A DNA stretch of 57,021 nt. Origin: a virus. This document shows positions 1-57,021 of this stretch, in pieces. The notes beneath the pieces are model-generated. The model had not been told where the DNA came from, searched no databases, and saw only the letters and a program-made list of their open reading frames with translations. Each line of letters begins with the position of its first letter. The stretch's first letter is position 1. Both the position numbers and the translations under genes were made by a program. The DNA is taken from IMG/VR virus record IMGVR_UViG_3300045988_085176. One strand, given 5' to 3'.

Positions 1-99
1 ATAAAGAAATCTCTTAGAGCCACAAGGGTTATATGGTTTTATGATATACTGCTTCCGGTTCTGAATGTTGGGGGTTCGAGTCCCTTCGGCCGTACCAAA
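1..99. repeat. Terminal direct repeat, copy 1 (identical to 56923-57021)
   Basis: First 99 bases are repeated base for base as the last 99 bases of the window. Confidence 0.95.
70..97 (+). other. tRNA 3'-end fragment (T-arm, acceptor 3' strand, CCA); candidate att core
   Basis: GGGGG-TTCGAGT-CCCTT then CGGCCGT-A-CCA. No complementary 5' acceptor strand (A/GCGGCCG) in the preceding 70 nt, so only a 3' fragment is present. Confidence 0.6.
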
Positions 100-107
100 G
101 AAAAAAG

Positions 108-147
108 CTCCGAAAGCCTTGATTTTAAAGGGTTTTCGGAGTTTTTT
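108..147 (+). terminator. Intrinsic terminator after the tRNA-like fragment
   Basis: CTCCGAAA (108-115) pairs with TTTCGGAG (134-141), followed by TTTTTT. Confidence 0.7.
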
Positions 148-201
148 ATGTTTCTGAAAAGAAAGTTACAAGTGCATAAAACAGCATATTTTTAGCTATT
201 A

Positions 202-226
202 GGTGGTGGAAAAGGTGGTGGAAAAA
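202..226 (+). repeat. Tandem GGTGGTGGAAAA x2 (candidate integrase arm-type sites)
   Basis: Two adjacent 12-mers. A related GGTGGAAAT/GGTGGTGGAAAT pair lies at 56891-56911 on the other side of the att core. Confidence 0.4.
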
Positions 227-251
227 TCCGCCCCCATTTCTGAGGGCGGAT
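217..251 (-). terminator. Terminator of the leftmost - strand gene
   Basis: ATCCGCCC/GGGCGGAT hairpin followed on the - strand by TTTTCC. Confidence 0.6.
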
Positions 252-254
252 CTG

Positions 255-1043
255 TCATCTCACGACGTACTGATAATACTTAGCGAGTTTGTCCGGTCCG
301 GCGTCCTTGTCGTCCAGGAACGCTTTCGCCATGTCCACGTAGAAGTCGATATTGCTCCCCACGTTGAACTTTTTGGCGACCTTGACATAATCGCTGTAGA
401 TCATGTTGAGGGCCGCCCAGAACTCCGCAGGGTCGCACTCGATCCCGCGCTGGGCCATGACCTGCTTGGCCTGCTCAAACGACCAATGAGGCCCCTTTGT
501 GCCGTCCTCATTTTCCATATTGGCGGTCCATTCCTCCGCCATGCGGCGGTCGAAGGGCATGTGCCCGGAAGCGGCTCCATAGCCACTCATTCGCTCTCCA
601 CCTCTCCGGTATTCCATTTCGTTCATGCGGTAGTCGTGTTCAAACTCCCTGGGGGTCTTCATTTCACCCTCACCAGAAATGGCGAATCCGATCTTATTCA
701 TGGGCCTAGTCATCTCCCGTCTATCAGTATAGGCCGGAGGCATATAGTATGGATAGCCATAGTGGGACTGAGGGCCCGTCATGCGGTCATCCCAGTAGTT
801 GCTCTCCACCCACGTCCCACCATCATTGCGAGGGGCAAAACGGCCATCAGAATATCGACGATATCCCCGGTCCTCCGGCTCCATCATCTCAGAACGAGGC
901 GCATACCGACCGTTGTCATAGTGCTCCCGGCCACGGCGGTCACGGAATTTATCATCAACATCGTAGTTTTCATAGCTGCGTCCATCGTTGTAGCGGCGAT
1001 TGCTGCCACTGGACATGAGCATCATCCGTGTGGATCGTTTCAT
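255..1043 (-). CDS. Hypothetical protein; R/Y/D/G-rich disordered N-half and a globular C-terminal domain
   Basis: 262-aa ORF with RBS AGGAGGG upstream. N-half is repeats such as RRYNDGR, RGYRRYSDGRF. C-terminal ~100 aa is non-repetitive. Confidence 0.7.
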   Translation of the reverse strand: MKRSTRMMLMSSGSNRRYNDGRSYENYDVDDKFRDRRGREHYDNGRYAPRSEMMEPEDRGYRRYSDGRFAPRNDGGTWVESNYWDDRMTGPQSHYGYPYYMPPAYTDRREMTRPMNKIGFAISGEGEMKTPREFEHDYRMNEMEYRRGGERMSGYGAASGHMPFDRRMAEEWTANMENEDGTKGPHWSFEQAKQVMAQRGIECDPAEFWAALNMIYSDYVKVAKKFNVGSNIDFYVDMAKAFLDDKDAGPDKLAKYYQYVVR

Positions 1044-1055
1044 TTTGATCCCTCC

Positions 1056-1451
1056 TTACGCCGTAGGGGCGGGAGAAGCGCCCCCGTCAATGCTGGTTAG
1101 GTTGTTGCTGGGGGAGCAGCAGGGAGTGCCCAGCATACGGAACGAGCCTCCGGTTGGGGTAGTAACGACACAGAGAGAGTATTTGGTCCGGGTACGGATG
1201 CCACATGCGGTGACCTGGGAGCACGATCTATTTGTCATAGGATATTGGGTCGTCCCACTCCCAATAGTAAACACTACCGGCGCTACAATAGTAGTTGTCT
1301 CTGGAATCGTTTGACTAAGCACAACACAATATTTCTCTCCGTTTTCGTATGAGCCAGCGGGTAAATTAACTACAAGGTTTCCGCCTGTAAACTCAATGGA
1401 TTGACTGAAGACTAGTCGATTGCAAAGTCTGCACACGGGTTTGCATGGCAT
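1056..1451 (-). CDS. Hypothetical Cys-rich, beta-rich protein
   Basis: 131-aa ORF with RBS GGAGTG. N-terminal CKPVCRLC and C-terminal CC motifs. Confidence 0.6.
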   Translation of the reverse strand: MPCKPVCRLCNRLVFSQSIEFTGGNLVVNLPAGSYENGEKYCVVLSQTIPETTTIVAPVVFTIGSGTTQYPMTNRSCSQVTACGIRTRTKYSLCVVTTPTGGSFRMLGTPCCSPSNNLTSIDGGASPAPTA

Positions 1452-2278
1452 AATTGTTCACTCCTTTGAATTTTTATTTTTATCATCTCAATTTCTTCTT
1501 CTGTAAAGGGGAACTGTCCTTTCCTATGCCTTGCCGCATACGTCCCATACTTCCATCCCATAAAGCTTGTCCATTCCTTAAGCGATTTTTTCTGACTCTC
1601 AATTTCTATGAAAATAGTTTTTCTTTGGTTATTTGCCTGTTGTTTCACTGTAGCCCACCGGCAATTTTTAGGGCAATAATCACCATCCACGTCAATCCGG
1701 TCTATTGTAAGTCCTTCCACATATCCACTGGATAGAGCCCACTCCATAAACCGTTCAAATCCCTGACTCCATGCATCGCACACTTTTATTCCACGACCGC
1801 CGTAACTGCTATACCGTTTGTTTTTCGGGTCATTACAGCGGTTCATCATATTAGTGTATGTGTTATAAAGTTTGCTATTTCGCATCCCGTGTTTGGTAAA
1901 CCTTTTAGATGTTTCTTCTTTTTGGAGACATCCACACGATTTAGATAATCCCCTTGTTAGATTGGAATGATATACCCTTACAGTATTTCCGCACTCACAT
2001 TGGCACAAATACATTTGGTTTCCGTTCTCTTTTCCATCTTTTTTTAGAACAGTAAGTCTTCCAAACTTTTTGCCGGTTAGGTCATTTTTTCGCATACATC
2101 CGCAGGACTTCTTATCGCCGTTTTTCAAGTGAAGGCTGGTGGCAATTGTCTCGTTCCCACAATCACATATACATTTCCAATATACAGTACTTCCCCTTTT
2201 CGGCATATCATAACACCGTTCAAGCACAGTCAATTTCCCAAATCTTTTTCCAGTCAGATCGTCAAGCTTAAATGCCAT
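1412..2278 (-). CDS. Zn-ribbon repeat protein with AP2/HNH-like DNA-binding domain; paralog of 39513-40142
   Basis: Two FG(K/R)LTV...C.C.CGN...SCGC modules, then YGGRGI.VC..W and DRID..G.YCP.NCRW motifs. RBS GGAGG. Confidence 0.65.
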   Translation of the reverse strand: MAFKLDDLTGKRFGKLTVLERCYDMPKRGSTVYWKCICDCGNETIATSLHLKNGDKKSCGCMRKNDLTGKKFGRLTVLKKDGKENGNQMYLCQCECGNTVRVYHSNLTRGLSKSCGCLQKEETSKRFTKHGMRNSKLYNTYTNMMNRCNDPKNKRYSSYGGRGIKVCDAWSQGFERFMEWALSSGYVEGLTIDRIDVDGDYCPKNCRWATVKQQANNQRKTIFIEIESQKKSLKEWTSFMGWKYGTYAARHRKGQFPFTEEEIEMIKIKIQRSEQLCHANPCADFAID

Positions 2279-2438
2279 AATAGAACCTCCATAGAAATTT
2301 TATGTTTCTATTATAGCAAATGGAAAGAAATAATAAAACGTGTTTTTTAAAGAAATCAGGGGCGGCAGACACTCAGCCCACCGCCCCGAAATAGTCACGG
2401 CAGAGCCGGAAAGTTAATTGCCTCGATTTTGATGCAAT

Positions 2439-3209
2439 TTAGCAGCCACAGCCGCATCCATTGTTATAGGCCCCGCAGTAGGGATAGGGGGCGGGCACCT
2501 GATAGGCGGGCACAGGCATGGGGTTGATCCGGCGGATCAGCTCAGAGGTCTGGGCATCCAGAGTAGCGGTCAGGTAGCTGTTCTGGTTGGCCTGAGAGGC
2601 AGCCAGCTTGAGAGACTGATTCTCCGCCTGGAGGGAATCGATCTTGCTCTGAGTCAGGAAGTCCAGAATGGCGCGGGTGTTGGAATTGTTATTCTCCAGG
2701 ATATCGCGGGTACTGCCCTGGATGGTGTTCTGGATGGCGCAGGTGTTGGTGGCCATGTTGTAATTCACACCATCAATGGCCCGCTGGGTCTGGCAGCAGC
2801 AATCCTGAGCCTGAGCGGCCATATTGCACATCTGAGACTGGACACCGTTGAAGCCCTGAAGCAGAGCCACATTGGTGTTGTTGAAGCCGCTGGTGATGCT
2901 GTTGTTCAGGGCATAAGTGCTGTCACAGATGCCCTGCTGGATAGCAGAGATGCCGCGCTCCACACCGTTGAAGGCAATGGCCTCATTGACATCGGCACGG
3001 GTTGCAAGGCCCTGGAGACCGGGGCTATCGGACGCGCCGCCTCCACCGAAGCCGCCAAAGCCTCCCCAGCCCCCGCGGCCCCAGCCGAATACCATAGCCA
3101 GAATGATGATGCCCCAAATGCCTTCCCAGGCACCACCACCAAAGCCGTTGTTGCAGCCACCGTTAGAATCGCTGCCCAGCGCATAGCCAGTCGCAAAATC
3201 GTTATCCAT
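2439..3209 (-). CDS. Hypothetical Gly-rich membrane protein with N/Q-rich core and CGCGC C-terminus
   Basis: 256 aa with RBS AAGGAG. One TM (IWGIIILAMVFGW) flanked by GGWGGFGGFGGGG. CCC and GCGCGC motifs near the C-terminus. Confidence 0.65.
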   Translation of the reverse strand: MDNDFATGYALGSDSNGGCNNGFGGGAWEGIWGIIILAMVFGWGRGGWGGFGGFGGGGASDSPGLQGLATRADVNEAIAFNGVERGISAIQQGICDSTYALNNSITSGFNNTNVALLQGFNGVQSQMCNMAAQAQDCCCQTQRAIDGVNYNMATNTCAIQNTIQGSTRDILENNNSNTRAILDFLTQSKIDSLQAENQSLKLAASQANQNSYLTATLDAQTSELIRRINPMPVPAYQVPAPYPYCGAYNNGCGCGC

Positions 3210-3315
3210 TGTATATACTCCTTTATCAGTTATTACATCGGGGCCGTACGCTCCCCGGATGTTTCCAAAGAGCGGTTTTTATCAAGACCCGAAAACTGAT
3301 AAAGAGTGCGCTATT

Positions 3316-3552
3316 TTATTTCATCGGAAGCCCAAGTTGTCTTGCGATCTCCTCAACTGAGGTCCCTCTCTGCTTTGCCATGTTCTCCGCAGTTTGGCGG
3401 AGCTGCTGCGGGTTTTTCCCCTGGATGAGCCGCATAGCCTGGGCGGCCTGTGGGTTCTGCCCAGCCATTTGCTGGAGCATTTGCATGGGATTTCCGCCGT
3501 TCCGCGCCATCTGGAGCATAGCCATCATGGGATTATTCATCGGAGGCATCAT
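3316..3552 (-). CDS. Hypothetical Met/Gln/Pro-rich small protein
   Basis: 78-aa ORF in the operon with its neighbours. Composition MMPPMNNPMMAMLQM... Confidence 0.5.
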   Translation of the reverse strand: MMPPMNNPMMAMLQMARNGGNPMQMLQQMAGQNPQAAQAMRLIQGKNPQQLRQTAENMAKQRGTSVEEIARQLGLPMK

Positions 3553-4021
3553 TCCTTTTCACTGCCTTTCCAGCGGGCTTTTTCAGTCTGTCCACCTCAT
3601 CTTTTAGGTTTTGCACTGTGTCCTTCATGTCTATAAACTCGTCCAGTGGAGCAAAGGCCGCCACCTGCGCAGGGGCTTGTTCCTGTTTTTCTCTTGGTAC
3701 ATCGAGCTTAAACTCGAACACATCAGCTGCACCGCTGTTGGTATTGAATCGTTTCATGTAGACCACATTATGGGCAAGGTCCGGGAAGAACATTGGAGCA
3801 CCCATAAAGTCTACCGGGACCCCAAGCGCCTCCTCTCGGGAGGCCACAGGACGGCAGAAAAAGTTAGGCTGTGTGTTTGTATTCCCAACCGTCTGTGCGG
3901 CCTGTACGGGTTGCGGAGAGGGCTGCTGCATAGGCTGGTAGATCTGTGGAGCGGGCGCAAACGGAGTTACTGGGTTGTATCCGCCATAAGCGGGGTATGT
4001 ATAATTAGGAAATCCGGCCAT
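3533..4021 (-). CDS. Hypothetical protein with Pro/Gln-rich N-terminus
   Basis: 162-aa ORF. Its start overlaps the upstream small ORF stop. C-terminal coiled-coil-like segment. Confidence 0.6.
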   Translation of the reverse strand: MAGFPNYTYPAYGGYNPVTPFAPAPQIYQPMQQPSPQPVQAAQTVGNTNTQPNFFCRPVASREEALGVPVDFMGAPMFFPDLAHNVVYMKRFNTNSGAADVFEFKLDVPREKQEQAPAQVAAFAPLDEFIDMKDTVQNLKDEVDRLKKPAGKAVKRNDASDE

Positions 4022-4166
4022 TGTCCAGCGCCTCCTTCCTCGCTTCTACTTCATCCAAGTATTTTTGGAGCCCATAGTCATCCCCCTGGGCCTGATACCA
4101 CATCACGCTCTCGGCGGCACAGTCCGGTCGGATACCGGCGGCTACTAGCCTTTCTACCGGGGTCAT
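4005..4166 (-). CDS. Small hypothetical protein (53 aa, below the ORF-track cutoff)
   Basis: ATG at 4164-4166. Reads MTPVERLVAAGIRPDCAAES...; stop overlaps the start of the next gene. Confidence 0.4.
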   Translation of the reverse strand: MTPVERLVAAGIRPDCAAESVMWYQAQGDDYGLQKYLDEVEARKEALDNGRIS

Positions 4167-4263
4167 ATATCACACGTCCTTTATCATAAAAATCAGGAGT
4201 CCGTGAGGAGGGCGGCGACGTGTACCAACCCTTGATCCCCACGTCCTCCATGGATATATTGTC

Positions 4264-4300
4264 GCATAAAATAAACCCGCATGGGTGGCATCCATGCGGG
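4264..4300 (-). terminator. Strong - strand intrinsic terminator
   Basis: CCCGCATGG/CCATGCGGG 9-bp stem (4276-4300) followed on the - strand by TTTATTTTAT. Confidence 0.7.
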
Positions 4301-4366
4301 AGTTGTGTGGGGGTTATGTGGAATTTGCGTGACTTTTTACTGTATCCAACTGACGTTTGTTTTTCT

Positions 4367-4394
4367 TTGCAAATTCTAGTTTTTAGTGTATAAT
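4367..4394 (+). promoter_or_regulatory. Sigma-A-type promoter for the + strand moron
   Basis: TTGCAA, 16-nt spacer, TATAAT. Confidence 0.6.
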
Positions 4395-4416
4395 ATATAG
4401 ACAGAGATGATGATAG

Positions 4417-4668
4417 GTGTATAAAAAGGAAACCCGAAATTGCAAGATATTTATTCTTTTCTGTTTATTGGGTGTAGCATACGGCTCAGGAAATTTTGTG
4501 TGGGGTATTGTATGCGGACGGATGTTTTCTATCGTTGGCGGGATTATTTGTGCTCTGGTGTGCGGTTTTTGCTCGATGCGAAGCGTTAGGAACATCGAGA
4601 TTTATGCAGCAATTGGAAAAGACCACGAAGATCTGATAAAATTGGCAAAACAAAAGGAGCCAGGTTAA
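4417..4668 (+). CDS. Small membrane protein (moron, opposite strand, AT-rich)
   Basis: 83 aa with hydrophobic segments FILFCLLGVAYG and IVGGIICALVCGF. Own promoter and terminator. Start codon uncertain. Confidence 0.55.
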   Translation: MYKKETRNCKIFILFCLLGVAYGSGNFVWGIVCGRMFSIVGGIICALVCGFCSMRSVRNIEIYAAIGKDHEDLIKLAKQKEPG

Positions 4669-4687
4669 TACCTGACTCCTTCTTTTT
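4656..4687. terminator. Bidirectional terminator shared by convergent genes
   Basis: GGAGCCAGGT/ACCTGACTCC hairpin with T-runs on both strands. Confidence 0.65.
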
Positions 4688-4925
4688 GTGCAATTCTACT
4701 TGCGGACCGCTTCACTTCATCCATTATGTACGAAAGGTGGTGAGACACTGTTGACCTATCCCAGCCCAACTCAGCCGCAACATCGACTTGTGCTGATTTT
4801 TCAATAATACAGCGTCTGGCAATCAAATCATCGTCCCGGTGCAGGGCCGCCTCATAAATTGCACGTTCCAGATCAGAGCGTAAAAGGTCAGCCAATTCTG
4901 GAGGAAGCTTCACTTTTCCGCCCAT
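4665..4925 (-). CDS. Sigma-70 region-4-like HTH protein
   Basis: Probable start MGGKVKL. Segment SAQVDVAAELGWDRSTVSHHLSYI resembles a region 4 / LuxR-type HTH. Confidence 0.5.
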   Translation of the reverse strand: MGGKVKLPPELADLLRSDLERAIYEAALHRDDDLIARRCIIEKSAQVDVAAELGWDRSTVSHHLSYIMDEVKRSASRIAQKEGVRY

Positions 4926-4941
4926 GCTCCACGTCCTTTCT

Positions 4942-5625
4942 TTATCCCTTCCTTGCCAGCGCTGCAACCACCACGGACAGCTCTTCACGGGTCATCCACG
5001 ACTTGGGCCGCTCGATCGTCCCGCCCACATCGGTCATAGCTCCGACATCGATTGCCGTATCAATAAACGGCTTTGCCCAGTCGCTGGCCGGTTCCTTTGC
5101 TTTCGCTTTCAAATAGTTCTCCATAAAGGTATTAAACTGATCCTGAGTCATATCATCATCCTCCTGATATTCGGGGCGATATGCCCCCACAATGAATTTC
5201 TTGTGTCTCCGGCGGCGCAGTACCGCACCTCCGTTGTCCTCACTGGCGCTTCCGGTATTGCCGTCAATGGTGGTGATGTAGGTCCCGTCCCAGCTCTCGC
5301 AGATACCAACATGCCCGGCGGAGCTTCTTCCGGAGAAGTTGAAGAACACGATGTCTCCCGGCCGGTAGTCAGTCACCTTCTGCTTCTTGTGGAAGGACAT
5401 CAGCGTGGGGCAGTAGGCGGTCTCTCCGCCGCCGTAGTACAACTCGGGAGCCCCGGCCTCCCGAAACACCCACCAGACGAACACGGCGCACCAGGGGTGT
5501 TTGCCATCGGATACCTCCCTGCCATAGTAGGCAGTGTTGTATTTCACATTATCACTTTTGGCAGGGGATTCTTTGGTCCCGATCTGCGACCGGGCGATCT
5601 CCAGAATATCATTTGCTGTCGACAT
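4942..5625 (-). CDS. Endolysin, CHAP-domain peptidase/amidase
   Basis: Start MSTANDIL with RBS GGAGGGAG. Catalytic-type Cys in HPWCAVFVWW and His in AGHVGI. Confidence 0.8.
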   Translation of the reverse strand: MSTANDILEIARSQIGTKESPAKSDNVKYNTAYYGREVSDGKHPWCAVFVWWVFREAGAPELYYGGGETAYCPTLMSFHKKQKVTDYRPGDIVFFNFSGRSSAGHVGICESWDGTYITTIDGNTGSASEDNGGAVLRRRRHKKFIVGAYRPEYQEDDDMTQDQFNTFMENYLKAKAKEPASDWAKPFIDTAIDVGAMTDVGGTIERPKSWMTREELSVVVAALARKG

Positions 5626-5893
5626 TTTCTCCCTCCTCAGTGGGAAGCTGGTAGTAGTTTGTGATGGTCGTAGGGCTATCTTCCGTTCCATCTGTCAACA
5701 CATCCTGCACCTTCTGGGACTGGGTCCCGAAATAGAAGGCAATGACCACCGCATAGACGGTCATGAAGTCCTGGGCGATCTGTCCAGTGACGGACAGATA
5801 GGCGAACACACCGGTCAAGACCAGCGTGACCACGGACTTGACGGACATCAGGGCAGCTAAACGCTTCAAAATAGATTCAGGCATCTTTTTCAT
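5609..5893 (-). CDS. Holin (two TM segments)
   Basis: 94 aa with TMs VVTLVLTGVFAYLSV and FMTVYAVVIAFYFG and a charged C-terminus. Overlaps the endolysin start. Confidence 0.65.
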   Translation of the reverse strand: MKKMPESILKRLAALMSVKSVVTLVLTGVFAYLSVTGQIAQDFMTVYAVVIAFYFGTQSQKVQDVLTDGTEDSPTTITNYYQLPTEEGENVDSK

Positions 5894-6218
5894 CCTTTCT
5901 GGCCTTATCGGGCCAATTATTATTCTTGCTCAGGTTCTCCACCAGGGATTTGATGGCATAAGCCAGGACCACTCCAATGATCTCTGTGAGAGCTACCTGG
6001 GACAGGCTCTCAGCGATCTCTGTCCGGCCCAGGTAGGCCAGCAGATAGGAGCACCACACCCAGGCGCAGCCATTGAACAGGCACAGCCAGACGGCGGCTT
6101 TCATGGTCTCCATGCACCCCCTTTTGGACCGGTGGGTGGACAGCCACCACAGCCCCAGACAGAACACGCAGGCCAGCGAGAACGCCGCTACAACGGCCAG
6201 GATCATCTGCGTGCTCAT
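5877..6218 (-). CDS. Holin-like membrane protein (three TM segments)
   Basis: 113 aa. ATGA overlap with the upstream gene. Three hydrophobic helices and a basic/acidic tail. Confidence 0.55.
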   Translation of the reverse strand: MSTQMILAVVAAFSLACVFCLGLWWLSTHRSKRGCMETMKAAVWLCLFNGCAWVWCSYLLAYLGRTEIAESLSQVALTEIIGVVLAYAIKSLVENLSKNNNWPDKARKDEKDA

Positions 6219-6562
6219 AGGCCGATCCTTCCCAGCAGGAAAGCAATCACTGCGGCCAATACAGCCCAGATGGCCTTATCCTTGATGGAATCCCATCTCT
6301 TCTTTGGGGCCGCTTGTTCTGCCTCCTGCCAAGCGATCAGCTTGTCCAGCTTTCCCATGATGTTCTCGTACTGCTCGTTCCTGGCTGCTTCCGCTTTTTC
6401 CAGGTCTCTTATTCGGTCAAACAGCTTATTGTGGGTATCTCTTGCCTGCTCCTGCATTTTCTCCATCTGCCGCTCCAGCATGTTTGCTTTTTGAAGTCCA
6501 AGGCAGTCCCTCTGTGGGTCAATCAAACATTTATCGTCCATCAGGTAAGTATTGACCTCCAT
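6215..6562 (-). CDS. XhlA-like lysis-associated protein (coiled coil plus C-terminal TM)
   Basis: Coiled-coil segment LERQMEKMQEQARD...; C-terminal TM AIWAVLAAVIAFLLG. Start uncertain (ORF is open to 6664). Confidence 0.35.
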   Translation of the reverse strand: MEVNTYLMDDKCLIDPQRDCLGLQKANMLERQMEKMQEQARDTHNKLFDRIRDLEKAEAARNEQYENIMGKLDKLIAWQEAEQAAPKKRWDSIKDKAIWAVLAAVIAFLLGRIGL

Positions 6563-6709
6563 TTCGACAAAATTTTTGCTCTCCTCTTGCGGGCCCTCTT
6601 TTGATGTGCTATAATAATGCCGCATCCGACCAACTCTGAAAAGGTTACCCCCTTTTTTCGACAATCGGATGTTCCCCCCTGTATTCCTATCCGTACAGGG
6701 GGGGATTTT

Positions 6710-7153
6710 TTATACCCTTTCCCACGCCTGCGGGTAATCTGTTGGACTATGTACGGTGTTGTCTGTCAGGCATCGATATACTACGCCGCCGTCCACGCAG
6801 CACTCCCCAGACATGTACATGCCGCTGGTGCCGTTGGGTGCCAGCCACTCCTTTGCCTTAGAGGGGTCTTTGGTGTGGCAGATGGACCACAGGGCAGGGA
6901 GGTCCGCCGGTCTCTGGTCAGGCCATGTGGAAGCGTTGTAGGGCTGGAGGAGCTTATACACCTGCTCACCGTCCCTCACCGGGGCCCCGATGGGCCATCC
7001 TGAGTAGTCCTTTTCCGGGTCAAATACGGGGGTCTTGCTCTCCTCAGCAATGATGGCTGTGCCGTCAAGATCGGGGGCCCGGCTTCGCAGGTCAAGGGCG
7101 TCTGCCGCACCCTGGGACCTCATTATGCTGAGGACCAAATCTTTGGTTGTCAT
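6710..7153 (-). CDS. Protein with two CBM5/12-like carbohydrate-binding repeats
   Basis: Start MTTKDLV (ATGA overlap). Repeats ...VYKLLQPYNASTWPDQRPADLPALW and ...VYRCLTDNTVHSPTDYPQAW. Confidence 0.5.
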   Translation of the reverse strand: MTTKDLVLSIMRSQGAADALDLRSRAPDLDGTAIIAEESKTPVFDPEKDYSGWPIGAPVRDGEQVYKLLQPYNASTWPDQRPADLPALWSICHTKDPSKAKEWLAPNGTSGMYMSGECCVDGGVVYRCLTDNTVHSPTDYPQAWERV

Positions 7154-7503
7154 GCGCTCTGAACCCCCTCCTGGTACGCCGCCGCCATGCTGTCCCATAC
7201 TGCGGCGACCTCCTGCTTGTCTGCCTTGTTTTTCTCCACATCCCCCAGGCGGCTCTCTGGGGTGACCTCGTTCTCCTTTGCCGCCCTCAGATAGACCTCA
7301 AGGTTTCCCTCGATATCCTCCTGGGAGATGGTGGGCTGTTCCAGGTGATATTCGTCATACTCCCAGCCCGTGATGGTGGTCTCGTCCAGCTCTTCAGTGT
7401 ATTCCTGGGCGTTCTCGTAGAAGCGCACCAGACACCATCCTGGCTTATTGGGCATAGCCTCCACAGAGAACGTGCCGGGGTTGTTATCGCCTCTTACTCT
7501 CAT
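7150..7503 (-). CDS. Hypothetical tail-module protein
   Basis: Start MRVRGDNNPG; ATGA overlap with the fibre gene stop. Confidence 0.55.
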   Translation of the reverse strand: MRVRGDNNPGTFSVEAMPNKPGWCLVRFYENAQEYTEELDETTITGWEYDEYHLEQPTISQEDIEGNLEVYLRAAKENEVTPESRLGDVEKNKADKQEVAAVWDSMAAAYQEGVQSA

Positions 7504-9893
7504 GATTTCACCTCCCGGAACTGGAGACGCGCGCCAATGTACTGGCTTGAGATGCCTGAGCTTTGACTCGCATCGAAAAAGAATAGGCCAGCTATGGATG
7601 CATTTGTATAGCAACCGCTCACGTCAACTACAGACCAGCCTGCGCTCGAGTTTATGTAGTCTGGGATGTAGGTGGTAGCGCTACCACCACCGGTTGTATC
7701 AGGTAAGAGTGCCCATGGGAAAACGGAGCTAAATCCAAGCCCTTTAATCCAACCGGAGTTCGGAAGAGTAATACCAGAGGATGTGTAATTGGACGTGGTG
7801 TCATCAGCATAACTCTCGGGTTCTGTGCAGATATATGGAACTCTGTTGTTGACGTTGATTCCATCGATCCACTCAAAGACATTCCCCCACGGGTTCTCAA
7901 TCCAACGGTACTGAACCGCGGCAGTATTTATAAGACCTCCCGCCGCCCTTCCAGTATGGTAGACCATGGCGTCAGTCTCGCCGGTTTTGTGGACAGAGCT
8001 GTCGTTGACGATTCCCTGACCTATCTTCGCTTGGCTGTTAAAATCGGCGTATTCGACCAGATACAACAAATCATAAGCGCACCATGCGGCGAAGTCGTAG
8101 AGTTGGGCATTGGACGCAAAATTTTTTGCATAATTTCTAAACTCGGCTCGAGTTAATCCCGTCTTAGCCGGGGTATTAGAATAGCTACATAATGCTTGCC
8201 CGCCACTCTTATTTACTAAGTACCCCTCATATCGTGCAACATAGCTCTCGCTTCCTGGATGCAAAGAAAATCCATCGATTGGTCCATCCGCAATATAATA
8301 ACGAAAGATATTTCCACTCTTTTCTACTTTGTAGTAAAATTGCGGGATCTTGACGCATGTCGCAGATGAAGGAGATGTTCGATTGGCAGGATATACTCTC
8401 CCACTAGCGTCAATATCAACCTCCTCCATCCCCATCCACGGCATATAGCTGTCGAATGGTGAGGAGCCTGAGCCTGTCCCAACTGCGGGTACGGGCTCGG
8501 TTTTGATGTCCACAGTGACCAGCTTGTTGGGATCGTTGGCTTTGGTCAGACGGGTCAGGGCGGTGGATGGGTTGGAGCTGTCCCAGGAGACGCCGAAGAC
8601 GGAGGTGAGGGATTCGACGACAATTTTTTTCGAGTATCTAGCTTCAGAATAGTTTTTATCTCCTTCAAAGACGAAAGTTAAGAAAAAAATTTGATCTCCT
8701 GTCTCTTTTTTAGCTGTAATAATAAATATCTGTTGTTCGGTATCAACAGATGCATCAAAATATTCTTTTGCTACATTAGAATAAGAAAGAGAAACAGGTC
8801 CATGGAAGTCCCCAGAATATTTAATTGTTGCAGTTTTATTCTGGGCATCCAATACAATATTAGATGATGGAGAAAAATGGACAGCTTGAGTTTTCTTCCC
8901 AATCGTCCACGTCGCGTTTTTCGTCTCCGTAGTCCCATCCCACCATTGGTAGCCGGGCTTCGGTTGAAATCCCATAGTATAAGTCCCGGCGTTTGTTTGG
9001 TATGATGCCCCAACCAAAGTGAGTTCTTCTGTGTTAAGGTCGTTCCATTCTGCCATTTGTGCTTCGCCATTATAAGTAAGCGTACCCTTTTGGCTCGGCA
9101 CCACCGGAATGATAATCGCAAACTGCACCGCCACGCTCAGAGAGGCGCTGGCCGCCGTGTAGTTTGTCCCCTCGCTGGCCGATACCTGGATGGCCGTGTT
9201 GCCGGTCTCCACACCTGTTACTGTCAGGGTTGTCCCCTCCAGGGATGTTGTAGCTACGCCGGAGTTATCAGACTGTGCGGACAGAGTGCCGTCCCCCGTG
9301 TAGGTGACAGCCACCGCCTGAGATGTGGTGGAGGTATCCAGGCTCACAGATGCCGGGTCAAACGTGATGCTGGGGGTGGCCTTAGCAATAGACCACTGGA
9401 TATTCTTCGCCTCCGTGCTCCCGTCCGCCCACTTGTACTGCGCCGTGGGCGTGACCACCGCTGTATAGCTCCCGGCGTTCGTGCCGGACGTGTCACCGGA
9501 TAGGACCATTTTGTCTGCATCGTAGCCCGTCAGGGTGGGGCTCTGGGCTTGTCCATTGTATGTAAGACTCCCGGATACCGTGGGCACAGAGATGGTCCCA
9601 CGCTCCACAGTGATGGCCTGCACGGCGGTCTCTGTCACCCCGGCCTCGGTGTAGATGATCTCCACCTCACTCGTCCCCTCGGGCAGTGCTCCGCTGGGGG
9701 AGTAGGTCCAGCCGGTGGCCGTCAGGGTGGCCCCGTTGGAGTACGATGCCGTGACTACCATCCCAGCAGGGTCAAAGACCTCTCCGGGGAGATATGTGAT
9801 ATTGTCAGGCGGTGTGGTGATGGCAATGCTCTCCAGCTTGATGCCTTCGCCTCCTGCTCCGCCGCCAACCATTGTAAAAAATTTACTGCCCAT
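7500..9893 (-). CDS. Receptor-binding tail fibre: Ig-like/MBG-type repeats plus C-terminal lectin/FGE-like domain
   Basis: 797 aa. Repeated ..TYNG.AQ.....(S/Y).TNAG(S/T)YT.......(Y)(K/Q)W.DG(S/T)TE.KN..W.I.K units. C-terminus has YRWIENPWGNVFEWIDG. Confidence 0.7.
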   Translation of the reverse strand: MGSKFFTMVGGGAGGEGIKLESIAITTPPDNITYLPGEVFDPAGMVVTASYSNGATLTATGWTYSPSGALPEGTSEVEIIYTEAGVTETAVQAITVERGTISVPTVSGSLTYNGQAQSPTLTGYDADKMVLSGDTSGTNAGSYTAVVTPTAQYKWADGSTEAKNIQWSIAKATPSITFDPASVSLDTSTTSQAVAVTYTGDGTLSAQSDNSGVATTSLEGTTLTVTGVETGNTAIQVSASEGTNYTAASASLSVAVQFAIIIPVVPSQKGTLTYNGEAQMAEWNDLNTEELTLVGASYQTNAGTYTMGFQPKPGYQWWDGTTETKNATWTIGKKTQAVHFSPSSNIVLDAQNKTATIKYSGDFHGPVSLSYSNVAKEYFDASVDTEQQIFIITAKKETGDQIFFLTFVFEGDKNYSEARYSKKIVVESLTSVFGVSWDSSNPSTALTRLTKANDPNKLVTVDIKTEPVPAVGTGSGSSPFDSYMPWMGMEEVDIDASGRVYPANRTSPSSATCVKIPQFYYKVEKSGNIFRYYIADGPIDGFSLHPGSESYVARYEGYLVNKSGGQALCSYSNTPAKTGLTRAEFRNYAKNFASNAQLYDFAAWCAYDLLYLVEYADFNSQAKIGQGIVNDSSVHKTGETDAMVYHTGRAAGGLINTAAVQYRWIENPWGNVFEWIDGINVNNRVPYICTEPESYADDTTSNYTSSGITLPNSGWIKGLGFSSVFPWALLPDTTGGGSATTYIPDYINSSAGWSVVDVSGCYTNASIAGLFFFDASQSSGISSQYIGARLQFREVKS

Positions 9894-10200
9894 TTTTTAC
9901 CTCCATGCGGATGATGTTGACTGTGATATCTGACGCAGGGGCCTCCGCACAGATAAACACCGCCTTCCCATCCACCGCTACTTCATCCTCCGGCCGAACT
10001 TGCGAAGAGACCCACGCTAGATAGGAATCCGAATCAGGGTTTGCCAGATATGCGTAGCCACTGGATTTGAACAGGTCGTTACTCACTATCTGCTCATTCT
10101 CGATCCACCCACTGGCAGGGAGTGAGACCGAAAACTGCCGGGACTTCCCGGAGCCAAATCCGGCTACTGGTTTTCCGTTGACGTATATCATGGTGTCCAC
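9883..10200 (-). CDS. Hypothetical tail-fibre-associated protein
   Basis: 105-aa ORF tightly packed between the fibre genes. Confidence 0.5.
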   Translation of the reverse strand: MDTMIYVNGKPVAGFGSGKSRQFSVSLPASGWIENEQIVSNDLFKSSGYAYLANPDSDSYLAWVSSQVRPEDEVAVDGKAVFICAEAPASDITVNIIRMEVKNGQ

Positions 10201-10206
10201 CCTCTC

Positions 10207-11181
10207 TTACTCAATGAGATAGTAAACAGTGGCTTTTAATTCGGAAAAACTATATCTGGCAAGAACTCCATCCTCCAAAGCAACTCCGCTAATTCGTAAA
10301 ATGGCAGCATTAGCAGTTCTCTCAACTGTAACAAACATAAACGTACCAACGTCAATTTCATAATCGGTATCGCCACTATACCCAAGAGCATAGCTCTTAA
10401 CTGCATTAGTAACACTTGGATCGTCATTGAGGTATTTCAAATATGAATACTCGGGGACATCCGAAAATAAAGGTTTCCATTTGACGACAACATGAATAAT
10501 GTCACCAATCGAGACATTGATGCTTACCCGTTTTTCGGCGGCACCTAATTCAGTTCCTTCGCTAATGACCTTCTGAACGATATCTTCTCCCTCGTTGCTC
10601 CCCGCAACACCGAAGATGCTCACGCCCTTCTTGATGTTGGCAGCCACGAGATTTGCGTCTCCCTTGATGGTCTGGGTGCCGGTCAGATACCGCCCGCTGG
10701 CAATGGTCCTATTAGAGGTCCCCGGCGTGATGGTCTGCGCCCCCTGGGTAGTCAGCTGTTTGGTCGCAGACTTAGTTCCGGAACTCACATACCCGGCGCT
10801 CTGAGTCGATTTTGCAGTAATGAGTCCGGCGCTGGACACCGTTATGCTGGGCGTGGCTTGGGTGGCAGTTGCCACCGACTTGCTGGAATCATTGGCATAA
10901 TATCCAGAGGGGACTGTCACAGTGGACCCACTGGCGGTCAGGTTGCTGGAGCTCTTGCTGGCAATGGTCCCCGTTACCTTTCCTGCGGCCACATAAGCTG
11001 TCTTGCCAGAGAGGATGTCCCCAGCCGTCGCAGTGGCATCGCTGGTATCGGTGCCGCTGGAGATCCCCGCAATAGCTTCCGGAAAGTTATCCGCAACGAT
11101 GGGGTCTGAGCCTCCAGTCTTGCCCCGGATAGCATCAGCAATGGCGGAGAAGAGGCTTGTCAATGTTTGATGTACGGCCAT
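10207..11181 (-). CDS. Tail fibre / structural protein
   Basis: 324 aa. N-terminus LTSLFSAIADAIRGKTG and ILSGKTAYVAAGKVTGT / NIKKGVSIFGVAGS repeats, as typically seen in phage fibre proteins. Confidence 0.55.
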   Translation of the reverse strand: MAVHQTLTSLFSAIADAIRGKTGGSDPIVADNFPEAIAGISSGTDTSDATATAGDILSGKTAYVAAGKVTGTIASKSSSNLTASGSTVTVPSGYYANDSSKSVATATQATPSITVSSAGLITAKSTQSAGYVSSGTKSATKQLTTQGAQTITPGTSNRTIASGRYLTGTQTIKGDANLVAANIKKGVSIFGVAGSNEGEDIVQKVISEGTELGAAEKRVSINVSIGDIIHVVVKWKPLFSDVPEYSYLKYLNDDPSVTNAVKSYALGYSGDTDYEIDVGTFMFVTVERTANAAILRISGVALEDGVLARYSFSELKATVYYLIE

Positions 11182-12755
11182 TAGTAGCTCCCTTCTATGG
11201 CGGTGCCGATGGAGGTATCGACGTAGGCTTTTAGTTCTTCTTCTATTGCTGCCTGGACATTTGAAATCGCTTGTTCCAGATAATCCTTATTGACCACATT
11301 GGTGCCTTCCGTTGGAGGATCGAACACGTTTACTCCGCTTGCATCTACCGTGAGCATGTGCACTGTCTCCCCGCTGGAAAATGCAAAACCTATCTGACCG
11401 TCATGCTTTAACTCCATATACGCCTTGTGGGAATCGTCTTGGACGCTTTCAAGTGTGACTTTTCCTCCATCGGCCATGACCGAAGAATAGGAACTGGAAT
11501 TTGTGTCATTTTGAGCAAACATCTGTGACTTTGCTTTCATTGTTTCCACATATGAAACGGAATTTTGGTTTTGGCTTTGCATTATTGCGCTAGTACCGCT
11601 GACGGAAAATACGCCAAAATCGTCATTTTTAATTGTATTTGAGCCAATAGTCAAATTATTTCCTATGATTTCGGCGCTATCTTCCATTGTCCCACCAGAC
11701 AGCTTCAAATATCTCTGGTCTGCCTGCTCCTGAGTTAGACCGCTTGAAGGACGCCCCGCCAGCTCATCAATAGCCCCCTGAACATCAGTTGCCTCCAAAC
11801 CGCTGGTGGTGTTGCTGTAATCCACATCAGATGCGGAAAGGCCATCAATTCCACCCTCATCTTCCGAGAAAGTGATGGTGTACGGACCGATTCCCAGGCT
11901 TTCCGACATTTCCAGCTGACCACCGCCGGGGACAGTGACGATGTTCTCAGGCGTGGGGATGTCAATATCTGCAATCTTATCATCTACATACTTAAAAACA
12001 TCTGTGTTCTTTCCCTGCGGGTCATAGACGCTTTTCAGCATGTCGCCAGATCCAATACCATCAGCGCCGTTGTAGACCTGGAATGTACTGCTTTTCCCGT
12101 CAGTCAGATAGATGGTGTAAGTGTCTGTAGTCCCTGCCGCCCCAGTACCGCTCGTTCGCTCGATACGGTCAATGCTGGAGCCAGGGTCTCCGGTCTCACC
12201 TTGTGGGCCAACAGGACCAGCCGGTAGTCCAAAGGTCAGCTTTACGACCTCATCCACCAGAGATTTGCTGACCGTGGCCGGCTTTCCAGTCTCCAGTGTG
12301 ATGGCCTCTACCAGCATATTTTCGATTGCAGTCCTCGCCGCTTCCGCTCCGCTCTGCGCCGCCTCAGCTCCGGTCTTTGCGGTCTTCGCCTGATCTACAA
12401 GCCCCTGGAGCTCTTCTTTGACCTCTTCCGCTGCACCCTGGGCGGCAGCTTCGGCCCCGGCCTGCGCCTGCTCTGCGGCTGCTTGAGCGGCTTGTGCGGC
12501 TTCCTTGTTTGCCTTGGTATCCTCCACCGCAGTACCAATACCAGCCACAGCCTCAAGGGCCTGTTCAGAGGCTTCCAAAGCATCGCTTGCCGCTTCCTGA
12601 GCCTGCTCAACATATTGCCGGACTGACTGCTGGGCAAATCCTTTGAACTGCGCCCCCGTGACCTTTACCGCCTGCCCTTGCTGTTCTGCAACAAGCAGCG
12701 AATCATCGTCTAATGTGGATGCAGCAGGGAGGGAGCCTATGTTCTTATCAGCCAT
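11181..12755 (-). CDS. Tail fibre with Ala-rich coiled coil and short collagen-like segment
   Basis: Start MADKNIGSL (RBS AAGGAGG). AQAAQAAAEQAQAGAEAAAQ coil and GPVGPQGETGDPG. Confidence 0.65.
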   Translation of the reverse strand: MADKNIGSLPAASTLDDDSLLVAEQQGQAVKVTGAQFKGFAQQSVRQYVEQAQEAASDALEASEQALEAVAGIGTAVEDTKANKEAAQAAQAAAEQAQAGAEAAAQGAAEEVKEELQGLVDQAKTAKTGAEAAQSGAEAARTAIENMLVEAITLETGKPATVSKSLVDEVVKLTFGLPAGPVGPQGETGDPGSSIDRIERTSGTGAAGTTDTYTIYLTDGKSSTFQVYNGADGIGSGDMLKSVYDPQGKNTDVFKYVDDKIADIDIPTPENIVTVPGGGQLEMSESLGIGPYTITFSEDEGGIDGLSASDVDYSNTTSGLEATDVQGAIDELAGRPSSGLTQEQADQRYLKLSGGTMEDSAEIIGNNLTIGSNTIKNDDFGVFSVSGTSAIMQSQNQNSVSYVETMKAKSQMFAQNDTNSSSYSSVMADGGKVTLESVQDDSHKAYMELKHDGQIGFAFSSGETVHMLTVDASGVNVFDPPTEGTNVVNKDYLEQAISNVQAAIEEELKAYVDTSIGTAIEGSY

Positions 12756-12906
12756 CGGTATCCTCCTTTTCGGCCTCATCCAGAATCTTGTATGCCGCTC
12801 TCAGCTCTTGCTTGGCCGCAAACATGAGGTCCACTGCTTCACCGCTGACCGGGATGGCGGATAGCCACTTAAACACTTTGTTCAGTTTCTCGTTAACTTC
12901 CTTCAT
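12748..12906 (-). CDS. Small coiled-coil protein
   Basis: Start MKEVNEKL with RBS AGGAGGG; 52 aa. Confidence 0.45.
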   Translation of the reverse strand: MKEVNEKLNKVFKWLSAIPVSGEAVDLMFAAKQELRAAYKILDEAEKEDTDG

Positions 12907-12914
12907 AGACCCTC

Positions 12915-13616
12915 CTATATGTTTTCGATCCACAGGTTGAGATAATCCGTCAGGCTTTCAATGTGGGACCATGTAAATTCATCTTCTGAATCTACATAGA
13001 TACCGTCCGATCCGTTTCCTTGCCCGATTTGATACTTGACGGAGTTGTACATGGCAGCAGTCAACAATGTGTCCCCAGAAGACATCAAGCAGCCGGAGCG
13101 TGATAATGTAGCGCCTTGAGAGCTGCTTCGCTCCCAGCTAAGTCCAGAGGCATCAAGCGCCTCTTGCACTTTATTTACAATATCGTTCCAGACCTCATGT
13201 GGAAAATTCTCTGCTGGCTCTTCATTATCCATGGCATTTCTTGCCGCTCTTGTCTGGCTTGAACTGGCCTCGCCATTAGAAGAACTCCAGGACCATAGGT
13301 CAATAGCTGGTGCCGTTGAATCTGTAGTAAAAGAACCGCTGTCATAAATGCTCAGCCATGTAATGGACCCTGATGCATCCTCATATCCAAGCTGTGCTTC
13401 CCAGTCATAAGTAGTTCCAGGGTCCAGTCCCCTAATTGTTTCAGAAAAGGAAGATGAAGCGCCTCCGACTGAATCACTCCGGATCTCATAGGTATCTCTA
13501 TCAATGTCAAGCCTGACATATCTGTAATAAGAAAAACTTGAATCTCCTCCGGTAAACGATGCTCTAAATCGGGCGGAGGTCTCAGTAATAGAGCTAAAGG
13601 ATGCAGAAAAGGCCAT
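12915..13616 (-). CDS. Tail/baseplate protein with FN3-like N-domain
   Basis: 233-aa ORF. Segment RGLDPGTTYDWEAQL resembles fibronectin type III. Confidence 0.5.
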   Translation of the reverse strand: MAFSASFSSITETSARFRASFTGGDSSFSYYRYVRLDIDRDTYEIRSDSVGGASSSFSETIRGLDPGTTYDWEAQLGYEDASGSITWLSIYDSGSFTTDSTAPAIDLWSWSSSNGEASSSQTRAARNAMDNEEPAENFPHEVWNDIVNKVQEALDASGLSWERSSSQGATLSRSGCLMSSGDTLLTAAMYNSVKYQIGQGNGSDGIYVDSEDEFTWSHIESLTDYLNLWIENI

Positions 13617-13627
13617 GCTTGTTCTCC

Positions 13628-14866
13628 TTATCCGAATCTGACCGGGACACCTGTAACATTGTCCGCAGAGAAACCAATAGTTCCATCCTCAAAAAAGACG
13701 ATCCCGATTTCTTCTTCCCGGTCATTTATAAGATATATGCCCCCTGTATTTCCGGTTCCAGCGCTATAACTCTTCGCAACAAAAAAGCGTCCAGATTCAC
13801 GGCTGGTGCCACTGCCCGTTCCGAGTGCCAGCGTTACATTTCGGTCTGTTGCCTCAAGGACGGCTCTGGGCTGAGAACTGCCTGTCCGCATTAGCATAAA
13901 GGAGTCTCCGTCCATCATTGCGTAAGTGTCTCCGTCCTCGGTGGCGTAGATCTCTGACCCTATAATGGTCCCGCCTGAAATGGTCGGGCTTCTGACCTCC
14001 GTGGAACTGATATATGTGCTCTTGATGTAACTTGGTAGTTGATTGTCATAGGCCAGATCATAGGCATCGTTTGCTGTGTTGACCGCTTCATTGATGTCTC
14101 CCTGAACTCCGCTGTCAAGGTCTCCCCACGAGATGATTCCTGTGAGCACCAGACTACCAGTCTCGATTACTGATCCCTTGATTTTTGTTGTCCCTCCAGA
14201 GTCTGTCACCGTCAATCCGTCCAGCGTCTGGGAAATCGTAGTTACTTTTCCATCTAACCCTGTGATGGTGGTTGTCAGCCCATTTGCTGTCTGCTCAACA
14301 GTGGTGACTCGGCCATCCAAACCGGAGACCTGAGATGTGATGCCTTCCAGCTTTACGTCTATGGATGCCGATAACCCTTCCAGCTCATTCTCCACCTTCA
14401 GCAATATCTCTTCTGAGGTTTTTGAGATCAGAGATCGGGTCTGGGCTATCTGGTGGTTAAAATTCTTTGTTGTCTCTCCCTCAGTTTTGTACTCATGAAG
14501 TGTTTCATCGCTTCCAGGAGCCGCCATATCCATGACTTCTCCAGTAGAGAATCGGATATTTTGATAGGCAAGCTGGGTGTACAACCCGGCCACCGTCATT
14601 CCATCTCCGAGCTCTGCAATCGGTGACATTTTGGCCCCATTTGCTTCTAGTCCCTGATAGGAATATCCCTGCAAGGTAGCCAGAAGATTATCGGCCATTT
14701 GCTGTGAGGCATACGGGCAATCCTGCTCTATGACAGTCCCCGTCTCATCTCCAGCTTCATAGCAGTTTTCATCGTCCACCCAAAGGATAACGCCGCTGAT
14801 GGGGGCCTTCTTTTCGTATTCGGTTAGTGATAGAGCTTTCTGCCCTACAAAAACTTTTCCGTTCAT
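13628..14866 (-). CDS. Tail tip / baseplate protein
   Basis: 412 aa with repeats LDGRVTTVEQTANGLTTTITGLDGKVTTISQTLDGLTVT. Lies downstream of the tape measure. Confidence 0.55.
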   Translation of the reverse strand: MNGKVFVGQKALSLTEYEKKAPISGVILWVDDENCYEAGDETGTVIEQDCPYASQQMADNLLATLQGYSYQGLEANGAKMSPIAELGDGMTVAGLYTQLAYQNIRFSTGEVMDMAAPGSDETLHEYKTEGETTKNFNHQIAQTRSLISKTSEEILLKVENELEGLSASIDVKLEGITSQVSGLDGRVTTVEQTANGLTTTITGLDGKVTTISQTLDGLTVTDSGGTTKIKGSVIETGSLVLTGIISWGDLDSGVQGDINEAVNTANDAYDLAYDNQLPSYIKSTYISSTEVRSPTISGGTIIGSEIYATEDGDTYAMMDGDSFMLMRTGSSQPRAVLEATDRNVTLALGTGSGTSRESGRFFVAKSYSAGTGNTGGIYLINDREEEIGIVFFEDGTIGFSADNVTGVPVRFG

Positions 14867-15477
14867 ACCAAAATCCTGTCTCCACCAAAGGTGATAGCGA
14901 ATCCGTTTTCTTCAATCAGGTAATGTGTCTCAGGCGGCATACTGCCAACCAGAGGGACCAACAAAAGCTGGTCGTTTCTGGTGATCGTCCAGTTCCCGCC
15001 GTTCGCCACAGCAATGAATTTCAACACATCCCGCAGGGTGTAGTCATTGGCTGGATAGTCAATGGTATAGGCGTGGCTTACATTCGTCCGAGGGTCAACG
15101 GTAATGCCCATCAGTTCGGCAATGATGTCCACCGCATCATCCATTGGCATGGGGAACTCCAACGATTGATCCGGAACCCACACCTTGTCAGCCTTTAGCA
15201 TGGAGTCATAGGCTACTACCGTCATGATCCCCGTCGGCTTTATAGACCGCTCATCCAGGTAGAACACGCCGAGCTGTTCCCACTGATTATTAACTAACGC
15301 ATAAGGAATCATTTTTGCCGTTGTTGGAATGACCGTTTTCTTCCGAAACACAATTTTTAATGTAGCTTCACATGCATTTCCAATACTAATCTGGTCGAAC
15401 AGCGGTCGCTCTATATTGGCAGACCTGATATCCGCATCTATATATTCCTCATTGTCAATTAAAACTTTATATTTCAT
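14863..15477 (-). CDS. Tail component (distal tail protein-like)
   Basis: 204-aa ORF, overlapping stop/start with its neighbours. Call rests on position after the TMP. Confidence 0.45.
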   Translation of the reverse strand: MKYKVLIDNEEYIDADIRSANIERPLFDQISIGNACEATLKIVFRKKTVIPTTAKMIPYALVNNQWEQLGVFYLDERSIKPTGIMTVVAYDSMLKADKVWVPDQSLEFPMPMDDAVDIIAELMGITVDPRTNVSHAYTIDYPANDYTLRDVLKFIAVANGGNWTITRNDQLLLVPLVGSMPPETHYLIEENGFAITFGGDRILV

Positions 15478-15480
15478 GGC

Positions 15481-15846
15481 TCACTTCTCAATCAGTGGAA
15501 ATGTTATCCCGCTCCACCATTCCGTTCCGTCCGGGTGTTTGATAAGGTAGGATGCTGGGTTGTTATTGGCGTACATGGTCTTTGTAACTGTGCTCCCCTT
15601 TTGAGGGTCGAAGTATGTAACAGAGACCCATTCTGGCATAATAGCCGAAAGTACAATGCTTGCCTCAGCTGATTTGAGGGGGCGGCAGGTCACATCCAAA
15701 CGGATTTTTGTCGCCATGCGGTTACGCTCCAGCGTACCGTCCAGCATGCGCCCTGCCCCTTCTCCATCCACGTCTGATCTCTGCCACTTTACTCCCCCAT
15801 AAGCGATATAAGGAACGATGTCGGTCCCATCTATTTTTAGTACCAT
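15481..15846 (-). CDS. Tail component
   Basis: 121-aa ORF immediately downstream of the TMP. Confidence 0.45.
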   Translation of the reverse strand: MVLKIDGTDIVPYIAYGGVKWQRSDVDGEGAGRMLDGTLERNRMATKIRLDVTCRPLKSAEASIVLSAIMPEWVSVTYFDPQKGSTVTKTMYANNNPASYLIKHPDGTEWWSGITFPLIEK

Positions 15847-15858
15847 CTGATCGCCTCC

Positions 15859-18800
15859 TTATATACGCTGTAGGGTCTTTCCGTACATCCGATTTTGTCT
15901 GTTCTGGTATGCTGTTACCTGTTTTCCTACCTTATCACCATCCAGATAGACATCTCCGCCATTCTCTTCGATTGCAGCTATGATTTGCTGAGCCATAGCA
16001 TAGATGGCATTGATAACTCCATCGTTAGCAGATGTCACACCAGCAGCAACACCCTCCACAATCTGGTCGTTGTTTGCTACCGCTGTCCGGTTCCCGATGC
16101 GGCCGACCAACTCCGGGCCTTGTTCTCTGGCAATAAACATTTCGCCATAATTAGGGAAGCCGCCAGTTGCATACGCATTTAGGTTAATTGTCTTTACTTC
16201 TGGCATTTCAGAAAAAATTCGACCACTTTTTTTCTGTGGCGAACTGGAGCTAAAGATTGATTTCATCCCAGAAAGGGCACTGTCTAGCGCCCCTCGAATA
16301 GCAGATTTCTTTTTGGCAATCCCATTTGAAACTCCGGTTCCAATTCCCTCTCCAATGCTCGACCACTTACTACTCTGCTTATATTCATCGAGAAAGTCAT
16401 CCATTTCTGCTCTAGCATTAACAAGACCTTCAACGGTTCCGTCTCCGATTCCTGCCTCACTTTCTTTTAGCTCAAGCATCATTTGAATCAAATTCTCAGA
16501 TTTCCCCCAGGAGATATCAATTAGTTCATTAGCCTCTTCACGTACTCTATTGGCAGCCTCTAATGCCTCCGTCTCTTTTTCTTGCGCAAGTTTTAATTCT
16601 TCACGTCTTGATAAGTTATACCAAGGTGTATCATTTAACTCTTGCGTGGTGTTCATAAGCGCCTCATTTGCGGCATTATAATCTTGCGTTGCCTGTTTTA
16701 CATCCAGCATGGCTTGGTATTGATCTTTGTAGGTTTGCACCAGAATGTCTCGCATAGCCTCATATCTGGCCTCTTGCTCTAAGGATTCAATTAGTTGCTC
16801 AACACTGGCTCTTGTTTCGATGACACGTCCGTTTGTTTCATCAATGGATAACCTAAGTCCACTAATGTTTAAGCCGTTCAGTACATCAACTTTTACTGCC
16901 ATTTGCTGGAGTTCATATGCAGATGCATTTGCATTTTCGTTGATATCAAAGATATCATCCGCAAGTTGTCTAGCAATTCCATAGTTAGCCACCGTGGCAT
17001 CCAGGTCAGCAATTTCATTTTTTAGGCTGTCCATAGCTGAGCTTGTTCTGCTAGATGCATCTGTACATCTATCCAGAATGTCTTGCATAATTTGGAAATC
17101 TTCGGATGCTTCATAAGCTACTTTTGCGGCCTCTTTGATTCCTATGATTTCCAGAACAACGCCGACCCCAAATCCAATTACTGCTCCAGCTGCGGTTCCA
17201 ACAACAGGGACCAAAGAGCCAATCCCAGCCCCAGCTAATGCAGATCCGAGGATGGTCATAAGTCCTCCAGATAGGCTTGGAGCGCCACCGCCGATTTGTG
17301 CAGTAATACCCTCTATGACGAGAGACACCCCAACACCTATAACAAGTCCGATGGCTGCTCCAGCGCCACCTCCAAAAATCATTCCGATACCAAATCCGGC
17401 AAGTGCCCCACCGATTGCCCCCATAATTCCATTTACAATGTTCAACCCGTCTTTTGCAATAGAAATTATTGAAGAAATCAGGAGAGATATGCCGATTCCA
17501 GCAGTTAGTCCTCCGATGACTCCTTGGGCAGGATTTAAGTTTCTCCTAAATGCAAAATACCCGCCAAGTGCACCACCGGCTAAGGCCCCACCTATGGCAT
17601 TGAGCATCGTATTTCCCAAATTAAGCCCATCTTTGATTTGCGCAATAATAGACATGACTGTAAGGGTCAATCCAAGCCCAACTAGACCACCTACCAGCAT
17701 CCCACCTGTCCAGGTCAACCCAAGCTTCTTTGCAAGAAGAGAACCAACACCTGCCCCTGTTAGTAGACCGCCAGCACCTCCATTGAGAATACTTTCCCAC
17801 GTTAATCCATCACCGAATAGAACCTCTGTAATCCCATCAATTATCAACGAAATTCCCGTGTAGATCATGAGGCCACTAAGTAAAGCGTTTAGTGCTTTTA
17901 GCTCTGGAGACAGTGTTTTGGCTATTTTCCATGCGGCCAATGCCGTTCCAATCGGCAGTACATAATCATAAAGAACTTCCTCTAAAACTTTTTTAAGCTC
18001 ATCAGCTTTTGTCTGAATCTCTAGTATCGCATTTTTATCCCAAATATTGGGTATTTCTAAATCGCTTGCCCATCCAGAGCCACCGCTCACGCCACCAGAT
18101 CCACCAGCATTAGATGGCTCTAAAATAGTCAGTTCGTCAATACCGAGGAGGGCTTTTTTCATTTCCTTTGCGGCGCTGGTCGCCCCTCCAATAGCGTCCT
18201 CAGCATCCGATGCTCCATCAGTAATTCCAGTTGCCCAATCGCTCGTCTCCCATTCTGGCATTGTGAATCCAAGAAAAGTAGCAAGAGCTCTAATGGCATC
18301 TGTCAAGACCTCTACAAAAGCCTGTACCCACGGTATAATTTGAATAATGATAGGGAGAAGGGCGGTTCCGATAGCTCGTCCCAACTGTGTTATTTGCTGC
18401 CGCAAAACACGGAGGGCGTTTGCTGGACTCTCCAAAGTTTTGGCAAAATCACCAATCGCCCCGATGCGACCTGCACCTTCCATCAGGACAAGGCTCCGAA
18501 GAAGTGCTTTCTCCTGTTCTGTCATGGAGATAACACTTTCATCAATACCATGTGCTAATGCATATTCCTGCAACGTCGCTTGACTAATGGAGATACCAAG
18601 CCTTCGAATTGGCTCGATTTCACCAGATAGGGCGGACTGTAACCGCAAAATAGATTCGCTTACATCCTCGTTGTAGAGAGAACTCAGGTCATAGGACAGT
18701 TCAGTCAATCCCTCACTCAGATCGTACGCCTGCTGTCGGGCAAGGCCGAAACCGTTTGCCATGGACATAAATACGCCCTGTGCCCGCATCCACTCCGATG

Positions 18801-19506
18801 GGTCTATACCTAGCCTATCATTAAGTAGTTCTGCGTAAGCAAATGCCTCATCATAAAACTCCCCCATAGAAACTTGAAACAGGTTTACATTTTCTATGTA
18901 GTCATTTGCAGACTTTACCCAATCTGACGCCATATTTGCTACACGCTGAAAAGCTAAATAATATATCCCTAATTTTGCGGTTGTGGAACTAATTCCCGTT
19001 CCAAGAACTCCGAAGCTCTTTGCTGCTTTATTGTTCGAGGCGGAGAGTCCGGTATTGCTCTGGATGATCTTCTGAATCCTTATTGGGAAAGCTGAGAATC
19101 CATTAGATACCTTCTGCATCTCCGTTGCTAGCGGGCGCATAGCAGAGGCGACTTGGTTCATTTGTGATGCAAATTCTTTGATGGAATTTCCTTTCAAAGA
19201 TTCGCTAACAGAAGATAATTTTGATAACGCATTTACAGTCGAAGACAGTCCACTTGACTTCTGAACACTGGATAAGGCATTTAATGCTGGCGCAATTTTT
19301 CTTAGCTTGCCTATGCCCGTGTTATTTAAGCTGGCTGCGGCCGATGCAAGTGCCTGCATTTGCTTAGAGACCGTAGTCAGCCCCGCTCCGCCTTTAGCCA
19401 CTGCTTTTAAGTTGGTCAGAGCGGTAGCCAATGCGTCGATCTTTTCCGCCGCATCACTCGAAGTTGCCTCTATTTCAATTTGCAGACTATCAATGTCAAC
19501 AGCCAT
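15859..19506 (-). CDS. Tail tape measure protein
   Basis: 1215 aa: helical N and C regions, a central Gly-rich hydrophobic block, and the TP901-type core segment EQEKALLRSLVLMEG. Confidence 0.9.
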   Translation of the reverse strand: MAVDIDSLQIEIEATSSDAAEKIDALATALTNLKAVAKGGAGLTTVSKQMQALASAAASLNNTGIGKLRKIAPALNALSSVQKSSGLSSTVNALSKLSSVSESLKGNSIKEFASQMNQVASAMRPLATEMQKVSNGFSAFPIRIQKIIQSNTGLSASNNKAAKSFGVLGTGISSTTAKLGIYYLAFQRVANMASDWVKSANDYIENVNLFQVSMGEFYDEAFAYAELLNDRLGIDPSEWMRAQGVFMSMANGFGLARQQAYDLSEGLTELSYDLSSLYNEDVSESILRLQSALSGEIEPIRRLGISISQATLQEYALAHGIDESVISMTEQEKALLRSLVLMEGAGRIGAIGDFAKTLESPANALRVLRQQITQLGRAIGTALLPIIIQIIPWVQAFVEVLTDAIRALATFLGFTMPEWETSDWATGITDGASDAEDAIGGATSAAKEMKKALLGIDELTILEPSNAGGSGGVSGGSGWASDLEIPNIWDKNAILEIQTKADELKKVLEEVLYDYVLPIGTALAAWKIAKTLSPELKALNALLSGLMIYTGISLIIDGITEVLFGDGLTWESILNGGAGGLLTGAGVGSLLAKKLGLTWTGGMLVGGLVGLGLTLTVMSIIAQIKDGLNLGNTMLNAIGGALAGGALGGYFAFRRNLNPAQGVIGGLTAGIGISLLISSIISIAKDGLNIVNGIMGAIGGALAGFGIGMIFGGGAGAAIGLVIGVGVSLVIEGITAQIGGGAPSLSGGLMTILGSALAGAGIGSLVPVVGTAAGAVIGFGVGVVLEIIGIKEAAKVAYEASEDFQIMQDILDRCTDASSRTSSAMDSLKNEIADLDATVANYGIARQLADDIFDINENANASAYELQQMAVKVDVLNGLNISGLRLSIDETNGRVIETRASVEQLIESLEQEARYEAMRDILVQTYKDQYQAMLDVKQATQDYNAANEALMNTTQELNDTPWYNLSRREELKLAQEKETEALEAANRVREEANELIDISWGKSENLIQMMLELKESEAGIGDGTVEGLVNARAEMDDFLDEYKQSSKWSSIGEGIGTGVSNGIAKKKSAIRGALDSALSGMKSIFSSSSPQKKSGRIFSEMPEVKTINLNAYATGGFPNYGEMFIAREQGPELVGRIGNRTAVANNDQIVEGVAAGVTSANDGVINAIYAMAQQIIAAIEENGGDVYLDGDKVGKQVTAYQNRQNRMYGKTLQRI

Positions 19507-19529
19507 GGTGCCACCACCTTTTTAAGTTC

Positions 19530-19556
19530 GGCACTTGGCACTGTGGCACTTGGCAC
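19530..19556 (-). promoter_or_regulatory. Doubled GTGCCAAGTGCC motif upstream of the TMP gene
   Basis: GGCACTTGGCAC at 19530-19541 and 19545-19556 (+ strand reading), 24 nt from the start codon. Confidence 0.8.
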
Positions 19557-19583
19557 TGAAAATATAAAGATCCCCGCTGCCTC

Positions 19584-19605
19584 CTTTATATTGAGATAGC
19601 GGGGA
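19584..19605. repeat. 22-bp inverted repeat, left copy (partner 20802-20823)
   Basis: CTTTATATTGAGATAGCGGGGA matches the reverse complement of 20802-20823 at 21 of 22 positions. Confidence 0.9.
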
Positions 19606-19639
19606 CTTCGATTTATTTAGTTATCTTTTCAAGATTTCC

Positions 19640-19680
19640 AAAAAATTTTACCCTCCGCCTATTTCTAAGCGGAGGGTAAA
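19640..19680 (-). terminator. Terminator of the membrane-protein moron
   Basis: TACCCTCCGC/GCGGAGGGTA hairpin followed on the - strand by AAATTTTTT. Confidence 0.7.
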
Positions 19681-19688
19681 TAAATTTA

Positions 19689-20138
19689 TTAAAGCCCAAT
19701 GGACATTCCCCAGAAAAATCCGACAATGAATTGCCATAGAAATCCAATAGCAAAAATCCAAATAACAATACGAACTAACAAAGGAATTTGCTTCCATGCG
19801 GACTTATTGTTTGTTTGTGTACCATTGTCATTTGTTCTGTCTGTTGCTACAACAACATTCGATATATAAGCTTCTATAACAGGCGTAATTCCCCAATTCG
19901 ATTTTATATAACATTTGATAAATATTTCATCCTGATCGGGGAAGGCCGAAAAATTCAACGTTTTGATTGCTTTCCGACCAACGCAAAACGAAATTGTGTG
20001 ATTTCCCTCTTCTACAAATAATTTTACACTTTTTCCGTTTTGAATTTTTGCAACCTCAGAAGAGTCTATTTTAATTATTATTCCACCCAATGCTCCAGCA
20101 CTTTTACTTTCTCTTTGTACTATTACAGGGCATCTCAT
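19689..20138 (-). CDS. Membrane-anchored hypothetical protein (moron)
   Basis: Start MRCPVIV with RBS GGGAGGGG. Soluble N-domain, C-terminal TMs IPLLVRIVIWIFAIGFLWQFIVGFFWGM. AT-rich. Confidence 0.65.
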   Translation of the reverse strand: MRCPVIVQRESKSAGALGGIIIKIDSSEVAKIQNGKSVKLFVEEGNHTISFCVGRKAIKTLNFSAFPDQDEIFIKCYIKSNWGITPVIEAYISNVVVATDRTNDNGTQTNNKSAWKQIPLLVRIVIWIFAIGFLWQFIVGFFWGMSIGL

Positions 20139-20372
20139 AAAATATCCCCTCCCCCCCAAATCTTACCATAATTCGAGGGAGGAAGCAATCAAAATCTCTG
20201 CTATCGCAATTAACTTAAGACATCGAATTTATTTTCGTCAAATCTCCATTTTCAGTTGACAAAAGAATTAACTTGTGATAAAGTTGAGAGATAATTTTTA
20301 AGACCATTTGAAAGCAGGGAAATATTATACTATTCACTCGCTAAGATTGCAAGATATTTTTTTCAAAATCGC

Positions 20373-20400
20373 TTGATTTTTTTTCCTAAAATACTATAAT
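20373..20400 (+). promoter_or_regulatory. Promoter of the candidate small RNA
   Basis: TTGATT, 16-nt spacer, TATAAT. Confidence 0.6.
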
Positions 20401-20406
20401 AAAAGT

Positions 20407-20522
20407 GTGGAAACCCTAAAGACGGTTGCCACAGTACATAAGCTACTCCATACATAGCCGGGGTGTCAGCCCCAACCACGCAGTGAGCCTTCTGTTTGCG
20501 GCAGACGGCTCACTTCTTTTTG
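20407..20522 (+). ncRNA. Candidate ~115-nt sRNA (antitoxin-like), promoter to terminator
   Basis: Bounded by the TATAAT promoter and the AGTGAGCC/GGCTCACT hairpin plus TCTTTTT. No credible ORF. Its 3' end overlaps the convergent small ORF. Confidence 0.45.
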
Positions 20523-20605
20523 TCTCGGAATTTATCCCACACCTGGATAATGATCCAGATGATAGAAACGATCCAAAACAAATTTTGAAGAGTTATGTAT
20601 ATCAC
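20510..20605 (-). CDS. Candidate small hydrophobic peptide (type I toxin-like); start uncertain
   Basis: ...LFWIVSIIWIIIQVWDKFRDKKK* preceded by GGGGAGGTG. In-frame GTG at 20605 or TTG at 20581. Confidence 0.35.
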   Translation of the reverse strand: MIYITLQNLFWIVSIIWIIIQVWDKFRDKKK

Positions 20606-20731
20606 CTCCCCAGGAAAATTTCCCGCGAGGGCTCTATACACGCCTCCATTCCGCACTCGCGGGATGTCAGGCAACCGTCCTTTTAACCGTCGCTGTCTCT
20701 CTCTATTGCGACAGCGGGTTTCCACGTTATC

Positions 20732-20760
20732 ATTATATACTCCATTTTTCCCGCTGTCAA
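20732..20760 (-). promoter_or_regulatory. Consensus promoter for the small-peptide mRNA
   Basis: On the - strand: TTGACA, 17-nt spacer, TATAAT. Confidence 0.65.
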
Positions 20761-20801
20761 ATTCTGTCGATATAATTTTTACAGAAATTCTTTTTTCAAA
20801 A

Positions 20802-20823
20802 TCTCCGCTATCTCAATATAAAG
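20802..20823. repeat. 22-bp inverted repeat, right copy
   Basis: TCTCCGCTATCTCAATATAAAG. A partial third copy, AAAATCTCTGCTATCGCAAT, lies at about 20188-20207. Confidence 0.9.
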
Positions 20824-20846
20824 TTTTCAAGGTACAAACCGGAGAA

Positions 20847-21263
20847 CTATCCGAATTTCTTTTGGGCAGATCTAGCCCAATTTCTGAAGAAAAGCTGTGC
20901 TTTCAAACGCTCGTTTTCAATCTCTTGACTTGATTCCAGCTTTGTCTTTTCTTCTCCTCTCATTGGATACGGCTCTGTTCTATAGGGAATAGGCTTCGTG
21001 CCCTTCTTTGCAAAAGCATGGAGAACTGGAGCTACATCACAGAAGGCTTCATAAATGTACATTCCCATCATGTGGGCCGCCGCATTTGTCCTTCTCCGAT
21101 TAAGCTTATCTGCCTCACGGAATCCCTCTACCATCCATACATCGCCATACCAATACTGTTCCCAAGTCATGCCGATGGACAGATAGTAGGGGCACTCCGC
21201 TTCAAATAGATCCGTGAAGGACTGTGGGCCTTTTACAGCTCCACAGTCACCTTCGCGTTTTTT
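20847..21263 (-). CDS. Tail assembly chaperone, -1 frameshift extension (gpT-like part of G-T fusion)
   Basis: The -1 frame is open from the slippery site into the MTWEQYWYGD... ORF. Position is between the chaperone and TMP genes. Confidence 0.7.
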   Translation of the reverse strand, partial: KKREGDCGAVKGPQSFTDLFEAECPYYLSIGMTWEQYWYGDVWMVEGFREADKLNRRRTNAAAHMMGMYIYEAFCDVAPVLHAFAKKGTKPIPYRTEPYPMRGEEKTKLESSQEIENERLKAQLFFRNWARSAQKKFG

Positions 21264-21604
21264 ACGGCATCCTCGTCAGTGGCGATAAGATGTGTAAGAG
21301 CGGCCTGATTGTAAAGCTGCATCAGCCTCTCCAGCAGGGCAGTTGTCATACCTCCCATACCTTCCAGAAGATCATCGGTCTGGGACCGGGACACATTCTT
21401 ATGGTTCTTTCTGAACGCATAGTAGAACAGCTCCGGGATTCTGGTCACGGGGAAAACCGTCAGTTCGTCAACCTTGAATCCACGGTTCTCCGCAAACTTT
21501 ACGCTCTCTCTAGTGAAGTCCAGTTCATAAACCGTTCCAGTATCATGGTCAGTTACACGGGCAGGATTAACTCGGTCCTTCATATCAATGATCTTATCGC
21601 TCAT
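21233..21604 (-). CDS. Tail assembly chaperone (gpG-like)
   Basis: 123 aa directly after the major tail gene, with a slippery heptamer near its 3' end. Confidence 0.7.
   Translation of the reverse strand: MSDKIIDMKDRVNPARVTDHDTGTVYELDFTRESVKFAENRGFKVDELTVFPVTRIPELFYYAFRKNHKNVSRSQTDDLLEGMGGMTTALLERLMQLYNQAALTHLIATDEDAVKNAKVTVEL
21257..21263 (-). promoter_or_regulatory. Programmed -1 frameshift slippery heptamer A_AAA_AAC
   Basis: Zero-frame codons are GTA AAA AAC, 8 codons before the gpG stop. Confidence 0.7.
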
Positions 21605-21616
21605 GTCTTTTCCTCC

Positions 21617-22135
21617 TTAAACTTCTACAGTCTTACTTCTCGCGGACTTGAGACTCATTGTCTCCAGATCAGTAGGCTTAGCCTCCCACTGAGGCGCACC
21701 GGTCGGGGTGATGTAAAGGGTCGTCTCCAGGACAGCGGAAACCTCCATACCGGGCATACCCATCGGGGAGGGCTTCCCGGTAAAATACAGGGCCTTAGTC
21801 AGACCAGGAATCAAGATACAGAACCAGGTTGCCTTATTATCAGCAGCCGCCGTATCATAGGCATCAACAACGACCTCCCATTCCTCCATAGACTTTTCGG
21901 TCAGGTTTGCCGTAAAGGACAGCGCACCTCCAATATCCTTCAGGCCCGGGATGTAGGTTTTCCATTCGGTTTCCGCCAGCGTGGTTGTCTCCAGGTTATC
22001 AGGCTCTGGGTTCAGTTCCGGGATGCTCTTGATTTCGCTAATCTCTTTATAGCCCGTAGTAGGGCGGGTGCCAGCCGTGGCCTCAGCCGCATAAAGGAGT
22101 TTCACGCCCGCGGTGCTAAGTTGGATTCCAGCCAT
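21617..22135 (-). CDS. Major tail protein
   Basis: 172 aa in the canonical position. N-terminus MAGIQLSTAGVKLLYA resembles TP901-1/phi13-type tail tube proteins. Confidence 0.7.
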   Translation of the reverse strand: MAGIQLSTAGVKLLYAAEATAGTRPTTGYKEISEIKSIPELNPEPDNLETTTLAETEWKTYIPGLKDIGGALSFTANLTEKSMEEWEVVVDAYDTAAADNKATWFCILIPGLTKALYFTGKPSPMGMPGMEVSAVLETTLYITPTGAPQWEAKPTDLETMSLKSARSKTVEV

Positions 22136-22164
22136 AAAAATAGTACCTCCTAATTTTTTAGGGA

Positions 22165-22191
22165 GGCACTTGGCACAAAGGCACTCGGCAC
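22165..22191 (-). promoter_or_regulatory. Doubled GTGCC(A/G)AGTGCC motif upstream of the major tail gene
   Basis: GGCACTTGGCAC at 22165-22176 and GGCACTCGGCAC at 22180-22191. Confidence 0.8.
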
Positions 22192-22203
22192 TGTCAGCCC
22201 TTT

Positions 22204-22611
22204 TTATTTTGTGTAGATTCTAAAATTCTTGTCCGCTACGCCCTCATACCGGGCGACAATGCGGTAAATAGTGGCATCCTGCAAGTTGGACACCGGATTG
22301 CACATGGTTCTTGTGAAGCCCATCTTAGAAAACTCATTGTCGATGGTCTCCATGATATCCTTTGCCTCGGACTTTTTATACCCTACGCTGTTCGTGTAGA
22401 CGTTTACCTCATACATCAGCGATACGGCATTTTCCAGATTTGGCGCTGCCGTCCTCATTTTTTGAAGCACTCTGTTGTCGCTCTCAACGATGGTAACAGC
22501 CGGGAAACGTGCGGGTACATCAGTAAATTCACCACTCACAAAAATTCCAGAGTATTGCGCCCGGAGTGCTGTTGCGATTGTACTGAAGACTTGATTTTCA
22601 ATATCAATCAT
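22204..22611 (-). CDS. Tail terminator / tail completion-like protein
   Basis: 135-aa ORF immediately upstream of the major tail gene. Call is by position. Confidence 0.45.
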   Translation of the reverse strand: MIDIENQVFSTIATALRAQYSGIFVSGEFTDVPARFPAVTIVESDNRVLQKMRTAAPNLENAVSLMYEVNVYTNSVGYKKSEAKDIMETIDNEFSKMGFTRTMCNPVSNLQDATIYRIVARYEGVADKNFRIYTK

Positions 22612-23086
22612 CTTTCAGCACCCCCTCCACAATCCACGGAATAGACTGTCGTAATGTTTTTGCCGTTTCATACATAAACGGCCGGGATGGCATACCCTTT
22701 GTCCAATGTCTTTTTCCATCCTTATCATAATAGTACCATCCAGCTTCCCCGTGTTCGTTTATGTCATATTCCCATCCGGGGATAGTGCTTCCGGGGCTGT
22801 TCTTTCCAGTTACCCCAGTACCCATTTCCACGAACATAGAGTGCATCGCTGTTGAATGGATATAGCCTTTCCCATTGCGATACTCAGCTATAATGCCATT
22901 TACAAGGTCTCCACTGTCATAGGCATTCATGTACAATGCTTGGTTTTTTGCCTCTTCAACGCCCATCTCAGTGGCAACTTTTACGATTCCTTCGCCAGCC
23001 CCCTCAACCTTCTTCTGATACGCCTTGACTTCCTTCAAGGCTTGGTTGATCGAGTCCGTGCTCAGCTTCAGTTTGATCTTTGGCAC
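22604..23086 (-). CDS. HK97 gp10-like head-tail joining protein
   Basis: 160 aa. MPKIKLKLSTDSINQALKEV... and EMGTGVTGKN segments resemble the gp10 family. Confidence 0.55.
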   Translation of the reverse strand: MPKIKLKLSTDSINQALKEVKAYQKKVEGAGEGIVKVATEMGVEEAKNQALYMNAYDSGDLVNGIIAEYRNGKGYIHSTAMHSMFVEMGTGVTGKNSPGSTIPGWEYDINEHGEAGWYYYDKDGKRHWTKGMPSRPFMYETAKTLRQSIPWIVEGVLKDD

Positions 23087-23507
23087 TTAGCATCGCCGCC
23101 TCAATCTCTGCTTTTCTATCAAACAGTTTTTGTTCCGCTTCGTACTCGGATACAGAAACCTTTTTGATAGCGTATTGAATACTGTTCTTCCACGGTGCCT
23201 TCCGCTTCACAATGTAGTTATACGGGCCGTCAGTATCGGCCCCATCTACCCACAAAACAGAATCCTCGTTAATTTGGCAGGCCGTGTCTGCGGTGGTTGC
23301 CGTCCGATCATAATCCTCCAAAGAGCCAAACTGCTCCACTTCGGAATTTCCCTTGTTTGGGGAGACACACAGCATAGCGGATTTCAATGCGCTGTAGATG
23401 GGGATATAGCTTCCGGTCGGATTCCCGTATTCATCAATTATTTCCTCTTGGCCCTCGTATAGCTTGTAGAATACCGGTTGCTGGTTGCGGAGTAGGCTGC
23501 GCATCAT
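23004..23507 (-). CDS. Head closure / head-tail adaptor-like protein
   Basis: 167-aa ORF between the connector and gp10-like genes. Its 3' end overlaps the next gene by 83 nt. Confidence 0.4.
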   Translation of the reverse strand: MMRSLLRNQQPVFYKLYEGQEEIIDEYGNPTGSYIPIYSALKSAMLCVSPNKGNSEVEQFGSLEDYDRTATTADTACQINEDSVLWVDGADTDGPYNYIVKRKAPWKNSIQYAIKKVSVSEYEAEQKLFDRKAEIEAAMLSAKDQTEAEHGLDQPSLEGSQGVSEEG

Positions 23508-23809
23508 TTCACCCTCCCCGCAAGCGGCGTCACCTCAGAAAGCAACTGCTCGGAAATCCAAGAAGACTCCCACGTTCGGCTGATTGAGTTTTCTGTGTGC
23601 CCGATCTGGCCCTCAGCTCCGGTCTTGTTATAAAGGTCTAACGCCACCCGGAACTGCAAATCCAGATACCGGCTTTCCAGTTCCTCCGGCCACTCCTGGA
23701 ACGGATACCGCCTCGCCATGATCGCCGCTTTTGCGCTCTCCAGGCAGTCCTCCAGGATGGCCTCGTCCGGCTCATTCGTGCGGAGTTTCAACCTCGCCAG
23801 ATTGTCCAT
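23504..23809 (-). CDS. gp6-like head-tail connector protein
   Basis: Start MDNLARLKLRTNEPDEAILEDCLESAKAAI, as typically seen in phage gp6-like connector proteins. Confidence 0.6.
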   Translation of the reverse strand: MDNLARLKLRTNEPDEAILEDCLESAKAAIMARRYPFQEWPEELESRYLDLQFRVALDLYNKTGAEGQIGHTENSISRTWESSWISEQLLSEVTPLAGRVK

Positions 23810-23987
23810 TGTCCGCCCTCCTAGGTCTGCCCGGCTTTTTAGGTGCGGCGGGAGGCGGCGTCGGTTCATCCAACACCGTCCCGTGCCGCTTCATCATATC
23901 CGCGTCGTCGGCCTTGATAGGGAACTGGACGCCAGCCTCATAAAACTGGCCATTGTAGCACACGCGGTAATTTGGAATAAACTTCAT
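23772..23987 (-). CDS. Hypothetical small head-module protein with Pro/basic tail
   Basis: Start MKFIPNY with RBS GGGAGG; 71 aa. Confidence 0.45.
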   Translation of the reverse strand: MKFIPNYRVCYNGQFYEAGVQFPIKADDADMMKRHGTVLDEPTPPPAAPKKPGRPRRADNGQSGEVETPHE

Positions 23988-24003
23988 GCTGCCTCCCGCT
24001 TTT

Positions 24004-30763: not shown

Positions 30764-32398
30764 TTAAAACGGACGCCGGAATACCTCCACCTTGTTTCCT
30801 TCAAGTTGTTGAACATACTCAGCAAACATTGCCCAAGCATCAGGAACATCATCGTGCTTATTTTTACCTGCCATTGTATACCCGCAAAGGAAATTTAACA
30901 TTCTCCTGTATTCTTTATCCTTTTTTATGACAGAGTTATCCTTAAACAAAACACGGTCTTTGATAAATGGGCTGTTGACTATGATCCGTGTCTCTTTGTT
31001 TGATGTAGTATATTTTGTTGTTATTTTTGCGATTCCCCCGGATTCTTTCACTTCTTTTTGAACTTTTTCTGCAACTTTACCACCAGCGCTGTTACTTTCA
31101 AACTGGCCCATCTGAGCCTTGTGCTGAAGTAGTTTTGACACTAATCGCGCCTCTACAACCTCCGGATTGCTATTATCGCATACCACATCTTCGCAGTAGA
31201 AGTCATTCCCATATTGATAGCAGATCGGCATGACGCAGTAATCAGTGCCCTTGTCTTTCGTATCGCACACAAACAGAATTGCATCTGGTTTTCTATCAGG
31301 AAGCTCAAAGTACCTGCGCAGCTCATCCTCGCTATACAACTGACCCTCGCGCTCGATAGGCTGGTTCATATAGAGAGCACGCCAACTTGCATCGTCCATT
31401 ACTTCGCGTTGCTCATGATAAAATGCCGTAGTAAACCCAGCGTGGTTCCCGTAGTCAAAGTTACTCTCGTCATTTTCATCTAGTGCTGGCATGACAATAA
31501 ACTCTGCCCGGTTACTTTCCCCGTAGGACTGTTCCAATCGTCCTATAACATCGTGGATTGACCATCGAGTCGCAATATGAAGCTCCTTGCAATCTCCAAT
31601 TTTCCGCTGCCGCAAATCTGTTGCGTATAGATTCCAGAGTTTATCCATTCGTTCCTTCGACAGTGCACTCTCCAGACCATCGACCAGATCATCACAATAA
31701 AGCAGATTTTCAGCTCGGACCTTACCTGCGTTTCCTGACCCAACAGACGAGAACTCCAATGTTGCAAATCGCTTTCCCTTCTTCGGGTCTGTTCCAAGAT
31801 CAATCATCATATCCTGGGCGTTGGTCTTGACCACCTTGACTACCGGAAACACATCATTCCAAAGATAATCCCCCTGCGGGTCCATAATACGAATACACTC
31901 CTCATATACTCCGCGCAAAAATGCGTTCGAATGAGATCCCCCCAGGATTGGCTTTTCTGGGTTTCTCCCTCCAAGCCAGGTCAGAAAGAACAGAGCCAAT
32001 GTGGTCTTTCCCACTCCAGGGGGAAGAGAAATCGACAGCAAGTCTAGTTCGTTATCTGCCAATCGTTGCAACGCCTTTGCAACCCTATATAACTGCTTCC
32101 GTCTGGGCAAGTAGAACCTCTTTGAAGGTTCGCGGTTCCACTCAATATACCGACAGTGTGCGTCAAAATCATACGGTGCGTCAAACAGCAGGCTCCGCTT
32201 GTTCAGTTCGAACATACGGATGCTTTTTTGTTCTGTGGCGAATTTCGCAGACAGCCGTCGCACTTCCTTGTTCCGCTCATGCGCCAGCGTAAAATCTTCT
32301 GGCTCCAGCAAACGCAAGCTATCAAAGGCGTCATTCAGTGCAGACGGGTCAGACAAGTCCCTCTGAAACGCCTTCTTTACCAACTCTTGAATTTCCAT
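30764..32398 (-). CDS. terL: Terminase large subunit
   Basis: Start MEIQELV behind AGGAGG. Walker A PPGVGKTT, Walker B LLYCDDLV. C-terminal nuclease-type acidic motifs. Confidence 0.9.
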   Translation of the reverse strand: MEIQELVKKAFQRDLSDPSALNDAFDSLRLLEPEDFTLAHERNKEVRRLSAKFATEQKSIRMFELNKRSLLFDAPYDFDAHCRYIEWNREPSKRFYLPRRKQLYRVAKALQRLADNELDLLSISLPPGVGKTTLALFFLTWLGGRNPEKPILGGSHSNAFLRGVYEECIRIMDPQGDYLWNDVFPVVKVVKTNAQDMMIDLGTDPKKGKRFATLEFSSVGSGNAGKVRAENLLYCDDLVDGLESALSKERMDKLWNLYATDLRQRKIGDCKELHIATRWSIHDVIGRLEQSYGESNRAEFIVMPALDENDESNFDYGNHAGFTTAFYHEQREVMDDASWRALYMNQPIEREGQLYSEDELRRYFELPDRKPDAILFVCDTKDKGTDYCVMPICYQYGNDFYCEDVVCDNSNPEVVEARLVSKLLQHKAQMGQFESNSAGGKVAEKVQKEVKESGGIAKITTKYTTSNKETRIIVNSPFIKDRVLFKDNSVIKKDKEYRRMLNFLCGYTMAGKNKHDDVPDAWAMFAEYVQQLEGNKVEVFRRPF

Positions 32399-32430
32399 GA
32401 AAAAAGTGCCTCCTATCCCGCAAGATAAAA

Positions 32431-32473
32431 GGCACTTGGCACTGTTCGCTCCATCTGGAGAGGCACTTGGCAC
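32431..32473 (-). promoter_or_regulatory. Doubled GTGCCAAGTGCC motif upstream of terL
   Basis: GGCACTTGGCAC at 32431-32442 and 32462-32473. The proximal copy pairs with the SD region (32404-32411 with 32430-37). Confidence 0.8.
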
Positions 32474-32485
32474 TAAACTATAGTA

Positions 32486-32737
32486 TTACTTTAGTAATTC
32501 AAAAAGTATCTCTTCATTAAAATCAGGATTTTCATGTTTTATCAATTCTACTACATCAGCAATTATTTTATTTTTTGCTTCACTATCCCAAATTGATAGC
32601 TCATTTAATATCCTGTTCCTCCAGTTGCTATTTGTGAGGTAAAAATCTTCAATCCTCATAATAAGCGCAACATATGCATTTTTAAATGGAGTACATGGTT
32701 CTTCTCTTAATCTCATCAAATTTTCCAATGTTTTCAT
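32486..32737 (-). CDS. Hypothetical protein (AT-rich gene)
   Basis: Start MKTLENL behind AGGAGG; 83 aa. Markedly AT-rich. Confidence 0.55.
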   Translation of the reverse strand: MKTLENLMRLREEPCTPFKNAYVALIMRIEDFYLTNSNWRNRILNELSIWDSEAKNKIIADVVELIKHENPDFNEEILFELLK

Positions 32738-32751
32738 AAAAAACCTCCTAT

Positions 32752-32994
32752 TTAATCCTCCGCCGGTTCTGGGTACGGCATCCAGTGAGTTACTTTTGAT
32801 CCTGCAAATCGACCAGAGACCCACCCACAGGCAAATCCGTCATCTTCCCAAACCTCATAAAAACCGTTGTGCCATCTTGCCTGTGTCTCCCACACATATC
32901 TATGCTTATCCATCCAACTTTCAATCGTGATAAGAATTGGTTCCCCGTCCGGCGGCATCCTATCGGTGCATTTGATCCAGTCCATCTTTATCAC
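32752..32994 (-). CDS. DUF551-like protein
   Basis: W.KCTDRMPPDG...THWMPYPEP pattern. A paralog-like gene is at 38176-38469. Confidence 0.6.
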   Translation of the reverse strand: MIKMDWIKCTDRMPPDGEPILITIESWMDKHRYVWETQARWHNGFYEVWEDDGFACGWVSGRFAGSKVTHWMPYPEPAED

Positions 32995-33018
32995 CCTTTT
33001 TGTTTTACACAGGATTTT

Positions 33019-33339
33019 TCACTTTACAACATCCACTGCGCCCTTCAGCATATTGGCCGCCTTACGCATAAACCTGTTTTCTTCCAGATACTCCAATCCA
33101 ATAATCGTGATCTCTGGGCAAATCGGCTCCGTAATATGCCGCTTCATGTCTCCCAGGTTCTTCGTCACAACAATTCCCTTAATGTACCCGCTGTCCTGCA
33201 TCATAATCAAAATCTGTTCCCAACGCTCACGGGTCACACCCAGTCGAAACGGGCTGATCGTCTCAACATCAAACTCCTCACAGTCAAGTGCCGCTTCCAA
33301 GTACCTCAATATCCGATATATGACCTTGAAGTTGTTCAT
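33019..33339 (-). CDS. YjcQ-family protein
   Basis: 106 aa. ...MMQDSGYIKGI...ITIIGLEYLEENRFMRKA fits the YjcQ pattern. Confidence 0.55.
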   Translation of the reverse strand: MNNFKVIYRILRYLEAALDCEEFDVETISPFRLGVTRERWEQILIMMQDSGYIKGIVVTKNLGDMKRHITEPICPEITIIGLEYLEENRFMRKAANMLKGAVDVVK

Positions 33340-33370
33340 TGTTTCGCTCCTTTTTGTCTGCGGCGGATTT

Positions 33371-33466
33371 TTAGGCCCCTCTCCTTACCAGCACATACCA
33401 CTGACTTTTGCTAATACCCATCTGCTTACAGGCGGCCTCCACTGTGATGGAGCCGTCTTTTTGCAT
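33371..33466 (-). CDS. Mini HTH ORF (excisionase/MerR-type HTH_17-like), 31 aa
   Basis: MQKDGSITVEAACKQMGISKSQWYVLVRRGA. No obvious SD. May be a truncated remnant. Confidence 0.3.
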   Translation of the reverse strand: MQKDGSITVEAACKQMGISKSQWYVLVRRGA

Positions 33467-33479
33467 TTTGAAAAATTTT

Positions 33480-34007
33480 TTAGTTTGGCACATTTGCCAT
33501 CATTCGCATTAAATCTGTCCTATCCCACAGTTTAACGCCAAGTTTGTTTGCAAGCGTCCTTCCGTTATCAGAAAAATACATATTTGTGATGACAGCACAC
33601 CGTGTCGCCTTATACATGGGTGCTCCGGCGTATACTTCCTGTACCGACTTTACCCCCACATTCTTTGCATATCTCTTGCATTGAATCGCATATCGCTCAC
33701 CATCTTTGCTTGCAAGAACATCTACGCCATAATCCCCGCTTGCTTTTGTCATCTGCACATTGGAAAAACCGTTTGCCCTCAGAAGCGCCGCTACATATCG
33801 TTCAAATTCCTCTCCGCTCATTATATCAATTTCTGACATATCTACTTGTCTGACATTTTTCCCGCTCGACACAACGCTTACAATTACAGCCGCACCGACT
33901 GCAACAAGTATCAGTATGACCCACGGATATTCAGACAACAAATATAACGGAACCCCAATAAGGATAATCAGCATTATCAAACCAGTAGTGGATTTCCTGC
34001 CCCGCAT
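33480..34007 (-). CDS. Membrane-anchored Mrr-cat-type restriction endonuclease-like protein
   Basis: Two N-terminal TMs, then EEFERYVAALLRANGF...GDYGVDVLA...YAIQCKRY (D...QxK core). Confidence 0.7.
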   Translation of the reverse strand: MRGRKSTTGLIMLIILIGVPLYLLSEYPWVILILVAVGAAVIVSVVSSGKNVRQVDMSEIDIMSGEEFERYVAALLRANGFSNVQMTKASGDYGVDVLASKDGERYAIQCKRYAKNVGVKSVQEVYAGAPMYKATRCAVITNMYFSDNGRTLANKLGVKLWDRTDLMRMMANVPN

Positions 34008-34009
34008 GA

Positions 34010-34771
34010 TTATCCCTCCCCCAAGATAGGCTCATGAACTCCCTTTACCCAATTCATATCCCCGTATTTATACATTCCCCGGTAAAGCGGCTCATTTTTG
34101 ATAATGCTCCGAACGCTCGTATTCTGAAACTTCGTTCCTTTGCGTGTCCGATAGCCAAGATCATTCAGCTTATCGGCAATCGTCAGCATCGGGGTTCCCT
34201 TCTTATGTTCCGCAAACACAAACTCCACAATGGGCCGTTCCTCTTCGTTGATAACAAGCCGCCCATTATCGACCTTGTACCCGTAGGCAGTACGACCGCC
34301 ACTATATCCGCCAGCGGCTGCCTTAATCCTTCTTCCGTTTCCCGTTCGGAGCGCAATGTTCTTTCTCTCCTGCTCCGCTACAAACAGCATCAGCGCACGG
34401 TAAATATTTGCAAAATCTCCCTCTGGGAACACCTCTTGTGTACTCAGCAGCTTAATGTTCCGCTTTTCGAGGACATATAGATAGTAGAAATACAGTTTGG
34501 TATCCCTCGCTACCCGGTCACTCTTGAACGCAATCACGGCCTCAAACGGAGGATTAGAAATGTCCTCGTCATACAATATCTTGTTTAGCTCTGGCCGTTC
34601 ATCGCTCGCCCCGCTTTCTTCGTCACAGAACCACTTAACAATGTTATACCCATTATCATTCGCATAGGCCAGTATTTTTTCCTTCTGCGCCTCAATGCCG
34701 TACTTGTCATCCGCAGCCTGAGCCTCCGTGCTTACCCGAATATACCCAATGGCGTTTTTGAACTCCATCAT
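34010..34771 (-). CDS. Serine recombinase (resolvase catalytic domain plus partial recombinase domain)
   Basis: Start MMEFKNAIGYIRVST (catalytic Ser context), VIAFKSDRVARD. 253 aa, so it lacks the large C-terminal Zn-ribbon/coiled coil. Confidence 0.75.
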   Translation of the reverse strand: MMEFKNAIGYIRVSTEAQAADDKYGIEAQKEKILAYANDNGYNIVKWFCDEESGASDERPELNKILYDEDISNPPFEAVIAFKSDRVARDTKLYFYYLYVLEKRNIKLLSTQEVFPEGDFANIYRALMLFVAEQERKNIALRTGNGRRIKAAAGGYSGGRTAYGYKVDNGRLVINEEERPIVEFVFAEHKKGTPMLTIADKLNDLGYRTRKGTKFQNTSVRSIIKNEPLYRGMYKYGDMNWVKGVHEPILGEG

Positions 34772-34798
34772 ATCTTTCACCCCTTGCTTGTTGTACTT

Positions 34799-34827
34799 AT
34801 TGTACCATTTGTTTTTGCAAATGTCAA
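34799..34827 (-). promoter_or_regulatory. Promoter of the recombinase operon
   Basis: On the - strand: TTGACA, 17-nt spacer, TACAAT. Confidence 0.65.
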
Positions 34828-35002
34828 TAAGTTTTTGCAACAAGCCTTTTTTCTGTTTTCCGTGGTGATGGGATTAACCTGCCTACCTTATTCCGGAAAA
34901 TATCCCCCTCCAGTGTACCAATAACGACCCCATTTGACCCAATCCAGGCCCACTCTCTCCTCCGCATTGCAAAAAATCTTGAAATTATTTTATATTAACT
35001 CA

Positions 35003-35031
35003 TTGACAAGTAAATACAACTATGCTATCAT
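35003..35031 (+). promoter_or_regulatory. Divergent promoter of the + strand cassette
   Basis: TTGACA, 17-nt spacer, TATCAT. Confidence 0.6.
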
Positions 35032-35083
35032 ACAATCACAGCAAGGGAAACCGCGCTGAATCTACCGGGCAGGAGGTAACGAA

Positions 35084-35215
35084 ATGGAGACTGATAGCAT
35101 GACCCAGACCGAATTAGCATCCTATCTTGAAACCCTGGCGAAGCTGGTAGAGGCTACGGCCAAGGACGCGCAGGACGCGGCCCGCATTATCCGGGAAGCC
35201 ATCCCAAAGCAGTGA
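35084..35215 (+). CDS. Small helical protein, 43 aa
   Basis: METDSMTQTELASYLETLAKLVEATAKDAQDAARIIREAIPKQ with RBS AGGAGG, followed by two hairpins. Confidence 0.45.
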   Translation: METDSMTQTELASYLETLAKLVEATAKDAQDAARIIREAIPKQ

Positions 35216-35373
35216 CAAAAAGATAGCCGCCTCACCCTGAACAAGTAAGCGGCTATCTAAGACCCAGCGGAGGCGGTTAGAGCCTGCCATCTGGCCGCCT
35301 CCACTATAACACAACCGGCAGGGAAAAGCAATAGCCGGAGGGGGCCGCCCTCCATGACAAGGAGGAAAACAGA

Positions 35374-35571
35374 ATGATTAGTATTACGATCTATCTTGAT
35401 GGAAAAACCAGTGAGTGCGGCTATAAATACGTCGTTCAACGCGATTGCATGGCTTGGACGGCCTACCGCACGGACGGCGGATTCCGCCGTTTCCTGGCTC
35501 TCTACGGCCTCAAAATCAACCCCAAATATACACAGCTCCACGATATGCGGGCCGCTGGAAATGGCCGATAA
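35374..35571 (+). CDS. Hypothetical protein
   Basis: 65 aa with RBS AAGGAGG. Confidence 0.55.
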   Translation: MISITIYLDGKTSECGYKYVVQRDCMAWTAYRTDGGFRRFLALYGLKINPKYTQLHDMRAAGNGR

Positions 35572-35594
35572 AATCGGGTGAGGAGGGAAAAACA

Positions 35595-36008
35595 ATGGAA
35601 ATGCTACACATCAGCAAAGCGGACTTTGACCGAATCGGAGCCGATTATAAAGGCGTTTATATGGACTATCACGGAACACACCCACAGCGGAAGGGCCGCC
35701 GGGTTGCTTTTCTCCCCGGCCACGGAACGACGCTTTTCACGGAAGGAATCCACTTTATCGTTGATGGCGATTGTTCGCACTTGCCCATTCTTTGCAAGGA
35801 AAACGCGGAGGAGGGCGCGGCGTACCAGTTCGGCGGCAGCGTCCTGTATGTCAAAAGAATTTACCGCATCAGCGAGGAGTACGCGAACGATAACAGCTTG
35901 CTATATCTCGATCGCGTAGAAACCAGTATAGGAGATTTTGCACTCCCTGGAAGTGACACAATCAGCACAAACAAGAACTGGAAAATTTACAACGCGGCGC
36001 GGGCTTGA
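35595..36008 (+). CDS. Hypothetical protein
   Basis: Start MEMLHISK behind GAGGAGGG; 137 aa. Confidence 0.55.
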   Translation: MEMLHISKADFDRIGADYKGVYMDYHGTHPQRKGRRVAFLPGHGTTLFTEGIHFIVDGDCSHLPILCKENAEEGAAYQFGGSVLYVKRIYRISEEYANDNSLLYLDRVETSIGDFALPGSDTISTNKNWKIYNAARA

Positions 36009-36037
36009 CCCGCCCGCCGGAGAATGGAGGAAATAAA

Positions 36038-36256
36038 ATGCTTACAGTATACGACTTGACCCGCAACCAGCTTGACGAGCTAAAAGCAATCTACCTTGAC
36101 CAGCACTTACAAGAAACTTGCGACGAGTGCGCCAGCTATGGAGAAATAACCAGCGCAAGCGAGATTGTCCCGGATTGGCTTATATTTGACACATACGCTG
36201 GGACGCTTTTCTCCCCTGGTGATTTCTTTTGCGGGGAGGAGGTGACCCCCGCTTGA
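36038..36256 (+). CDS. Hypothetical protein
   Basis: Start MLTVYDL behind GGAGG; 72 aa. Confidence 0.5.
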   Translation: MLTVYDLTRNQLDELKAIYLDQHLQETCDECASYGEITSASEIVPDWLIFDTYAGTLFSPGDFFCGEEVTPA

Positions 36257-36371
36257 TTATCCTGTTTATTTTGGCTCTTCCGATCATGATTATCTGGGAG
36301 ACGGCAAAAAAATCTTGACTGCCCCGTACGGGCGCGATACAATCAATACACAAAAATTAGGAGGTTGCGCC

Positions 36372-36560
36372 ATGAAACCCTATTACTTCCCGAACTCTGG
36401 CTATGTTGACGTTATTTTCGGGAGCCAGTCCCCCGTGTGCATGGACCGCGCAGAGGTTGACCGCCTCTCCCGCGAGGACGGCGGATGGGAAAACATCTGG
36501 GAGCAGGTCCACGAGGCCAGCGCCGCAGAAATTGAGGAATTCGGAGTATATGATAGCTGA
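36372..36560 (+). CDS. Hypothetical protein
   Basis: Start MKPYYFP behind AGGAGG; 62 aa. Confidence 0.5.
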   Translation: MKPYYFPNSGYVDVIFGSQSPVCMDRAEVDRLSREDGGWENIWEQVHEASAAEIEEFGVYDS

Positions 36561-36577
36561 TAGCATGCACACTACAA

Positions 36578-36613
36578 CCCGCCCGGGGCTTCCCTGGGGC
36601 GGGTTTTCTTTTT
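36578..36613 (+). terminator. Terminator of the + strand cassette
   Basis: CCCGCCC/GGGCGGG stem followed by TTTTCTTTTT. Confidence 0.7.
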
Positions 36614-36886
36614 CCCATGTCCCTATGCCCTCCAGTAGCTTCCCGCCGCTTGTGTGGCCTCCTACGGTCAGCAGGCGGCATTTTTGCGCCCGTGTCCAGC
36701 GGGGCAGGGGAGAGGCAAAAACACAAAACCTCCGTAAAGGCCATTTACAGGCCCATATAGCAGTTTTAATGTCTGGCGGTGTCTATATATTCCAATGCCA
36801 CAAAACTCCGTACAGAGGACCGCACAGCGCCACACAAGGCATAAAGCAACCCCGGCCCACTCCATCAGGAGAAAGCCGGGGTATTG

Positions 36887-37066
36887 TCATTTGTTACGGG
36901 CCAGCGATAGGACGGCGCAGCGCTCTTTGTCTGCGTCCCACCAGGCGCAACGGGAGCCGGGGCACAAATACATATCGTTCAAAGTGATACCACCGCTTGC
37001 TCGGCATCCACTCATAAGCAGAGGGCAAAATTTATAGTCGATAACTCCTGACGGATTTTCATCCAT
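36887..37066 (-). CDS. Small Cys-rich protein
   Basis: Start MDENPSGV behind GGAGG; 59 aa with 5 Cys. Terminator hairpin CCCCGGC/GCCGGGG follows. Confidence 0.5.
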   Translation of the reverse strand: MDENPSGVIDYKFCPLLMSGCRASGGITLNDMYLCPGSRCAWWDADKERCAVLSLARNK

Positions 37067-37140
37067 AGTCGCAGCCTCCAAATAGTCGTTTCATAGTCCT
37101 TTGACTTCCAAAAAGTTCCTGAAATAGTCGCTGATAGTCG
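37034..37140 (-). repeat. Array of six CGACTAT (one GGACTAT) direct repeats just downstream of terS
   Basis: ATAGTC(G/C) on the + strand at 37034, 37065, 37082, 37093, 37124 and 37134. Confidence 0.85.
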
Positions 37141-37141
37141 T

Positions 37142-37666
37142 TTACTCCTCCACCACTACAGACCCAGCGATCCGTTCCTCAAGCTGCTTTTGGTCGGGAG
37201 AGTCGCCGAGGGGTTGATTTGGTGTCAGGACGACCTCTTGCTGATCCTTCATGCCGAAATAGTTCTTTGCCCTAAAAATGTAAACAACGGGGTTAATTTT
37301 GCCCTCTGTGACCATTTCAGACTCAAAAGATGCAATAAATCCTTTGGCTTTTTTAATGAGGTCCATGCGCACAGAGCTGCACCCAATCCCATTTTCCCAG
37401 TTCCAAACCGTCTGCTTGATAGTCCCTAATGCCATGACCATCTTCTCAACAGTAGGCAACTGTCCTGTTTTTTGGCAGGTGTCAAAGAACTCATATAGTC
37501 GCTCTCTGCACTCTTCATCGGATTTAACAATGGGTCTATCATAGAACATCATACAGTTACCCATGCAGCGGGATATATCTTCTGCCTTTGCTCCAGATAT
37601 GACGCTTGGAAAGTTCTCTTTGCCTCCACGGCCCCTTGCCTTTACGATAGTTTTCCCTTGCTCCAT
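37142..37666 (-). CDS. terS: Terminase small subunit
   Basis: Start MEQGKTIV. YEFFDTCQKTGQLPTVEKMVMALG (HTH-like) and IFRAKNYFGMKDQQEV resemble TerS proteins. Confidence 0.7.
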   Translation of the reverse strand: MEQGKTIVKARGRGGKENFPSVISGAKAEDISRCMGNCMMFYDRPIVKSDEECRERLYEFFDTCQKTGQLPTVEKMVMALGTIKQTVWNWENGIGCSSVRMDLIKKAKGFIASFESEMVTEGKINPVVYIFRAKNYFGMKDQQEVVLTPNQPLGDSPDQKQLEERIAGSVVVEE

Positions 37667-37673
37667 AGTCGTA

Positions 37674-37988
37674 TCATTCTTGTTCAGAGTTGTCACCTTC
37701 CTTCGCAAACCCAAACCTCTCTCTCGCTCTCTTTGCCATGTTTTCACGCTGTTCGTCCGATAGTTTCTTTGGGGCGCGGACTTTAATCCACTTCTTTGGG
37801 AAAGTATATTCCCTCATTCCTTCACCACTTCTAAGTAAAGTAATTTCTTTGTGTTTTTCGGCAAGTATATCTAAACGGCGGATCAGGGCACGGTCCATCG
37901 TGTAGCAGGAGGCAAGAAGCTCTTCCTGATTGTAGTTGTAGATAGTTTCCATTTCATATTTTGTTAAGTCCAATGTTCGTTCCTCCAT
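37674..37988 (-). CDS. Hypothetical protein preceding terS
   Basis: 104-aa ORF. Its stop lies 5 nt before the terS ATG. Confidence 0.55.
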   Translation of the reverse strand: MEERTLDLTKYEMETIYNYNQEELLASCYTMDRALIRRLDILAEKHKEITLLRSGEGMREYTFPKKWIKVRAPKKLSDEQRENMAKRARERFGFAKEGDNSEQE

Positions 37989-38015
37989 TCGAGAAAGGAC
38001 ATCTTCTTGAAAATC

Positions 38016-38043
38016 ATAGTCGCCACAATGTATCTGATAGTCC
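38016..38043 (-). repeat. Second CGACTAT/GGACTAT cluster in the 5' leader of the packaging operon
   Basis: ATAGTCG at 38016-38022 and ATAGTCC at 38037-38043, with a degenerate ATAGTGT at about 38071. Confidence 0.6.
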
Positions 38044-38150
38044 CTGAGTTAGTCAGGAAGTAAAGTTTTGATAGTGTAGGAGAGATGTCTTTGAAGTAAG
38101 GCTCCCATGTAGGATTACGATATTCAATTTTACTTATATATCCCCTTTAT

Positions 38151-38179
38151 ATCATAATATAAAACCATCATTCTGTCAA
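38151..38179 (-). promoter_or_regulatory. Promoter of the packaging/late operon
   Basis: On the - strand: TTGACA, 17-nt spacer, TATGAT, within an AT-rich 135-bp gap. Confidence 0.55.
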
Positions 38180-38469
38180 GCCTCAAATGCTTTCTTTGCT
38201 AATTCCTTAATTTCTTCCGCCGTATATTTTTTTGCTTCTCCGTTCGTATCGCATCCCTCCTTCGGGCTTTCTGGCAGGGGCATCCAGTGGGTGACAGGAT
38301 ATGCCGTTTCATGCCATCCAACATCAAACATCATATCTTCGTAGGCATAAAATTCATATGCCAGTTCTTTGACTACACCATTAGAGAGCGCTACCAGGTA
38401 AAATCCTCTCTGCTGTCCTCGGAACTCCGGTTCCGGCATTCTCTCCTTGACGCTAATCCACTCGCTCAT
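38176..38469 (-). CDS. DUF551-like protein
   Basis: MSEWISVKERMPEP...VTHWMPLPESP. Confidence 0.6.
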   Translation of the reverse strand: MSEWISVKERMPEPEFRGQQRGFYLVALSNGVVKELAYEFYAYEDMMFDVGWHETAYPVTHWMPLPESPKEGCDTNGEAKKYTAEEIKELAKKAFEA

Positions 38470-38671
38470 GCTGTCCGCCCTCCTCGCCGTGGACTTTCTT
38501 TTTCATCTCTTTTGCGGCTCCTTCGCCCACGCCAAGAGCATACGAATAAATGAGCCAACAAACAAAACTCATCACCCAGCAGAAAACCAAAACAGGCATC
38601 GGTACTATAAACCATCCATTTGCTTTGACAATAGACAGGATGATTCCCAGGAAAAGGAGCAGTTTAATCAT
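38453..38671 (-). CDS. Small membrane protein
   Basis: Start MIKLLLFLGIILSIV; two TM segments. Overlaps the upstream stop. Confidence 0.5.
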   Translation of the reverse strand: MIKLLLFLGIILSIVKANGWFIVPMPVLVFCWVMSFVCWLIYSYALGVGEGAAKEMKKKVHGEEGGQHERVD

Positions 38672-39104
38672 CGTCGTCGCCCTCCCCGTCTTGGATGGAG
38701 CTCTCCATCTCAATCAAAAACGCCGCATTGCAGGCCAGATGCCATAGATGAGGCAGGCCGCTTTCTTGATCGCACTTCTCACCCTTGAGATAGGCCAGCC
38801 AGTGCCGGTAGAGTGCGTCCCTGTAACGCTGCGGCTCCACCTGCCGCCAGTTCTCCGGGTCGTGATACTTTTCGTTTCCGTACATGCGGACCGCTGTCAC
38901 AGCATCAATCAGGCTGACGGGAGTGATCGTAGGGCGAGGCTTTCCTGCGTCAGCTTTGGCCTGCTGGTCCTTGTTTGCATCTTTTGGGTCCTGAAATCCA
39001 CAAACTGGACATTCAGAATTAGGAAATTTATTGGGGTTTTCTTCTTCATGTGCGCAAATTGGACAAATCCATGAATCCCCATTATCTATCCAGTGCTTAC
39101 TCAT
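38664..39104 (-). CDS. Zn-ribbon plus dATP/dGTP diphosphohydrolase-like (DUF5664-type) domain protein
   Basis: CPIC...CPVC N-terminus. The C-terminal segment YGNEKYHDPENW...DALYRHW...DQESGLPHLWHLACNAAFL fits that family pattern. Confidence 0.5.
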   Translation of the reverse strand: MSKHWIDNGDSWICPICAHEEENPNKFPNSECPVCGFQDPKDANKDQQAKADAGKPRPTITPVSLIDAVTAVRMYGNEKYHDPENWRQVEPQRYRDALYRHWLAYLKGEKCDQESGLPHLWHLACNAAFLIEMESSIQDGEGDDDD

Positions 39105-39520
39105 TCCGCACCTCCGATGATCTGGTCAAGGGTGACGGACTGGCCGGGCTTAATGCTGGGGAACAAGTCCTCGTTGATATACAGGTGGTCAAACACCAGG
39201 GCAGATCGCTCCCCGAGGTTGGGTGTCCGCCTGATAACCCCATCCCGCCCAAACACACGTCTGACGGTCTTAGCGTCCTCAACATCCTGCTCCGTCCATC
39301 GGGGCTTGCGGATGATGCGGTCGGGGTGGTTGATGAAATCAACAAGGCAAAGCATACCGGCAGGAATCCATTCCCTATACCCATCTCCGTTATATTTGGG
39401 CATAGCATACTCTAAAGCGACACCACCGCTTACTCTGTAAATCGCTATGTCATTTCCAGAAACAGTCCACTCTTCATCCACCTCAACCCCCAGCACCTGC
39501 GCAATTCTTGGTTTATCCAC
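39101..39520 (-). CDS. Hypothetical protein
   Basis: GTG start behind GGAGGA; 139 aa. Confidence 0.5.
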   Translation of the reverse strand: MDKPRIAQVLGVEVDEEWTVSGNDIAIYRVSGGVALEYAMPKYNGDGYREWIPAGMLCLVDFINHPDRIIRKPRWTEQDVEDAKTVRRVFGRDGVIRRTPNLGERSALVFDHLYINEDLFPSIKPGQSVTLDQIIGGAE

Positions 39521-40142
39521 TTGTTGTCCTCCTCTCAACCGCCTTATCAATCGGCCAATGTAACTTATCAATTCTACTTCTAAGCGTTCCAGCGTTGATT
39601 TTCTTTATTTCAGCAAGTTCTGAAATTGTATATCGCTTTCCGTCATACTCAACATAGTGATTTCTGCTTGTATTGTTCGATTGCTCTTTTGCTGTTGCCC
39701 ATCTGCAATTTTCGGGGCAGTAATTGCCGTTCGGGTCAATCCTGTCAATGCTCAAATCATCACGGTAGCCGCTTTGCTTTGCCCATTCGGCGAAATTCTC
39801 ATATGTATGCCATTCTGCGCAAACACCAATTCCACGTCCCCCATATAAATCATAACGACTGGCATACGGGGCTTCACAACGCTTAATCATCCCACGCCAT
39901 ATATCATGTAACCTCGTGTGCGATTCCCCATGCGTTGTCATTCTTTGTCTGGTATCTTCCGCCTTATAGCAACCACACGAAATGGTTTTACCAGAAATTA
40001 GATCAGAATATCGAATTGTCTTTTGATTCCCACAATCACATATGCACACCCACGTCGTATCGTTATACTTGGTATTTTCGCCTCTATACATTGCCGTGAG
40101 GCGGCCAAACCTACGCCCTCTCAAGTCTATAAACCTACCCAT
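39513..40142 (-). CDS. Zn-ribbon plus AP2/HNH-like DNA-binding protein; paralog of 1412-2278
   Basis: FGRLTAM...WVCICDCGN...SCGC, YGGRGIGVCAEW, DRIDPNGNYCPENCRWAT. Confidence 0.65.
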   Translation of the reverse strand: MGRFIDLRGRRFGRLTAMYRGENTKYNDTTWVCICDCGNQKTIRYSDLISGKTISCGCYKAEDTRQRMTTHGESHTRLHDIWRGMIKRCEAPYASRYDLYGGRGIGVCAEWHTYENFAEWAKQSGYRDDLSIDRIDPNGNYCPENCRWATAKEQSNNTSRNHYVEYDGKRYTISELAEIKKINAGTLRSRIDKLHWPIDKAVERRTTSG

Positions 40143-40261
40143 TTATTTTCACCTCAACCTTTACAAGCACCTCGCAAATTCTCGGCTTGTCCATGTTGGC
40201 CTCCTCCTTATGTTTTGCCGTCTCCGGCATATCATCCTCCACCACATAGCCAAGCCAAAGT

Positions 40262-40708
40262 TCACTGCTCATGGCCTGCCTCCTCAAAATAGATCTTCCC
40301 ACAATTGTCATACTTCATCTGCTTGTGCTGTACGCCTCTCAAGATGATGTACGCCCGCCTAAGCTGGCCGATGTCGAAGTAGCCGAAATGGCAGTCCTCA
40401 ACTGGTATCTCCATCTCGTGGGCCAGCCAGCAGTAAAGGTCGTGCCGCTTCTTTCCGGCTTTTGGTTTCCCTTTCCAAAAGCTATCAAAGATAGCATGGC
40501 ACATCTTTTTCCCTGTCCGCATCGGCTCGTCAGCCAACAGACCCAGGGCTTCCCGTGGGCGGGGCTTATGCGTCCCCACATAGGCCCCACACCGCTCACA
40601 GAGGTAGCAGTAGCCGCTCCCGTACTCCCGGCCATAGACACGGGCATTAGAGCCATAAGTGACAGGCCCTCCGCAGATATTACAACGGGTCGGATTGGTG
40701 TTTATCAT
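40262..40708 (-). CDS. Zn-ribbon protein (DUF3268-like)
   Basis: Start MINTNPTRCNICGG...CYLCERCGAYVGTH. Confidence 0.5.
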   Translation of the reverse strand: MINTNPTRCNICGGPVTYGSNARVYGREYGSGYCYLCERCGAYVGTHKPRPREALGLLADEPMRTGKKMCHAIFDSFWKGKPKAGKKRHDLYCWLAHEMEIPVEDCHFGYFDIGQLRRAYIILRGVQHKQMKYDNCGKIYFEEAGHEQ

Positions 40709-40844
40709 GGCCTGCCTCCTTCCTTTCCCACTCCCTGCACCGCTGATCCGGGTCTGTGAAGTCGGCGCGGTGCGGGGAATCACCATTACAGCACACGCCC
40801 TGGAAGTCCTCGTACCATGCGCAGGTGGCGCAACACTTAGTCAT
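40680..40844 (-). CDS. Small Cys-rich protein, 54 aa
   Basis: MTKCCATCAWYEDFQGVCCNGD...; ATGA-type overlap with the upstream gene. Confidence 0.4.
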   Translation of the reverse strand: MTKCCATCAWYEDFQGVCCNGDSPHRADFTDPDQRCREWERKEAGHDKHQSDPL

Positions 40845-41115
40845 GCTCGGCCTTCTTCCGCTGGCCCATAGAACAATAGTCGTTTTCCTGGAACATCTTC
40901 CAGTCCATACTCTCAGCCGGAGAACAAGGTTCCCCGTCCGAGGTCTGAAAATATGATAGTTGATCGCACCAGCCTGTATCGGAATGATAATGCTTGCACT
41001 CCCGGCATCTGACCACAGGCACCACATCAGGCCCCAGGTCAATGTCAATCGGTCCGTGATTCATGTGCTCGTTGCACCTAGCCATTGCCTGGAAAGCTGG
41101 AATATGTATTTTCAC
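40837..41115 (-). CDS. Small Zn-ribbon protein
   Basis: GTG start behind AAGGAGGA. Contains RCRECKHYH. Confidence 0.45.
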   Translation of the reverse strand: MKIHIPAFQAMARCNEHMNHGPIDIDLGPDVVPVVRCRECKHYHSDTGWCDQLSYFQTSDGEPCSPAESMDWKMFQENDYCSMGQRKKAEHD

Positions 41116-41363
41116 TGCTCGTCCTCCTTGTCCATGCGAGCGCCGCACCACGGGCAGAAAGTAGCGCCCTTGTCTCCATCGTCGCTGTACTCTTTGCACT
41201 CCGAACAATACGGGATTTTTCCAGGTTCAAAAATCCATCTCCCGTGCCTGACCTCCGCAACGTCGGCGGCTTTCAGGCTAAAAAGAATAGATTTGATTTG
41301 GAAATAGGCATCAGTTCCAATGGCCTTGTCGAGAATGTCTTTTGAACTGAAATAATTATCCAT
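41112..41363 (-). CDS. Small Zn-ribbon protein
   Basis: Start MDNYFSS behind GGAGGGAG. Contains YCSECKEY...FCPWCGARM. Confidence 0.5.
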   Translation of the reverse strand: MDNYFSSKDILDKAIGTDAYFQIKSILFSLKAADVAEVRHGRWIFEPGKIPYCSECKEYSDDGDKGATFCPWCGARMDKEDEQ

Positions 41364-41706
41364 CCTGCTCCCTCCGTAGTGCGGCCGCTGCTTCTTCTTG
41401 GGTATCTCCAAATACACACCCTTTGTCCATATCCTGCAAAACATTGATGGCGCTTGCATAATGGGCTTGTGCCGGTTTTGGGAAGCGTGTACTGCACACA
41501 TAAACCCATCTCGGAGGTTTGAATGGCAGCACCACGCACCGCCCCTCATCGTCAGCCTTTTTGAGTTCCCGGAGATGGTCAAGGTCATACTCGTCGCCCA
41601 GGATGTCCTCGATGGCGAAGAGTCTATGATAGATACTTTCATACGACGGTAACAAATCCGAATTATCTTTTCCAAGTCTAAACCCTTTTGAAGTCAGCCG
41701 CTTCAT
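41356..41706 (-). CDS. Hypothetical protein
   Basis: Start MKRLTSKGF behind GGAGGAGG; 116 aa. Confidence 0.5.
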   Translation of the reverse strand: MKRLTSKGFRLGKDNSDLLPSYESIYHRLFAIEDILGDEYDLDHLRELKKADDEGRCVVLPFKPPRWVYVCSTRFPKPAQAHYASAINVLQDMDKGCVFGDTQEEAAAALRREQDG

Positions 41707-41708
41707 GG

Positions 41709-42023
41709 TCACCCCTCCTCCGGGCCTTGCCACCAGTAACAACTCTCGCCTTGACATGGGACGTCCATGCAGTGAGTGCAAATGGCCTCTCTTGCTTCGC
41801 CGTATTTTTGCTTCACCTGCTCCAGATTTTGCTTGTCCAATCTTAGGCCGAAAACCTCACCCTTGAGTTTTTCGATTTCCTCCGGCTCCAAGCCAGTTTC
41901 CTCGTAGGCGGCGAGGCGGTCAACATCGTCACCCCGGAATTTCTCTGGAGTTCCCTCATCACTGTAAATGCCATCCCCAACAAGATAATAGCCGCGTTCA
42001 TCTTTCTGTGTTGCGCGTTCCAT
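41709..42023 (-). CDS. Hypothetical protein
   Basis: Start MERATQKDERGYY behind GAGGAGG; 104 aa. Confidence 0.5.
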   Translation of the reverse strand: MERATQKDERGYYLVGDGIYSDEGTPEKFRGDDVDRLAAYEETGLEPEEIEKLKGEVFGLRLDKQNLEQVKQKYGEAREAICTHCMDVPCQGESCYWWQGPEEG

Positions 42024-42024
42024 G

Positions 42025-42324
42025 TCAGACCTCCTCGTGCCAATTTTGTAATGCATCTTTTAGGGTCTCATTCTCCCGCTTCATCTGCTCCAGTTCGGCC
42101 CGCAGTTCTGCATTTTCGGCCATCAGCCTTGTTCGCTCTCCGATCCCAGGCTCGTCACACGGCAAGTGTGCCAATTCGGACAATTTGTTTTTCAGCCGCT
42201 TGTTTTCGTCCTGGAGCGTGGATAGGGCGTAGGCGGCGTTCAGCAACATAGTCTGTGCAAAGCTATCCGGGCGAAAGGTCGCCGCCTCGCTCCGCAACTG
42301 CTCAATCAGCTTTTCGTAGTCCAT
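42025..42324 (-). CDS. Coiled-coil protein
   Basis: Start MDYEKLIEQL; TGATG overlap with the upstream stop; 99 aa. Confidence 0.5.
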   Translation of the reverse strand: MDYEKLIEQLRSEAATFRPDSFAQTMLLNAAYALSTLQDENKRLKNKLSELAHLPCDEPGIGERTRLMAENAELRAELEQMKRENETLKDALQNWHEEV

Positions 42325-42590
42325 CAGGTGTCCTCCTCTGCTGGCTGCTGGAGCCAGAAGCGCATATAATCCGTGCTCGGTATCCCGTCCTCGCATAGTT
42401 CTTCAAACAGAGGCAGCAGTTCTGTTTCCATCTCCTCGTCACTCATGGCCCGAATGCGGTCGGCGTTTGATCGCTTCTGTTCTGGGCAAGGCCCCAGCAC
42501 ACAGTAGCTGGTGGTGGTATCATCCGAAAACTTCCGGCACTTCCCATCCTTCTCAAAATAAACGCAGGGGTATTCCGTGCTCATTTTCAT
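42324..42590 (-). CDS. Hypothetical Cys-containing protein
   Basis: Start MKMSTEYPCVYF; ATGA overlap; 88 aa. Confidence 0.5.
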   Translation of the reverse strand: MKMSTEYPCVYFEKDGKCRKFSDDTTTSYCVLGPCPEQKRSNADRIRAMSDEEMETELLPLFEELCEDGIPSTDYMRFWLQQPAEEDT

Positions 42591-42859
42591 GTGTCCTCCT
42601 CTCCCTCCGGCGGGCGGCGGTAGTAATCTCGTAGTTCTGTATTCCGGATGCAAAACTTACACATACTCATTGACGACCTTTTGCAGTCTACACACCCATC
42701 ACACGTCATCGGCTCGTTCGGCGGGGTGAGGGTGGGATCTCCCTCCAATGCAGAGATCAGCATATCAATGATTTGAGCCGCTTGATGATATGTGTCAGTG
42801 CTCCTCCATGCATCAGCAGCTTTCTTTGCTAACTGAATAGTTTTATTGTTCCGGTCCAT
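42587..42859 (-). CDS. Hypothetical protein
   Basis: 90-aa ORF. Contains CDGCVDCKRSSMSMCKFC. Confidence 0.5.
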   Translation of the reverse strand: MDRNNKTIQLAKKAADAWRSTDTYHQAAQIIDMLISALEGDPTLTPPNEPMTCDGCVDCKRSSMSMCKFCIRNTELRDYYRRPPEGEEDT

Positions 42860-43172
42860 CTTTCAACGCCTCCAATCTCTTCCCCTGTCTGTCCCTCGCC
42901 ACTGGGGTTATAGGGCGACCACAATTGGGGCAGTAGTGCATATTTCCAGATACATCAATAGGCCCTTCAAAAGGTCCATAAAACTGAACCTCTCCAATTG
43001 CTAAACCTGCGTCTTTGCAAGCTTCGCACCCAGGCCACACCTTCTCCACCTGCTCCCTACTGACTGGGCGGAGGGCGGCGAGGGCCAGCGTAAATGCGTC
43101 CCTGATTGCCGATTTTCCAGGATACATCTCCCTGGCTGTCATCAGAATCTCAACCGCTTCTTCCCGCGTCAT
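42843..43172 (-). CDS. Hypothetical Zn-ribbon protein
   Basis: 109 aa. Contains PGCEACKD...YCPNCGRP. Confidence 0.5.
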   Translation of the reverse strand: MTREEAVEILMTAREMYPGKSAIRDAFTLALAALRPVSREQVEKVWPGCEACKDAGLAIGEVQFYGPFEGPIDVSGNMHYCPNCGRPITPVARDRQGKRLEALKDGPEQ

Positions 43173-43543
43173 TCCATCCCCTCCAGCCTCTCCATCTCCT
43201 CCGCGCTCAGAATCGGTGCGCGGGTGTTCCAGGCTGAAATTGCCTCAACCTGAGTATTGAACCTTTTTACAGCCCTGCCGCAGCAAGAACTATCAACGCA
43301 TTGTGGGATATATTCTTTTTTCCGATACTCAAAATACTCTTTCCCACTTGGATAACTAATGCATCGAATGATTCTTGCTCCTTTCGGAACCTCTTTTTTA
43401 GTTTCAGCATATCTTGGCTGAGCCTCAACCTCATGTACAACCGCATCATTTCCGCAGAACGGACACGGCATCAGCACCCCCGCATCCGTTAGCCGCTGGG
43501 CTACCTCTTTGTTGCCGAGCAAAGCTAATTTGATGTCATCCAT
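43169..43543 (-). CDS. lar: Lar-family restriction alleviation protein
   Basis: LMPCPFCGNDAVVHEVE ... VEAISAWNTRAP matches the Lar family pattern. Confidence 0.6.
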   Translation of the reverse strand: MDDIKLALLGNKEVAQRLTDAGVLMPCPFCGNDAVVHEVEAQPRYAETKKEVPKGARIIRCISYPSGKEYFEYRKKEYIPQCVDSSCCGRAVKRFNTQVEAISAWNTRAPILSAEEMERLEGME

Positions 43544-44108
43544 TGCAGATACCTCCCCATTGTTCGGCCATTGCCTGTGCCACTCCGGTATAGGTTTTGC
43601 TGCGCAGCCTCGCCCTGTCAGGCCCCGGAGGCATACGCCACACCCGCTGCTCTCTTCCTGTTATGATGTTGGAAGGGGTAAGCAAAGGCAAGCCCTTCAG
43701 CCACAGACAGGTTGCTTTTGTTTCTCCGTGCCCAAACATCCATGGCTGAATAATCTGGTCCGGTTTTCGCCAAACCGTAGACATGATTCCAACCGGGTTT
43801 TCGATGGCGATTCGTGGGCAGCTTGCGTTTGCAAATCTCATAAAAAACTCTATTGATTTCTGCTGCCTGCCATCCGCCCGTTTTTCTGCGAACCATTTTG
43901 CTCCACTGACGGCCAGGTCTGTACAGGGCGGGAATGCCAGTATCATATCCCACTGCATTTTAAGCAATTCCAGTGCGTCACACTGCAAATGCCACTCCGG
44001 GTGCCCTCCGGAACACGGCTCTATGTCACAGCTGTATGTTTCATGCCCCAGCGCTCGGAAGGCTTTGCAGACTTCCTGAGACTCTTCGCAAGCAACCAGA
44101 ACTCTCAT
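43536..44108 (-). CDS. Short C5-cytosine methyltransferase-like protein
   Basis: 190 aa. AFPPCTDLAVSG (motif IV-like PC) and AIENPVG (motif VI-like ENV). Too short for a full TRD and motifs IX-X. Confidence 0.5.
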   Translation of the reverse strand: MRVLVACEESQEVCKAFRALGHETYSCDIEPCSGGHPEWHLQCDALELLKMQWDMILAFPPCTDLAVSGAKWFAEKRADGRQQKSIEFFMRFANASCPRIAIENPVGIMSTVWRKPDQIIQPWMFGHGETKATCLWLKGLPLLTPSNIITGREQRVWRMPPGPDRARLRSKTYTGVAQAMAEQWGGICNG

Positions 44109-44157
44109 AGCTTCGCCGCCTCGTGGTCGCCCAGGAGGGCAGCCCGAACGTCCTCGA

Positions 44158-44769
44158 TCATGCTGTTTTCTCCTTTCGTTTTCTACGCTGATTCAAAAGC
44201 TCGAACCGATATCCTCTGGGGTCTAGCACACCATGGTATAGCCTCCTGTCCATAGCAGAGATAGACAAGCTGTTCTTCCTGGCCGCATCGGTGACGCTTG
44301 GATATATCACTTCATTCCCGTGCAGGTCCAGGCGAATAACGGGCCTTTTATGGGGCCGTCCATGATATTTTCGCCCAGCCTGTCCTGGTTTGACCGCAAC
44401 AAGATTTCTCAGCTCACAATCCAGCTTGACGCCGTTTCGGTGTGTGATATGTAGTCCATCCCGCTTTGCCCGGCCTTCCCAAAAGGCATCATCCATTAGC
44501 CGCACAAGAGCCGCCTTGTACTGTTTCCCTTCCACTGTCCGCAGGTAGACCACCGCCCGGTTTCCGCTGATTCTTGCCCTGATATCGATCCACTGTTTTC
44601 CGTCCCACTTCTGGACCTGGGCCTCCTCGTTAATGCGGTAAGGGTATTGATAGCCATCGATTTTTCTCCAGGTCATACACTCACTCCCTCCAGCCCGGCA
44701 CCGGAGAGAAGCTGCGGCTCCAGGAGCACCCTCCGCATGCTTTCTGACAGGTCCAACATGGATTTTCAT
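44158..44769 (-). CDS. HNH homing endonuclease-like (NUMOD4 / HNH_3 / NUMOD1-type)
   Basis: WRKIDGYQYPYRINEEAQV, HITHRNGVKLDCELRNL, SVTDAARKNSLSISAM. Confidence 0.65.
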   Translation of the reverse strand: MKIHVGPVRKHAEGAPGAAASLRCRAGGSECMTWRKIDGYQYPYRINEEAQVQKWDGKQWIDIRARISGNRAVVYLRTVEGKQYKAALVRLMDDAFWEGRAKRDGLHITHRNGVKLDCELRNLVAVKPGQAGRKYHGRPHKRPVIRLDLHGNEVIYPSVTDAARKNSLSISAMDRRLYHGVLDPRGYRFELLNQRRKRKEKTA

Positions 44770-45155
44770 GCATACGGCCTGCCCCCCGGCATGATCTCGA
44801 CCTTGATGGCGCCCCCATCCCAGAACTCATGCGACACCATCTTGACCCATTTCCGGTTATCATCCGGTAATATGTAGCCTTTCATTGCGTCCAGAAACGC
44901 TTTCCCTAAAACCGCATGATTATCGCAGTCCAGGCCGTCATCCCAATAAAATCTCACCTTCACCGGTCTGTCTAGCATCCTGTTCCTGATCCCAGCTTTA
45001 TGCATAGCTGCTCGGGCGATCATGTGGAGCTCTTCGGCATCCTTCCGCCGCTTCTGTGGATGCTTGCCCGCATAATAGGCGTTCAGGCCAAATCTTCGGT
45101 TCCATTCTGACTTCCCTTTTTTGGTCGTTGGGTAGTTGATGATAAAACTCAGCAT
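44766..45155 (-). CDS. rusA: RusA-like Holliday junction resolvase
   Basis: LNAYYAGKH..., GLDCDNHAVLGKAFLDAMKGYILPDDNRKWV. Confidence 0.6.
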   Translation of the reverse strand: MLSFIINYPTTKKGKSEWNRRFGLNAYYAGKHPQKRRKDAEELHMIARAAMHKAGIRNRMLDRPVKVRFYWDDGLDCDNHAVLGKAFLDAMKGYILPDDNRKWVKMVSHEFWDGGAIKVEIMPGGRPYA

Positions 45156-45168
45156 TTCTCCGCACCCC

Positions 45169-45306
45169 TTACTCTAGCGATTTGGAATACGAATCTAAAA
45201 CTGTTTGTAGGGCGACTGCTACCTCTTCATACATTTCCGAATATCTATCAAGACCTTCTGACCTCATAAAATCTCTCTGAGCACGCTTTCTTTTGATTTC
45301 GCCCAT
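45169..45306 (-). CDS. Small hypothetical protein, 45 aa
   Basis: MGEIKRKRAQRDFMRSEGLDRYSEMYEEVAVALQTVLDSYSKSLE; fills the helicase-rusA gap. Confidence 0.35.
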   Translation of the reverse strand: MGEIKRKRAQRDFMRSEGLDRYSEMYEEVAVALQTVLDSYSKSLE

Positions 45307-45313
45307 GACTAAT

Positions 45314-46597
45314 TCAGATACCCTGTCCACGTTTCCGCGCCTCCTCCCATGAATAGCACTTTATCGGCCTCCCTCCAGCTTCATATAATCTTCTGGATGG
45401 CTCGTTATATTCAAGTTTGATCCTTGCTCTAGCTCCGAACTCTCTATTTTTCAAAATAGTGAGTAGGGAGGAGTACCCAAGTTCCTGTTCTCTCTCCTCG
45501 GGTACTCGTTCAACCTTGAATACATTGTCAGCTCTGTTTGTAATGTCGCTGGAACCTCCGACATCATCTGCCTCCAAACGTCTGCCCTCTGTCTTCCTTG
45601 GGTGTGCCACAAGGTGCACATGCACGTCAAGTCTTTTGGCAAACGAAACTAGACGCCCCGTAAATGCGGACTGAGCCCTCCAGAATCCAAGGTTTGATTC
45701 GTCTTTCAGCTCCGCAGTCATAATGTTATCTACGAGGAACGTATCTGCTCCATATCGGCGGTTGGCATACTCAAAAATCTTTAGAATGTTTGCTTCATCG
45801 TGCGCCTCTTTTCTTTGGATGTCTGTTAAGAAAAGGCGCTCGTTCCACCATTTGTCGATATAAGGAACGACCTCTTTATTCACGTCAAACAGGACCCGAC
45901 CGCTTCTCTGATCCACTCTTCGTGTCACATTGAGATATCCAGCCGCCTGCTGCAATAGCCCGAGTTTAAACTGCTCTTTGGGCAGTTCACCGGAATAGGC
46001 ACACACAACATGGTTCTGATTGACTGCATCAAGCATGATCTGCCCCAGAAGTGTGCTCTTCCCTTCTCCCCGTTTCCCTGTCCAAACGGATAATTCCCCA
46101 GAAGAAAACCCACCAATCGCACTGTCTAGTTCATGTAGTCCAGAGATCACACGCTTTGCATTTTTCCTCTTCTGGCAATCCACATCTGCAAGGTTGATGA
46201 TTCCATGGACAGGAGCCTCTTCTCCGTTCAGCAGAAGATTATCCAAAGCTCTTATTCCACGGTCTCCAACCAGGGAAAACAAGCTCTTATACCCCTGAAA
46301 ACTATCTTCTGTAGGGATGATGATCGGGATGGACACTCTTGCCTCCAGCTCTGCGGCTGCTGTATCCTGTTCCAGCCCCGGTGGTATCACGATCAAGATG
46401 TACGGGAAAGAGTTGATATACTCCATCCACGGCTCGAGCTCTTTCCACTCAGTCAGAATCCCTTTGCACACAGCGTTCATTCCAACAGTCTGCATGTCTT
46501 CTGCGTCCTTACACCACCACAGCCCAGACGGCTGTGATGGGTCCATCATATCAGGTCGGAACAGTAGCGAATCACTTGCTCCAGTAGTCATCGCCAT
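45314..46597 (-). CDS. DnaB-like replicative helicase / RecA-fold ATPase
   Basis: Walker A GKRGEGKST. Walker B-like FLVDNIM. RBS GAGGAGG. Confidence 0.7.
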   Translation of the reverse strand: MAMTTGASDSLLFRPDMMDPSQPSGLWWCKDAEDMQTVGMNAVCKGILTEWKELEPWMEYINSFPYILIVIPPGLEQDTAAAELEARVSIPIIIPTEDSFQGYKSLFSLVGDRGIRALDNLLLNGEEAPVHGIINLADVDCQKRKNAKRVISGLHELDSAIGGFSSGELSVWTGKRGEGKSTLLGQIMLDAVNQNHVVCAYSGELPKEQFKLGLLQQAAGYLNVTRRVDQRSGRVLFDVNKEVVPYIDKWWNERLFLTDIQRKEAHDEANILKIFEYANRRYGADTFLVDNIMTAELKDESNLGFWRAQSAFTGRLVSFAKRLDVHVHLVAHPRKTEGRRLEADDVGGSSDITNRADNVFKVERVPEEREQELGYSSLLTILKNREFGARARIKLEYNEPSRRLYEAGGRPIKCYSWEEARKRGQGI

Positions 46598-47216
46598 CTG
46601 ATTGCTTCCTCCTCTTTTCCCAGGTCCTTACTGCGGCTTTCCAGTCCACGACCGGACGACCTGGCCCGTACTTCCAGCCTCTTGCCGCGTAATAGTCTAC
46701 AAATGCTTCAGGGTCTATTCCGTTCTTCTTCCCCTCGCAATATTCCCGAACTTCGTCTACTGTGGGAGGATCAAAACTTTTTCTTTTAGACCCCGAAGGG
46801 GTCTTTTCTTTTGGATTCGGATTGGATTGGATTACGGAGACATTTGCTTGCAATTGCTTGCAAATGATTTCAGATGTACTCTCGCTGAAATCAGGAGCTG
46901 GATACTTGCTTTTCTTCGCACGGATGGTTTGGTGGACTTCCCATGTTGGGAGATATAGGTACGGCTTACTGTCACACTCGTACAGCCTCACGATGCCTAT
47001 ATCCGCCAGCTTCGTCAGCGCACTGGACACATCCTTCAGAGTGATCCGATCCTTCAGCGGGAAAAGCCTTGCTTTCAAAACCGCCGGTCTTGCATCAAAG
47101 CGCCCATAATCATCACAATTCACGATCAACCGAAAGAAAAAGACTTCTTCAAACCAGCTCAATCCATCAAGACTTTCACTTGTACAAATCGATTCTTTTA
47201 TAATTCGGTTCGGCAC
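46572..47216 (-). CDS. Phage replisome organiser (Lin1244/DnaD-like)
   Basis: GTG start. FFFRLIVNCDDYGRFDARPAVLKARLFP. C-terminal YYAARGWKYG...DWKAAVRTWE. Confidence 0.6.
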   Translation of the reverse strand: MPNRIIKESICTSESLDGLSWFEEVFFFRLIVNCDDYGRFDARPAVLKARLFPLKDRITLKDVSSALTKLADIGIVRLYECDSKPYLYLPTWEVHQTIRAKKSKYPAPDFSESTSEIICKQLQANVSVIQSNPNPKEKTPSGSKRKSFDPPTVDEVREYCEGKKNGIDPEAFVDYYAARGWKYGPGRPVVDWKAAVRTWEKRRKQSDGDDYWSK

Positions 47217-47229
47217 ACTTCATGCCCCC

Positions 47230-47640
47230 TTAAAAGGGCAAACTGCCATCATCGTCTGTAAGCTCAGAAAACTGCTCCTGCTCATCATTTCCATATTGAG
47301 CATCGGACCCAGGATCTCGTTTGGAGTCCCCGAAGTAGACATTGTTTGCAATGACCTCAGCACTCCGGCGTTTGTTGCCGTCCTTGTCCGTCCAGTCACG
47401 GAGCTGAAGGCGGCCATCTACCACGGCCATGCGGCCTTTTGTGAAGTAGCGGCTGACAAACTCTCCGGTCTGCCGCCAGGCTACCACATCAATGAAATCG
47501 GTAGTGCAGTCTCCAGTAGCCTTGTCCTTAAAGTCCCGGTCCACCGCCAGAGTGAAGGAGGCCACAGCCGTCCCGGTCTGGGTGTGCCGGAGCTCTGGAT
47601 CTCGGGTCAAACGTCCCATAATAGTGATATGGTTAAGCAT
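47230..47640 (-). CDS. ssb: Single-stranded DNA-binding protein
   Basis: MLNHITIMGRLTRDPELRHTQTGTAVASFTLAV OB-fold and acidic tail DDDGSLPF. Confidence 0.9.
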   Translation of the reverse strand: MLNHITIMGRLTRDPELRHTQTGTAVASFTLAVDRDFKDKATGDCTTDFIDVVAWRQTGEFVSRYFTKGRMAVVDGRLQLRDWTDKDGNKRRSAEVIANNVYFGDSKRDPGSDAQYGNDEQEQFSELTDDDGSLPF

Positions 47641-47857
47641 TTCTATTCTCCAATCTGTATTCGGCATAGCTGACACTATCGCCATACCTGTTTTTTCCTG
47701 ATACCATGCGGCGTGAGATAGGATGTCCAGCATGACGCAGGTCCCAGATACGGGCCCCCAGGCGGTAGCATCCAAGGTCCTGAATAGCCTGCATGGGGTT
47801 GATGGTCCCAAAGTCCTCCATATAGTGCAGCACTCGCTCACACTGTGTCAGTCCCAT
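47633..47857 (-). CDS. Winged-helix DNA-binding protein (HTH_39-like)
   Basis: INPMQAIQDLGCYRLGARIWDLRHAGHPI...YAEYRL. Confidence 0.5.
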   Translation of the reverse strand: MGLTQCERVLHYMEDFGTINPMQAIQDLGCYRLGARIWDLRHAGHPISRRMVSGKNRYGDSVSYAEYRLENRNA

Positions 47858-48192
47858 TTTTTGTACCTCACCTTCTCCTCGCTCCAGTTAGGGTAAAATC
47901 CTTTGAGGTAGTCGATGATATAAGTACGGATGTCCTCCCGGCTGTTAAATCCCAACGGGCGAAGCCGGTCCATAAACAGTCCTTCATCAAAAGCATAGTG
48001 ACATTTATCACAGAGGGTGACGATGTTCTCCTCGACCCCCATTCCGCCCTGAGATCTGCGCACCACATGACAGTGGGGACCGCCAGGAGCACCGCAGAGG
48101 ATACAGGTTGCCGGGCCGTGGGTACAGTCTCTTTCGGCCACAGCAGCCTTTACCTTCGCCGGAATGGATGTTGCCCTAGTCTGACGATGCAT
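47848..48192 (-). CDS. HNH endonuclease
   Basis: CILCG...HCHVVRRSQGG...NIVTLCDKCH. Confidence 0.6.
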   Translation of the reverse strand: MHRQTRATSIPAKVKAAVAERDCTHGPATCILCGAPGGPHCHVVRRSQGGMGVEENIVTLCDKCHYAFDEGLFMDRLRPLGFNSREDIRTYIIDYLKGFYPNWSEEKVRYKKWD

Positions 48193-48715
48193 GTCCCCAC
48201 TTCTCCTTCATAGCCGCAAGCTTTTCAGGCGGCAATGTCTCGATTCCAAGGTCTTTACAGTCCTGCACGATGCTGTCAATGAGTCTGGACATCTGCTTTG
48301 TGTTATAGGTAGAGGAACCATAGTAGGCCCTCACCACCACCCGGTCTCCGTCTCGGCCATAGTCTACCTGTTCTGTGGGCCATCCGGTGCCAAGCTTCTC
48401 CCATGCCACTCGGAAAGTCTTTGCTTCATCCTCGGTCAATGAAAAGTCCTTATATGGACCAACTTCCCGAACCTTCTGGAGATAGATTTCCTCCTTCATG
48501 GATCGGATAGCGTCCGCCAGCTTGTCCAAAAGGACCCAACAGTAGGCATTGGCATCCAGGCTCCGCTTTTCCCGGTGCTCCTTGATCTCGCAGTCATAGA
48601 GACGATTTTGCTTGTCAAGGATGAAGGTTCTGGCTAAAGCCGGCTCATTGACTTTTATACAGAGCCATACCCCGCCGTCCATCTGTATCTTGGCATCTTG
48701 AAATGTAAGATTCAT
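48176..48715 (-). CDS. Recombination-module protein (putative HNHc_6-like nuclease)
   Basis: KRSLDANAYCWVLLDKLA motif. Lies between the Erf and HNH genes. Confidence 0.4.
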   Translation of the reverse strand: MNLTFQDAKIQMDGGVWLCIKVNEPALARTFILDKQNRLYDCEIKEHREKRSLDANAYCWVLLDKLADAIRSMKEEIYLQKVREVGPYKDFSLTEDEAKTFRVAWEKLGTGWPTEQVDYGRDGDRVVVRAYYGSSTYNTKQMSRLIDSIVQDCKDLGIETLPPEKLAAMKEKWGHASSD

Positions 48716-49311
48716 TTACTTGCCGCCTTTTCAGCCGAAAAAGCTTTCTTTTGGCACGCCGGACATAAGGGACGCCCAAATCTTCCGGTGGAGTATGTCA
48801 CGATCTCTTGTGCAGGCCAATCGCTTCCATCTCGTTTCAAAGTCCCAAATATGGTTTGTCCACAGTCAGAGCAAAGCGTCCCATGGTGTGATTCATTCCC
48901 TCTTCTGGTCCGCTCATTATATTCGTCCGTGTCCGCATCCTTGGTATCGTCAATACAGAACAGACCATTCAGAGCGTATTTTCTAGCATAGCTGGATGCG
49001 GTTCCGGTAATCTGAGCCTCATCCATTCCCTTCTTCTCAAACGCTTCACGAGCGTATGCGCTGTTTTTAATGGCTGCTTCGCTGTCTGTATCCCTAAGTG
49101 TTGCGGTAGCGCAGATATAATACCGGTCGCCTACATTCATCAAATCGTCTCCGACCGTGAGGACAAGCCCATATTTCTTCAACAGTGGTTTTACTGCTTC
49201 CAGAATATCCTCACAAGAGCGGTATTTATAGCCACCAAATTTATTTGTCTGTCCTTTAGGCGCTTTCAGCTCTGATTGCAGAGCCAAAACTCGTAAAATA
49301 AAGCTCTCCAT
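48712..49311 (-). CDS. Erf-family single-strand annealing protein
   Basis: KAPKGQTNKFGGYKYRSCEDILEAVKPLL; C-terminal Zn ribbon CSDCG...CPAC. Confidence 0.75.
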   Translation of the reverse strand: MESFILRVLALQSELKAPKGQTNKFGGYKYRSCEDILEAVKPLLKKYGLVLTVGDDLMNVGDRYYICATATLRDTDSEAAIKNSAYAREAFEKKGMDEAQITGTASSYARKYALNGLFCIDDTKDADTDEYNERTRRGNESHHGTLCSDCGQTIFGTLKRDGSDWPAQEIVTYSTGRFGRPLCPACQKKAFSAEKAASK

Positions 49312-49320
49312 ATCTTCCTC

Positions 49321-49536
49321 CTAATTCAGCCATTCCCGGTAGTCCGGTCCGTTCATTTCAATGTATTCCTCTAAGATATCCGGGTATCCAAGGCGAAGCC
49401 ATCTGATAAGGAGATCGGGTCTCTCATTGATAAACTGCTCCCGATTCTCTGGGCTGTCTTGATTCTCTGAGTTCACATATTCTGGATATCCCGTCCGCAT
49501 GGCAGCGGTGATGTCTGGATGTTCGATGTTCTCCAT
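49321..49536 (-). CDS. Hypothetical protein
   Basis: Start MENIEHPD; 71 aa. Confidence 0.5.
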   Translation of the reverse strand: MENIEHPDITAAMRTGYPEYVNSENQDSPENREQFINERPDLLIRWLRLGYPDILEEYIEMNGPDYREWLN

Positions 49537-49540
49537 TTCA

Positions 49541-49663
49541 TCACCCCATGACCCAAAAGGCAAATGCCATACCGCCCCAGAAGGTCAGGCAGAGCATTGC
49601 TCCTATTCCGATCATCCACCGGACCTCTCGGGCCCTCTGGCGGCGCTCTTCTCGTGTTCTCAT
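49541..49663 (-). CDS. Micro-ORF: 40-aa basic N-terminus plus TM peptide
   Basis: MRTREERRQRAREVRWMIGIGAMLCLTFWGGMAFAFWVMG behind AGGAGAAGGAAG. Confidence 0.4.
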   Translation of the reverse strand: MRTREERRQRAREVRWMIGIGAMLCLTFWGGMAFAFWVMG

Positions 49664-49743
49664 TTCTTCCTTCTCCTATCCCATATGTCCCAAATTATCA
49701 GCGCCATTGCTACAATAATGCAGGCGTATGCGCCCACGAGCAT
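49660..49743 (-). CDS. Micro-ORF: 27-aa TM peptide
   Basis: MLVGAYACIIVAMALIIWDIWDRRRKK; ATGA overlap with the next micro-ORF. Confidence 0.3.
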   Translation of the reverse strand: MLVGAYACIIVAMALIIWDIWDRRRKK

Positions 49744-49747
49744 CCAG

Positions 49748-49948
49748 TCACGCAAGCTGCTTTCCTCCCAACGTCATCAAATAAAACCACTGCTCCTGAG
49801 TGAGACGAACCTCCTGCTCGTCCAAGATCTTTGCAATAGAGCCTTCGCCGCATCCGATCTCATGGGCAAGGCCCCTTTGTGAGAGCCGGTGCCGCTCCAT
49901 AGCTTGCTGGGTGATGCGGCGGATGGTCTCATTCGGCGTCATCGTCAC
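49748..49948 (-). CDS. Small HTH protein
   Basis: LSQRGLAHEIGCGEGSIAKIL resembles an XRE-type HTH. Confidence 0.45.
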   Translation of the reverse strand: MTMTPNETIRRITQQAMERHRLSQRGLAHEIGCGEGSIAKILDEQEVRLTQEQWFYLMTLGGKQLA

Positions 49949-50075
49949 GCCTCCCCATATACCGGATCAGCTCATCAAACGTCATGCCATAGGCCGCCCG
50001 GTTCAAGCGGTCCATCAGGAGTTTAGTGTTGCTGGCCTGACGCTCAAGGTCTTTTATTGTACTTTTCTCATCCAT
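49929..50075 (-). CDS. Small hypothetical protein
   Basis: Start MDEKSTIKDL behind GGAAGGAG; 48 aa. Confidence 0.4.
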   Translation of the reverse strand: MDEKSTIKDLERQASNTKLLMDRLNRAAYGMTFDELIRYMGRRDDDAE

Positions 50076-50203
50076 ATTCTTTCTCCTTCCTCTTGACAGG
50101 CTCGAAAGAACATGGTACATTCGTTCTATCAAGCCTGACTGCCGCTTTCAATCAGGTTTGCTAGCCTCGGTCGGCGGTGGTGCGCTGGCCGGGGCGCTTT
50201 TAT

Positions 50204-50986
50204 TTACAGGAGATTTGGCAACCGGTTGGCCTCTCTCTGAGCGAAGTTGTAAGCTAGCAAAATCTGGACAGCGTATTTTCTAGCTCCAGATGTCCTATCC
50301 ACTTGTGCATCTCTTACGATATCATTCGGATTTTTCTTTGACAGTTTCTCAATTAGGATATCCTCTTTAAACTGACCTTTGTATGTCCTCATGAACAGTC
50401 CAAGTCCGCGAAGAATTTGTGCCTGTGCGCCCGCTGGTTCTCCATTCCAAGACTGTTTGATTACTCGAATGTAACACCCATAAAGATCATTGTCGTTAAA
50501 AGAAAGGAACTCGTTCCAAAGTGTACTGACCGCTATAACCGCGTTTTTTGCCTTATTCCCTGTCCACGATATTTCAAGGCCGTTCTTTTCCGTAATTCGT
50601 TGAAAATCCATGGACTTCTGATCTCCGTAATTCCCTAAAACACGAATTTTATCGGTTAATGTAACACGGCTTGTTGTACCTCTTTGATTGATGAACATAT
50701 TAGCTGCGTCCATCTTTGTCATTCCGTTATAGACCCGACACTTTACGCAGAGGTCACGACCAGCGTTTCTGGCCTTTAAGACCTTCATAGTCATCTGGCC
50801 GTCAAAGCAGTAATACTTTCCATCAATTAGCGCAACGCTGATAGGCTGGATGAGATTCGGGTCGAATGTACGCATGATCTTGTTGAACTGTGCCCGTCTC
50901 CGGTTTACATCTCTTTGACCGAGGTCATCAATCAGAATGTCCTTTGTGTTAAGGTCTAAAAGCTGGACTTCAATTTTCTGTGCCAT
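50204..50986 (-). CDS. ParB/Srx-fold protein (DUF6551/DGQHR-like)
   Basis: LIDDLGQRD...ISVALIDGKYYCFDGQMT. Confidence 0.55.
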   Translation of the reverse strand: MAQKIEVQLLDLNTKDILIDDLGQRDVNRRRAQFNKIMRTFDPNLIQPISVALIDGKYYCFDGQMTMKVLKARNAGRDLCVKCRVYNGMTKMDAANMFINQRGTTSRVTLTDKIRVLGNYGDQKSMDFQRITEKNGLEISWTGNKAKNAVIAVSTLWNEFLSFNDNDLYGCYIRVIKQSWNGEPAGAQAQILRGLGLFMRTYKGQFKEDILIEKLSKKNPNDIVRDAQVDRTSGARKYAVQILLAYNFAQREANRLPNLL

Positions 50987-51875
50987 TCTCGCTCACCATC
51001 CTTATCATGTTTTTATATTTTTCGATGACCTCAATGCCCCTGTCCAGTTCCTTCATAGCAGCGTCACGCCCAGACGGAATATCAAGCATTTCCCGATGGA
51101 CAAGAACCATATGCTGTTTCAAAGAAGCATCCAGGGCCTTGATAGCTGTATGGATAAGCTCCTGAAACTCCGCTACGGTAAATGGAGCAGGAGGGACTTC
51201 CGGCTCAACCTTTGGGATAGGGCGGAGGATCGCCTTCGCGGTGTCCGTGTCGCCCTTCTTGATAGCCTCCACAGCCTCGCGTTTCTTTTCCTCCAGGGCG
51301 TTTCGGATTTCGGAGATAACAGACTTTGGAGCTTTTACTGTCCCTGACAGAACAGCTTCTTTAATGCCAGGAGAAACCTTCTCTGCCTCATCAAGTCCGC
51401 GGCTAAACTGAACAGCTCGTGTCACCGCAATCTCGCTGGAACCTATATCGGAAGCCACTTTCGCAGCTGTGTTGCGGAATTTTTGAAAAGCATCATTTTG
51501 ATGTTTTTCACTTTTGGCTTGAATATATTGGTTATTCGTCCCCTGTGTCATCCGCTGTGCTTCATACTGTTCGGCAATAATGCATAATCGCTGTGCATCA
51601 GTTAAATTCCTTCTGCCAAGTTGGTTTTTGCACATCCAAACAATAGCCGCCCACTTATCAGGGAAGTCCATCTGCTTAACCTTGAATGGGATTTCCGGGT
51701 GTTTCTGGACGATTTTGTAACGGTGATGCCCATCAATGATGGTGTTGTGCCACACCACAAGCGGCTCTCGGACCTCCCCATCAGTGACGATATTTTCTTC
51801 CAGTTTGGAAAACTCGTCTGCTGACAAGGGTGGTATCTTATCCCGAAATTCGGGATCAACATTTAGCTGTCTCAC
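50970..51875 (-). CDS. ParB-like nuclease domain protein
   Basis: GTG start behind AAGGAGG. EPLVVWHNTIIDGHHRYKI. Confidence 0.65.
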   Translation of the reverse strand: MRQLNVDPEFRDKIPPLSADEFSKLEENIVTDGEVREPLVVWHNTIIDGHHRYKIVQKHPEIPFKVKQMDFPDKWAAIVWMCKNQLGRRNLTDAQRLCIIAEQYEAQRMTQGTNNQYIQAKSEKHQNDAFQKFRNTAAKVASDIGSSEIAVTRAVQFSRGLDEAEKVSPGIKEAVLSGTVKAPKSVISEIRNALEEKKREAVEAIKKGDTDTAKAILRPIPKVEPEVPPAPFTVAEFQELIHTAIKALDASLKQHMVLVHREMLDIPSGRDAAMKELDRGIEVIEKYKNMIRMVSENGTEN

Positions 51876-51986
51876 ATTTCCTCCTTGTATTCCTCCCGCC
51901 CCCGTGTTACAATACAAGGGACAGGATGATTTCACTGGTCATCGGTTCTTGCCCTCTCCCGTGTGCCACCACGGGCGGGGGCATCC

Positions 51987-52250
51987 TTATACCATCCCAC
52001 GGCTCTGTACGATTGCCTTAGCCACAAGATCTGTTTCATAGCCTCGCTTTCTTGCTCCAAGGCGGACGGCTGGAACATCGTGTTCTTGGGCCCATCGGTC
52101 CCCGCTGGATGGCTTTGGATAATATCCCATCTCCCGAGCCACGTCTACAGGGGACATGATCCCGCCGTGTCTCTCATACAGTAGCCGACGCTTTTCAGCT
52201 ATCTCTTTGCCCAGCGCACTTTCTGTTTGCTGGGTCTCTCTTCTTTGCAT
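51987..52250 (-). CDS. Putative DNA-binding protein (excisionase/PrtN-like)
   Basis: 87 aa. The segment IMSPVDVAREMGYY is HTH-like. Weak call. Confidence 0.3.
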   Translation of the reverse strand: MQRRETQQTESALGKEIAEKRRLLYERHGGIMSPVDVAREMGYYPKPSSGDRWAQEHDVPAVRLGARKRGYETDLVAKAIVQSRGMV

Positions 52251-52393
52251 GGCTCCTCCTTTCTCGTGCCCCGCCCCGTCAGGGGCGGATTATTTTTCCA
52301 TTTTTATGGAATAGTCCGGTTTATTGTACTTCTGTGCTGGTATCCTGATTGCAATCCTGAATCTCCAAAATATCCCGGATAGACTGGACAATC

Positions 52394-52705
52394 TTAGGCG
52401 TGGAGAGGAAGAAGATATTCCGGAATGTCAGGAGGGAGATCATCAGGGGTGAAAGGATCATTGTTGAACGCTTTTCTCCCAGATTGCTCAATACCTGAAA
52501 GCCATGCCTCGGTTTCCTCTCTTGTTCTCTTTTTGGGCTTATCAGACCTAAAAAGCCCGTAATACCCAGACTCATAACCAAACATTTGCGGGCAGAGAGA
52601 ACAATCCCATTCTCCGGTTTGAATACGTTCAATTACTTCCGCTCGGTTGTTTGTAAAAATCATATCCGGGTCAATGTACTGGTAGCTTATATTCATTGCG
52701 CTCAA
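52394..52705 (-). CDS. Hypothetical early protein
   Basis: 103-aa ORF. Confidence 0.5.
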   Translation of the reverse strand: MSAMNISYQYIDPDMIFTNNRAEVIERIQTGEWDCSLCPQMFGYESGYYGLFRSDKPKKRTREETEAWLSGIEQSGRKAFNNDPFTPDDLPPDIPEYLLPLHA

Positions 52706-52776
52706 CGCCTTTTTTGTTCATCGTTTACCTCCGCTCCCTGCTGTGATATACTTTCAGTCGGGAAGGAGGTGAAAGT

Positions 52777-52941
52777 GTGGAGATCAAAAATCAGTATGCG
52801 GCCATCGTTGCACTGGCCCGGTTATGTGGAGTGACCGGGGACGACAAGGAAATTTTTGATAAGTTTTGGGAGAACTATCAGAAAGTCTTGTCGCGTCCAG
52901 TAGAACTCGCAAAGGTCGAGATCAAAAAGAGACCTTACTGA
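52777..52941 (+). CDS. Candidate + strand small ORF (54 aa) inside the early leftward operon
   Basis: GTG behind AGGAGG (7-nt spacing). VEIKNQYAAIVALARLCGVTGDDKEIFDKFWENYQKV... TGATATACT extended -10 upstream. Confidence 0.3.
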   Translation: MEIKNQYAAIVALARLCGVTGDDKEIFDKFWENYQKVLSRPVELAKVEIKKRPY

Positions 52942-53153
52942 CCTGTTTCATCGCTCGGAAAAGTAGACCTCCGTTCAAGAGCCATCTCCGCCGCGGCGAG
53001 GATGGCTTTTGAATACGCCACGCTCCGCTTATCTCCGATTTGAAGGATAGCGATAATTGCGTTTGCCTTGTCGGCCCCTTCATCGCCAAGACGCCCTCTG
53101 ACCTCTTTTTCATAAGAAGGAAATGCTTCAAATCTTTCTTTTGCTGTACTCAT
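52935..53153 (-). CDS. Hypothetical early protein
   Basis: 72-aa ORF directly after the Cro-like gene. Confidence 0.5.
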   Translation of the reverse strand: MSTAKERFEAFPSYEKEVRGRLGDEGADKANAIIAILQIGDKRSVAYSKAILAAAEMALERRSTFPSDETGQ

Positions 53154-53188
53154 GTTGTGTTACCCCCTTCCTTATTCACCGTTCCGTT

Positions 53189-53395
53189 TTATTGGACTTC
53201 TGTTGTGCTACCATCTTCTGCAAGAAGGTAGTCCACGGTTACGCCATAAAGTTTTGCGACTTCAATGATTCGTTTTGTGTTGGGTGTAGTAACTCCTGTT
53301 TCCCATTGATAAACAGCGGCATCCGATACAGATAGGGCCTCAACAACTTGAGCAACAGACAAACCGGCAGAAAGCCTCGCTGTTCTGAAATTCAC
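53189..53395 (-). CDS. Cro-like XRE-family HTH repressor
   Basis: LSVAQVVEALSVSDAAVYQWETG. Probable GTG start behind GGGGGTG (ORF is open to 53410). Confidence 0.7.
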   Translation of the reverse strand: MNFRTARLSAGLSVAQVVEALSVSDAAVYQWETGVTTPNTKRIIEVAKLYGVTVDYLLAEDGSTTEVQ

Positions 53396-53424
53396 TTTTT
53401 CACCCCCCAATTACTAAGTTTTAC

Positions 53425-53453
53425 TTGACAACTTAGTGAGGATAGCTTAATAT
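53425..53453 (+). promoter_or_regulatory. Rightward promoter (toward the repressor gene)
   Basis: TTGACA, 17-nt spacer, TAATAT. Confidence 0.5.
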
Positions 53454-53535
53454 AGGAAGTGCCAACAACACTATATTAAGCAATCGCTCCGCTAAGTAGG
53501 GGCTCAGTTTTTTGTTGCCTGCGCCCTATATGCTA

Positions 53536-53564
53536 AGTATATACTAAGTTATTCTTTATGTCAA
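53536..53564 (-). promoter_or_regulatory. Leftward promoter (toward cro and the early genes)
   Basis: On the - strand: TTGACA, 17-nt spacer, TATACT. Confidence 0.5.
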
Positions 53565-53585
53565 GGAAAACTTAGCATTTTCTTA

Positions 53586-53984
53586 GTGTGTGGTTTGCAC
53601 AAAAAAGAGGTGCTAAGATTGAGCGAAGTAACGAAAAGAATAGACAATGTTCTTCGGGAAAAAGGAATATCAAAAAAAGATTTCTATGAAGCTTGCGATA
53701 TTACATCGTCCGCATATTCTCAGTGGAACACTGGGAAAACAGAGCCAAGGACTGCAAAGCTTAAAGAAATATCCAATTATTTGAATATCATGTACGAGTG
53801 GCTTGCTTTTGGTGTCGGAAAAAAAGAAAAAGCGCCCACCCCGGAGGGTGAGCGCGAGATTACAATGGATGATTTTACCTATGCTTTTTACAAAGAGTCC
53901 AGGGACCTCCCAGACGAAAAGAAAAAGATGCTTCTTGATATGGCCCGTTTTATGAAATCGGACATAGAAAAAGGGAAAGGGTAA
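53586..53984 (+). CDS. CI/ImmR-like XRE-family repressor
   Basis: ISKKDFYEACDITSSAYSQWNTGKTEP HTH. The more likely start is TTG at 53619 behind AGAGGTG. Confidence 0.75.
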   Translation: MCGLHKKEVLRLSEVTKRIDNVLREKGISKKDFYEACDITSSAYSQWNTGKTEPRTAKLKEISNYLNIMYEWLAFGVGKKEKAPTPEGEREITMDDFTYAFYKESRDLPDEKKKMLLDMARFMKSDIEKGKG

Positions 53985-53990
53985 CATTAT

Positions 53991-54419
53991 ATGGAGCGGC
54001 TTTTATCACTTTATCAGAAGTTAAGAGAATCTGGAACCAGATTTTATATGTGGTCCCTGCAAGGTGATAAAGCTGTTACTATGGAAGTTGACGGATCTTA
54101 CGGTATCTTTATAGATTTTGATAATGTCGCTTCTTCAAGTGAGGAAGCTGTCATTGTTGCGCATGAAGGCGGACACGCCTCTACAGGAGCCACACATAAG
54201 GTGTGTAGTCCTTTCGACCTGGTAGAGAAGCATGAGCATAAGGCGTGGAAGTGGGCTGTGCAAAATTATATATCCGAAGAAGACCTGGATAATGCTGTTG
54301 CAGAAGGTTATACAGACATTTATTCATTAGCTGAACACTTTGGTGTGACTGAAGATTTTATGCGTAAGGTCGTTTGTTGGTACACTCACGGAAATCTAGC
54401 TACTGAGCTATACTTCTAG
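53991..54419 (+). CDS. immA: ImmA/IrrE-family metallopeptidase (anti-repressor protease)
   Basis: HEGGH (HExxH) motif. Lies immediately downstream of the repressor. Confidence 0.75.
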   Translation: MERLLSLYQKLRESGTRFYMWSLQGDKAVTMEVDGSYGIFIDFDNVASSSEEAVIVAHEGGHASTGATHKVCSPFDLVEKHEHKAWKWAVQNYISEEDLDNAVAEGYTDIYSLAEHFGVTEDFMRKVVCWYTHGNLATELYF

Positions 54420-54448
54420 AAACATAAAAATACCGAGGTCTTATCAAT

Positions 54449-54670
54449 ATGAACCATCTCACCCCCGAAAATATCACCTCATGGACCGTAGAGAGAATCA
54501 AGTCCCTGGACGATGACTCGTTCTGTTCTGAAGCTCGTGCGTTTCTGATGTACGCCCAGGCGCACCGGAAGGGAATGTCAGAGGAGGGGCTGCGGCATAT
54601 CATCCAGCAGACTGAGCAGATCAACGCAGAGCTGGACAGGAGAGAGGCGAGGAGAGGGAGGGGTAAATAA
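54449..54670 (+). CDS. Hypothetical protein
   Basis: 73-aa ORF in the lysogeny module. Confidence 0.5.
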   Translation: MNHLTPENITSWTVERIKSLDDDSFCSEARAFLMYAQAHRKGMSEEGLRHIIQQTEQINAELDRREARRGRGK

Positions 54671-54864
54671 GATCCCCGCCCAGTGCTGAAACACTGAACG
54701 GGAAAGAAAAATATCCTTTGACAAAATCTTTTCGGCCGCTTCAAATCAAACTTTTTCCTGAACTTACTCTGGTATTATTTGAAATTATGTAAGAAAATAA
54801 AACAAATAGAATAAAATCGATCTTCTATTTCGGCAGGGGGTATATAGATGAAAGGACAGATAAG

Positions 54865-55713
54865 ATGGACAAAAATCAAATCAGTAAACTAAAGCTAAGT
54901 TTTGATGAAATTGTACATACAACAGAAGATGGAGTGGAGTTCTGGTATGCGAGAGAATTACAGCGTGTTCTGGAATACGCAGAATGGCGTAACTTCTCTA
55001 CTGTAATTGAAAAAGCTAAAATTGCTTGCAGTAACAGCGGTATTCCACTAGAAGAATGTTTTGTTGATATCAACAAAACATCTCCTATGCCGAACGGCGG
55101 GACAAAAGAAATCGGGGATATTATGCTGACCCGCTATGCTTGCTATCTCATAGCACAAAACGGAAATCCACGGAAAAATGAAATTGCTTTTGCACAGACC
55201 TATTTTGCGGTCCAAACCCGCAAGCAAGAAATCATAGAGCAGAGACTTTCAGACTTGAATCGGCTACAACTTCGGGAGCAGTTAAAAACAGCGGAGAAGC
55301 GACTATCCCAAAATATATACGAACGTGGAGTAGACGAGCGAGGCTTTGGGCGTATTCGTTCAAAAGGAGATCAAGCATTATTTGGTGGATATACAACTGA
55401 TGATATGAAGAGAAAGTATGGTATTAAGTACGGACCGCTGGCAGACCGTTTGCCTCCAGTAACGATTGCCGCTAAAGGTCTTGCCACAGAAATGACCAAT
55501 CTAAATATCGAGGAAAATGATTTACAGGGAGAAGAGCCAATAACTCAAGAGCACGTTCAAAATAATCAGAGTGTTCGATCTATGCTTCAGGAGCGTGGAA
55601 TTACTCCAGAGGAGCTTCCCCCAGATGAAGACATAAAGAAAGTCGAGCGCAGAGTCAAAGCTGATGAAAAGAAATTGATAGGTAAATCAGGAAAATTATC
55701 CGTGGACGAATAA
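54865..55713 (+). CDS. dinD: DinD-like DNA-damage-inducible protein
   Basis: FWYARELQRVLEYAEWRNF...LTRYACYLIAQNGNPRKNEIAFAQTYFAVQTRKQE. Confidence 0.65.
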   Translation: MDKNQISKLKLSFDEIVHTTEDGVEFWYARELQRVLEYAEWRNFSTVIEKAKIACSNSGIPLEECFVDINKTSPMPNGGTKEIGDIMLTRYACYLIAQNGNPRKNEIAFAQTYFAVQTRKQEIIEQRLSDLNRLQLREQLKTAEKRLSQNIYERGVDERGFGRIRSKGDQALFGGYTTDDMKRKYGIKYGPLADRLPPVTIAAKGLATEMTNLNIEENDLQGEEPITQEHVQNNQSVRSMLQERGITPEELPPDEDIKKVERRVKADEKKLIGKSGKLSVDE

Positions 55714-55813
55714 AAATCCCCACCCGGCGCTACCAACACCAGGCAGGGAAGGGGGGCAGAAGCTATGGTCGGCAATCTGCCCTTCTATTTTATCAGAATA
55801 GGAGGCGTTGTCA

Positions 55814-57021: not shown

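Follow-up and report, generated by a model that had tools for sequence, protein, structure and literature searches.

A fixed slot with accessory-gene turnover around a conserved regulatory scaffold lies between terS and terL of a temperate tailed phage

Introduction

In the viral sequence IMGVR_UViG_3300045988_085176, analysed over its whole length of 57,021 nt (here, the window), the annotated terL gene (nt 30764–32398, - strand) and a terS-like gene (nt 37142–37666, - strand) lie 4.7 kb apart, which raises the question of whether the DNA between them is an island that entered the packaging genes or a standing part of the genome. A first-pass annotation had described terS and terL as split by a - strand operon and a back-to-back + strand five-ORF cassette, an arrangement with which gene calls and family matches agree, and had read it as an inserted island: a hitchhiking, invertible or excisable module, or a defence hotspot. 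Here we report that the 4.6 kb interval is a fixed slot with accessory-gene turnover around a conserved regulatory scaffold, not an inserted island. In its full form, to which we give a probability of about 0.65, our reading is that the region is a hypervariable slot for accessory genes, fixed in position and ancestral to a family of temperate tailed phages of gut Oscillospirales, and that its scaffold brackets exchangeable genes organised as autoregulated burst units. The slot is of a known kind, that of morons and plasticity hotspots.

Results

The terS-like gene, which forms the upstream border of the variable slot, shows weak family matches (GP3_package at 27.0 bits, below the 29.4 cut-off; PHROG 606, "terminase small subunit", at 6e-7), and its homologue in the isolated Clostridium phage Maintenon also matches Phage_terminase and Terminase_5. 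When related loci were compared, a terS-terL gap of 2.2–9.4 kb was present in 54/54 of them, and of 2.65 kb in Maintenon; since these relatives are largely contigs from metagenomes, and data set 3300045988 alone supplied many of them, the locus counts lack phylogenetic independence. Neither adjacent terS and terL genes nor an empty site was found in any of the 54 loci or in Maintenon. Since the gap occurs in every relative examined, the split appears to be ancestral, and the idea of an island splitting the two genes is not borne out.

The content of the slot is variable. It differs from that of the window in two relatives (L001 and L002) although their terL genes are 99.5–100% identical, and among relatives terS identity does not track terL identity. 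The slots of relatives hold HNH-like and GIY-YIG-like genes, RtcB and HTH genes, and one antisense cassette carries an FtsK-like ATPase and GP88. Some junctions fall inside genes: L002 has kept the final 45 nt of the recombinase gene found in the window. The same conserved anchors are common to differing cargo sets. The hotspot component of the first-pass annotation thus gained support, and the same set of genes in all relatives, which it had named as evidence to the contrary, was not what we found, as the cargo differs even among close relatives.

A hitchhiking mobile element, or an invertible module of the Gin/Hin type moved by the small recombinase, would fit the recombinase gene adjoining an oppositely oriented cassette and the mosaic base composition, which we confirm. 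The orientation of this cassette is constant: its leader gene, p43, is antisense to terL in all 21 loci that carry it, and p137 and p81 are so wherever present. The recombinase gene lies in the middle of the region and not at its edge, and no significant inverted repeats occur around the cassette or its promoters. A search for flanking inverted repeats or att-type direct repeats gave nothing significant, the inverted repeats being short and at chance level: a 12-nt inverted repeat (34822/34997) is simply the two -35 regions, a 16-nt direct repeat (34940/36847) is at chance level and missing from other loci, and the arms of a 14-nt inverted repeat (37019/37295) vary separately from each other, following terS type and m64 type. 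Because no empty site was found, the orientation is constant and significant flanking repeats are lacking, the region is not a hitchhiking or invertible element, and we regard this largely refuted explanation as highly improbable. The tyrosine integrase that had been pointed out is present (nt 55808–56926), and it is by this enzyme that the phage integrates.

The fixed part of the slot includes a divergent control region (nt 34799–34975), which contains the promoter of the terL-direction unit, P(-) (TTGACA-17-TACAAT, nt 34827–34799, - strand), and three copies of TTGCAAAAA (nt 34812–34820, 34832–34840 and 34967–34975) that flank or lie inside the promoters. Its back-to-back partner, P(+) (TTGACA-17-TATCAT, nt 35003–35031, + strand), matches, as does P(-), 11/12 consensus positions and has a TG extension, the two being among only eight near-consensus sites in 57 kb; at the level of consensus matches, the back-to-back promoters of the first-pass annotation therefore stand. 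TTGCAAAAA occurs five times in the window against 0.9 expected. Among relatives, the motif repeated at both promoters varies with the type of the first gene (TTGCAAAAA, TGTATCA, CACTnnAAAGTG, CAACAAACGTTG or TTACCGTAAT), and because these operator-like repeats change together with the first gene, they suggest an autoregulated divergent switch. Binding of the recombinase to the putative operators is inferred from this co-variation, a pattern that linkage between promoter and gene would also give.

Abutting the -35 box of the terL-direction promoter is a conserved upstream element of about 80 nt (CUE, nt 34846–34922, - strand), composed of the ordered blocks CC, GGGGGATAT, GGTTAGTCC, ACCAC and AAAAnAnAAAAAG. 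In almost every subclade it stands at the head of the terL-direction unit, in front of a recombinase gene or an HTH gene alike, and no consensus RNA fold was found for it.

Three anchors were recognised. Anchor A (nt 35003–35331, + strand) comprises P(+), a highly conserved 5'UTR, the 43-aa leader gene p43 (nt 35084–35215) and a structured 3' spacer; its conservation reaches 96–99% across nt 35030–35110. Variability of p43 by codon position (0.012/0.014/0.148) points to strong purifying selection, and that of the 5'UTR (0.025) lies under the synonymous level. Anchor B (nt 36234–36350, + strand) is a conserved intergenic element with an internal promoter (TTGACT-17-TACAAT, nt 36315–36343) and a column conservation of 82–93% (33 loci). 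Anchor C (nt 36578–36886) is a conserved non-coding convergence zone, 80–89% identical in almost all relatives regardless of cargo, into which the terminator of the + strand cassette (nt 36575–36610) reaches; it also holds a second conserved hairpin with a T-run at about nt 36642–36690 and a hairpin past the m64 stop (nt 36846–36880), the base changes in its hairpins being compatible with folding. The terminator and the ORF-free stretch (nt 36614–36886) reported before were confirmed, the latter showing no 3-nt periodicity of substitutions and indels of 1–2 nt, yet being about 85% conserved (23 distinct relatives); an Rfam search of anchor C returned no match. The conservation of the promoters, p43, CUE and all three anchors marks them as backbone and not cargo, so that the promoters had been wrongly credited to the island as its own.

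The slot is also sharply bordered. Downstream, on the - strand, the border (nt 32404–32475) consists of a paired AGTGCCAAGTGCC motif, then a hairpin over the terL RBS and then a U-run, and most close relatives in the comparison lose homology exactly at nt 32475. The paired AGTGCCAAGTGCC motif is found upstream of terL in 62/78 loci, and also before the portal gene, gene 22135 and the tape-measure gene. On the terS side lies m64 (nt 36887–37066, - strand), a small Cys-rich ORF (59 aa from ATG) and the last gene of the g104-terS unit; its homologues (41–100% identity) follow terS in most loci, and its substitutions are periodic by codon (0.238/0.109/0.104). Just past the terS stop and into the next ORF, five CGACTAT heptamers form an array (nt 37034–37140, - strand); the window has 10 copies in all, where 4.1 would be expected. 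Most relatives with 42–100% identical terS carry 3–8 copies at the same place, making the array a candidate terS-binding or pac site.

The + strand cassette consists of five ORFs, each preceded by an RBS: p43, the slot 1 cargo (nt 35374–36256) with p65 (nt 35374–35571), p137 (nt 35595–36008) and p72 (nt 36038–36256; pI 4.05), and the slot 2 cargo p62 (nt 36372–36560), an acidic ORFan of pI 4.1. Its proteins are small (43–137 aa), some of them acidic. The slot 1 cargo is sporadic among relatives and p62 was found in only 4/80 loci; family searches gave no match for p65, p137, p72 or p62, and known anti-defence families were not matched by the cargo. For p137, only 85 homologues exist, every one unnamed, and its AlphaFold model (pLDDT 91) has no fold match in PDB or BFVD, so it is predicted to be an orphan fold. 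The cassette's promoter and terminator, present at the level of sequence consensus, are kept in relatives, and with its differing GC content they give the cassette what looks like the anatomy of a moron.

The - strand genes listed in the first-pass annotation were upheld by family matches or composition. Behind the serine recombinase lie a nuclease with two N-terminal hydrophobic helices (2TM-Mrr_cat, nt 33480–34007; Mrr_cat 7e-32), a 40-aa mini-HTH (nt 33371–33493), YjcQ (nt 33019–33339; 7e-23), DUF551 (nt 32752–32985; 3e-12) and g83, an AT-rich ORF of 83 aa (nt 32486–32737; GC 0.29 vs 0.49 for the window), for which no homologue was found in 80 compared loci. The mini-HTH shares 36 residues with the C-terminus of the recombinase of another relative (L004) and is what remains of a small recombinase of that type that was displaced. 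The block of Mrr and mini-HTH is 99% identical in L002, there behind another recombinase.

The part of the first-pass annotation that survives is a hotspot for defence or superinfection exclusion that the prophage would express. Such a hotspot, with the cassette and the membrane-anchored Mrr nuclease as lysogenic-conversion genes shielding the lysogen from other phages, would fit the moron anatomy of an antisense cassette with its own promoter and terminator and differing GC, the high turnover at a fixed position, as in P2/P4 hotspots, and the FtsK-like ATPase and GP88 of one relative. In PADLOC, the Mrr nuclease domain matched nuclease domains of ZorD (C-terminus), PDC-S02 and type IV restriction enzymes (mREase_IV). 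This was the only match: the nine other proteins, including all five of the + strand, had none, and no complete system was recognised. Moreover, proteins of 43–137 aa are unlike most defence effectors, and the Mrr gene lies on the late-gene strand, outside the antisense cassette. We consider this explanation rather unlikely.

The first gene of the - strand unit encodes a 253-aa serine recombinase (nt 34010–34771; Resolvase 4e-25, Recombinase 7.5e-10), with a resolvase catalytic domain bearing the active-site Ser (YIRVST motif) and a recombinase domain; PHROG 95, "integrase", matches it at 4e-66. The chain stops at residue 253, inside or just past the recombinase domain, and a C-terminal zinc ribbon or coiled coil is absent. 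Of its 1913 homologues, the best 120 are nearly all 250–290 aa long, and homologues of this size carry only PF00239 and PF07508; by these measures the 253-aa form appears to belong to a large, length-conserved family. A serine recombinase of at least six sequence types lies upstream of terL, on the same strand, in 57/101 loci, a position held down to 37% terL identity and seen in other prophages too; the same 57 loci hold only one further recombinase ORF elsewhere. Such a fixed place, in a family of this kind, does not suit an extra, hitchhiking recombinase. Because every type has kept its catalytic Ser motif, the recombinases probably also recombine DNA; no substrate site was identified.

These features bear on a further possibility, that in the course of the life cycle the recombinase and the control region work on the phage's own DNA, resolving replication multimers or cyclising terminally redundant DNA, as Cre/lox of phage P1 cyclises terminally redundant DNA near pac. 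Such an action would explain why the recombinase is locked between pac/terS and terL, and it agrees with the constancy of strand and position despite the diversity of types, with the intact catalytic motif, with the distance of about 2.2 kb from the gene to the CGACTAT array, and with multi-copy repeats adjoining the gene, as in res. Against it, two subclades with the same packaging genes carry an HTH protein in place of any recombinase, the first sense gene of some relatives encoding a Cro/CI-type HTH protein, and CUE is present even without a recombinase. Furthermore, a dyad-symmetric crossover site was not found, and small resolvase-type enzymes usually require supercoiled substrates. We therefore hold this function to be very unlikely.

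Discussion

In the accessory slot that we favour, the scaffold would consist of the two back-to-back sigma-70-type promoters, the element of about 80 nt, p43, the non-coding anchors A, B and C together with their terminators, and the late-gene motif before terL. The cargo bracketed by it would be swapped between related phages by recombination, with exchange at the scaffold anchors and at times within genes. In this phage the antisense unit would bear, besides p43, four small ORFans, of which two are strongly acidic, and the sense unit the short serine recombinase, the membrane-anchored Mrr-type nuclease, YjcQ, DUF551 and the one ORF absent from the compared relatives. The product of the first sense gene, here the recombinase, would bind the repeated operators overlapping both promoters; both units may then fire in a burst on entry of naked DNA and settle at a low, autoregulated level, as at anti-CRISPR/Aca loci and Tn3 res/resolvase, the sense unit ending at the hairpin and U-run before terL unless late-gene control acts. 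The most probable role of the cargo lies in host takeover, counter-defence or exclusion, and not in the assembly of virions.

A bolder version, which we think quite unlikely, would see here a second genetic switch in the packaging region. A catalytically intact recombinase, replaceable by other recombinase types or by an HTH protein, would be the repressor of the divergent promoters and would also recombine DNA near pac (by Cre/lox-like cyclising or multimer resolution), CUE would be the recombinase site or part of cos/pac, and the AGTGCCAAGTGCC hairpins would act as a novel switch of antitermination or translation, dependent on a protein and gating terL, portal and tail genes.

Among known systems, the morons of lambdoid phages, reportedly described by Juhala and Hendrix as autonomous promoter-gene-terminator units between late genes, share with the cassette a sigma-70-type promoter, an intrinsic terminator, a place among packaging genes, a differing GC content and presence or absence in relatives. 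Unlike them, the cassette has several genes with a conserved leader gene and non-coding anchors, its slot appears ancestral and never empty, and a divergent sense unit, apparently under shared regulation, accompanies it. The hyperplastic regions of T4-type phages, with mobile promoter/stem-loop (PeSL) cassettes, are said by Arbiol, Comeau and Krisch to have short conserved elements of that kind; here too, conserved promoters and hairpins bracket variable ORFans and look like recombination anchors, but the phage is temperate, and anchors A, B and C are single-copy and mutually dissimilar, with no repeated unit.

With the fixed-position defence hotspots of P2-like prophages and P4 satellites, reportedly described by Rousset et al. 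in 2022, the slot has in common a variable locus at a constant place between conserved genes and a rapid turnover among near-identical genomes; it differs in having no recognisable complete defence system and in a cargo made mostly of tiny ORFans, recombinases and homing-endonuclease-like genes.

Anti-CRISPR/Aca operons and the res-resolvase system of Tn3/gamma-delta have strong, autoregulated promoters, those of tnpA-res-tnpR being divergent. The slot resembles both in its promoter-overlapping repeats paired with an adjacent DNA-binding gene (HTH or serine recombinase) and in its small, variable and in part acidic downstream proteins, and it shares divergent promoters with tnpA-res-tnpR. Unlike anti-CRISPR/Aca operons, it gives no Acr or Aca family match, and its putative regulator is transcribed away from the cargo instead of sharing an operon with it; unlike Tn3/gamma-delta, it has no transposase. 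Finally, the recombinase resembles the large serine integrases (A118, TP901-1, Bxb1) in its catalytic domain (TP901-1, 1e-9) and in residues 147–252, which align to the A118 recombinase domain, whereas the protein stops after this domain, without zinc ribbon or coiled coil, as a member of a family of about 250–290 aa.

Gene content of the terS–terL interval

The window corresponds to an entire prophage-like element in which the majority of the genes, the whole late region included, lie on the - strand. A perfect 99-nt direct repeat at both window ends (nt 1–99 and 56923–57021), including a tRNA 3' end and adjoined by the tyrosine integrase gene (nt 55808–56926), corresponds either to att sites or to a circular overlap. 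The terL gene (nt 30764–32398, -) and a terS-like gene (nt 37142–37666, -), the latter weakly matched (GP3_package, 27 bits, below the cut-off of 29.4; PHROG 606 "terminase small subunit", 6e-7), delimit an interval whose gene list had been correctly drawn, on both strands, in the first-pass annotation. On the - strand are encoded a 253-aa serine recombinase (nt 34010–34771) with Resolvase plus Recombinase domains, a 175-aa protein with a Mrr_cat nuclease domain and two hydrophobic N-terminal helices, a 40-aa HTH protein, YjcQ, DUF551 and an 83-aa ORF with a GC content of 0.29 (g83, nt 32486–32737), while the + strand carries ORFs of 43, 65, 137, 72 and 62 aa (p43, p65, p137, p72 and p62), every one preceded by an RBS. 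The observation as a whole was confirmed: both proposed promoters agree with the consensus at 11/12 positions and have TG-extended -10 boxes, sites of this quality being just eight across the 57 kb, and the cassette terminator was recovered as a GC-rich hairpin followed by a T-run (nt 36575–36610). Upstream of terS, on the - strand, a protein with a dATP/dGTP diphosphohydrolase N-terminal domain (nt 38664–39104; 1.6e-25) and a Lar-type restriction-alleviation protein (nt 43169–43543; 3e-7) add to the candidates for genes of counter-restriction or of the nucleotide pool.

An ancestral gap with fluid content

A terL search yielded 80 IMG/VR loci and 65 loci from genomes of, among others, Ruminococcaceae, Acutalibacteraceae, Oscillospiraceae and Flavonifractor, which places the hosts among gut Oscillospirales; the phages of this group are abundant yet barely studied. 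A terS homologue was found 2.2–9.4 kb upstream of terL in all the loci where it could be placed (54/54) and adjacent to terL in none of them (0/54), so the search for genomes with neighbouring terS and terL suggested by the first-pass annotation was negative. The nearest isolated phage, Clostridium phage Maintenon (terL identity 45%), has an annotated terS–terL gap of 2.65 kb, in which two tRNAs accompany a dozen small ORFs, including two in antisense. Judging from these sequences, the split of terS from terL is ancestral. No GenBank phage matched the region by megablast; the record of Dulem virus 39, a re-oriented circle, carries no information on the ends of the genome.

The identities of terS and terL are uncoupled (99.5% and 77.6%, respectively, in the related locus L025; 45% and 97% in L004) and, since the one does not track the other, recombination must break within the gap. 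The gap genes fall into 209 clusters (55 loci), and two relatives having a terL 99.5–100% identical to that of the window (L001 and L002) carry different recombinases and different cargo; no homologue of g83 was present in the other loci compared. Identical content throughout the relatives was thus not what we found, and the suggestion of a hotspot stands. The accompanying idea of a mobile or invertible module does not, given that no empty site occurs in the 54 loci, the orientation is constant (21/21), the recombinase gene has a central and not an edge position, and significant flanking repeats are absent. Searches for repeats bounding an invertible or excisable segment gave pairs at chance level only. 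Two repeats were individually discarded: a 16-nt direct repeat (nt 34940/36847), of a kind estimated to occur about five times by chance per 6 kb and missing from the other loci, and a perfect 14-nt inverted repeat (nt 37019/37295), a coincidence whose arms belong to two gene types assorting independently.

Our verdict is that the region is a lineage-wide variable slot on a conserved regulatory scaffold, a variation on the moron or plasticity-hotspot theme; literature searches did not retrieve a description of this slot arrangement. For annotation pipelines this is a warning, as a recombinase and foreign-looking genes amid terminase genes are insufficient to call an inserted element.

Conserved scaffold and borders of the slot

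Blastn of the window versus its relatives defined three anchors, i.e., segments held in common almost whatever the cargo: anchor A (nt 35017–35331, +), comprising p43 with its 5'UTR plus a structured spacer; anchor B (nt 36234–36350, +), with a second promoter, TTGACT-17-TACAAT; and anchor C (nt 36578–36959), which takes in the cassette terminator and the ORF-free stretch and reaches into the 3' end of a small Cys-rich ORF, m64 (nt 36887–37066, -). In p43, variability at the three codon positions (0.012/0.014/0.148) is that of a genuine gene, strongly constrained by purifying selection, and in its 5'UTR variability (0.025) is lower than at synonymous sites. The stretch within anchor C is non-coding, as had been proposed, with a per-phase variability of 0.156/0.158/0.141 and indels of 1–2 nt, by contrast with the adjoining m64 (0.238/0.109/0.104); despite being non-coding it is conserved at ~85% and includes convergent terminator hairpins in which the substitutions are compatible. 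RNAalifold predicted local hairpins and nothing more on anchor C, which was therefore dismissed as a larger structured RNA, and no Rfam family was found in the region (gathering threshold on the window; E ≤ 1 on nt 34700–37200).

At the terL side, blastn homology with most close relatives ends exactly at nt 32475, the first copy of a paired 13-nt motif, AGTGCCAAGTGCC, downstream of which come a hairpin over the RBS of terL and, after it, a U-run. This homology stop and the presence of the motif before terL imply that the borders of the slot are sharp and that terL opens a separately controlled late regulon. The AGTGCCAAGTGCC pair occurs at nt 32404–32482, 28979–29034, 22165–22192 and 19530–19557 (- strand), only directly upstream of terL, the portal gene, the gene at 22135 and the tape-measure gene, with the second copy, or its tail, base-pairing with the RBS region and followed by a U-run. 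Among 78 related loci, 62 have the motif in front of terL, the hairpin sequence being variable, and Rfam gave no family for these elements. The motif is a candidate for protein-dependent antitermination or for a translation switch of the late genes.

At the opposite side, five CGACTAT heptamers (nt 37034–37140) lie directly past the terS stop codon and extend into the following ORF, in which they are read as Asp-Tyr; the array, of 3–8 copies, keeps its position in most relatives, even those with a differing terS N-terminal part, and is a candidate for the pac site or for a site of terS binding. The slot is a defined, sharply bordered plasticity site, having the terS/CGACTAT array and nt 32475 as its edges.

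A position-locked but replaceable serine recombinase

For the 253-aa recombinase, 1913 homologues were found at E ≤ 1e-10; of the best 120, nearly all measure 250–290 aa and share the same two Pfam domains, a length-conserved family that rules out a truncated pseudogene. Alignments relate it to the TP901-1 integrase through the catalytic domain and to the A118 integrase through the recombinase domain but, unlike these large integrases, it lacks both the zinc ribbon and the coiled coil. Recombinases of this type occupy the equivalent position in three prophages (L153, L223 and L225), where the replication genes are followed by a GP3_package gene and small genes, then by one to four antisense genes and the recombinase, with one or two genes between it and terL and the portal gene coming last. 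One subfamily is also found outside phages: in a non-phage chromosome (L155, nt 8001–9298), a homologue with 75% identity and two small ORFs lie between rhamnosidase and polysaccharide deacetylase genes, together with a sequence resembling the conserved upstream element described below. This locus could be a minimal remnant or else an element in its own right.

In a census of 101 loci of ~20 kb, performed with an HMM built from the slot recombinases, 57 have a same-strand recombinase ORF upstream of terL, ending at a distance of 60–3055 nt from it (median 1245), and just one further recombinase ORF lies at any other position. The arrangement occurs in 9/9 loci at terL identities of at least 90% and in 7/18 at 30–45%. 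Instead of the hitchhiker previously supposed, the recombinase is a family feature, position-locked in these 57 loci. At least six sequence types occur in this position, five resolvase/invertase types of ~200 aa and the 253-aa type, all keeping the catalytic serine motif. The 40-aa "mini-HTH" of the window corresponds to the final 36 residues of the recombinase of L004, and L002, whose recombinase is another one, retains the 3'-terminal 45 nt of the recombinase gene of the window before a Mrr-HTH-YjcQ block otherwise 99% identical; these two remnants point to replacement of the recombinase in place. In two subclades the recombinase is absent, with a small HTH protein in its stead.

The linkage with terL is not known to have been described before, no account of it having come up in the literature searches, and a position-locked yet replaceable serine recombinase is a new feature worth follow-up. 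Such a long-standing linkage raises the testable question of whether recombinases act as regulators or assist packaging. A bolder, less likely reading would make the recombinase both a switch regulator and a packaging/cyclisation helper, but it has to face the two subclades that manage without any recombinase.

Cargo of the slot

None of the five + strand proteins matched Pfam, PHROGs or PADLOC. For p137 only 85 homologues exist, all unnamed, and its confident AlphaFold model (pLDDT 91.2) had no neighbour in PDB or BFVD (best E-values 0.66 and 0.077). Among the cargo and leader proteins p72, p62 and p43 are acidic (pI 4.05, 4.11 and 4.56). In the relatives, the antisense cassette holds different ORFans and the sense strand RtcB, HTH proteins, HNH-like and GIY-YIG-like genes; the sole PADLOC match is the nuclease domain of the Mrr protein. 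On the basis of the unmatched cargo, the varied genes of the relatives and the Mrr match, we assign the slot to accessory, non-structural functions. Most likely, the antisense cassette serves putative early host takeover or counter-defence, and the sense strand bears putative selfish or nuclease genes; the main alternative is a putative exclusion function protecting the lysogen. As a natural library of small ORFan proteins under a strong, probably autoregulated promoter, the slot is a place to seek new counter-defence or host-takeover functions.

In several relatives the RtcB RNA ligase gene lies directly upstream of terL (L021 and L027–L040, about nt 8690–9892; PP511791.1, nt 58459–59664), and these phages also have tRNAs near terL, which hints at tRNA repair countering anticodon nucleases.

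Other variable sites

A second accessory slot is the terL–portal gap (nt 29019–30763), containing a tRNA-Met (nt 29234–29307), a second tRNA detected by Rfam only (nt 29397–29467), a tRNA-Arg (nt 30328–30403), a PD-(D/E)XK endonuclease gene (nt 29555–30007, +) with its own 11/12 promoter at nt 29504, and an 11/12 promoter at nt 30738 (-). A third (nt 19559–20850), between the tail chaperone and tape-measure genes, contains a 156-aa ORF that is AT-rich and whose product has a hydrophobic C-terminus and, in the window, an extra 585-bp insert bearing a perfect 12/12 promoter (nt 20760, -). A 28-nt repeat occurs three times at its cassette borders, inverted at nt 19584–19611 and direct at nt ~20183–20210 and 20796–20823; the inverted pair 19584/20796 was rejected as recombinase target, as no inversion was seen in 72 related loci. 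Elsewhere, a full-length RAGATH-31 match (Rfam; 83 bits versus a gathering score of 72) was found at nt 4196–4249 (-).

Divergent control region

An upstream element of ~80 nt (nt 34846–34922, -), common to nearly all subclades, lies 5' of the first sense-strand gene, here the recombinase, and directly abuts the -35 box. It consists of the blocks CC..GGGGGATAT, GGTTAGTCC, ACCAC and AAAAnAnAAAAAG. RNAalifold gave no consensus RNA fold for it, and a small ORF was excluded on inspection, the frame differing between loci. This conserved element is new and deserves follow-up.

Short repeats overlapping both divergent promoters vary with the type of the first gene. The 253-aa recombinase is accompanied by TTGCAAAAA, with three copies in 165 bp (five in the window versus 0.9 expected), and the type-2 recombinase by TGTATCA/TGATACA, both in L050 and in L002, the latter otherwise almost identical to the window. 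Where the first gene encodes an HTH protein, the repeat is CACTnnAAAGTG for c35 (HTH_3) and CAACAAACGTTG for c13; TTACCGTAAT is found in L201 and L206. The co-variation could reflect linkage between promoter and gene. The simplest reading of the sequences is that the first gene product would bind the promoter-overlapping repeats and thereby control both promoters, and such putative operator swapping, at a divergent promoter pair within the packaging region, is likewise new and worth pursuing. Under regulation by the first gene product, the entry of naked DNA would be followed by a burst of expression and then by a low, autoregulated level. The proposed logic is like that of the Tn3 resolvase at res and is comparable to that of Aca proteins at anti-CRISPR promoters, where a burst likewise gives way to an autoregulated low level.
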